Shown: piece by piece, positions 1 through 20,000 of the stretch
How positions within the stretch are numbered: the stretch's first letter is position 1
How the letters are laid out: each line of letters opens with the position of its first letter
Virus record (IMG/VR): IMGVR_UViG_3300044612_003086
Coordinates: 113,892 to 133,891 of that record
Reading direction: 5' to 3' (one strand)
Source of the DNA: an uncultured virus (IMG/VR IMGVR_UViG_3300044612_003086)
Lineage: Duplodnaviria; Heunggongvirae; Uroviricota; Caudoviricetes
Length of the DNA stretch: 20,000 nucleotides
Notes under the pieces: generated by a model
Seen by the model: the letters and a program-made list of their open reading frames with translations, nothing else
Told to the model about the DNA's origin: nothing
The model's database searches: none
Position numbers and translations under genes: made by a program

Positions 1-2
1 GT

Positions 3-392
3 AACGCAGCAATTGCTTATAGCAAATTGAGTCTGTCTGGTTCGATTACGACAACAGATTTAGCTACTGGTGCAGCTCGCTCTGGGTTTAGGTCACCGAT
101 TGTTGCTCAGCAAGGTGCGACACACACAATTGCGGCTTCCGATGTTGGTGGTTTAGTGGTGCTTTCGTCTTGTACTTCGGTTGTCATACCAACCTCTGAT
201 GCAACATTTACAGTTGGGGACAGAATAGATTTTCTTCAAACAGGCACACAAGTAGTTACATTTAGCGCCACATCCCCACAAACCGTTGGCGGGTTTGACG
301 CTCAATTAAAACTTGGAGGACAGTTCGCAGTTGCAACACTTGTAAAGTATGCAGCAAATACATGGGTTCTAGTTGGAAATATAACGAGTTAA
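3..392 (+). CDS. Tail-fibre-like virion protein, C-terminal part (5' truncated by window edge)
   Basis: The frame is open from position 3 (NAAIAYSKLSLSGSITTTDL...), so the TTG at 27 is not the true start. The C-terminal domain (TIAASDVG...IDFLQTGTQVVTF...ATLVKYAANTWVLVGNITS) aligns by eye with the C-terminus of 17555..18331 and resembles a domain common at the end of phage fibre proteins. Confidence 0.7.
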   Translation, partial: NAAIAYSKLSLSGSITTTDLATGAARSGFRSPIVAQQGATHTIAASDVGGLVVLSSCTSVVIPTSDATFTVGDRIDFLQTGTQVVTFSATSPQTVGGFDAQLKLGGQFAVATLVKYAANTWVLVGNITS

Positions 393-393
393 C

Positions 394-1494
394 ATGATTC
401 CTGGAATAGTTGAGGCAGGTGGGGGCAGAATCCTCCCAACAACGTCTGACGATTTTAATCGCGCAAACAGCACAGACATTACTGCTGCTGGAAAAAAATG
501 GACAGAGACAAGTGGTGACTGGGCAATCACCAGTAACCAACTGACCACCTCAACCGCCGCAGCTAGCTACCCGATAGCCACATTGCGAACTAATACAAAA
601 AACGCAACAGTTAAAGTTGACAGAGCAAACGGGGATGGATGGGGTGCTGCATTCTGGGTGGTGGACCAAAACAACTGGTTTGCCGCCAACACGGAGATGA
701 CGCAATCAAGTGTTCAAAACCCTGCTACTAGCGGCAGCTATGAACAGCAAACATTTACCGGAAACACGTGTAGCGGTGGGAAAATATATAACGGCGACAG
801 TTCGTTCCCCCCGTTTGGTGGAACTTGCTACGACGTAGTTTGTATTAGTTACTCTGGGGGAACACCTGCAACGTATGAATATCGAACACCATCAGGACTG
901 TCTTGCTATCAGGATGGAATCCATTGTGGTGGTGGTTATGTTCTCTATGGCTATCAAGCCGGAGACGAATACCTCTGCGGTGGAACGTGTTGCTGCTCAC
1001 TCGTAATGACAGACCCAGGAACGCCAGGGACATGCAATGAATATCAAATTCAAAACTGTTGTATATATCTTGATGCAACTGACCCTGGTTGCCCTGGTGC
1101 CTGCAATGGACAAAGCCCAAGACCGCAGTACACGACCACGACGGTATACTACACAAATCCTGAAACAAGAACCTGGACATACTCGCAAAAAGCAATAATA
1201 AGAAAAGCCGTTGCTGGAACGGTTTCGATTGTTGCAAATACGAACACAGTCACATCTACCGAGACGGTTGCCGCGGCTGGGGCTGCTGGTAACCCAACAA
1301 GACCAACTTCACTAACCGTAACACTAGTCGGTGAAAGTATATCAATTTCAGCACCAGGGGCAGCAGGCGGAACAATAACAGGAAGCCATACCGCAACGGG
1401 GGCCAATAGAGGCAAAAAACATGGCGTTTCTATTGCTCCAGCGACAGTCTCTCAGTCAAATGCTGTCGACAACTTTGTGTATACTAAACCGTAA
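394..1494 (+). CDS. Putative virion/fibre-tip protein: lectin-like beta-sandwich with a Cys/Tyr-rich inserted domain
   Basis: 366 aa ORF starting 1 nt after the upstream stop. N-terminal SDDFNRAN...W....GDW motif and a C-terminal GKKHGV...VDNF strand typical of concanavalin/LamG-like sandwiches. Thr/Ala/Gly-rich. All 14 Cys fall in residues 126-237. Confidence 0.6.
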   Translation: MIPGIVEAGGGRILPTTSDDFNRANSTDITAAGKKWTETSGDWAITSNQLTTSTAAASYPIATLRTNTKNATVKVDRANGDGWGAAFWVVDQNNWFAANTEMTQSSVQNPATSGSYEQQTFTGNTCSGGKIYNGDSSFPPFGGTCYDVVCISYSGGTPATYEYRTPSGLSCYQDGIHCGGGYVLYGYQAGDEYLCGGTCCCSLVMTDPGTPGTCNEYQIQNCCIYLDATDPGCPGACNGQSPRPQYTTTTVYYTNPETRTWTYSQKAIIRKAVAGTVSIVANTNTVTSTETVAAAGAAGNPTRPTSLTVTLVGESISISAPGAAGGTITGSHTATGANRGKKHGVSIAPATVSQSNAVDNFVYTKP

Positions 1495-1652
1495 TGAGCG
1501 ACACAGCAGTTAATTACGGGGAAGAGCGATTGAAGATATGCTTGGGGTGCCCGCGTTTATTCAGGCCGACAATGACCTGTAAGGAATGTGGTTGCTTCAT
1601 GAAAGTAAAAACGAGACTTAAAACGGCAAAGTGCCCAATAGGAAAGTGGTAA
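1494..1652 (+). CDS. Small Cys-rich (probable metal-binding) protein, DUF6171-like; absent from the ORF track
   Basis: Translated by hand, 52 aa: MSDTAVNYGEERLKICLGCPRLFRPTMTCKECGCFMKVKTRLKTAKCPIGKW. ATG overlaps the upstream TAA (TAATG) and the ORF fills the gap exactly. Pattern R-x3-CxxC...CxxCGC...K...CP-x2-KW. Confidence 0.85.
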   Translation: MSDTAVNYGEERLKICLGCPRLFRPTMTCKECGCFMKVKTRLKTAKCPIGKW

Positions 1653-1656
1653 AAAC

Positions 1657-1989
1657 ATGGCTTTTACAATAATCACAACAACAAATGGTCCAGTGGTTAA
1701 GAGTGGTACGAATCACTACACGCTCCACGATATTGCTGCATGTATTGATATTGCTGAAACAAACGCAACTTTTGTTGACGAAATGGGCACTCACATTGCC
1801 AATGAGTTGATGGCCGCAGCCACGGAATGGACGGAAGCATTTGTCGGCGGACTGCAACCATCACAGAACAAAGTTGTTTACTACATGAACTCTGGGGCGC
1901 ATTTCAAAATGTTTGTCCAGCAGTATGATATGTACAAGCGGAACATGGAAAATCCACCGCCTGCGAGCGCCTCGGTTGTCGTTGAGTAA
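1657..1989 (+). CDS. Hypothetical protein (110 aa)
   Basis: ATG 4 nt after the previous stop; tiles the + strand block; no recognisable motif. Confidence 0.75.
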   Translation: MAFTIITTTNGPVVKSGTNHYTLHDIAACIDIAETNATFVDEMGTHIANELMAAATEWTEAFVGGLQPSQNKVVYYMNSGAHFKMFVQQYDMYKRNMENPPPASASVVVE

Positions 1990-3037
1990 AGCAGTCCAAT
2001 TTCCTCCATTTTTTGGGAGCACGCCAAAAATTGGTAAATCAGAAGTACTAGAAATTGATTCAATTAATGACGTTCATCTTGGCGGCGGTGTTGTCTGTTT
2101 CAGAAATGCATTTAATCCGAACAAAGAACTCATTATGCCATGGGCTGACAGAAATGCACAGCTGGCGCATGAGCAAAGATGGAAATATCACACCGACAGC
2201 TCCGGTCAGAAATATGCGGTAAACGAGGACGGCAATAAATTCTCAATTGAACAGATAGAGGAAGTTCCAATTCGTGTTCTTCAGCCGGTACAGCAAGGCA
2301 CCGAGCCGGAAGTTGTTGAGATATTCCAGAACTGGGAAGACCAAATTTATAAGTGCTTAATTAAGTACATTCACAGATTCCCATTTGCTCTCGGAACAAT
2401 ATGGTGGAGGAGCAGGGGGCACCTTCTGCGATACGACGAGGGTGATTATTTGGGAATCCATAACGATAATGACTCAAACTATAGGGCCACAAACGGTGAA
2501 AGATTTGTCCCCAAGGGGCAGGTGCAGATGCGTCAAGTTGTTGCCGTAATGGCATACATCAATGACTGCGTATCGAGCACATCCGAATTGGATGGAACAA
2601 ACTACATAGGCGGGGAGTTGTTTTTTCCATACCTTGATATTGAGCACCAAGCAAAATCCGGAGATATAGTAATTTTTCCTTGCAACTTTATGGCCACCCA
2701 TGGCGTCCACACTGTTACGCATGGGAAACGATACGGGTATCTAGAGTTCTTTTCACAAGGTTCATCACATGATGACGTCTTAATAAATGTGTCGGAGCCA
2801 GATGCTGTTGATGACTGGTGTCGTCCGCATTGGATTGACTCCCTGTATGACGATTACTCCCTCTATGCAAAACACTCAGATTACGGTCAATCGGATTTTG
2901 ATGAAGCAAGAACAAATCCTGTTTATCAGAATCGGGCGCTTGAGGGGGAAAACGGTTTATCTCGGCCGTATTACGCGAGCGATGTAATAAAAGAAACAGA
3001 AAACAGGGGTAAAGTTTACCCCGACCAACTTATATAA
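1982..3037 (+). CDS. Fe(II)/2-oxoglutarate-dependent oxygenase (paralog subfamily A)
   Basis: HxD (HNDND), YIND, GGELFFPY, distal His (ATHGV) and Arg (KRY). The ORF track starts at 1913; the in-frame TTG at 1982, overlapping the upstream stop by 8 nt, is the more plausible start. Confidence 0.85.
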   Translation: MSKAVQFPPFFGSTPKIGKSEVLEIDSINDVHLGGGVVCFRNAFNPNKELIMPWADRNAQLAHEQRWKYHTDSSGQKYAVNEDGNKFSIEQIEEVPIRVLQPVQQGTEPEVVEIFQNWEDQIYKCLIKYIHRFPFALGTIWWRSRGHLLRYDEGDYLGIHNDNDSNYRATNGERFVPKGQVQMRQVVAVMAYINDCVSSTSELDGTNYIGGELFFPYLDIEHQAKSGDIVIFPCNFMATHGVHTVTHGKRYGYLEFFSQGSSHDDVLINVSEPDAVDDWCRPHWIDSLYDDYSLYAKHSDYGQSDFDEARTNPVYQNRALEGENGLSRPYYASDVIKETENRGKVYPDQLI

Positions 3038-3058
3038 GCAGTCCCTGAAGCACCATAT

Positions 3059-3889
3059 TCATCTCGGTTCCTGCCAAGATGGATAGTCACCTCTTGGCTT
3101 ATCAAGTGAATTGTTCATTGTTAAGTGTTTTCCAAAAGTATTGATTCCATGTATGAATCCCAAATGCTCTGGAAATTTTAAATCGATGCATATGTCTCTC
3201 AGTTTTCCGTCGCGAATCTGTTCCCAAATATAAACCATCGTTTCAGAGCCAGTTCTTCCATCCACGTAGAATTTTTCTGCTATTAGGTTTAGCATTTCAT
3301 CTTCCCATTTGGGATTTTTTGGTGTTATTTTGTCTTGAAACAGATGCTCTTTTGGCGGCGACATACTGCCAGACGCAATGAGCCGATTTACGTATTTTGC
3401 TGGAGCGGCAGATACGTGGACATCAAAAAGCCCGCCCGACAACAATGCCGCTGCTTCCCGTGCTGATGGTCCTGAAAGAATCATGAGTCGATGCTTTTTA
3501 TCAGTTAAAGCTTCATCTTCAATGGGGTACCCCCTAATTGCTCCCTCACAGTAGTTATCTGTTAGGCCAGAAACGATGGTCCTCCACTGGTGTTCTTCCT
3601 CGTCTCCATTCAAAGAATTTAAGTCAATATACAAACCTTTGTATTTGTTTATTAATACATTTCTTGGTGTTTCCATGGCTGCATCATTTGTGCCTATGCA
3701 GATAATCGCCCCACACTCATCAGCAAGCTTCTCCAAAGTGAATAAATTATTTATTCCGCAATCCGATGCTCTGTGTATAGTCTCCATTGACCTATCCATC
3801 GATGCGAAAAATACAGAATGTCCTGCTAATTGCAATGACTTTGCGATTGTTGCACCCATTTTCCCGGGAGAATTAATTCCAATTTTCAT
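3059..3889 (-). CDS. NAD(P)-binding oxidoreductase, 6-phosphogluconate/3-hydroxyisobutyrate dehydrogenase-like N-terminal domain
   Basis: Rossmann start MKIGINSPGKMGATIAKSL...GHSVFFAS..RS, plus YIDLNS, EGAIRGYP and ILSGPSA, resembling the NAD_binding_2/DUF1932-type family. GAGG upstream of the ATG. Confidence 0.75.
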   Translation of the reverse strand: MKIGINSPGKMGATIAKSLQLAGHSVFFASMDRSMETIHRASDCGINNLFTLEKLADECGAIICIGTNDAAMETPRNVLINKYKGLYIDLNSLNGDEEEHQWRTIVSGLTDNYCEGAIRGYPIEDEALTDKKHRLMILSGPSAREAAALLSGGLFDVHVSAAPAKYVNRLIASGSMSPPKEHLFQDKITPKNPKWEDEMLNLIAEKFYVDGRTGSETMVYIWEQIRDGKLRDICIDLKFPEHLGFIHGINTFGKHLTMNNSLDKPRGDYPSWQEPR

Positions 3890-3898
3890 TGATACGCC

Positions 3899-4675
3899 TC
3901 ACTTTATTGGACCAACAGGAACAAACTGTTGGACCGAATTTGCTGAATGACTAGTAATAAAATCAAGATGATACGAAAAGTTCTGCAATTCTTGTCTTTT
4001 ATGTTCTGCCGGTGGGCTTATATCGAGAACGCCGTGGCAGAACCAGGAAAGATAAGCAAATCTCTCTCCCGTTTCTATTGGTGTTATCTCATGGCAACCA
4101 GAAAAGTTAGAAGGGTACACAACGATTGAACCAAACTTGGGGAATACGGTTATGCCCCATGGGCGGAAACTTAGATTTCCACCTGTGTATTTATCGTTTA
4201 GGAAAATGCTACACGTAAGAGTATTTGCTATTGGTGCCAATGAGATTGGAGTCAAACCATCATCTGCGTATGGGAGATTTGCGTCGGAATGTGGTCCTAT
4301 CATTTGTCCCGGAAGATACCTAATTACATGACCCCTGGTCCGCCATTTTACGGCACCTGCGGCAGATGGGAATATCTCCAAGTACTTACTGACACAGTTG
4401 GTTCCGGAGTCCTCCAAATCGCTCAAGGTTTGAAAATCTTTTTTTTCTATTCCCAAATGATTTACATTTAAGTATCTATGTGGGGCAATCTTTGCTTGTT
4501 CTAAATTGTGGTTATACCCACCAGAATTTTTTAAATTCTCATTACCCAAATTTGAGTAACCCTCATGGTTGGTGGACAGGAGGAGGTTTTCAAGATACTT
4601 ATCGACATCTTGTTGTGTTGACTTTATTGCATTGTCAAACTGAACAATTCCATTTCCTAGATGCGTTATGTTCAT
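3899..4675 (-). CDS. Fe(II)/2OG oxygenase (paralog subfamily A)
   Basis: HSD, FLNDKYTGGNLSF, YPSNFSGCHEI, ERF; shared WRTRGHVIRY motif. Confidence 0.88.
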   Translation of the reverse strand: MNITHLGNGIVQFDNAIKSTQQDVDKYLENLLLSTNHEGYSNLGNENLKNSGGYNHNLEQAKIAPHRYLNVNHLGIEKKDFQTLSDLEDSGTNCVSKYLEIFPSAAGAVKWRTRGHVIRYLPGQMIGPHSDANLPYADDGLTPISLAPIANTLTCSIFLNDKYTGGNLSFRPWGITVFPKFGSIVVYPSNFSGCHEITPIETGERFAYLSWFCHGVLDISPPAEHKRQELQNFSYHLDFITSHSANSVQQFVPVGPIK

Positions 4676-5583
4676 TAAAAACCGTCCGAAACCAGAGACA
4701 TGGCATAGAAGTGTTTATCTGGCCCACAATTTTGTATGTATTCTCTAAAGTCTTTGCGCAAGTTGGGTAGGTAAACGTTTGTAGAAACCTTTGCAATTTC
4801 TGGTTCCTTAACAGGGTCTGCGATGTGCTCGTGATATTCGCTATTTGGGCTTCCGTGTGAATACCAACCCAAATATGAATATCTCTCCCCCCTGGAAACT
4901 GGAAGCACTTCATGTGATGCTATGTAATTTGATGGGAACATTAGTATGTCCCCCTTTCGTGGTTTGTAATTTATATTTAGTTCGTTAAAGAAATGGTGTC
5001 CTCCAGCAAATGAATTTACAGCATCATCGCCAGATTCATCGCAATCGTTAATGTAGACAATGCAGGATAGTGTATTTCTTGTTGCTAGCTGGTCGGATGG
5101 GTGTTCGTATCCATAGACGTAGTCGGCGCTTGTGTCTGAATGGACGCCAAGGTATTGGCGATTACCCACAACTCCAGATGGTGGAGATGAATACCTAACG
5201 ATATGCCCCTTAACCTTCCACCAAATATTTTTGTAAGAAAGGGGATATCTGAGCATGTATTTGAGCAAATACCTATCTTTCGAGTCCTCCCAAAACTCAA
5301 GCATTTCCCTAAACTTATCTGAACATTGCTGATGGGCGGACGAACACCTACTTGGCATCGATGCAAATGTGTCGTAATCAAAAATGTAGCCGCTCATATT
5401 TACTAGCGCTTTTTCGCCAGTTTCGGGATGAATTGTTTCGGTGTACATAGCGGAGGCGTCTCTGTCGACAAGCTCCCTACAGGAATTAATAGCAAATTCC
5501 CAGTCAAAGTCGATAGCCGACGGAAACAGACAAACACCAGCACCAAGTTCCATCATTTCTACGTCATTAAACTTATTAACCAT
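4675..5583 (-). CDS. Fe(II)/2OG oxygenase (paralog subfamily A)
   Basis: HSD, YIND, FPSNYIASHEV, ERYSYLGW; WWKVKGHIVRY. Start moved from 5661 to ATG 5583 (or 5589) to avoid an 86-nt overlap and to match the paralog N-termini. Confidence 0.88.
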   Translation of the reverse strand: MVNKFNDVEMMELGAGVCLFPSAIDFDWEFAINSCRELVDRDASAMYTETIHPETGEKALVNMSGYIFDYDTFASMPSRCSSAHQQCSDKFREMLEFWEDSKDRYLLKYMLRYPLSYKNIWWKVKGHIVRYSSPPSGVVGNRQYLGVHSDTSADYVYGYEHPSDQLATRNTLSCIVYINDCDESGDDAVNSFAGGHHFFNELNINYKPRKGDILMFPSNYIASHEVLPVSRGERYSYLGWYSHGSPNSEYHEHIADPVKEPEIAKVSTNVYLPNLRKDFREYIQNCGPDKHFYAMSLVSDGF

Positions 5584-6409
5584 GGTCATTGCTCCGAGAC
5601 CTGTGCGCTGCTGCTCTTGCTGGTGGCATTCCGGAATACTTGCCGTTGATGTATTCATCATAGTCTTCAGTGATTGAGCTCAACCAAACTTGTCCACCTG
5701 TGTCTGAAATCTCCAACTGTGGGTTTATCCCTTTTTCTTGAGATTCTGAGCCCTGGGCAAACCAGGCAAGGTACGTGAGTCTTTCTCCACTTGTGATAGT
5801 GGATATCTCATGGGCGGCTACGTAATTAGCCGGAAACAAAAGTATGTTTCCTTTTTGCGGTTTGATTGCAACGTCTGCATACGGAAATAACATTTCACCG
5901 CCACAAAACGCTCCTGGCGCTGGGGTTTCCGACCAGTCGTTAATGAAAACTATTGCACTCAGAACGTTTCTAGTTGCGTGTTCCTTGCTGGGCATTTTTC
6001 CATATCTGTAGTTCACATCATTATCCGAATGAAGCCCCAGTGAACCACCGGTTGAATAAGAGAGGATATGTCCAGAAGTTCTCCACCACAGGCAGCTAAG
6101 GATTGCTGGAAACATTTCAATGTACTGCAAAAGACAGGAATATATCGCTGGCTCAAATTCGTTGTATATTTCGCTACCCAACCCTTGTAGTCTGAGTGGA
6201 GCTTTTGCCATGTCCTGCAGGCTATAAATAAAACCGCCCTGATTTAGCGCGTGGATTGGATTTCCGTTTTCATCTAGGACAACGGTAAAATTTTCTTCTA
6301 TTGCCTTTTGCTTCAACTTCTCTATCTTGTCTGAAAATTTACTGAATTCGATGTTCGCAGCGGCCACAAACTCGATTATTCCATGACCATGATTTATCAC
6401 GGAGCTCAT
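5576..6409 (-). CDS. Fe(II)/2OG oxygenase (paralog subfamily A)
   Basis: HSDND, FIND, GGEMLFPY, FPANYVAAHEI, ERLTYLAW; WWRTSGHILSY. Confidence 0.88.
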   Translation of the reverse strand: MSSVINHGHGIIEFVAAANIEFSKFSDKIEKLKQKAIEENFTVVLDENGNPIHALNQGGFIYSLQDMAKAPLRLQGLGSEIYNEFEPAIYSCLLQYIEMFPAILSCLWWRTSGHILSYSTGGSLGLHSDNDVNYRYGKMPSKEHATRNVLSAIVFINDWSETPAPGAFCGGEMLFPYADVAIKPQKGNILLFPANYVAAHEISTITSGERLTYLAWFAQGSESQEKGINPQLEISDTGGQVWLSSITEDYDEYINGKYSGMPPARAAAHRSRSNDHG

Positions 6410-7020
6410 AGCAGGGACCTTATGGCTTGTTTTATTGAATTATCCTCCCCGAATAAAGCCTGCTCCGATATCGGTGATTCCGCCCAATTAAATCGACCAA
6501 CATAAACGCCTTCTCGTGATGTTAAGAATTTTTCCCAATTGTTCGGAACCCTCATTGCAACTTCCCCCGCTCTATTTCTTCCAGCAGCCGCAGCGGCACT
6601 CAAGTCGGCCATGCTGTCGTTAAAATTTCTTATTAGCTCTCCATTTAGGAATGAGTAAACGTCATGCCTATTTTGCCCGTTAACGTCTATTTTTTCTGCT
6701 ATCGGAAATGTAACGTAGGGATAATTTTTTTTTATATTTTCAAAAATTTCCAAATTGTCGCCATTCTCCATGTTCCCAAATTGGTTGCATGGGTAACCGA
6801 CGACGCTAAAACCGCTATCACAAAATTCTTCATGAAGTTTTTGCAATTCCCAAAAATTTTTAGCTGTTCTTGCATAAGACCATAGACGACTGCACTTTGG
6901 CGAGTATCCGGTCTTTGATACAACGTTTACATGGAGGAGCACTTTACCCCTTAACTGTCCAAGCAAATTTGGACAGCCATCCAAAGAGCTTATTTCTATA
7001 TCAAAAATCGATTTACTCAT
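6406..7020 (-). CDS. Glutathione peroxidase-fold protein with atypical active site
   Basis: SIFDIEISSLDG, LRGKVLLHVNVVSK, GYPCNQFG, TFPIAEKIDVNG and NWEKFL match GPx/BtuE motifs. The canonical NVASKCG reads NVVSKTG. Likely start is ATG 7020 rather than 7062. Confidence 0.85.
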   Translation of the reverse strand: MSKSIFDIEISSLDGCPNLLGQLRGKVLLHVNVVSKTGYSPKCSRLWSYARTAKNFWELQKLHEEFCDSGFSVVGYPCNQFGNMENGDNLEIFENIKKNYPYVTFPIAEKIDVNGQNRHDVYSFLNGELIRNFNDSMADLSAAAAAGRNRAGEVAMRVPNNWEKFLTSREGVYVGRFNWAESPISEQALFGEDNSIKQAIRSLL

Positions 7021-7312
7021 CCTCTGACACCGTACATGAGATTTTGGTATTAAGAAATTCACCTATTCTTAGAAAACCGCTTCCAGATTCCGTATCAATA
7101 TCGATTTGTACCGTCGTAATAATTGGTGCCTCTAGTTCAAATCTGCTACTTATACTCTTTCCGTTATTGCCGATGACCACATTTTCTCCAGGCACCACGT
7201 GGGTTCCCCTGCTATGGTTGATTGCAATTGAGCCATCTTCGGAAAGAGTTAATCTGCAAACTTCTTCCCCAAATGGTGTATCAACGGAGATATCCCAAGA
7301 CCCCAAAATCAT
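7013..7312 (-). CDS. Hypothetical small beta-rich protein (99 aa)
   Basis: Tiles the operon; starts GSWDISVDTPFG; function not recognised. Confidence 0.7.
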   Translation of the reverse strand: MILGSWDISVDTPFGEEVCRLTLSEDGSIAINHSRGTHVVPGENVVIGNNGKSISSRFELEAPIITTVQIDIDTESGSGFLRIGEFLNTKISCTVSEDE

Positions 7313-7319
7313 GGCATCG

Positions 7320-7928
7320 TTACTGTGAATTGCGGCCTCTTGCCCAAGGACTCATGTCCGGGTATACCGTTGTATTTGGAATTCTTGGGTGGAGGTTAAA
7401 GCTTACGCAAACTCTAGGTTTGTCTTCATTGTGTCTTTCTGTCTGATGGGGAACAAATGAGTTGAAAAATACAATCTTCCCTGTTTCTGGTTCTATTTTT
7501 GTAACCATGTTGTATGCGTTCATGGCTTCTCCGTAAAGGCAAAGTCGGCATCCTGGACCAACAGCATCGATGTAAATAACACCAGACCAGTACTCGCTTG
7601 GAAAAAGATGCGCATTCGAACTATGTCTATGGTAAGGAGTTGATTGTCCTTTTTCTAAAATTCCACACCATATGTCTGCAAGGACAACGTCGCCAAGTAC
7701 TTCGTTGGCCCTATGCTCAATCATGTCACGCAAACCCTGACACTCTTTTGTGTTTGGCAGAACGTAATCAACCCCACTCTGCACGTCAACAAATTCTTTT
7801 GCATCTGGGAAATCTGGATGTATTCTAGATTCCAAAATTTGAGACGCTATTACCGAATAATCAATTCCTTTAATGAATGATTCATGGGCTCTGATTGGAA
7901 CTAACCAAATCCAGCCATTGTTATTCAT
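7320..7928 (-). CDS. Putative 2OG-Fe(II) oxygenase, HxH type (TIGR02466/2OG-FeII_Oxy_5-like)
   Basis: YHRH, WSGVIYI, PETGKIVFFNSFVPHQT, RVCVSFN. ATG at 7928 preferred over TTG 7934. Confidence 0.85.
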   Translation of the reverse strand: MNNNGWIWLVPIRAHESFIKGIDYSVIASQILESRIHPDFPDAKEFVDVQSGVDYVLPNTKECQGLRDMIEHRANEVLGDVVLADIWCGILEKGQSTPYHRHSSNAHLFPSEYWSGVIYIDAVGPGCRLCLYGEAMNAYNMVTKIEPETGKIVFFNSFVPHQTERHNEDKPRVCVSFNLHPRIPNTTVYPDMSPWARGRNSQ

Positions 7929-8592
7929 GCGCAAAATCTCCTGTTGCTAGCCCCATTGGGGGAACATCTTTTGTCCATACATTAATGACCATTACTTGCC
8001 TTAGTCTAGACCCTGCTGGTGTCGTGTTATGTACCACATGGCCGGAATCAAATACTACGAGCCTGTTCCCCTTGTACCTAATCCTCTCTCTTTCATTTGG
8101 TGGAGAAGACGCGTATGCGGCAAGTACAGATGGCTCCAAGGCCAACGTTGAGCCATCCTCCAACCTTGAGTTGTGGATTTCGAGAAAGCCACCGTCATCA
8201 TTATCGCATCCATACCAAACACAGCCAATCCGCGGTCCGTAAAACGTACCTGTCAACAGATATGCAAATGTATCCTCATCTACATGCTCCCCTATGAACT
8301 GACCTGGTTCGAATGTCCTGGTCCAGTATTCGAAACCAATGACCTCTTCAATCGGAAAAGGTAATCTCTTTTTCCAGATTTCTTTTATAACTAAATGCTT
8401 GAGGCTTCTTGGTTGGCTTTTCCCCCATCCATCCCAAAACATATAGGACGATAGCTCCTTGGAATCCCCGTGATACGAGTTGAGACTTGTCGCTATTTGT
8501 TGACCATCTTCATATTTCGACGCGAAAAAAGTTTCATCGCGCAAGACTTGTTCGTACAATTCTGCCGGAACGCAGTTATCTTCAACGAACAT
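7921..8592 (-). CDS. Fe(II)/2OG oxygenase-like protein
   Basis: GFEYWTR, HVDED, GGFLEI, NRLVVFD...HVVH, RQVMVINVW: HxD...H...R double-stranded beta-helix pattern. Confidence 0.8.
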   Translation of the reverse strand: MFVEDNCVPAELYEQVLRDETFFASKYEDGQQIATSLNSYHGDSKELSSYMFWDGWGKSQPRSLKHLVIKEIWKKRLPFPIEEVIGFEYWTRTFEPGQFIGEHVDEDTFAYLLTGTFYGPRIGCVWYGCDNDDGGFLEIHNSRLEDGSTLALEPSVLAAYASSPPNERERIRYKGNRLVVFDSGHVVHNTTPAGSRLRQVMVINVWTKDVPPMGLATGDFAHE

Positions 8593-8595
8593 AAT

Positions 8596-9312
8596 TTATA
8601 AAAACTTTTCATTCGGAAATTTACTTCTGAGGTAAGCAAGGTCAAAGTCGAACATCAAAACAAGACGTCTTGATGTACCATCATGTCTTACCGAGTGCTC
8701 AAACGGCGGGCCATCCTTGAAAGCAAGAATCTTGCCTTCTTCCCAACTTTTTGTTTCGTCGCCTACGGTTATTCTACAGTCCTTATCGTTTATTAGGCAC
8801 AGGTGACTTCTCATTAGTTGGTCAGAACCAAAATGCGGATTTACTACCGCCCCAGGATGCATTATGCTGAACATTCCGCCAGAACATTGGTTGCTGTCAG
8901 CGAACTCAGCAACTATCGAGTTAAACGTTTTGAATTGTTTCCTAACGTGCTCTAGGTGTGTTTCTAGATTGGCTTTTGTTTTCCACCTCAGTATTTTTTT
9001 TACCATTTCCGTATTTGCCCACTGCTTGGGGTCACTTGCTGGTGGAGTTCCGGCAACCGCTACGTCCCAGGAGCCTGTATAAAGCTTTCGCCTATCCCCT
9101 TCCGGCAAGTCTGATTGTGGATTTTCGTACCTTGCGTGAGAGAGGGTAACATTTGGGGCAGGCAGAGAAACCTTGTTATCGGAGTATGGGTGTTGAGTGT
9201 TTTCGTAAACGATGTACTCGTCACGTATCTTTTCCCAGTTTTTCTCAATCTGCACACACACGGGCAAGGACCTGATTAATTCATCCCAGAACCTTGGCTG
9301 CAAGTCACTCAT
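8596..9312 (-). CDS. Aspartyl/asparaginyl beta-hydroxylase family protein (AspH/LpxO-like)
   Basis: NWEKIRDE, FSIMHPGAVVNPHFG, RSHLCL, VGDETKSWEEGKILAF.D...EHSV.H.G...RLVLMFD match the Asp_Arg_Hydrox motif series. Confidence 0.88.
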   Translation of the reverse strand: MSDLQPRFWDELIRSLPVCVQIEKNWEKIRDEYIVYENTQHPYSDNKVSLPAPNVTLSHARYENPQSDLPEGDRRKLYTGSWDVAVAGTPPASDPKQWANTEMVKKILRWKTKANLETHLEHVRKQFKTFNSIVAEFADSNQCSGGMFSIMHPGAVVNPHFGSDQLMRSHLCLINDKDCRITVGDETKSWEEGKILAFKDGPPFEHSVRHDGTSRRLVLMFDFDLAYLRSKFPNEKFL

Positions 9313-9348
9313 TTTTTGATACTAACACGTTTCACGTGCTTAAAGATT
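9313..9348 (-). promoter_or_regulatory. Candidate extended -10 promoter (TGTTAGTAT) for a leaderless transcript
   Basis: Minus strand reads ...ACG-TGTTAGTAT-CAAAAA-ATG: TGnTAnnnT lies 6 nt before the ATG at 9312, with no Shine-Dalgarno, in one of the few intergenic gaps. It overlaps a short inverted repeat (CACGT-GAA-ACGTG). Confidence 0.4.
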
Positions 9349-10074
9349 TTAATTTTTAATGAAAACCGTTTGTCCGTATCCGTTGGCCAGGTGGTATGTG
9401 TGCCCGTCGCTGTTTTTAAGAATTTCATGCATGCTTGAATATGGGTGAATATGAAAGTCTTCCCTGTAAAGCTTCGTATTGTGATTGGACATGCCAATCA
9501 GTAGAACACCACCAGGATTCAGTGATTCAACCAAATCTTTAACAAGTTTGTCATTGCCCACAAGAGACCAACCCCAGCAAATGGCCATGTCAAATGTGTT
9601 TTCAGATATTTCATTTGGCTCGACGACGCAGTATTCGTTAAGCTCATTGATGCCCGGGCCAGGTAATTCTAGTTCCCCGGCAATATGCTCCAAAAAGAAC
9701 AATGAGTGATTATTCACAAAACACAAGTCTGTGTCTGGAAATTTTGCTTTATACATACTCCAAAGTAGTATTTCTGCATCGACGAATAACAAGGAATTTG
9801 GCTTCTTTGTCATTAGAACTTGTTCTTGAGCGATGTATTCAGCTTCGATTATCGCTGCCCATTCTGGTTCCATTCCCTTAATGAGTTCATAAATCCAGTA
9901 TGTGTTCAGTCCTGCTACAGCAACATTTCTCTTGTCAAGATTGATTGATGAAAGCCAGCTTGATACCGCGCTTCCTGCATCGCTCATCAACTGAGCAAAA
10001 TCAATATTGTTGCTAAATTGGGTCTTTGATGACTGCTGCGTCACCAGAGCGCTCCTAATTGCAAAATTATCCAT
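9349..10074 (-). CDS. Class I SAM-methyltransferase-like protein (degenerate motif I)
   Basis: C-terminal half has ENTFDMAIC and LVESLNPGGVLLI (motifs II/III); no glycine-rich motif I visible. Confidence 0.55.
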   Translation of the reverse strand: MDNFAIRSALVTQQSSKTQFSNNIDFAQLMSDAGSAVSSWLSSINLDKRNVAVAGLNTYWIYELIKGMEPEWAAIIEAEYIAQEQVLMTKKPNSLLFVDAEILLWSMYKAKFPDTDLCFVNNHSLFFLEHIAGELELPGPGINELNEYCVVEPNEISENTFDMAICWGWSLVGNDKLVKDLVESLNPGGVLLIGMSNHNTKLYREDFHIHPYSSMHEILKNSDGHTYHLANGYGQTVFIKN

Positions 10075-10375
10075 TTTGGATTACCGCCAATACAACTTGT
10101 CTCTGGAACCAGAGATGCCTTGCCCTATTTGTTAGTAGAAAATTTCTTTTACGCGTTAAGTCGTAGTATGGTTTTCCCTGTTGGTTAAATGTCGAACTGC
10201 TCATGTGAAATGACTGTCTCAGACTAAAAAAAATGTCGTCGAACTCGACTTCGGATATTTGATTGAACTCCATACCGGCTATGTACATTATCTTTGCGAG
10301 TTCGCGCTCTATTTCCTGCAAGTGCGAAGCAGCATCGAAGAGAGGCTCTTCACCGTGTTGTCTAGTCTGTTTCAT
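10067..10375 (-). CDS. Hypothetical helical protein (102 aa)
   Basis: Tiles the operon; weak similarity to the small proteins at 10681-11382 (IERELAKIMYIAGM). Confidence 0.7.
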   Translation of the reverse strand: MKQTRQHGEEPLFDAASHLQEIERELAKIMYIAGMEFNQISEVEFDDIFFSLRQSFHMSSSTFNQQGKPYYDLTRKRNFLLTNRARHLWFQRQVVLAVIQNG

Positions 10376-10670
10376 CTGTAAATTCCTCGGTCCAGTCGTC
10401 GTTTATATCAATCGGGTCTTGTCCAAATTGGGACATTGGGTCATTCCCCTGTAGGCGCTCACAAAATAATGCAGCGCCGTCCGGAAGAACGAAAGAAAAA
10501 GTTTTTGGGTTCCAGTGCAAAACATTTTCTGTTCTATCTGGATTGTCCATTGGGTTGGTTATGTCTGGTTCTGATTTTGACTGCTCAGGACAGATGTTGT
10601 ATTGCCCTGTAGCGATGGCAGCGTCCACCAGCGGAACATTCCTTTTGATTGGCGGTAAATTCAGCTCCAC
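10362..10670 (-). CDS. Hypothetical acidic protein (102 aa)
   Basis: GTG start 10 nt after the upstream stop; tiles the operon. Confidence 0.7.
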   Translation of the reverse strand: MELNLPPIKRNVPLVDAAIATGQYNICPEQSKSEPDITNPMDNPDRTENVLHWNPKTFSFVLPDGAALFCERLQGNDPMSQFGQDPIDINDDWTEEFTDETD

Positions 10671-10680
10671 AATGAAACCA

Positions 10681-10896
10681 CTACGAGAGTCGCTGCAGAG
10701 ACTCTATTTGTCTAATCAGATTGTTGAAAGACTTGTATCTTGTTGCGTCTGATTCTGGAGTCTCTGGGTTTTCAAAATTCTCATCAAGTGTTTCTGGATT
10801 GACGCCAAGAGAAAGGGCAAGTACGTATATCGAGTATTCAAGATATTGCTTTGCTTCTTGTCGTGCTTGTTGTTTTTGTTCATCCGAAAGCGCCAT
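10681..10896 (-). CDS. Small helical hypothetical protein (71 aa)
   Basis: Clear AGGAG RBS upstream; LALSLGVNPETL motif. Confidence 0.8.
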   Translation of the reverse strand: MALSDEQKQQARQEAKQYLEYSIYVLALSLGVNPETLDENFENPETPESDATRYKSFNNLIRQIESLQRLS

Positions 10897-10908
10897 GTTG
10901 ATTTTCTC

Positions 10909-11154
10909 CTATTTAAGTGTGTCCATTGTCAGATTCGATGCTTGTCTAAAGTGGCCGACTTGGCGCAATAACTTTTCTTTGCGAGTTGGTCTATCAGAAT
11001 CACGAACATTAAGGTTTTCCATAACTTCATCTTCGGATATCTCAAGAGGGTCTATGGCGCTCAGAAGCAATGTATGAATCTGGGCGTTAATCAGCTGCTG
11101 ATGCAGTCTAAACCCAGCAGCAATCTTTGCCTGTTTGCTAATCCCAAATTGCAT
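10909..11154 (-). CDS. Small helical hypothetical protein (81 aa)
   Basis: Tiles the operon; LLLSAIDPLEI motif. Confidence 0.7.
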   Translation of the reverse strand: MQFGISKQAKIAAGFRLHQQLINAQIHTLLLSAIDPLEISEDEVMENLNVRDSDRPTRKEKLLRQVGHFRQASNLTMDTLK

Positions 11155-11160
11155 TTTTGC

Positions 11161-11382
11161 CTACGAGTTAAGTTCATTCAGCTTGCGCTTAATCAGTTTT
11201 ACTGCATTTATTGACTCATTGAGGATTGGGACCTCGAAATTGTGCTCAGCCTCAAGAATAAATGTGTCTGGGTCTATTCCGTGCCCAATCAGTCTTTCAA
11301 ACAACACCTTTTCGGCGTCCCTAAGGCTGCGCTCAAATATCCCGCGCTTCTCGTTATTTGTCAATTGAGACGAAAATTCCAT
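11161..11382 (-). CDS. Small helical hypothetical protein (73 aa)
   Basis: GGAG 7 nt before ATG 11382 (alternative GTG 11385); LIGHGIDPDTF motif. Confidence 0.75.
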   Translation of the reverse strand: MEFSSQLTNNEKRGIFERSLRDAEKVLFERLIGHGIDPDTFILEAEHNFEVPILNESINAVKLIKRKLNELNS

Positions 11383-11413
11383 CACCTATCTCCGATTGTG
11401 TTGTTTGCTTTGA

Positions 11414-11430
11414 ATCATACCACCATTATA
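11414..11430 (-). promoter_or_regulatory. Candidate internal sigma70-type -10 elements (TATAAT and extended TGGTATGAT)
   Basis: Minus strand reads TATAAT-GG-TGGTATGAT at the start of the ~40-nt gap upstream of the small-protein run; no convincing -35. Confidence 0.35.
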
Positions 11431-12133
11431 CTATGGGCTCCGAAAGTGCTGGCAGCCCAGCAAATGTTGGGCCTATTTGATTTCCGTCCGCGTCAAGACC
11501 TGTCTTAATGCCCTTTGTCCAAGTCCATGGGCGTTCGATATTGTTCTGCGACTTGAGTTGACCATATTTTGACCTTGCCTCCACCAGCTCCTTATCGTCC
11601 CATAGTGTCACTACCTCGAATTCTGCGTCTTTAATGATTTGAGGCGAGTAGATGTTAAAAAAACACAAAGGCGAACCGGCTGGGAAAACTACTTCCTGAT
11701 TTTCTTTTGTTATCTTCCAGTTCATTTGAACTTCGTCAGGCCACCACCACGAAGGAATCGTTGCTGACAGCCCGACAGCGCCGTCTATAAAGTAATTTGG
11801 AGAGCCCGAAATCCAAGTCTCATACCCTGGCTCGGTGTTTATAATCCATCCCATGTGTAGGGAAATGGTTCCTATTATTGATGATGTGGCTTGCTTTCTG
11901 CCGCTTTTAGTAAATTCGCCTGCAAGTATTTCGGGGGGAGTGTTTCCGCCGGACCATTTAATTACAAGGTCCTCCTCCATCTGCACTTCCCATCCCATTA
12001 CATTCGCCACGGAGACTGGCATGCATTGATAAGCGTGTTTTTTATGTGTCTCGTCCATCCAGTCTCTCTTTAATCTTGACTGAACTATCCGAGGTGGATT
12101 TGGGTCTGTTCTTTTTAAAACTATCTTGCTCAT
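11426..12133 (-). CDS. DUF6065-like protein
   Basis: RDWMD...HAYQCMPVSVANVMGW, SGSPNYFIDG...L...I..WW and MNWKIT...VVFPAGSPLC match the DUF6065 pattern as I recall it. Confidence 0.75.
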   Translation of the reverse strand: MSKIVLKRTDPNPPRIVQSRLKRDWMDETHKKHAYQCMPVSVANVMGWEVQMEEDLVIKWSGGNTPPEILAGEFTKSGRKQATSSIIGTISLHMGWIINTEPGYETWISGSPNYFIDGAVGLSATIPSWWWPDEVQMNWKITKENQEVVFPAGSPLCFFNIYSPQIIKDAEFEVVTLWDDKELVEARSKYGQLKSQNNIERPWTWTKGIKTGLDADGNQIGPTFAGLPALSEPIV

Positions 12134-12849
12134 TTCTTTACCGACATATCAATACTTGTTCCAGACGAAACCCCAGCCCCATATGTTGCCTTTGAGCCGT
12201 CAATATTCTCCCCGTAGCCATGTTTGTGAGTTCTGTCGTTGTAGTCAAACATGGTCACTGCCGCATACTTTGTTCCAGAAACAACAGGTCGCGACGCGTG
12301 GGCATACGTAAACGTAGATGGGAACATTACGTTGTCCCCAGCGGCAAACTTCACGTTTAGGTCAAGATATGGGAACCAAAGCTCACCCCCCTCGTAGTCG
12401 TCATTTATGTATATGACTGACGAAACTGTACAGTTATAAGAAAATCCATGGTCTGTGTGAACGTTGAAGTGCTGACCAGGCTTATATCGCACATAATTTA
12501 TGGCTTCACGATAATCCATTTTGATGTTAAATCTTTGCTGATAGTCGTTAAGACATGCCGTTAATATTTCAACGGTATCTTCGTATACTGAGCGAAGTCC
12601 GGAAAATTCTTGTGGCAAGTTTGCTATATGGGCATCTCCCAATTTACAATCAACGCAGTCTCTGTATTCTGGCATTTTTTGTTGGTCGCCAACGAGTGCA
12701 TCCATCCACATATACGGCGCGGTTTCACTGGACCCAATCGCCTCTTCAATTCTCTCCGGTATGTTCAATTCCCGTGGGAGCGCATTGCGATAGACGATTA
12801 TTGCCAATCTCGGGTCTCCAATAAACTCAACCTCGATATTTCTTACCAT
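12130..12849 (-). CDS. Prolyl-4-hydroxylase-like Fe(II)/2OG oxygenase (2OG-FeII_Oxy_3)
   Basis: VRYKPGQHFNVHTD, YINDDYEGGELWFP, FPSTFTYAHAS, GTKY; AGGAG RBS. Confidence 0.9.
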   Translation of the reverse strand: MVRNIEVEFIGDPRLAIIVYRNALPRELNIPERIEEAIGSSETAPYMWMDALVGDQQKMPEYRDCVDCKLGDAHIANLPQEFSGLRSVYEDTVEILTACLNDYQQRFNIKMDYREAINYVRYKPGQHFNVHTDHGFSYNCTVSSVIYINDDYEGGELWFPYLDLNVKFAAGDNVMFPSTFTYAHASRPVVSGTKYAAVTMFDYNDRTHKHGYGENIDGSKATYGAGVSSGTSIDMSVKK

Positions 12850-13381
12850 ATTGGTTGCTCCTTTTTTGTTTATGTTTCATAGAAAACCACATTGGGCATG
12901 CCCACCTATCCCCTCCGTATACATTATCTACATAATGAGCAAATTCAATACCGCCACCATAAATTACAACCCGGCCTGGGGATGGCTTCACGGTATTGCC
13001 CGTATCGGCAAAAACAAGTTCCCCCCCATTGAATTCTTGGTTCAAATACAGAACCGCAGACACATCAAAGTCCTCACACCCAAGCTTTGGTGAGCCATCC
13101 AAATTCTGCCTGTCTGCGTGCAGTGTTGGGACATGAAGTCCAGATTTGCTGACAAAAATTCCGGGCATTCTATGCTCAAGTTCAATGTCATATTTTTTCT
13201 CTGCGGCTGCCATGACAACCCATGATGCAAATATCAATGACTCGGCGGCTTCAAAATCTTCTGTCAGTAGTCTGTCAATTCCAATACTTTCGCCAATTTT
13301 TACTGCCGCCGACAATATTTTGGAAATAGTCGTATCTTCAAAAAGCGAATCTATGATATGTACTTTGTCTACTCTATTCAT
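12827..13381 (-). CDS. Prolyl-hydroxylase-like Fe(II)/2OG oxygenase
   Basis: LHAD, SAVLYLNQEFNGGELVF, HYV, GDRW. ATG 13381 (8-nt overlap) preferred over 13429. Confidence 0.88.
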   Translation of the reverse strand: MNRVDKVHIIDSLFEDTTISKILSAAVKIGESIGIDRLLTEDFEAAESLIFASWVVMAAAEKKYDIELEHRMPGIFVSKSGLHVPTLHADRQNLDGSPKLGCEDFDVSAVLYLNQEFNGGELVFADTGNTVKPSPGRVVIYGGGIEFAHYVDNVYGGDRWACPMWFSMKHKQKRSNQYGKKYRG

Positions 13382-14009
13382 CCACAACAGTATAGAACGA
13401 TGGGGTCGTATATCTCTCCCCAGATTCAACCATGCTTACCCCGTGTAAGTACCCAACATCACCAGGATGTATCACTGCCAAGCCGGGTTTTGGTCTAACG
13501 GTAATCCCGTGCTGTGGGTAATACAAATCGCCACCCTCAAAGTCGTCATTGTAATAGAACAATGAATTGATGTCGTAATCCGTGAAGGCGTTTGGTCTTC
13601 CGTCATTTAGTTGCTTATCGGCATGGGGGCGCTGCTCTATGCCTGCCCGCCATTTCATTATCACCGGAGGGCGCACTGAAACAGAAACCTGAAAAAGCTC
13701 TTCGATGAGGTTCTTCATTTTGTAGATGTATTTATCAACAATTTCATAAACCTCCGAGTTCAGCTCCTTTAAAATTTCAGAACTGCACTGCCTGTCGTTC
13801 CAGTATTCTGCGTTATACAAACATGTTCCATCTTCCGCATAAACGCTTTCGGCTGTGTTGTTCCATTTATTTATTGTTGGGCAAAATTTCTGAACTAAGA
13901 GCAAGTCTTCTAGTTCGATAAAATTTTCAATTATGTGGATGTTCTCTGGTCCGCTGCCAAAATGCCCGGGTTTTATCTTCCAGGGTGAATCGATATCAAT
14001 CATTTCCAT
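13374..14009 (-). CDS. Prolyl-hydroxylase-like Fe(II)/2OG oxygenase
   Basis: PHAD, YYNDDFEGGDLYYP, YLHGV, GERYT. Start at 14009 or 14003. Confidence 0.9.
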   Translation of the reverse strand: MEMIDIDSPWKIKPGHFGSGPENIHIIENFIELEDLLLVQKFCPTINKWNNTAESVYAEDGTCLYNAEYWNDRQCSSEILKELNSEVYEIVDKYIYKMKNLIEELFQVSVSVRPPVIMKWRAGIEQRPHADKQLNDGRPNAFTDYDINSLFYYNDDFEGGDLYYPQHGITVRPKPGLAVIHPGDVGYLHGVSMVESGERYTTPSFYTVVDE

Positions 14010-14784
14010 GTGATTTCCTTTGGGACGTTATATGTTCATACAACATAACATCCAATTTGCTTCTTTCAAGTATTTCCTTTTTTTGTGACGGGCTCGGTTT
14101 TATTCCAGCTCGGACCGATGAGTTCATTTTTTCTAAACCCAACCCTACAAATTCAACATTGAATTTATCCTTAAATTGATAAGTCAAATATTTTTCTACG
14201 GCCATTCGCTCGTTCATTTCAAAAATTGTAATGTCTTTAATTCTGTCTATTAGTTCTTTTTCTCCAGTAGGTAAATCGGACTCGACAAACCATGCACCAT
14301 TAGGCTGAATACTAACCCCTGGTGATTCATCCCCAACATCTAAGACTGCATTGATTTCAACCATCCTGCACGTAAGCATCTTGGTTTGCAAATTTCCGTC
14401 AGATGAAAACAATTTACATCCAAAAATTGTTTCGTATTTTCCGTCTAAGAACTTGTCAAGAATTTCGTTTGTAAATTCCCTTCGGGACGACATGGCCCTG
14501 TATGCAGCAATGCTGACAAAATGGTCTACCGGCTCCCTTATAACGGAGAACGTCTCCAGGCTGCTGTCGTTGTGTAAAATTGGATTGATTGCAAAATGAC
14601 CACTAATTGTGGGCCATTCGCTCATTGTTATGTGATTATATGAAAATTCAAAAATCCCAGGGGTTTGGTTTTCGTATTTATCAAGACCCTTTTTGTATCT
14701 ATCCAGTTCAAACGATTTATGTATTGCGTAAAGTATTCCGGTCCCAGATGTGCGCGGTATATGCAGATGATAAAGATTACCCAT
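13996..14784 (-). CDS. Sulfotransferase family protein (Sulfotransfer_2-like)
   Basis: 5'-PSB-like HLHIPRTSGT at the N-terminus, SGHF, 3'-PB-like IREPVDHFVS and C-terminal LDVMLYE. Confidence 0.8.
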   Translation of the reverse strand: MGNLYHLHIPRTSGTGILYAIHKSFELDRYKKGLDKYENQTPGIFEFSYNHITMSEWPTISGHFAINPILHNDSSLETFSVIREPVDHFVSIAAYRAMSSRREFTNEILDKFLDGKYETIFGCKLFSSDGNLQTKMLTCRMVEINAVLDVGDESPGVSIQPNGAWFVESDLPTGEKELIDRIKDITIFEMNERMAVEKYLTYQFKDKFNVEFVGLGLEKMNSSVRAGIKPSPSQKKEILERSKLDVMLYEHITSQRKSHGND

Positions 14785-15361
14785 TTTGGGCCATCTCTAT
14801 TAATTTCCTGTGTTTTTCTGGAACCCAGAAGTGGGGAGATGTATATCTAACTCCTTCTATCACTTGCCTTACGCCATGGAGGTAATAACTGCTGGATGGA
14901 AAAAATATCAAAGAACCCTCTTTTGGTTTTAGTTCAAGTCCGTGTTGCGGAAAATATATTTCCCCACCTGTGTAATTCTGATTTATATAAATTACGGAAC
15001 CGTAATCAACTATGTATGTTCCGTTTGGCGTGCCGTCTAGGTCTTCGCCATCCGCGTGAAGACCTTGACTCTCCCCAGAGTCCCATCTTCGTATGCCCGG
15101 TCTTGCTGTCTCTAGGATTCTCCCAAATTTAAACTCAATCATTTTCTTTACGTCATCAACGTATGATTGCATTATTTCATAGAGTTCGGGGTTATCCTTC
15201 TGCATTTTTTTGTATGTGGATATCTTGTCATTACCGCCCTTTGACCATGACTCCCACTCATTGATTGAATAGCAATAGCGATATGCAAGTTCGACGTGTT
15301 CGGGCGTCATAAAATTTTCTACTACAACTATGTTTGATTTGTCGGCAGCTGCAGCTCTCAT
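14777..15361 (-). CDS. Prolyl-hydroxylase-like Fe(II)/2OG oxygenase
   Basis: LHAD, YINQNYTGGEIYFPQH, YLHGV, GVRYTSP; close paralog of 13374..14009. Confidence 0.9.
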   Translation of the reverse strand: MRAAAADKSNIVVVENFMTPEHVELAYRYCYSINEWESWSKGGNDKISTYKKMQKDNPELYEIMQSYVDDVKKMIEFKFGRILETARPGIRRWDSGESQGLHADGEDLDGTPNGTYIVDYGSVIYINQNYTGGEIYFPQHGLELKPKEGSLIFFPSSSYYLHGVRQVIEGVRYTSPHFWVPEKHRKLIEMAQNG

Positions 15362-15371
15362 GGCTACAACC

Positions 15372-16307
15372 TTATCTATTTTGCAAAAACTCGTCTATAT
15401 CAGCGCTTATGAGCTGCAACGAAAAATCTATGCCTTTTCTCTGGGTGATATTTGGCCAAGCGGTACCAGTTTTTGAGTACGAGATGTGGCCAGGTTCTTC
15501 TACGTGTTCAGTTTTTGGCTTGTAGTAACGACGTCCATTTTCATCGTATCTTTCTTCAAGCCATGGAAACATTTCTCCGTCTGGATTTCTCTCCCCAAGC
15601 AAAAATCCATTTGCATAACGCTTGATTCTTGTTCCAGTTCTATCGATAAGGAACTTTTCAAAATTGCCTCGGAGAGGATAAAACCCACGTTTTCCTGTAT
15701 CAACTTTTGCGTAACCATCTGGTGTTAGCTCATTCGAGAAAGACCAAGGTATTTCCTCATAATGGTATGGCACTCCGTTTGGTTGGAGGTCTGCTTTGTA
15801 TGCTCCAGTTAAGTACCACCACAGGTCGTGCTGTTCTTGCATTTTAATTTTTCCTGGAACAAAATTCTCATCGTAGGTATGTTTATCAAATCTTCCATTT
15901 GTTAATTCAGAAAATTGATACGTAACACCAAAATTCTCTTTCGCGTACTGTTCAGACAATTGGCCCGGCGTGATATCTAGTTCATTTTTATCCAAGTACG
16001 CCTGGAGACCTTCTTGAAATTCGGGATATCCGTGGCAAACAAAATCATCAACAACAACCGCAAGAATATCAAAATCATCTTCGTTTTTGTATTTTTGATT
16101 TAATTCTTCGATTACGGAGTGTTGTGGAATATTCCCACATCCAGCCGACACATTAAAAATAAGAGTAACTTTTCCCTTGCGGTTTTTTAGTATGTCTGAT
16201 GATTTTCCATCAGCTGACGACAAATTAATGTCATATATGGAAAACGGAAGAACCGTGTCACTCCAATCATTTTCCGCAATTGGCGCTTCTTGTATTTCGC
16301 AGTCCAT
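15372..16307 (-). CDS. Glutathione peroxidase-fold protein with insertions
   Basis: SIYDINLSSADG, KGKVTLIFNVSAGCGN (peroxidatic Cys position kept), GNFEKFLID. The FPCNQF motif is replaced by VVVDDFVCHG. ATG 16307 overlaps the upstream TGA. Confidence 0.8.
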   Translation of the reverse strand: MDCEIQEAPIAENDWSDTVLPFSIYDINLSSADGKSSDILKNRKGKVTLIFNVSAGCGNIPQHSVIEELNQKYKNEDDFDILAVVVDDFVCHGYPEFQEGLQAYLDKNELDITPGQLSEQYAKENFGVTYQFSELTNGRFDKHTYDENFVPGKIKMQEQHDLWWYLTGAYKADLQPNGVPYHYEEIPWSFSNELTPDGYAKVDTGKRGFYPLRGNFEKFLIDRTGTRIKRYANGFLLGERNPDGEMFPWLEERYDENGRRYYKPKTEHVEEPGHISYSKTGTAWPNITQRKGIDFSLQLISADIDEFLQNR

Positions 16308-17551
16308 CACTTAAACCCTGGTGGGAAAAACGGCGGGAAGAAAGGTGGGAAAAATGGCGGGAAGAAAGGTGGGAAGAACGGTGGAAAGAAAGGCGGGAAA
16401 AATGGCGGGAAAAATGGAGGAAAGTATGGAGGGAAATATGGAGGGAAATATGGAGGAGCTACCGGGCTTACTGAACCAGACGAAGCAGAGGTCTGGAATC
16501 CGTAGCTATTGGTTGCTCTTACGGTGAATGTATAGGCAGTACCGTTGGTGAGACCTGTAACGGTAATAGGAGAAGTTCCAGAGGCCTGAACGTTTCCTGG
16601 CGATGAAATTGCAGTGAATGTTGTGGAACCAGTTCCCGCAGCTCCTGCAGTAAATGAGACAGTCACTTGAGCGTTTCCTGCAGCACCAGATACCCCAGTT
16701 GGTGCACCCGGCCTGTTTCCTGCCGTCACCGAGTTTGACGCAGCAGAAGTTGCTGAACCATACACAGAAGATGCGGTAACGGTAAATGTATATGCTTGAC
16801 CTGCGGTTAAACCCGTAGCCCTAATTGGGCTTGTTCCGGTAAAGGTCAATGCCCCAGGACTCGTTGTTACTGTGTATGTGGGAGAACCAGTTCCAGTCGC
16901 GCCTGGTGTGAATGGAACATCAATCGCCCTATCTACGTTTTGAACAATTACAGCGGTGCCTATTGCTGGGGCAGTTGGTTTGTTCCCGGCAACTACTGAG
17001 TTTGATGCAGCAGAAGTTGCTGCACCGAACAAGTTTGATGCGGTAACAGTAAATGTGTAAGAGGTTCCAGCAGTTAGGCCAGTCACTCTAATAGGACTGG
17101 AGCCAGTTGCGGTAATTCCTTCCGGCGAAGATGTTGCCGTAAACGTTGTCGCTCCAGTACCAGCTGCACCAGCCGTATAAGCAACGTCTATAGCTCTATC
17201 TGTGTTTGCAACGATTGATGCAGTTCCGATTGTAGGAGCACCTGGGTTTTGGCCGATTGCAACAGATGATGTGGAAACAGAATCTGATGGAACGCCATAA
17301 TTTGTTGTTGCAACAAGAGAGAATGTATAGCTCGTACCAGCAGTAAGACCAGTTACTGTTATTGGCGAACTTGAGGCGGAGGCGCTAATGCTTCCCGGGT
17401 TTGATGTAGCGGTATAGGTTATTGCATCTTTACCTATATACTCAGACGGCGTAAAAGATATTGAAGCCACAGTGCCCACGCCGGTATTCGTCGCTGTGAC
17501 GTTAGTTGGCGTAGTTGGCTTTTTCCCACCACTGTCTTTTATTGCTTCCAT
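16307..17551 (-). CDS. Fibronectin type III-like repeat protein (4 domains) with a C-terminal (PPYF)3(PPFF)8PPGFK tail; putative virion surface protein
   Basis: Four ~88-aa units starting P..PT/PA and containing SPI.VTGLT.G..YTF.V.A; no signal peptide; directly follows the fibre-like gene. Confidence 0.85.
   Translation of the reverse strand: MEAIKDSGGKKPTTPTNVTATNTGVGTVASISFTPSEYIGKDAITYTATSNPGSISASASSSPITVTGLTAGTSYTFSLVATTNYGVPSDSVSTSSVAIGQNPGAPTIGTASIVANTDRAIDVAYTAGAAGTGATTFTATSSPEGITATGSSPIRVTGLTAGTSYTFTVTASNLFGAATSAASNSVVAGNKPTAPAIGTAVIVQNVDRAIDVPFTPGATGTGSPTYTVTTSPGALTFTGTSPIRATGLTAGQAYTFTVTASSVYGSATSAASNSVTAGNRPGAPTGVSGAAGNAQVTVSFTAGAAGTGSTTFTAISSPGNVQASGTSPITVTGLTNGTAYTFTVRATNSYGFQTSASSGSVSPVAPPYFPPYFPPYFPPFFPPFFPPFFPPFFPPFFPPFFPPFFPPFFPPGFK
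16313..16456 (-). repeat. 12 x 12-nt coding tandem repeat encoding PP(Y/F/G)F
   Basis: Read directly: 3 PPYF, 8 PPFF and 1 PPGF. Third codon positions vary between units while the amino acids stay conserved. Confidence 0.95.
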
Positions 17552-17554
17552 GGT

Positions 17555-18331
17555 TTATGCCGAAAGGTCTCCGATGAGCACCCAGGTGTCAGCTGCTCTT
17601 TTTATCAGCGTAGCACCTGACCACTGCGCTCGCATTTTGCGTCCAGGTGTTGCGTTAATGGTCACCCCTGAACCCTGCGTAACAGTGCACTGACCTGCCC
17701 CTGTTTGAATAACCGTGATATGCGTTCCAGTTGCAAAAAACACCGATGAATCAGGGGGGACTGTCAAGGTATTAGCTGTGGCAACGTTCATCTCGATAAT
17801 CTTATTTCTATCCGAAAGAACAAGCGTGTAGCTAGCCGCCTGAGCGTTTGTCAATGGTTCTGCTAACTTATTCCTTCCTATACCAGCGTCGGATGAAATG
17901 TCACCATCGACTATTGTGCCGTCTTCAATCATGTACGAAGTAATGACCGCTTGGTCGGTTAGAACAACCGCTGTTCCAGCAATTTTTTCTGGGTTGATTT
18001 CTGCGCCGTTGGCAATATGAGTATCGCTAATAGCGTCATCAATAATCGTCAGTGAACCTGTGTGGAACAATTGCACGTCTCCGGATATGGCGGTTGAAGT
18101 AGCAACACCGGATGAGTTATACATAACAATCTTGCCAGGGTCACTATCTACAAGTCTGTTGAGAGGGACGGAATCCTCGGTTAGAGACGAACCAGCAACA
18201 GCGCCCGAAGAAAACATTGCTGATGGGATTGTTACAAGAACCCAACCAGAACCGTTGAAGGTCCAGGTCTTACCCGAACTTACGTGAAGGTCGCCTGATT
18301 GTGCACCTGATGGAAAGTCAATTGCTGGCAT
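17555..18331 (-). CDS. Tail-fibre-like virion protein
   Basis: N-terminal MPAIDFPS...GKTWTFNGSGW motif common in phage fibre proteins, short shaft-like repeats (DDAISDTHI, DGTIVDGDI) and a C-terminal domain paralogous to <1..392. ATG 18331 preferred over 18355. Confidence 0.75.
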   Translation of the reverse strand: MPAIDFPSGAQSGDLHVSSGKTWTFNGSGWVLVTIPSAMFSSGAVAGSSLTEDSVPLNRLVDSDPGKIVMYNSSGVATSTAISGDVQLFHTGSLTIIDDAISDTHIANGAEINPEKIAGTAVVLTDQAVITSYMIEDGTIVDGDISSDAGIGRNKLAEPLTNAQAASYTLVLSDRNKIIEMNVATANTLTVPPDSSVFFATGTHITVIQTGAGQCTVTQGSGVTINATPGRKMRAQWSGATLIKRAADTWVLIGDLSA

Positions 18332-18333
18332 GT

Positions 18334-19998
18334 TTAGGCCTGTGCTTCCGTCCAAGATAGACGGGCAAACACGGTTGCTGATGCCGAACCGATGTTTCTA
18401 GCAACAATATGCAGCGTGTCTGGTCCGTCTGGATATATACCTGTTGTTGTTGATGTCGTACCGCCACCAAGAACAGAGTTGCCAAGGTCACGAACGTCCT
18501 CAAGGCTAATCTGAACACCACCAATACCACCAGTGAAGAAACCGCCAGTAACTTCACCACCGCTCACTTGAGCATCAACTGCGGAATAATCTGCAATTTG
18601 AGCCAAGCTCGAGGTAACTGTGGTCGGTTTTGACCATGTTCTTGAAACGGTCGGAACTCCGTTGAGAATCGCCGTGATTAGAAGGTTTGACGTACTTGAA
18701 GTTGTCGTTACGTCCAGGTTGCGGAGTACGAGTTGCATTCTGTTCACCAGCTCACGCTCACCGAAAGCAGCCGATGTTCCATTATCTGCCGACGGTGACA
18801 CACGTATAGCCAATAGTGCTTTTGTTGCGCCAGACGCAATCGCGATACCGGTTGTCTGGCCATATGTAAACACGAGCGATTTGTCGTCATCGAATCTTCC
18901 GTCCATAATCGCTGAGGTTCCCCAGTGAGAAATGGAAGGAGCATAAGTTGGGAATGCCAACTCAACGCCCACTGGATTTGATGCTGAGTATGTGAATGCA
19001 AGTGCCGCATTTGTACCCATCGGAATTGCGCTTACTGTTGGGTTCGCGCCAGTTACTGCCGCGCTCAGTTTGATATTGTTTCCAGAAATTTGCTGAATAA
19101 ACGTACCATCAGGCACGTCTGTTCCAGTAACTCTCTGACCAACTTGTAATCCGGAGTTGGAGGCCACTGTTCCGTCGTTGGCTCCAGCCGCAATTGTTAT
19201 GGCAAGGGAAGCGTTTCCTGTTTGCTGTCTTGTTAGACCAGTGAACGTTGTAGCAGTCTTTCCTGTGTAGTTAATAAATTCATAACCAGTTGCCGTATTG
19301 AATACACACAATGTGCCGGCACTTGGAAATCCAGTCGTACTGCCAACATTCATGGTCGTTGTTTCAGAATCGGATAATGTTCCGGTTAGCTGAGTGTGTG
19401 GTGGCTGACTAAGACTTTCGTATCTTGCTGGAAGGTTTCCAGAGCGCATATACGCTTCAGCGTTTGTATTGTTATTAACTATTTTATGGGCGTACGTTAC
19501 TTTTCCGTCTTTTGCCCGCATTCCCCAGCGAATAAAACCAGCACCATACCACGAATAGTCAATGTAGAACATCTGCATTCTTGAAAGGTCAACGTTGTAG
19601 CCGGAAGCTCCCGTTCCGTCGAACTTGTCTAGATTCCATTCAGCTTGTGGATACTTTGTGTCCACTGTTTTGGAAACTGAAACCATGGTTGAAGTAGAAC
19701 CACGCCATGCTGGGCTAATTGTCATCGATGTATTGCTTGCAATATCTGTAACCCTGTATGACATGCCTCGAGCAACGATGTAATCTCCGATTTCTAGCTG
19801 TCCTGCATATCTCGTTGGGAACGCTGCGTTTGTTTGAGTCACGGTGCATGAGCCATTTGTGAATGATGACTTACCAGAAATCTGGAATGTTGATGAACGT
19901 TTTACGGCCCACAACGTTTGCCCGTCAAATTCAAAGAACACTCCGTTTTGGTCGTCAAACAAACCAATTCTGTTTACGTTTCCATACCAACCTGCAAC
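18334..19998 (-). CDS. Large virion structural protein, C-terminal part (5' truncated by window edge)
   Basis: Frame open to the window end (VAGWYGNVNRIGLFDDQNG...). Motifs FDDQNGVFFEFDG, QMFYIDYSWYGAG, YMRSGNLPARYE and HWGTSAIMDG resemble structural proteins of large aquatic phages; Thr/Ser/Gly-rich. Confidence 0.7.
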   Translation of the reverse strand, partial: VAGWYGNVNRIGLFDDQNGVFFEFDGQTLWAVKRSSTFQISGKSSFTNGSCTVTQTNAAFPTRYAGQLEIGDYIVARGMSYRVTDIASNTSMTISPAWRGSTSTMVSVSKTVDTKYPQAEWNLDKFDGTGASGYNVDLSRMQMFYIDYSWYGAGFIRWGMRAKDGKVTYAHKIVNNNTNAEAYMRSGNLPARYESLSQPPHTQLTGTLSDSETTTMNVGSTTGFPSAGTLCVFNTATGYEFINYTGKTATTFTGLTRQQTGNASLAITIAAGANDGTVASNSGLQVGQRVTGTDVPDGTFIQQISGNNIKLSAAVTGANPTVSAIPMGTNAALAFTYSASNPVGVELAFPTYAPSISHWGTSAIMDGRFDDDKSLVFTYGQTTGIAIASGATKALLAIRVSPSADNGTSAAFGERELVNRMQLVLRNLDVTTTSSTSNLLITAILNGVPTVSRTWSKPTTVTSSLAQIADYSAVDAQVSGGEVTGGFFTGGIGGVQISLEDVRDLGNSVLGGGTTSTTTGIYPDGPDTLHIVARNIGSASATVFARLSWTEAQA

Positions 19999-20000
19999 GG

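Follow-up and report, generated by a model that had tools for sequence, protein, structure and literature searches.

Receptor-binding proteins set the host range of phages, and for the uncultured phages of fresh and marine waters they are mostly unknown. The locus described here raises the question as to whether a dense cluster of cysteines, encoded just downstream of a tail-fibre gene, belongs to such a protein and, if so, what the cysteines are doing there. The gene lies in a 20-kb window (by which we mean the whole stretch of DNA analysed) that forms the final part of a 133,891-bp IMG/VR record with an estimated completeness of 89%. An earlier note, made from the sequence alone, had described the cluster as a stalk-and-knob insert in a lectin-like virion protein; that the product belongs to the virion is suggested by the position of the gene and the predicted fold.

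Origin of the sequence

All 24 of the runs listed as containing nucleotides 1–2000 of the window are freshwater or lake-water metagenomes. The sole DNA match to an isolated phage is to Synechococcus phage S-H9-2 (76% over 156 nt), and the product of a nearby virion gene (18334–19998, minus strand) is at most 49% identical to proteins of Synechococcus T4-like cyanophages such as S-H9-1, S-RSM4 and S-PM2. From these sequence similarities a kinship with the cyanomyoviruses, though a distant one, seems likely.

Cysteine content of the 366-residue protein

The coordinates of the gene, its neighbours and the parts of its product are listed in Table 1. Its ATG begins one base past the stop codon of the ORF upstream, and its dN/dS ratio is 0.03–0.29 in all pairs of alleles with unsaturated dS, indicating that it is a real coding gene. 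The fourteen cysteines are at residues 126, 145, 150, 171, 178, 195, 199, 200, 201, 214, 222, 223, 233 and 237, their codons beginning at nucleotides 769–1102 and the last ending at 1104; a script count over the whole ORF finds none outside residues 126–237, in agreement with what had been read from the sequence, including the runs CCC (residues 199–201) and CC (222–223). This span of 112 residues also contains 20 glycines and 12 tyrosines, with a single histidine. The chance that fourteen evenly spread cysteines in a protein of 366 residues would all fall in one given span of this length is ∼6e-8, and their density in it is 12.5%, compared with 0.64% across the 348 ORFs from related loci that lie outside the family. 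The clustering is a genuine, non-chance feature, and the core idea of the earlier note proves largely right. The further claim that such a density is unusual in a protein assembled in the cytoplasm needs qualifying, because disulfides in phage tails have a precedent in cyanophage Pam3 (PMC9942802).

Table 1. Features of the locus, in nucleotide positions of the window; the sandwich halves, strand pairs and module are those of the AlphaFold2 model.
Feature	Position	Strand	Remarks
3′ part of upstream tail-fibre gene	3–392	+	Matches to PHROG tail-fibre and minor-tail families; conserved C-terminal domain of ∼115 aa
Predicted lectin-fold gene with inserted cysteine-rich module	394–1494	+	366 aa; final large gene in its baseplate/tail-fibre operon
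N-terminal sandwich half (aa 1–125)	394–768	+	pLDDT 85–96
Long strand pair 94–109/112–125, in N-terminal half	673–768	+	AlphaFold2 model
Inserted cysteine-rich module (aa 126–242)	769–1119	+	pLDDT 77–88 at both ends, 56–74 at aa 161–210
Most variable stretch (aa 131–220)	784–1053	+	Entropy, indels, dN/dS
C-terminal sandwich half (aa 243–366)	1120–1491	+	pLDDT 83–96
Long strand pair 243–255/258–273, in C-terminal half	1120–1212	+	AlphaFold2 model
Conserved downstream partner gene	1657–1989	+	110 aa; candidate assembly helper; homologue adjacent in 62 of 75 loci

The flanks of the cluster are rich in Thr, Gln and Tyr as quoted in the earlier note (TQSSVQNPATSGSYEQQTF, residues 103–121, and QYTTTTVYYTNPETRTWTYSQ, residues 245–265), and the nested symmetry that it pointed out is likewise present, with GGTPAT (residues 155–160) and PGTPGT (208–213) enclosing a core of six cysteines. 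Inspection of the N-terminus, MIPGIVEAGGGRIL, by eye revealed no hydrophobic signal-like stretch.

A predicted lectin sandwich split by an insertion

An AlphaFold2 model of the protein, built from a family alignment of 34 rows, has a mean pLDDT of 84.7 and a pTM of 0.59, with pLDDT above 83 for most of residues 20–160 and 210–366 and values of 56–74 for residues 161–210. An exhaustive VIA-align search of this model against 48,161 PDB chains returned the carbohydrate-binding module CBM66 (4b1m, Z 16.8, rmsd 2.7 Å, 151 residues aligned), the lectin domain of galactocerebrosidase (3zr5, Z 16.4), the C-terminal receptor-binding domain of mycobacteriophage TM4 gp23 (9n6a, Z 15.2), the baseplate of mycobacteriophage Douge (8zdo, Z 14.4), legume lectins at Z ∼11 (peanut lectin 1ciw, Z 11.6) and the CBM2 of the phage J-1 Dit protein (5ly8, Z 11.1). 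The ConA-like matches cover residues ∼12–366 of the model yet align just 151–182 of them, suggesting that both ends of the chain build one sandwich and that the middle lies outside it. The model, a confident prediction, supports the view that the protein is a ConA-like lectin sandwich with a cysteine-rich insertion. The insertion into a lectin-like sandwich postulated previously is therefore recovered by prediction, with both flanks placed in a single ConA-like domain and the segment between them modelled as an insertion rather than a separate conventional domain.

Searches of other structure collections agree in part. The BFVD matches comprise uncharacterised proteins from uncultured Caudovirales (E 1e-17 to 5e-11) as well as minor tail and tail fibre proteins of actinophages (E 6e-5 to 9e-4), and the ESM Atlas gave only viral hypothetical clusters together with a lead to SO2946-like_C (score 0.90), which is also a ConA-like domain. 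Foldseek with the full model found no match in the PDB at E ≤0.001, and its top rows (pore toxins and viral fusion proteins, TM ∼0.1) were dismissed as artefacts of an elongated beta model. Modelled alone (residues 118–252, alignment of six rows), the module reaches a pLDDT of 44.3, too poor for a fold search, and an ESM Atlas search with the insert gave no usable match.

As modelled, the topology at the insertion site departs from the single long beta-hairpin with a knob at its tip that had been imagined. DSSP assignment of the model gives strands 94–109 and 112–125, with a two-residue gap at an NPAT turn, and strands 243–255 and 258–273, with a two-residue gap at an NPET turn; each of the supposed flanking strands is thus a strand-turn-strand unit, and two such units flank the module. 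On the simplest reading of the model, the four strands would run as an antiparallel meander, the module taking the place of the turn between strands 2 and 3 and the conserved NPAT and NPET turns sitting opposite the module end. Strands 112–125 and 243–255 may well pair beneath the module like a ribbon, and the GGTPAT and PGTPGT motifs each mark the turn of a predicted hairpin within it (145–154/160–164 and 202–207/213–224).

A family known from metagenomes

The 366-residue protein matches no Pfam family at E ≤1 and no PHROG, none of 16 relatives has a Pfam family covering the scaffold, and a profile search with the family alignment found no sequence relative in the PDB at E ≤1. In tblastn searches of 50,697 records of isolated phages, neither the query nor P0029 and P0043, both distant members, gave a match, and the family is known from metagenomic sequences. 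There, a word-indexed search of large metagenome-derived collections yielded 38 relatives, an exhaustive HMMER scan 129 cluster representatives (50% identity, E ≤0.001) without informative names, and a scan of viral contigs 108 relatives, of which 80 loci were retained. By sequence similarity, then, the family is common in uncultured phages and absent from curated families. The name 'TraN' attached to one cluster member (P0181) we read as a mislabel arising from cysteine-rich composition; P0038 has no match to Pfam TraN. In open-access full text and bioRxiv we found no description of the family, or of a cysteine-dense variable insertion in a phage lectin.

The family alignment contains the query and 33 of the 38 relatives, five near-duplicates (P0004, P0006, P0007, P0010 and P0012) being omitted. 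The N-terminal ∼110 and C-terminal ∼115 residues can be aligned throughout, and the part between them varies in length and sequence and is cysteine-rich in almost all members. Profiles of the two scaffold parts were run on 165 sequences and both were found in 112, from which 76 representatives with mutual identity of at most 50% were taken. Among these, the stretch between the profiles ranges from 42 to 269 residues, its length correlating with the number of cysteines (rho 0.69). Two members are nearly insertless (P0091, with 259 residues and no cysteine, and P0037, with 255 residues and four), which agrees with an insertion site in the sandwich. At the other extreme, distant members have the module swapped for unrelated cysteine-rich sequence, and a 12-residue motif closed by cysteines, CPxGGxLxGxxC, occurs in 29 of the 165 sequences in up to three copies and is missing from the query.

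Gene order

On the same strand upstream come genes for a tail protein (phrog_52) and a baseplate protein (phrog_5026), two unassigned genes and the gene for the tail fibre, which in full has 340 residues (9262–10284 of locus L082). In nine of eleven diverse loci checked (L002, L010, L014, L016, L017, L027, L042, L071 and L078) the upstream neighbour of the family gene has a tail-fibre or minor-tail match, and in L024 and L031 it has no such PHROG match. In 54 of the 75 viral loci with enough upstream sequence to be evaluated, a match to the profile of the ∼115-residue C-terminal domain of the fibre ends no more than 250 nt before the family gene; the other 21 lack it there. On the other side, 62 of 75 evaluable loci have a same-strand homologue of the 110-residue ORF no more than 700 nt downstream; this small protein contains no cysteine and has no Pfam, PHROG or PDB match. 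Conserved neighbours on both sides point to a three-gene cassette composed of the fibre, the lectin-fold protein with its module, and the small protein. A complex prediction with three fibre C-terminal domains and the protein gave scores of 0.16, 0.39 and 0.08, the mark being 0.32, and counts neither for nor against contact.

Variation of the module

In the set of 17 close relatives, each sharing 70% or more identity with the query, the pairwise identity averages 0.88 for residues 12–93 of the sandwich, 0.76 for residues 94–125, 0.56 for the module (residues 126–237), 0.83 for residues 238–273 and 0.84 for residues 274–366. Column entropy tells the same story, being 0.9–1.75 bits over most of residues 131–220 (0.54 in residues 141–150) and 0.06–0.64 bits for residues 1–110 and 251–366, and of 87 inserted residues in the close alignment 83 fall in residues 121–240 (75 in 131–220) and the remaining four at the C-terminus. 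The part of the model with the lowest confidence is also the most variable part. A conserved scaffold carrying a variable insert, for which the earlier note had proposed to align homologues, is borne out by both identity and indels; the segment is the opposite of invariant, and it matches no known family.

Whether the module deserves to be called hypervariable depends on the scale considered. The term holds between lineages only. Nei-Gojobori estimates on six distinct DNA alleles, of which six pairs have unsaturated dS, give dN/dS of 0.14–0.29 in residues 131–220 and 0.03–0.18 in the scaffold, that is, faster in the module yet below 1, and its faster change could stem from a loosening of constraint instead of selection for novel specificities. 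Between the window and the contigs from four lake runs there are 0–1 differences in 2000 bases, although contigs hide rare variants and some of these runs are possibly the window's own source. No reverse transcriptase (RVT_1) was matched in the 133.9-kb record (89% complete), control genomes being matched in the same way, and the record holds no second copy of nucleotides 694–1190 beyond a chance match of 14 nt; a diversity-generating retroelement is therefore unlikely.

Cysteine parity and paired gains

If the cysteines form disulfides within the chain, their number might be expected to be even, a check that the earlier note had proposed among homologues. The total is even in 31 of the 34 aligned homologues and in 66 of the 76 representatives, in which counts range from 0 to 31 and ten are odd; the binomial probability of the latter result is 1.5e-11, which is a guide only since the sequences are related, though evenness has persisted through a great many changes in the count. 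For representatives of at most 460 residues the count is even in 64 of 71, and 896 of their 923 cysteines (97%) are inside the insert. By comparison, among non-family ORFs of the same loci with at least four cysteines the count is even in 37 of 67; of the few with at least eight, some of them other cysteine-rich phage proteins, 10 of 12 are even. The distribution of individual cysteines in the 22 closest sequences is of the same kind: C172 is present in seven, each time together with C185, C149 and C220 share exactly one set of six, and C150 is shifted to position 153 in two. Because the sequences are related, these represent few independent events (at least two for 149/220), but the paired gains fit the look of a gained disulfide.

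The query has no CxxC motif and two CxxxC spacings. The even counts, the paired gains, the lack of CxxC, the single histidine and counts that are not multiples of four together favour disulfides, and of the two options that the earlier note left side by side, a disulfide-bonded or a metal-bound knob, intramolecular disulfides (about seven in the query) are on these sequence patterns much more likely than metal sites. Such bonds are documented in the tails of phages that assemble in the cytoplasm. In Pam3, a cyanophage of fresh water, disulfides both inside the wedge and linking it to the fibres have been shown by cryo-EM, mass spectrometry and treatment with DTT; cysteine-rich regions of the wedge proteins bridge to cysteines of the fibre, and DTT frees the fibres (PMC9942802). 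The tail of phage Milano is reported to have an extensive disulfide network (PMC10811340).

A proposed role and its alternatives

We see a slightly better than even chance that the protein is a tail-fibre-associated adhesin in which the cystine-braced module forms a lineage-specific host-contact surface, with the downstream protein as an assembly helper. The 366-residue product would then be the putative receptor-binding protein of an uncultured, myovirus-like phage of lake water. It would be made together with the fibre from one operon and probably seated on the conserved C-terminal domain of the fibre, with the small downstream protein probably assisting assembly. Its N- and C-terminal thirds would co-fold into the ConA-like sandwich, leaving a module of ∼117 residues between two long strands, braced by some seven intramolecular disulfides that may form on contact with oxidising water, or inside the cell with help. 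A cystine framework of this sort would leave the loops between cysteines free to vary in sequence and length while the fold is retained, and since such a framework tolerates loop change, lineages would differ chiefly in the module, which would be the surface touching the host envelope.

Other roles for the cysteines have to be weighed against this. The cluster might bind a metal (Zn, Cu, Cd or Fe-S) in the manner of a metallothionein or zinc knuckle and not be disulfide-bonded at all, an idea to which the CCC and CC runs and the CxxxC spacings lend themselves, as does manufacture in a reducing cytoplasm with no signal peptide apparent in the sequence; we think it very unlikely, because the span lacks CxxC and has one histidine, there is no match to a Pfam metal-binding family, the totals, 14, 18 and 22 among them, are even without being divisible by four, and the cysteines were gained as pairs, not fours, with the parity described above. 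Alternatively, the disulfides may be real but intermolecular, the module being mainly structural and linking the protein to the fibre, the baseplate or copies of itself while the lectin body does the binding. The wedge-fibre bridges of Pam3 and the network in Milano, so far as those reports describe them, are precedents for such links, and the ConA-like body by itself resembles carbohydrate-binding modules. Even counts and paired gains nevertheless suit intramolecular pairs better, the upstream fibre fragment offers a single cysteine in 129 residues and the downstream protein none, and a docking surface should be conserved whereas the module is the least conserved part of the protein, so we rate cross-linking as rather unlikely.

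The position of the gene suggests a different alternative. A tail-fibre assembly chaperone is encoded just after the fibre gene in P2, Mu and T4, and the family gene lies directly 3′ of a fibre gene with a one-base gap, in a pair kept in 54 of 75 loci, so its product could be a chaperone that is absent from, or loosely attached to, the finished particle. The size of the protein, its lectin fold, its cysteine density and its rapid change are unlike those of the known small chaperones, however, its fold resembles the receptor-binding domains of tail proteins, and the separate small, cysteine-free protein conserved downstream (62 of 75 loci) suits the part better; a chaperone role therefore seems to us unlikely.

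Should the disulfides be real, they raise the question of how a protein assembled in the cytoplasm gains about seven of them. The structure would also be a new route to variability, in which an insertion braced by cystines sits within a lectin scaffold and its cysteine pairs come and go in step. The unannotated family, with its 129 clusters at 50% identity, could serve as a recognisable marker gene for a host-recognition module, and a conserved scaffold with a tolerant insertion site is of possible interest to protein engineers. A broader reading, which we offer tentatively and regard as possible but on balance doubtful, is that aquatic phages share an as yet undescribed three-gene host-recognition cassette, made up of a fibre whose conserved C-terminal domain serves as a dock, a lectin and a small helper, and that the lectin carries a 'cystine-knob library', with modules of 42–269 residues and 0–31 cysteines gained and lost in pairs as the loops diversify. 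Were it true, phages would have their own equivalent of the knottin or bovine-knob scaffolds for display, and a protein produced in a reducing, photosynthetic host would need to acquire disulfides.

Comparison with known systems

Judged by analogy, the protein would work most like the gp38-type adhesins and the lectin-fold receptor-binding domains of actinophages, sharing the fold class of the latter. With the TM4 gp23 domain, the Douge baseplate, the J-1 Dit CBM2 and CBM66 it has in common a two-sheet sandwich (here predicted) and, for the three tail proteins, a location in a tail or baseplate gene cluster, in agreement with the actinophage matches in BFVD. It differs from all four in having no detectable sequence relation to them and in that the sandwich is split by the cysteine-rich insertion of ∼117 residues, to which those structures do not align; unlike the TM4 gp23 type, it is a small protein in its own right and does not form the C-terminal end of a longer tail protein.

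The gp38 adhesin gene of Salmonella phage S16 and of T2 follows the long tail fibre gene, and gp38 consists of a framework with variable segments. The present gene resembles this in being separate and immediately after its fibre gene, at a gap of one base, and in encoding a conserved framework that carries variable segments. The framework of gp38, however, is a polyglycine-type lattice without cystines, that of S16 being described as a lattice of glycine-rich motifs (GRM) in PMC9942802, whereas here there is a predicted lectin sandwich with a disulfide-type module. Neither Pfam, PHROG nor VIA-align against the PDB gives a gp38 match in sequence or fold. A check for a gp38-type glycine lattice found the model to be a beta-sandwich; the module has 20 glycines in 112 residues and a poorly modelled centre, and it may contain a local glycine-rich lattice.

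The bovine ultralong CDR-H3, to which the module had been likened, is described in PMC10523490 as a disulfide-bonded mini-domain rising from a beta-sandwich, with loops and cysteine pairs that vary. The likeness holds insofar as both would be small cystine-braced domains with variable loops and a variable number of cysteine pairs, the disulfides here being putative. It breaks down in the topology and in the source of diversity: the flanks here are modelled as two strand-turn-strand units rather than one ribbon, the scaffold is a predicted lectin and not an Ig fold, the module has about twice the size and some seven putative bonds, and the variation is inherited between lineages where that of the bovine domain is somatic. 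A variable surface on a lectin-type tail protein is also found in Mtd of Bordetella phage BPP-1 and in other lectins diversified by diversity-generating retroelements (DGRs), including the tentaclins (PMC10743442), but these differ from the present case, in which the 133.9-kb record (89% complete) contains neither reverse transcriptase nor template copy. Mtd has a C-type lectin fold and the protein here a predicted ConA-like one, and variation in the latter includes indels and cysteine pairs. The likeness to Pam3 lies in tail-fibre and baseplate disulfides (probable in our case) in a freshwater phage assembled in the cytoplasm; Pam3 has a few inter-subunit bonds, placed in conserved cysteine-rich loops (PMC9942802), in contrast to a module that is dense, variable and apparently intramolecular.

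The sequence CNEYQIQNCC in the module, considered as an obvious target for a neighbouring Asp/Asn beta-hydroxylase, was set aside, as judged by eye it misfits the animal EGF hydroxylation consensus. Elsewhere in the window there are several redox and oxygenase genes, comprising two glutathione-peroxidase-like genes, one Asp/Asn beta-hydroxylase-like gene and about eleven 2OG oxygenases, and on the broader reading above these might take part in folding or modifying the lectin.

The downstream neighbor and a second fiber-domain gene

The family gene is followed on the same strand by a small ORF (window 1657-1989), a homologue of which lies 3′ of the family gene in 62 of the 75 viral loci that could be evaluated, and it is a conserved partner of the family gene. 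Searches of Pfam, PHROG and PDB with its product found no relative; it is possibly an assembly helper.

Elsewhere in the window, a reverse-strand gene encodes a protein whose C-terminus shares the fiber C-terminal domain with the gene upstream of the family gene, as seen both in PHROG matches and in the domain alignment (A4). The position after it is occupied by a fibronectin-type-III protein, with no lectin there, and these two genes may constitute a second fiber-plus-tip pair.

Features of the window and of one distant viral contig (L017)
Feature	Coordinates	Strand	Remarks
110-aa Cys-free ORF	1657-1989	+	downstream neighbor of family gene
2OG-Fe(II) oxygenase island	1913-15361	mostly -	about eleven such genes
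Glutathione-peroxidase family	6406-7062	-	PF00255, E 3.6e-26
Asp/Asn beta-hydroxylase-like	8596-9312		within island; PF05118, E 2.6e-24
DUF6065	11426-12133		within island
Glutathione-peroxidase family	15372-16310	-	PF00255, E 1.3e-6
Fibronectin-type-III, 413 aa	16307-17551	-	after 17555-18355 gene
Protein ending in fiber C-terminal domain	17555-18355	-	PHROG, E 1e-20 to 1e-22; in A4
Small Cys-dense ORF, 156 aa, 14 Cys	L017:3365-3835	+	adjoins tail-fiber genes

Oxygenase and peroxidase genes

Several of the distant loci, L042 and L071 among them, likewise have related oxygenases close to the family gene. Homologues of the glutathione-peroxidase genes were seen, near-identical contigs aside, only at loci L010 and L011, and a tie between these genes and oxidative folding of the Cys-rich family protein is speculation.

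Cys-rich variants and occurrence

In 29 of the 165 family proteins, including P0022-P0038, P0043 and P0065, the window's module is replaced by up to three copies of a 12-residue, Cys-closed motif, CPxGGxLxGxxC. One family cluster member carries the source label TraN, which probably reflects its Cys-rich composition. The L017 ORF suggests that Cys-rich tail-associated proteins extend beyond the lectin-module family.

Window positions 1-2000 are present in 24 listed runs, all of them lake or freshwater metagenomes. The allele recurs across lake samples, since contigs from four of the runs match it at 1999-2000 of 2000 bases; the window's own source may be among the runs.

What the first reader, a model, noticed from the sequence alone, without database searches (positions are those of the whole stretch)
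11426..17551. Candidate phage-encoded protein-decoration system: (PPFF)n-tailed FN3 protein coupled to a prolyl-hydroxylase/sulfotransferase/peroxidase operon
Seen: a 4xFN3 protein ends in 12 PP(F/Y/G)F units (24 Pro). Directly downstream, mostly overlapping, come a GPx-fold protein, a P4H-like oxygenase, a sulfotransferase-like protein, three more P4H-like oxygenases and DUF6065. Known: P4H-type 2OG oxygenases hydroxylate Pro in repetitive Pro-rich peptides (collagen, plant extensins, algal virus P4H), and sulfotransferases act on hydroxyl groups. Inference: the layout resembles a RiPP cluster, but the repetitive core is fused to a virion protein. The tail could be multiply hydroxylated (Pro, possibly Phe/Tyr) and then sulfated, giving a modified adhesive or receptor-binding tip. 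This would also offer a substrate for phage 2OG-oxygenase arrays, which are usually read as metabolic auxiliary genes. I do not know of a described system like this.
Basis: partly seen in the sequence, partly recalled or inferred. Interest (0 to 1): 0.92.

Follow-up and report, generated by a model that had tools for sequence, protein, structure and literature searches.

The report
Phage Pro-Phe tail beside hydroxylase battery
An uncultured lake phage ends a tail-fibre-region protein with a 48-residue proline-phenylalanine polymer and encodes collagen-hydroxylase-type enzymes, a sulfotransferase and other helpers right behind it, so the polymer is a testable but unproven candidate substrate for long-unexplained phage oxygenase arrays.

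Summary
ORF 16307-17551(-) has four FN3 units and ends in 12 PP(Y/F/G)F units plus Lys. Gaps of -56 to +10 nt then lead to a GPx-like gene, four P4H-type 2OG oxygenases with intact HxD..H..R/K, a sulfotransferase-fold gene and DUF6065 (dUTPase-like fold).

- Of 60 (PPFF)n genes in viral contigs with at least 5 kb downstream, 44 have such oxygenases downstream and 40 have DUF6065. None of 38 has an oxygenase within 4 genes upstream.
- Of 43 DUF6065 loci close to the window's, 40 have a (PPxF)n gene upstream, and 2 more have a degenerate tail.
- Among control (PT)6 loci, 2 of 79 have an oxygenase and 0 have DUF6065.

No chemistry is shown. The loci are related by descent. A co-fold gave only weak support (0.45, best control 0.22).

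Phage Syn9 has a similar array without any Pro-Phe repeat. Iyer et al. 2010 described such arrays and proposed hydroxylation followed by sulfation of co-encoded fibre-like proteins in bacteria.

My verdict is a new variant of a known kind and a strong, testable candidate. This scan found the same kind of module four times before on other DNA.

In passing, 20 small (PPxF)n genes in other contigs need a +1 shift at a conserved CGG codon.

The parts
18334..19998 (-). V: virion structural protein, cut by the contig end. In cultured cyanomyoviruses its homologue follows the baseplate wedge genes.
   Evidence: phrog_5838 E 2.4e-190. 40-49% aa identity to Synechococcus phages S-H9-1, S-RSM4 and S-PM2. 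Context in Sf-CH11.
17555..18355 (-). T: minor-tail / fibre-like protein. A homologue lies directly upstream of the (PPxF)n gene in most loci.
   Evidence: phrog_18179, phrog_8780 and phrog_16053. C-terminal 160 aa are 38-40% identical to Gordonia phage minor tail proteins. T is directly upstream of R in 23 of 38 loci with at least 5 kb upstream.
16307..17551 (-). R: 414-aa protein with an N-terminal GGKKPT motif, four FN3 units and a C-terminal (PPxF)12-K tail.
   Evidence: Near-identical copy in L026. Homologues carry from 4 to more than 30 units.
16310..16456 (-). Coding DNA of the tail: 3 PPYF, 8 PPFF, 1 PPGF, then Lys.
   Evidence: 54 of 64 distinct C-terminal tails in all loci end in FK.
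15372..16310 (-). G: 312-aa protein with a GPx/thioredoxin-fold N-terminus. Cys is present in NVSAGCG. The likely start is the ATG at 16307, overlapping R's stop (TGATG).
   Evidence: PF00255 28.4 bits against cut-off 27, residues 25-91; Redoxin E 0.019. Start codons. Sequence.
14777..15361 (-). O1: 2OG-Fe(II) oxygenase with H102-x-D104, H162 and R172.
   Evidence: PF13640 33.8 bits. PDB matches: PKHD hydroxylase 3dkq E 4e-9, P3H1 E 5e-3, P4H about 0.06. Motif.
13996..14784 (-). S: sulfotransferase-fold protein with a PAPS 5'-PSB-like loop LHIPRTSGTG and a vREPv..S motif.
   Evidence: No Pfam hit. Atlas PF03567 clusters score 0.97 with 195 shared features. Profile A2 against PDB hits HS6ST 5t03 at E 1.1e-6. 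In Foldseek all rows shown (ranks 1-50) are sulfotransferases, but the best E is only 6e-3.
13374..14009 (-). O2: 2OG-Fe(II) oxygenase with H129-x-D131, H189 and R199.
   Evidence: PF13640 22.8 bits, below cut-off. phrog_61 E 2.9e-15. Motif.
12827..13429 (-). O3: 2OG-Fe(II) oxygenase with H104-x-D106, H165 and R175. An ATG at codon 17 is an alternative start.
   Evidence: PF13640 38 bits..
12130..12849 (-). O4: the core oxygenase, with H131-x-D133, H184 and K194. It overlaps DUF6065 by 4 nt. This is the only oxygenase type kept in the minimal T-R-O-D loci.
   Evidence: PF13640 41.5 bits. Invariant H131, D133, H184 and K194 in 30 homologues. Best PDB match is B. anthracis P4H at E 1e-6. Minimal loci L202 and L203.
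11426..12133 (-). D: DUF6065, with a dUTPase-like beta fold and a conserved N-terminal R..WM..T...HAY.C.P motif.
   Evidence: PF19541 147.9 bits. Alignment A1 invariants. Model pLDDT 87.6. Foldseek dUTPases at E 1.6e-5. VIA Z 10.5, rmsd 3.5, 116 aligned.
3059..11385 (-). Rest of the co-directional block.
- Small acidic proteins.
- Methyltransferase-like gene, 9349-10074.
- Asp/Asn beta-hydroxylase-type gene, 8596-9312.
- Two more oxygenases, 7921-8592 and 7320-7934.
- Second GPx-like gene, 6406-7062.
- Three PF13640 oxygenases, 5576-6409, 4675-5661 and 3899-4675.
- NAD-binding-like gene, 3059-3889.
   Evidence: Atlas lead for the methyltransferase, 0.92 with TM 0.55. All 24 junctions from V to the last gene have gaps of at most 40 nt. 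The same genes (labels e, c, b, a, m, o) recur behind D in related loci.
3..3037 (+). Convergent second cassette: the C-terminus of a T-like protein (3-392), a 366-aa Cys-rich protein (394-1494), a 110-aa ORF, and a 374-aa PF13640 oxygenase (1913-3037).
   Evidence: phrog_21510 and phrog_18179 for 3-392.

Best explanation
The window is the end of a 134-kb contig of an uncultured freshwater T4-like phage. One co-directional, tightly packed block runs in this order:
1. a virion structural gene (V);
2. a minor-tail/fibre-like gene (T);
3. R, a four-FN3 protein whose last 49 residues are (PPxF)12-K;
4. a battery of protein-tailoring-type enzymes.

I read R as a fibre-region accessory protein. I read its Pro-Phe tail as the substrate of the collagen-hydroxylase-type 2OG oxygenases encoded behind it.

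The proposed steps are all inferred.
- The oxygenases use Fe(II), 2OG and O2 to hydroxylate the tail. The first target would be Pro C-4/C-3, as P4H-type enzymes do on polyproline-II peptides. The beta-carbons of Phe/Tyr may also be hit, which would explain why several non-orthologous paralogues are kept.
- In this sub-lineage the sulfotransferase then esterifies some hydroxyls (Hyp or Tyr).
- The GPx-like thiol peroxidase copes with peroxide from uncoupled turnover.
- DUF6065 always sits beside the core oxygenase O4. It acts as a helper of unknown chemistry, either presenting the substrate or acting on the conserved ...xFK C-terminus.

The result would be a very hydrophobic polymer turned into a hydrophilic, stiff, possibly adhesive rod at the fibre.

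What is shown: the sequence features, the enzyme family and fold assignments, intact catalytic residues, and a strong, directional, specific gene linkage across deep divergence. What is inferred: that R is in the virion, that the enzymes act on R, and every chemical step.
For: (1) Forward test.
- Of 60 R genes with at least 5 kb downstream, 44 have an oxygenase downstream on the same strand. It lies within 4 genes in 37 and is the next gene in 18. 40 have DUF6065.
- Of 38 with at least 5 kb upstream, 0 have an oxygenase within 4 genes upstream and 2 have one anywhere upstream.

(2) Reverse test. Of 43 DUF6065 loci with at least 5 kb upstream, 40 have a (PPxF)n segment 1.2-6.2 kb upstream on the same strand. 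These are the 80 loci nearest the window's D. Two of the 3 misses (L202, L203) carry a degenerate tail...PPSFGPSFPPPFGPSFGPSFGPAFK, followed by only O4-type + D.

(3) Specificity.
- (PT)6 control loci: 2 of 79 have an oxygenase and 0 of 79 have D. (PPFF)3 loci: 57-62 of 79 by query oxygenase, and 48 of 79 for D.
- In 596 Gb of prokaryote genomes there are only 22 hits. The 6 loci with long arrays (L218 and L226 overlap on one contig) carry the same phage cassette: 4 have G and O genes behind R (3 also D), and 2 only an opposite-strand oxygenase. The 10 loci with short in-frame PPFF runs have no O or D.

(4) Depth of conservation. The 47 D proteins have a median pairwise identity of 37.5% and form 2 clusters at 40%. 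N-terminal domains of R differ (FN3, small, Cys-rich), yet the order T-R-O..D is kept.

(5) Enzymes look active and of the protein-hydroxylase type. HxD..H..R/K is intact in O1-O4. The O4 profile best matches B. anthracis P4H (1e-6), LH3 (1.4e-4) and PBCV-1 P4H (5.5e-3).

(6) Operon-like packing with structural genes. Gaps are at most 40 nt over 25 genes. All 7 PF13640 matches of the 134-kb contig lie in the window.

(7) The tail is under peptide-level selection. 54 of 64 C-terminal tails end in FK.

(8) Tails at the C-terminus are linked more tightly than internal repeats. By my count from the rows, 31 of 35 C-terminal tails have oxygenases, against 10 of 20 internal repeats.

(9) Co-fold of the O4 family, tail residues 345-414 and Fe. 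ipSAE was 0.45 (runs 0.44, 0.45, 0.45) against a best control of 0.22, and the tool's verdict was 'weak support'. In its calibration 116 of 157 solved complexes and 2 of 215 mismatches reached the mark, but only 18 of those 157 did so at 0.60 or under. The runs share at least 13% of contacts, and the partner pLDDT is at least 43.
Against: - No chemistry of any kind is shown. Everything rests on gene context, and the loci are related by descent, so the counts are not independent events.
- Syn9 has a 10-dioxygenase array with a distant DUF6065 homologue (gp43; A1 profile E 1.6e-6 among 26 proteins) right behind its tail-fibre genes. No Pro/aromatic repeat occurs in the 45 kb I read. Such arrays therefore have other substrates, at least there.
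- 16 of 60 R genes with at least 5 kb downstream have no oxygenase downstream. These are mainly large proteins in which the repeat is an internal linker. Of 5 such contigs, 1 has DUF6065 and 3 have PF13640 anywhere. In the one with DUF6065, the array sits behind a second R gene.
- Up to 11 dioxygenase-type genes here is far more than a 4-residue unit seems to need.
- DUF6065's dUTPase-like fold hints at nucleotides.
- Repeat count and oxygenase count correlate only weakly (rho 0.31, p 0.019, n 56, not corrected for phylogeny).
- R has no PHROG match and no virion proteomics.
Confidence: 0.5

Rival explanations
1. Conserved synteny only. The oxygenase/DUF6065 array is a secondary-metabolite or host-metabolism cassette, as in the published readings (halogenated/hydroxylated small molecules, 2OG/N-stress, DNA repair). 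It merely sits at the end of the fibre module, and R is an ordinary fibre accessory whose tail stays unmodified.
For: - Iyer et al. 2010 read the Syn9 array this way, and Sullivan et al. 2010 read cyanophage oxygenases as 2OG/DNA-repair genes.
- Syn9 has the array without a Pro-Phe repeat.
- Gene order in phage structural modules can be conserved without direct coupling.
- 16 of 60 R genes lack downstream oxygenases.
Against: - The linkage is directional and nearly reciprocal within the window's clade, 40-42 of 43 loci.
- It survives to about 25-28% identity between D proteins.
- It shrinks together in the minimal T-R-O-D loci, which have a short degenerate tail.
- The enzymes are packed into the late structural block with gaps of at most 40 nt.
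- Their nearest solved relatives are collagen prolyl/lysyl hydroxylases.
Confidence: 0.25
2. The enzymes do tailor virion proteins, but not (or not mainly) the PPxF tail. The targets would be T, the Cys-rich fibre proteins (for example 394-1494, and the C-terminal domains of other R types), or a host surface structure.
For: - An Asp/Asn beta-hydroxylase-type gene (PF05118, 86.3 bits) lies in the block, and Cys-rich domains occur in neighbouring fibre proteins.
- The second convergent cassette pairs a Cys-rich protein lacking a repeat with an oxygenase.
- The number and diversity of oxygenases suggest several substrates.
Against: The repeat itself tracks O/D presence best, not T or the Cys-rich domains. 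C-terminal tails are linked to oxygenases in 31 of 35 cases (my count), and the (PT)6 control is negative.
Confidence: 0.15
3. The array acts on nucleotides or DNA (base hypermodification), with DUF6065 as a dUTPase/dCTP-deaminase-like enzyme.
For: DUF6065 has a dUTPase-like fold. The top 14 VIA rows have Z 8.5-10.5; 13 are dUTPases and one is the dUTPase-related HCMV tegument protein pp71. Foldseek gives E 1.6e-5.
Against: - Sequence identity to dUTPases is 8-20%.
- The invariant residues are R, W, M, T, H, A, Y, C, P, N and G. This is not the Asp-rich dUTPase motif set as I recall it.
- The oxygenases are PF13640/P4H-type, not TET/JBP or AlkB.
- There is no nucleotide-metabolism neighbour in the block.
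Confidence: 0.05

Closest known systems
Tandem dioxygenase array of Synechococcus phage Syn9, gp41-gp54 (Iyer, Abhiman, de Souza, Aravind 2010, PMC2938197; passages read)
   Same: - Many non-orthologous classical 2OG oxygenases in tandem.
[quoted passage not shown] Syn9 gp43 matches my DUF6065 profile at E 1.6e-6.
- Placed directly behind tail-fibre genes on the same strand.
   Different: - Syn9 has tryptophan halogenases and a JmjC-type member, and no Pro-Phe repeat protein in the 45 kb read.
- The authors proposed secondary-metabolite synthesis and named no protein substrate.
- The window adds a sulfotransferase, GPx-like genes and a methyltransferase-like gene, and has the (PPxF)n protein at the head of the array.
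Chlorovirus PBCV-1 prolyl 4-hydroxylase (PDB 5c5t) and viral Pro-rich repeats. That (PAPK)n-type peptides are its substrates is recalled (Eriksson et al. 1999), not read here.
   Same: A virus-encoded P4H-type enzyme with virus-encoded proline-rich repeats as likely substrate. The window's O4 family matches 5c5t at E 5.5e-3.
   Different: - A single enzyme in a eukaryotic virus, with repeats that are hydrophilic and not adjacent to it.
- Here there is a battery of enzymes in a bacteriophage, a Pro-Phe polymer, and strict adjacency.
Bacterial operons of beta-hydroxylase / phytanoyl-CoA-hydroxylase-type oxygenases with sulfotransferases and tail-collar or collagen-like proteins (prediction in Iyer et al. 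2010)
   Same: The same logic: a co-encoded fibre-like or repeat protein is hydroxylated and the hydroxyl then sulfated.
   Different: - These are cellular operons with different oxygenase families and Gly-rich/collagen-like or tail-collar substrates. They too remain a prediction.
- PAPS synthetase is part of some of them. None was seen in the window.
Hydroxyproline-rich structural polymers: plant extensins, and mussel foot protein 1 with Hyp, diHyp and DOPA (recalled, not from any call)
   Same: Short Pro/aromatic-rich tandem units that are made functional by dense hydroxylation.
   Different: No homology, a eukaryotic secretory pathway, and different repeat units.
RiPP biosynthetic clusters
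   Same: A ribosomal precursor gene followed by tailoring enzymes.
   Different: No leader peptide, recognition element, protease or exporter was seen. The 'core' is fused to a 365-residue folded protein and is a polymer.

Membership tests
P4H-type 2OG-Fe(II) oxygenases (Pfam PF13640) | Match to the family model above its curated cut-off | tested here: met
   O1 33.8, O3 38 and O4 41.5 bits against cut-off 27. O2 scores only 22.8 bits, but phrog_61 gives E 2.9e-15.
P4H-type 2OG-Fe(II) oxygenases (Pfam PF13640) | Fe(II) facial triad HxD...H and a basic residue about 10 after the second His that binds 2OG | tested here: met
   Present in O1-O4. H131, D133, H184 and K194 are invariant in 30 O4 homologues.
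P4H-type 2OG-Fe(II) oxygenases (Pfam PF13640) | Peptidyl-proline is the substrate | not testable with these tools
   The evidence is indirect only. The nearest solved relatives are B. anthracis P4H and LH3, and the co-fold with the tail gave weak support, 0.45 against 0.22.
PAPS-dependent sulfotransferases (Sulfotransfer_2-like) | Match to a family model | tested here: inconclusive
   No Pfam hit even at E 10. A profile of 15 homologues hits HS6ST 5t03 at E 1.1e-6. The Atlas's nearest clusters carry PF03567 in 31-39% of members, score 0.97.
PAPS-dependent sulfotransferases (Sulfotransfer_2-like) | 5'-phosphosulfate-binding loop (P-K/R-T-G/S-G-T) and a 3'-phosphate motif (R-x-P..S) | tested here: met
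   L7 H8 I9 P10 T12 G14 and R83 P85 S91 are invariant in A2. They align to IVFLHIQKTGGT and MLRDPVSRYLS of HS6ST. The motif names are recalled.
PAPS-dependent sulfotransferases (Sulfotransfer_2-like) | Sulfotransferase fold | tested here: inconclusive
   Model pLDDT 76.4. All Foldseek rows shown (ranks 1-50) are sulfotransferases, but the best E is 5.8e-3 and TM is 0.3-0.49.
Glutathione peroxidase (PF00255) | Full-length match and a catalytic Cys/Sec in the NVAS.CG-type motif | tested here: inconclusive
   28.4 bits against cut-off 27, covering only profile positions 1-65 of 108. NVSAGCG with Cys is present (the motif is recalled). The remaining 220 residues have no match.
DUF6065 (PF19541) | Match to the family model | tested here: met
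   147.9 bits against cut-off 26.6, profile positions 5-195 of 236.
dUTPase | dUTPase fold | tested here: met
   VIA Z 10.5, rmsd 3.5, 116 aligned, against M. tuberculosis dUTPase. Foldseek E 1.6e-5.
dUTPase | Conserved dUTPase catalytic motifs | tested here: inconclusive
   No sequence match to any dUTPase in PDB at E 10. The family invariants are R23 W25 M26 T29 H33 A34 Y35 C37 P39 N44 G47 N113 G221. I did not align them motif by motif to dUTPases.
RiPP biosynthetic cluster | Short precursor with leader and core, a recognition element, and a protease or exporter | tested here: not met
   The repeat is fused to a 365-residue four-FN3 protein. No protease, transporter or RRE-type family was found among the 29 window proteins.
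Syn9-type phage tandem dioxygenase array | Several non-orthologous 2OG oxygenases in tandem, with a dUTPase-fold Cys protein, behind fibre genes | tested here: met
   Window. Syn9.

The most novel reading that the evidence does not exclude
(PPxF)n is a ribosomally made Pro-Phe polymer that exists only as the dedicated substrate of a phage-borne tailoring battery. P4H-type oxygenases hydroxylate it exhaustively at several positions. In this lineage a sulfotransferase and perhaps a methyltransferase decorate it further. DUF6065, a dUTPase-fold protein with a conserved His/Cys, would be a new kind of peptide-processing or substrate-presenting partner that recognises the conserved xFK C-terminus. 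The product would be an extensin- or mussel-glue-like adhesive tip on the tail fibre. That would give the long-unexplained 2OG oxygenase arrays of aquatic phages a virion-maturation role in place of a metabolic one.
Probability: 0.3. Interest if true: 0.88.

Novelty: new variant of a known kind. Interest (0 to 1): 0.72.

Why it matters
Phage 2OG-Fe(II) oxygenase arrays have been known since about 2007-2010. They are annotated as auxiliary metabolic or DNA-repair genes, and no substrate is known.

This module names a concrete substrate that can be synthesised: a short (PPFF)n peptide. It also names a minimal enzyme set, O4-type oxygenase plus DUF6065. The question therefore becomes directly testable by co-expression and mass spectrometry.

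If the reading is true, it would:
- move these genes from 'host metabolism' to 'virion maturation';
- add dense hydroxylation (and sulfation) to the known repertoire of phage structural-protein modifications;
- describe a new Pro-Phe fibrous polymer;
- give DUF6065 a function.

My searches found no paper that holds 'DUF6065', none that holds both 'PPFF' and 'phage', and none describing a phage hydroxylase acting on a tail fibre.

Tried and rejected
- Megablast of 11000-18400 and tblastn of R and of DUF6065 against 50,697 cultured phage records gave no match. R is low-complexity and BLAST's filter is on, so the blank for R means little.
- phmmer of S and of D against PDB gave nothing useful. 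Profiles and folds were needed.
- The search of 1.84 billion representatives used residues 330-414 of R. It was swamped by the FN3 part, returning giant FN3 proteins. It says nothing about how common the tail is. The query was poorly chosen and the single job is spent.
- Sequencing runs: 20 lake or freshwater DNA runs hold the stretch, and no RNA holder is listed. This gives no evidence on expression.
- Laying the contigs of 4 runs showed near-identical copies and a pile-up on the repeat, but nothing on repeat-number variation that I could trust, because contigs break at the repeat.
- Promoter and terminator scan: counts do not exceed shuffles (25 against 32.9, and 17 against 15.1). No convincing terminator lies between R and the enzymes. 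This is uninformative.
- Repeat number against oxygenase number gives only rho 0.31.
- No R-oxygenase or R-DUF6065 fusion protein was found in any fetched locus.
- psbA is absent from the 134-kb contig, so I do not call the phage a cyanophage. The host is unknown.
- Stop-codon readthrough or recoding as the explanation for the split small genes is rejected, because the stop before the repeat frame is TAG, TAA or TGA in different loci.
- One paper search failed on term syntax and was repeated with other terms.

Full report
WHAT IS THERE. The window is the last 20 kb of a 133,891-bp viral contig, estimated 89% complete. Its DNA occurs in lake-water metagenomes.

From 19998 down to 3059, 25 genes lie on the minus strand, and no junction gap exceeds 40 nt. 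The block opens with a virion structural protein, V (phrog_5838, E 2.4e-190). V is 40-49% identical to proteins of Synechococcus myoviruses. In cultured relatives that protein follows the baseplate wedge genes. The contig has no psbA, so I leave the host open.

Next comes T (17555-18355). Its C-terminal domain is shared with minor tail and fibre proteins.

Then comes R (16307-17551). It has four FN3 units, seen as the motif GLT.G..YTF at residues 68, 158, 247 and 333. Its C-terminus is PPYF x3, PPFF x8, PPGF, K.

THE REPEAT IS REAL AND SELECTED. A two-unit DNA pattern occurs 7 times in the window, all in the tail, and 0 times in 200 shuffles. The 12-nt DNA period is only 80% self-identical. 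Among the 66 unit pairs, 134 codon differences are synonymous and 35 are not. Nucleotide differences number 157 at third positions against 46 at first and second positions. The peptide is what is conserved, not the DNA.

THE ENZYMES. Seven genes follow R, with junction gaps of -4, +10, -8, -14, -56, -23 and -4 nt.
- G (15372-16310) has a marginal GPx match: 28.4 bits against cut-off 27, N-terminal 65 profile positions only. Cys is present in NVSAGCG.
- O1-O4 are 2OG-Fe(II) oxygenases. Three pass the PF13640 cut-off. O2 does not (22.8 bits) but matches phrog_61. All four keep HxD...H plus R/K ten residues later.
- In 30 homologues of O4, residues H131, D133, H184 and K194 are invariant. Their profile best matches Bacillus anthracis prolyl 4-hydroxylase (E about 1e-6). 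Next come collagen lysyl hydroxylase LH3 (1.4e-4), PiuC-type hydroxylases, and PBCV-1 P4H (5.5e-3).
- S (13996-14784) has no Pfam hit. A 15-sequence profile hits heparan sulfate 6-O-sulfotransferase at E 1.1e-6, and the PAPS-binding loop and the R.P..S motif align. The Atlas's nearest clusters carry PF03567 (0.97). All Foldseek rows shown (ranks 1-50) for its model are sulfotransferases, though the best E is only 6e-3.
- D (11426-12133) is DUF6065 at 147.9 bits. Its model (pLDDT 87.6) has a dUTPase-like fold: Foldseek E 1.6e-5, VIA Z 10.5, rmsd 3.5, 116 aligned. Its invariant residues are R23 W25 M26 T29 H33 A34 Y35 C37 P39 N44 G47 N113 G221. That does not look like a dUTPase active site to me, but I did not align the motifs one by one.

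Further downstream lie a methyltransferase-like gene (lead only), an Asp/Asn beta-hydroxylase-type gene, five more oxygenases and a second GPx-like gene. All 7 PF13640 matches of the whole 134-kb contig lie inside the window.

Forward direction. Every one I translated holds the match in frame as PPFF. In the 79 loci of at least 3 kb, phmmer with the window's proteins (E at most 1e-3) found 267 oxygenase ORFs among 1203 ORFs. It found DUF6065 in 48 loci.
- Of 60 R genes with at least 5 kb downstream, 44 have an oxygenase downstream on the same strand. It lies within four genes in 37 and is the next gene in 18. 40 have DUF6065.
- Of 38 R genes with at least 5 kb upstream, none has an oxygenase within four genes upstream and 2 have one anywhere upstream. 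23 have T directly upstream.

Reverse direction. A DUF6065 alignment found 585 viral stretches, of which the 80 nearest to the window's D were kept. Of the 43 with at least 5 kb upstream, 40 have a (PPxF)n segment 1.2-6.2 kb upstream on the same strand. Two of the three misses (L202, L203) carry an FN3/Cys-rich protein ending ...PPSFGPSFPPPFGPSFGPSFGPAFK, followed by just one O4-type oxygenase and D. This is a minimal T-R-O-D form, in which a short degenerate tail goes with a minimal enzyme set.

Controls.
- (PT)6-bearing viral loci: 2 of 79 have an oxygenase and 0 of 79 have D.
- In 596 Gb of prokaryote genomes the PPFF pattern has only 22 hits. The 6 loci with long arrays (L218 and L226 overlap on one contig) carry the same phage cassette, presumably phage contigs binned into MAGs. 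Four of them have G and O genes behind R (3 also D), and the other two only an opposite-strand oxygenase. The 10 loci with short in-frame PPFF runs have no O or D, and 6 loci hold no in-frame PPFF ORF.

Depth. The 47 D proteins beside R genes have a median pairwise identity of 37.5% and fall into 2 clusters at 40%. R's non-repeat part varies: four FN3 units, one or two FN3 units, about 60-90-residue small forms, or Cys-rich C-terminal domains.

WHAT WEAKENS IT.
- The loci are relatives. The counts show that one old module is conserved, not many independent events.
- 16 of 60 R genes have no oxygenase downstream. These are mostly large proteins of 700-1400 aa in which the repeat is an internal linker.
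- Of five such contigs, one has DUF6065 and three have PF13640 anywhere. In that one contig the array sits 5.5 kb behind a second R gene. All five are fragments, 13-54% complete.
- Syn9 carries a ten-dioxygenase array right behind its tail-fibre genes. Its gp43 is a distant DUF6065 homologue (E 1.6e-6 among 26 proteins). I found no Pro/aromatic repeat in 45 kb of Syn9, where Gly-rich proteins sit instead. The array type is therefore older and broader than the repeat.
- The co-fold of the O4 family with tail residues 345-414 and Fe gave ipSAE 0.45 (0.44, 0.45, 0.45) against a best control of 0.22. The tool calls this 'weak support'. In its calibration 116 of 157 solved complexes and 2 of 215 mismatches reached the mark, but only 18 of the 157 did so at 0.60 or less. 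The runs share at least 13% of contacts, the partner pLDDT is at least 43, and the counts hold only roughly because I used my own alignment and a ligand.

MOST LIKELY MECHANISM. I put about 50% on the reading that at least the core oxygenase hydroxylates the tail. The remainder (sulfation by S, peroxide control by G, a helper role for D) is inference from family membership and adjacency.

A structural aside, which is pure inference: in a polyproline-II helix of three residues per turn, a four-residue unit returns to the same face every 12 residues. Several relatives do show a 12-residue super-period, PPYF-PPFF-PPFF. TRF reports a 36-nt period in the window.

COMPARISON WITH WHAT IS KNOWN.
- Sullivan et al. 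2010 (passages read) list 2OG oxygenases in 14 of 16 cyanomyoviruses and discuss 2OG/N-stress and DNA repair.
- Iyer et al. [quoted passage not shown]
- For bacterial operons with sulfotransferases, Iyer et al. propose hydroxylation then sulfation of co-encoded tail-collar or collagen-like proteins.
- PBCV-1 P4H with viral Pro-rich repeats is the closest viral enzyme-substrate pair (recalled; its structure 5c5t appears).

New relative to these are the (PPxF)n polymer, its near-obligate position at the head of the array, the conserved xFK end (54 of 64 C-terminal tails), and the minimal R-O-D form. I found no paper with 'DUF6065', none with 'PPFF' plus 'phage', and none on phage hydroxylases acting on tail fibres. 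Subscription journals and supplements were not searched.

This scan noted the same kind of module four times before on other genomes, with the same reading. I re-tested the linkage, the dUTPase fold and the Syn9 comparison myself. This window adds the GPx-like genes and the sulfotransferase, and a T4-like 134-kb setting.

SIDE FINDING. Many small (PPxF)n genes in other contigs have no ATG, GTG or TTG before the repeat. Of 34 distinct small segments examined, 20 are split.
- A 15-60-residue ORF (M..GK..RK.AKPTVAA-R...) starts at the stop of T and overlaps the repeat frame, which is offset by +1.
- All 20 have a CGG codon in the overlap, and the +1 reading there is GGA (16), GGT (3) or GGG (1).
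- Unsplit homologues read ...AKPSIAA-G-TA..ANT.ITSAGF... in one frame, with Gly exactly at that place.
- The codon before CGG is GCA (9), AAA (4), GGT (4) or another (3). The stop before the repeat frame is TAG, TAA or TGA, which excludes recoding of one stop codon.

This looks like a programmed +1 frameshift at a hungry CGG codon. The window's own R gene is unsplit.

VERDICT. I class it as a new variant of a known kind, with interest 0.72.

Noticed in passing
Other loci, for example L171 1170-1511, L155 6902-7255, L179 5557-5934, L002, L051, L054 and L063. Not in the window.: 20 of 34 distinct small (PPxF)n genes are split over two frames. All 20 have a zero-frame CGG codon at the switch, and the +1 reading there is GGN. 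Unsplit homologues have Gly exactly at that place. This is a candidate programmed +1 frameshift at XXX_CGG (XXX = GCA 9, AAA 4, GGT 4, others 3), without the usual UUU slippery codon.
   Followed up: partly
window 6406-7062 (-): A second, stronger GPx-family gene (PF00255, 91.3 bits). It reads NVVSKTG where the first gene has NVSAGCG, so Thr stands at the place of the peroxidatic Cys (motif recalled). It is possibly inactive or uses another Cys.
   Followed up: no
window 3-3037 (+): A convergent mini-cassette mirrors the main one. It has a T-like C-terminus (3-392), a 366-aa Cys-rich protein with a single FPPF (394-1494), a 110-aa ORF, and a 374-aa PF13640 oxygenase. The whole oxygenase field therefore lies between two fibre-like gene sets.
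   Followed up: partly
window 16277-16507: In four lake metagenome runs the summed contig depth on the repeat is 25-1479, against about 7-20 in the flanks. 6-15 contigs per run show the same base change at position 16385 within it, and assemblies break there. Many co-occurring phages share this repeat DNA.
   Followed up: partly
L227 (Syn9) 12932-17949 and 21055-21843: Syn9 gp43 is a distant DUF6065 homologue. The genes between Syn9's fibres and its dioxygenase array (gp36, gp38, gp39) are extremely Gly-rich repeat proteins. They might play the part that the Pro-Phe tail plays here.
   Followed up: partly
L005, L030, L049, L068, L082, L104 (tails): Many tails show a 12-residue super-period, PPYF-PPFF-PPFF. 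In a polyproline-II helix this would put all the Tyr residues on one face. The window's DNA also shows a 36-nt period.
   Followed up: no
L012, L024, L048, L065/L066, L229: Some contigs carry two or more T-R cassettes in tandem and a single oxygenase/DUF6065 array behind the last one.
   Followed up: partly
window 9349-10074 (-): A conserved 241-aa gene of the block ('m', found behind D in many related loci) looks like a class I SAM methyltransferase. The evidence is Atlas features only (0.92, structure TM about 0.55). There is no Pfam hit.
   Followed up: partly
P0005, P0007 (homologues of R): Close homologues of R have very short tails. P0005 ends in PPYFPPYFPPFFPPGFK, 4 units. P0007 has 2 units followed by a Cys-rich domain. 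Unit number therefore ranges from 2 to more than 30 within the family.
   Followed up: no

Follow-up and report, generated by a model that had tools for sequence, protein, structure and literature searches.

Collagen maturation involves prolyl 4-hydroxylase (P4H), prolyl 3-hydroxylase 1 (P3H1) and a C-terminal trimerisation propeptide that is cut off, and collagen-like repeats are found in phage tail fibres. Maize gamma-zein with its (VHLPPP)8, the extensins and the Pro-rich proteins are built from tandem Pro-rich units, interspersed with aromatic or hydrophobic residues, that form extended, self-associating helices; the plant proteins are hydroxylated by P4H-type enzymes, and extensins and hydroxyproline-rich glycoproteins are defined by the motif Ser-Pro(3-5). 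In T4 Hoc, Ig-like domains are anchored on the particle by a C-terminal domain, and this attaching part is folded. The repeats of PBCV-1 are short, charged and Pro-rich, not Pro/aromatic.

PBCV-1 encodes both a P4H and Pro-rich tandem repeats that are candidate substrates (Eriksson et al. 1999, as related in PMC7019647 and PMC9301287), and hydroxyproline was undetected in its virions according to the relevant passage of PMC7019647. In the part of PMC9301287 that covers them, P4H-type genes are said to belong to the most abundant 'auxiliary' genes found in aquatic viruses, and their use is called cryptic. In Syn9-type cyanophages, many classical 2OG-Fe(II) dioxygenases stand in tandem with a dUTPase-fold protein that has a conserved Cys. 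For such phage arrays, the section of Iyer, Abhiman, de Souza and Aravind (2010) that treats them names no protein substrate and suggests small-molecule chemistry (PMC2938197). Finally, fibres such as endoNF, the T5 L-shaped fibre and the GA-1 neck appendage are capped by an intramolecular chaperone, the Peptidase_S74 (ICA) domain, which, in the excerpt of PMC8326128 that describes it, assembles the upstream part into a trimer and cleaves only in the trimer.

Here we analyze a 20,000-nt stretch of DNA (the window) from an uncultured lake phage, in which a gene in the tail-fibre region of the genome ends in a Pro/aromatic repeat. The reading that we favor, and hold tentatively, is that this tail is a selected fibre module that forms an extended, probably trimeric shaft and is a likely substrate of the adjoining hydroxylase-like oxygenases.

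The tail gene and its neighbors

The tail gene is composed of two parts:

16307..17551 (-): tail gene, 414 aa, four FN3-like repeats plus a Pro/aromatic tail (ORF and translation; Pfam fn3)
16466..17518 (-): array of four FN3-like repeats, about residues 12-362 (four-fold motif; Pfam; model of the last repeat)
16310..16456 (-): C-terminal tail, 49 residues, (PPYF)3 (PPFF)8 PPGF K (codon table)

An earlier note on this DNA had placed a PPFF tetrapeptide repeat at 16313..16456, and we found these coordinates to be exact: twelve four-residue units fill 16313-16456 and are followed by a Lys codon (16310-16312) and the stop TGA (16307-16309); this stop and the start codon of the next gene overlap as TGATG. 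The note had also observed that Pro and Phe codons vary among units while the tetrapeptide is kept, and the codon counts agree. Pro is encoded by CCA (11), CCT (7) and CCG (6) with no CCC, Phe by TTC (13) and TTT (7), and Tyr by TAT (2) and TAC (1), and the eight PPFF units occur in 6 DNA versions with synonymously scrambled codons. A two-unit degenerate pattern has 10 matches in the window, all inside the tail array, and 0 in 200 dinucleotide-preserving shuffles. In Tandem Repeats Finder, the tail DNA shows periods of 12, 24 and 36 nt with only 79-85% matches, so the DNA copies have diverged. Among the 567 ORFs of the genome, the tail protein is the richest in Pro-Pro dipeptides.

The body of the protein begins about 12 residues from the N-terminus and contains four copies of the motif TGLT(A/N)G..YTF. 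Pfam fn3 (PF00041) reaches 63.5 bits where 25 are required (E 2.1e-17), 2 stretches pass individually, and the last repeat was modelled as the 7-strand beta-sandwich of the FN3 fold (pLDDT above 90). The tail was modelled as an extended coil with neither helix nor strand (pLDDT 53-69). Because the model shows no helix or strand, the tail cannot be a transmembrane helix, as the earlier note had expected, and with two Pro in every four residues it does not have the makings of a helical membrane anchor. The extreme hydrophobicity of the tail and its place in a tail-fibre locus would suit an adhesive or membrane-active element, a Pro/Phe rod that sticks to or inserts into a hydrophobic surface layer of the host during adsorption. 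We consider this very unlikely, as a helix is impossible, many relatives cap the repeat with globular domains, and the tail would measure about 15 nm when extended (49 residues at about 3.1 A each), far exceeding a membrane core.

The tail shares with collagen a fibre context and a Pro-rich repeat that is expected to form polyproline-II-type strands; however, it is not a (G-X-Y)n sequence. Its period is 4 and not 3, the tail as a whole contains one Gly, the repeated units are Gly-free, and each unit carries two bulky aromatic residues. A canonical collagen triple helix is therefore impossible for the repeat, and no collagen-like GXY run of at least 5 was found among the ORFs of the 133.9-kb genome. 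Ser-Pro(3-5) motifs are absent from the tail, which sets it apart from plant-type extensins and hydroxyproline-rich glycoproteins. Gamma-zein and the plant Pro-rich proteins differ from it in unit and period, the tail has no Ser-Pro4 motif, and they are eukaryotic secretory proteins with no homology to it. An ESM Atlas search with the tail gave no usable match.

No cleavage sites or spacer residues were found between the tail units, and no protease, cyclase or exporter is among the family matches of the window. The earlier suggestion of a proteolytically released repeat peptide is thus not supported. Tandem identical core-like units adjoining tailoring-type enzymes are also what a RiPP-like precursor of released or modified repeat peptides would offer. 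Such a precursor is highly improbable on the same two grounds, and also because a leader made of four folded FN3 domains would be out of the ordinary and the repeat occurs inside structural multi-domain proteins.

The genes around the tail gene are as follows:

18334..19998 (-): gene for a virion structural protein, running off the end of the contig (phrog_5838, E 5.9e-188; 44-49% identity to marine cyanomyovirus structural proteins)
17555..18355 (-): tail-fibre-like gene upstream of the tail gene, 266 aa (PHROG matches to virion structural, minor tail and tail fibre proteins)
15372..16310 (-): glutathione-peroxidase-fold (GPx-fold) gene with a large insertion (Pfam GSHPx; PDB matches to both GPx-fold halves)
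14777..15361 (-): 2OG-Fe(II) oxygenase, PKHD / P4H-like (PF13640; PDB matches to PKHD-type hydroxylase, P3H1 and P4H)
13996..14784 (-): conserved gene inside the oxygenase array, 262 aa, assigned to no known family (homologues in related loci, sometimes duplicated)
13374..14009 (-): 2OG-Fe(II) oxygenase w13374, P3H1 / P4H-like, best conserved partner of the tail gene (alignment A4, PDB profile)
12827..13429 (-): 2OG-Fe(II) oxygenase (PF13640, E 3.3e-9)
12130..12849 (-): 2OG-Fe(II) oxygenase w12130, collagen-type P4H-like (alignment A3, PDB profile)
11426..12133 (-): DUF6065 gene with a predicted dUTPase-like fold, in a conserved cassette (PF19541, E 4.3e-43)

The tail gene begins 3 nt after the tail-fibre-like gene, whose C-terminal domain is common to minor tail and tail-fibre proteins and which matches minor tail proteins of Gordonia phages in tblastn. 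The start of the GPx-fold gene overlaps the tail-gene stop, and this gene is present in only a subset of related loci. For the ORF at 13996-14784, a sulfotransferase identity suggested by a motif was rejected, as no Pfam, NCBIfam or PDB match was found. A promoter/terminator scan of 15000-20000 gave site numbers no higher than in shuffles. RNA-library contigs cover parts of the locus; DNA can occur in such libraries, and these contigs cannot show transcription.

The PHROGs of the genome include an HK97-type major head protein, portal, sheath and tube. We found no match to psbA, hli or Gp23 on the 133.9-kb contig, the Gp23 test being weak since its control genomes also gave none. In view of these results and of the HK97-type head protein, assignment to the T4-like cyanomyoviruses (Kyanoviridae) was dropped; only one structural protein has 44-49% identity to cyanophage proteins.

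Selection on the repeat and its modular use

To compare the tail with those of its relatives, we used 15 diverged homologues with 49-residue tails. Synonymous differences from the window tail are saturated (pS 0.72-0.94) while pN is 0.026-0.087, lower than in the adjacent FN3 domain (0.16-0.25 in 12 of the 15 homologues and higher in 3). Over 359 canonical units from 32 distinct DNA tails, all four Pro codons, both Phe codons and both Tyr codons are used. The same 49-residue tail is present on seven other viral contigs (5 with identical protein, 2 at 90% identity) in three DNA versions, and a 15-kb contig of an independent assembly covers 15900-17100 without gaps and differs at 3 letters. Because independent contigs agree without gaps, an assembly artefact is ruled out. 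The array is perfect in tandem at the protein level, as recent replication slippage or low-complexity junk might leave it; however, the codons differ among units and the synonymous sites are saturated while the protein is conserved, which makes any origin of this kind, artefact included, extremely unlikely. The tetrapeptide tail is maintained by selection. This is what the earlier note had proposed. Homologues that generally lacked the tail or had it frameshifted would have spoken against the proposal, and those in the same gene slot keep it in frame.

In the slot of the FN3 gene, the repeat has 10-21 units and always starts with PPYF and ends with F-K. Among tabulated variants, all 20 of which start and end in this way, the tail has 10-19 units; 21 are found in locus L046. 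In 7 near-identical loci the number is constant at 12 units, so the variation in unit number that had been thought possible holds among relatives and not among near-identical strains. A graded order from PPYF through PPFF to PPGFK had also been claimed. It is present in the window and its near relatives and is not conserved beyond them: of 20 distinct tail variants, 11 confine Tyr to one block at the start, and in the other 9 Tyr recurs later, in some as a regular YFF pattern. When we compared the third residue between units in 48 distinct arrays, identity was enriched at lags 3 and 5 (0.64 and 0.57) as compared to 0.33-0.47 at lags 1, 2 and 4. We draw no structural conclusion from this, because block duplication gives the same pattern and two lags misfit one helix geometry.

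Among FN3-sampled viral loci, the canonical tail architecture is found in 46/80 and a degenerate tail in 3 more. The proteins that carry these tails range from about 231 to 539 aa, so the number of FN3 repeats differs among relatives. Whole-protein homology searching was dominated by generic FN3 proteins (5408 matches), and phmmer with the tail against 1.84 billion representatives gave 26 matches, probably an undercount through composition correction. Megablast and tblastn with the locus, the FN3 protein, a PASTA-type relative and the GPx-like protein gave no matches in 50,697 deposited phages; since the BLAST low-complexity filter masks the tail, absence of the tail itself from deposited phages is judged solely by a pattern scan of 5 genomes (see below). 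We found no paper describing a PPFF or (PPxF)n phage repeat in the literature searched.

To identify the settings in which the repeat occurs, we examined 68 repeat ORFs found by a DNA pattern among the matches listed (first 121). Within the unit, both Pro and the final Phe hardly ever change, and position 3 takes an aromatic residue (Phe, Tyr, His or Trp). Among the matches listed, 29 of the 68 ORFs end in x-F-K, 7 have other short ends and 7 have a Cys-rich cap; 23/68 have other C-terminal parts (Hint/intein-like, further FN3/He_PIG) and 2/68 are open. The repeat with its F-K end is also found on small PASTA-like heads, and in some large multi-domain proteins it serves as an inter-domain linker. 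The tail is thus an autonomous module that is used on FN3 or PASTA-like heads with varied caps. The earlier note lacks what we consider the key context: the invariant F-K end, the exchange of heads and of caps at the C-terminus, and the obligatory link to genes resembling those of collagen-type hydroxylases.

Two relatives in the same gene slot as the window's tail gene, L123 and L284, carry the repeat followed by an S74 domain. In L123, the first position of the Peptidase_S74 profile falls on the Ser that comes right after ...PPAF-K (E 3.6e-11, above the cut-off); in L284, the domain was called by motif. Both contain K|SD...K, in which the Lys comes five positions after the Ser, the spacing of the endoNF Ser911/Lys916 dyad. 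The predicted mature end of L123 and L284, ...F-K, is the natural end of the window protein, in which Pfam finds no Peptidase_S74 domain. In contrast to these relatives, the ICA domains described so far serve to fold triple beta-helices or stalks of beta-helical type and are not known to act on Pro/aromatic repeats.

The ends of the tail allow another reading, in which it is an unmodified docking peptide, buried in a groove of a virion protein (the upstream trimeric fibre, or the capsid), that anchors the FN3 domains while the oxygenases act elsewhere. The tail is the only non-FN3 part of the protein apart from the roughly 12 residues at the N-terminus, the fibre-like gene lies 3 nt away and has a homologue in the flanks of 28/29 F-K-ended loci among the matches listed, and the conserved ends PVAPPYF... 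and ...F-K resemble recognition elements. T4 Hoc is similar in that a string of Ig-fold domains is joined to one short non-Ig part that must attach or assemble; in Hoc, however, that part is a folded domain and not a repeat. The repeat also stands between globular domains and in front of Cys-rich, Hint and S74 caps, so it need not be buried, and a two-fold variation in length (10-21 units) would be odd for a fitted peptide. Docking also leaves the oxygenase linkage described below (68/68 informative loci, best 80 of 594) unexplained, and we consider it unlikely.

Oxygenases linked to the repeat

Two of the oxygenases encoded after the tail gene have an intact HxD...H site plus Lys or Arg, as in P4H-type enzymes: H131, D133, H184 and K194 are invariant in w12130 (alignment A3), and H129, D131, H189 and R199 in w13374 (alignment A4). 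The profile of w12130 against PDB best matches the B. anthracis P4H (2.4e-7), followed by PiuC, LH3 and the PBCV-1 P4H (E 0.017); that of w13374 best matches human P3H1 (1.1e-8), followed by the B. anthracis P4H (1.5e-6). The closest solved relatives of both are thus collagen-type peptidyl-prolyl and lysyl hydroxylases. This adds to the likeness to collagen, whose maturation involves P4H and P3H1 and which, like some relatives of the tail protein, carries a C-terminal trimerising domain that is removed, in the relatives presumably by itself. The pairing of a virus-encoded P4H-like enzyme with virus-encoded Pro-rich tandem repeats as candidate substrates recalls PBCV-1. In contrast to the phage locus, PBCV-1 is a eukaryotic virus, its P4H is a weak match to w12130 (E 0.017), and the passages of PMC7019647 and PMC9301287 on its repeats report no conserved gene adjacency. 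In 50,697 deposited phages we found no close counterpart of either group, with at most 32% identity for w12130 and 34-44% (partial matches) for w13374.

To measure the linkage from the oxygenase side, we took the best 80 of 594 relatives, chosen by oxygenase motifs only (53-100% identity). In 67 of these loci (best 80 of 594), a repeat ORF lies upstream on the same strand. The 12 loci without a repeat (best 80 of 594) each have less than 3.5 kb of upstream DNA, and in one apparent exception (best 80 of 594) the repeat is 7 kb upstream on the same record; the repeat gene is thus upstream in 68/68 informative loci (best 80 of 594). From the repeat side, among the matches listed, an oxygenase homologue lies within 4 kb of 27/29 F-K loci, 6/7 loci with other short ends, 6/7 Cys-rich loci and 13/23 with other architectures, and a w13374 homologue of at least 45% identity is found at 23/29 F-K-ended loci, again among the matches listed. 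When we followed 9 repeat-bearing records that have no oxygenase within 4 kb, 6 have one elsewhere on the contig; the other 3 have none and are fragments judged 18-31% complete. These loci are not independent, as the gene order behind the linkage may have been passed down within a single lineage of phages. The genome has 7 PF13640 matches, and because all of them sit in this one region, any gene at the edge of the array would count as adjacent.

As in Syn9-type cyanophages, the oxygenases form a large array, with 11 oxygenase-type genes between 1913 and 15361 (Pfam on window ORFs; about 15 kb), and the DUF6065 protein has an invariant Cys37 and a dUTPase-like model (AF2 pLDDT 85; best Foldseek matches to dUTPases, E 2e-5, TM 0.6-0.7 on target). 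By sequence, phmmer of DUF6065 against PDB gave no meaningful match, and hhalign detected no relation between DUF6065 and the oxygenase alignment. In contrast to the window, the portion of PMC2938197 on Syn9-type arrays describes tryptophan halogenases and a JmjC member; Pfam matched no tryptophan halogenase, JmjC (MINA/No66) or peptide synthetase in the 26 window ORFs scanned. The cyanophage arrays also differ in the repeat: in a pattern scan of complete cultured cyanomyovirus genomes with oxygenases, the (PPxF)n gene is present in 0/5.

These comparisons would fit a passive, semi-rigid Pro-rich spacer next to an oxygenase array that serves to build or tailor a small molecule or to modify proteins of the host, with adjacency reflecting conserved gene order at the border of structural genes and array. 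For cyanophage arrays in which ten dioxygenases accompany a dUTPase-fold protein, secondary-metabolite chemistry is proposed in the part of PMC2938197 concerned, and the window has 11 oxygenase-type genes in 15 kb. In line with a spacer, the repeat is absent from the 5 cultured cyanomyovirus genomes with oxygenases and also joins domains inside large multi-domain proteins whose genes lack an oxygenase within 4 kb. However, at the extreme C-terminus nothing is left to space, the pN of the tail is below that of a folded FN3 domain, and the F-K end is invariant. The two linked groups of oxygenases are specific to phages with the repeat and resemble hydroxylases of proteins, not those of small molecules, and neither a halogenase nor a peptide synthetase is among the Pfam matches of the window. 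We therefore judge a passive spacer to be rather improbable.

A probable modified fibre shaft

Taken together, these data suggest that the tail is probably a modified fibre shaft, because the conserved repeat always sits just ahead of collagen-type proline-hydroxylase-like genes. The window product would consist of four FN3 domains on a Pro/aromatic shaft, encoded right after the tail-fibre-like gene, and its presence in the virion is quite probable. A rod-like or self-assembling element, one of the earlier suggestions, is still the best structural reading and is helped by the relatives with a trimerisation chaperone after the repeat. Pro-Pro in every unit and a model without helix or strand make it reasonably likely that the geometry is of the polyproline-II type, and the repeat would then form a long, extended shaft. 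That the shaft is trimeric is plausible, close to an even call, given the relatives in which the same repeat and F-K are followed by the Peptidase_S74 chaperone. In these relatives, the chaperone would trimerise the upstream part and then cut itself off ahead of its Ser. The window gene stops at F-K, and its product therefore equals the predicted mature form of the S74-bearing relatives; since the window protein has no S74 domain, its own trimer state is argued from homology of the repeat alone.

The shaft would be the substrate of the oxygenases encoded after the tail gene. Hydroxylation by the P4H-like and P3H-like enzymes is possible and is put forward with some reserve; at the Pro-Pro pairs it may stabilize the extended conformation and make a very hydrophobic rod compatible with water. 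A more specific version, which we regard as speculative and on balance unlikely, is a Gly-free analogue of collagen, in which trimeric polyproline-II (Pro-Pro-aromatic-Phe)n shafts are zipped from the C-terminus, the Pro-Pro pairs are hydroxylated before assembly, and the zipping falls in some lineages to a self-cleaving S74 chaperone that has been lost in the window lineage, where the bare F-K end is left.

Tandem dioxygenase arrays of cyanophages have been without a known substrate since 2010, as far as the pertinent section of PMC2938197 goes. The tail is a short peptide that can be synthesized and expressed, and in each of the informative loci (best 80 of 594) it is tied to two particular hydroxylase-like genes, which makes the question of a substrate assayable, and the F-K/S74 junction is a ready-made system for the folding of a repeat shaft. 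If the shaft is hydroxylated, it would be the first identified protein substrate for the large and abundant 2OG-oxygenase arrays of phages, and if it is a trimeric polyproline-type shaft, it would represent a new kind of fibrous protein or fold.

The FN3-tail gene and selection on its repeat

The window makes up the final 20 kb of a viral contig 133.9 kb long. The gene that carries the repeat encodes a product that begins with a 12-residue start and continues through four FN3-like repeats into a proline/aromatic tail that runs to the stop. The FN3 part contains the motif TGLT(A/N)G..YTF four times and matches Pfam fn3 with an E value of 2.1e-17. The tail reads PPYF three times, PPFF eight times, PPGF and a final lysine.

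16307-17551, minus strand: FN3-tail gene, 414 residues (ORF translation)
16313-16456, minus strand: twelve four-residue units (codon table)
16310-16312, minus strand: terminal Lys codon of the tail

An earlier note had placed the repeat at 16313-16456, and the ORF translation and codon table both confirm this. The eight PPFF units are alike in protein and unlike in DNA (six DNA versions), and the tail uses three of the four Pro codons, both Phe codons and both Tyr codons. A two-unit pattern has 10 matches in the array, as compared to none in 200 shuffles of the window. Seven other viral contigs share the identical 49-residue tail (five with an identical protein and two with a 90% identical protein, in three DNA versions), and a 15-kb contig from a run that was not flagged as a source covers 15900-17100 with three changed letters and no gaps; because these contigs agree, the repeat is no assembly artefact. 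Seventeen lake-water metagenome runs contain the stretch; they may all stem from a single campaign. At window positions 16000-16190, 16382-16495 and 16983-17100, two freshwater metatranscriptome libraries yield matching contigs that differ by 0-4 letters; since DNA can occur in such libraries, these contigs are only a weak hint of expression.

When we sampled 80 loci with the whole protein, one search pattern was PPYFPPYF and the proportions are thus biased towards tails; in this sample the canonical tail ends the ORF in 46 of 80 loci. Three further loci (L056-58) have a degenerate six-unit tail that likewise ends F-K, and the remaining 31 encode, in other gene contexts, FN3 proteins whose C-terminal part is Gly-rich or of another kind. 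Tail-less FN3 homologues (L035-L036, L059-L081) mostly finish in a long Gly-rich region followed by a conserved ...GSG(V/I)VII.YP... C-terminal domain, and we found no oxygenase homologue within 3 kb of them. Proteins with the tail are about 231 to 539 residues long and therefore differ in the number of FN3 repeats. The number of tail units is 10-19 in 20 tabulated variants and 21 in locus L046, and all 20 tabulated variants start with PPYF, preceded by PVA, and end F-K. The Tyr-to-Phe gradient proposed in the earlier note does not hold as a general feature: a single leading Tyr block is present in only 11 of the 20 variants, while later Tyr units occur in the other 9, some of them in strict YFF order.

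To quantify constraint, we used the window's tail as the reference and compared it with 15 diverged homologues that have 49-residue tails. Tail pS is near saturation (0.72-0.94) and tail pN is only 0.026-0.087, in agreement with the proposal that the tail is selected as a peptide and is not a recent slippage product. In the adjacent upstream FN3 (90 codons), pN is 0.16-0.25 in 12 of the 15 homologues and 0.59-0.71 in the other three, where the higher values probably reflect gaps in an ungapped comparison. Because pS is near saturation and pN is below that of the adjacent FN3, few parts of the protein are as constrained as the tail.

The repeat as a module and the form of the tail

We sampled the repeat in three ways: by searching with the tail alone, by scanning viral contigs with a degenerate five-unit pattern, and by scanning one genome per species for four PPFF units. 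The five-unit scan returned at least 121 stretches, from which 80 loci were fetched, and the four-PPFF scan returned 10, each from a metagenome-assembled genome. In 68 of the 80 pattern-sampled loci, five or more units follow one another without interruption within an ORF.

Endings of the repeat ORF in the pattern-sampled loci (n = 68), with loci that have a window-oxygenase homologue within 4 kb and loci that have a fibre-gene homologue in the flanks
Ending; loci; oxygenase; fibre gene
K straight after the repeat (x-F-K); 29; 27/29; 28/29
Other end within ten residues; 7; 6/7; 5/7
Cys-rich cap; 7; 6/7; 4/7
Continues into other parts; 23; 13/23; 9/23
Off contig edge; 2; –; –

Either FN3 domains or a small domain resembling PASTA (PF03793, E 5.9e-4, under the curated cut-off) form the head before the repeat. 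Some continuations are further FN3 or He_PIG domains, and in those proteins the repeat is therefore an inter-domain linker. Others are intein/Hint-like domains whose first residue, a Cys, immediately follows the repeat (PF14890, E 9e-5 and 6.3e-4, neither reaching the cut-off). This arrangement is seen in L099, L146, L148, L168 and L169, with weak PF14890 and PF07591 matches below cut-off. In the unit consensus, P1, P2 and F4 are essentially fixed and residue 3 is F, Y, H or W. Across 48 distinct arrays, Y or H (as against F) at residue 3 tends to come back after 3 or 5 units and is disfavoured after 1 or 4 (for example YFFYFF and HFFHFHFFHF), a pattern that could come from helix geometry or block duplication. 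We found no description of a PPFF-type repeat in the literature searched. The tail is real, strongly selected and modular.

In locus L123, the repeat ends ...PPAF-K and is followed directly by a Ser that aligns with position 1 of the profile of Peptidase_S74, the self-cleaving trimerisation chaperone domain of phage fibres and tailspikes (E 3.6e-11; 43.6 bits, cut-off 22). L284 shares this junction, and L145 retains a 20-residue remnant beginning SDYRLKEN. In both full S74 copies (L123 and L284), Ser and Lys are five residues apart, as in the Ser911/Lys916 dyad of endosialidase endoNF. These two loci occupy the same gene slot as the window's FN3-tail gene, whose product has no S74 domain and stops at F-K. 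The Peptidase_S74 domain is described as trimerising whatever precedes it and as cleaving only in that trimeric state (PMC8326128). Since S74 starts at the Ser after F-K and cuts itself off before its Ser, the mature form of the S74-capped relatives is predicted to end ...F-K, the point at which the window gene stops. The Hint-like domains would likewise free a protein that ends just past the repeat. Mainly because of the F-K/S74 junction, the repeat is probably a trimeric shaft, by its homology to the repeat of the S74-capped relatives.

When we ran AlphaFold2 on the last FN3 plus the tail (29 sequences), the FN3 had pLDDT above 90, and the tail (pLDDT 53-69) was modelled as an extended chain that contains neither helix nor strand. 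Helix or regular sheet is excluded for the tail because two of every four residues are Pro. A polyproline-II-type conformation is expected for such a Pro-rich sequence, and hence for the tail, which would be ~15 nm long if extended (49 residues at about 3.1 Å each). We propose that the tail is an extended, probably trimeric fibre shaft, whose natural C-terminus would correspond to the post-cleavage end of its S74-capped relatives.

Gene neighbourhood and linkage to the oxygenases

The FN3-tail gene lies 3 nt from an upstream gene for a 266-aa fibre-like protein, whose C-terminal domain has matches among minor tail proteins and tail-fibre proteins. Downstream are a glutathione-peroxidase (GPx)-fold gene, an oxygenase array, a DUF6065 gene and several genes without a known family.

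15372-16310, minus strand: GPx-fold gene; its start overlaps the FN3-tail gene stop (TGATG)
1913-15361 (13.5 kb): eleven 2OG-Fe(II) oxygenase-type genes, ten PF13640/PF13759 and one Asp/Asn beta-hydroxylase
8596-9312: the Asp/Asn beta-hydroxylase (PF05118)
6406-7062: second GPx-fold gene
3059-3889: NAD-binding-domain gene
11426-12133, minus strand: DUF6065 gene, predicted dUTPase-like beta fold
13996-14784, minus strand: 262-aa gene between oxygenases

The GPx-fold protein of 15372-16310 has about 110 residues inserted between the two fold halves and keeps an active-site-like NVSAGCG motif; its gene is found in only some related loci, twice in some. The 262-aa gene is conserved in related loci and sometimes duplicated, and its product has no match in Pfam, NCBIfam or PDB. 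We take its N-terminal HIPRTSGT to resemble a sulfotransferase PAPS-binding motif, a likeness that no search supported.

Because an upstream structural protein is 44-49% identical to marine cyanomyovirus structural proteins, a T4-like cyanophage was first assumed. This identity was dropped: the 133.9-kb contig has no match to psbA, hli or a Gp23-type capsid, the last a weak test in which the Gp23 control matched nowhere either. PHROG matches identify an HK97-type major head protein, portal, large terminase, tail sheath and tail tube, and the phage is therefore an uncultured myovirus.

All seven PF13640 matches from a search of the whole genome (133.9 kb) fall within this one region. The genes kept across related loci are the oxygenases of the 12130 type (window 12130-12849, minus strand) and the 13374 type (13374-14009, minus strand), and DUF6065. 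Loci without an oxygenase and fibre homologue mostly have the repeat as a linker inside very large proteins. When nine records without a nearby oxygenase were searched whole, six had PF13640 genes elsewhere on the contig and three, fragments judged 18-31% complete, had none. We also sampled in reverse, by the 12130-type oxygenase alone, using patterns from its catalytic motifs (best 80 of 594, 53-100% identity). A repeat ORF lies upstream on the same strand in 67 of these 80 loci, and 12 without one have less than 3.5 kb of upstream DNA. The last, L219, has no repeat within 6 kb, and its record has an array of 11 matches 7 kb upstream, immediately ahead of the first oxygenase in that record. 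The repeat is thus upstream of the 12130-type oxygenase in 68 of 68 informative loci among the best 80 of 594, which are related by descent and are not independent events.

Among 50,697 deposited phages, neither the 12130 type (at most 32% identity) nor the 13374 type (34-44% over partial matches) has a close counterpart. A three-unit repeat pattern is absent from five complete cultured cyanomyovirus genomes, each with annotated oxygenase genes. In the cultured Synechococcus phage S-SCSM2R (228299-233246), the deposited annotation places three glycosyltransferase genes and a gene for a radical-SAM maturase after a long 2OG-Fe(II) oxygenase gene; a (PPxF)3 pattern is missing from this genome. 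The virion proteome of S-SCSM2R, a cyanomyovirus, included a prolyl-dihydroxylase-like oxygenase (PMC12801897).

The enzymes and their candidate substrate

An alternative use for the dioxygenase array would be to make a small molecule. Iyer and colleagues report that cyanophages can have as many as ten dioxygenase genes in tandem, together with one for a dUTPase-fold protein that has a conserved Cys, and propose secondary-metabolite chemistry (PMC2938197). The window's DUF6065 protein fits that description, given its invariant Cys37, a model with pLDDT 85 and dUTPases as top Foldseek matches (E 2e-5, 10-14% identity). In every architecture, DUF6065 also accompanies the 12130-type oxygenase and the repeat gene. 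For other, bacterial clusters, the same authors propose hydroxylation and subsequent sulfation of collagen-like or tail-collar proteins encoded in the cluster (PMC2938197).

Both conserved oxygenase groups have HxD...H and a basic residue in every aligned sequence (H131, D133, H184 and K194 in 28 sequences of the 12130 type; H129, D131, H189 and R199 in 29 of the 13374 type). Against all solved structures, the 12130-type profile matches Bacillus anthracis prolyl 4-hydroxylase best (2.4e-7), then PiuC-type hydroxylases, collagen lysyl hydroxylase LH3 and PBCV-1 P4H (0.017), and the 13374-type profile matches human prolyl 3-hydroxylase 1 (1.1e-8), then B. anthracis P4H (1.5e-6). Nearly all structure matches listed for the two profiles are prolyl, lysyl or PKHD-kind hydroxylases, and 2OG oxygenases that act on nucleic acids or small molecules are not among them. 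Collagen has adjacent prolines on which P3H1 and P4H act; the Pro-Pro pair in each tail unit would offer the same arrangement, with a regiochemistry that cannot be read from homology.

Among the genome's 567 ORFs of at least 60 aa, none has a GXY run of five or more and the FN3-tail protein has the most Pro-Pro dipeptides, which makes it, on sequence grounds, the most obvious phage-encoded candidate hydroxylase substrate. A second Pro-rich repeat protein, of 471 aa, is encoded outside the window (58093-59508 of the genome, minus strand), next to the major head protein gene; in it a 26-residue unit with abundant K, P, S and Q (KKYPPGQKPSPSKPRDQKPADRYPSP) occurs about four times. This protein is conceivably another candidate substrate, and its repeats are closer in style to PBCV-1 repeats than the Pro/Phe tail is. 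A chlorovirus review presents PBCV-1 P4H as having no known role and reports that hydroxyproline was not found in virions (PMC7019647), and in a Baltic Sea study the purpose of viral P4H is termed 'cryptic' (PMC9301287).

Taken together, these data point to the tail as a probable substrate of the collagen-type hydroxylase-like enzymes that accompany it in all judgeable loci. The composite reading, that a selected, modular tail would serve both as an extended, probably trimeric fibre shaft of this myovirus and as a probable hydroxylase substrate, is one to which we give slightly less than an even chance.
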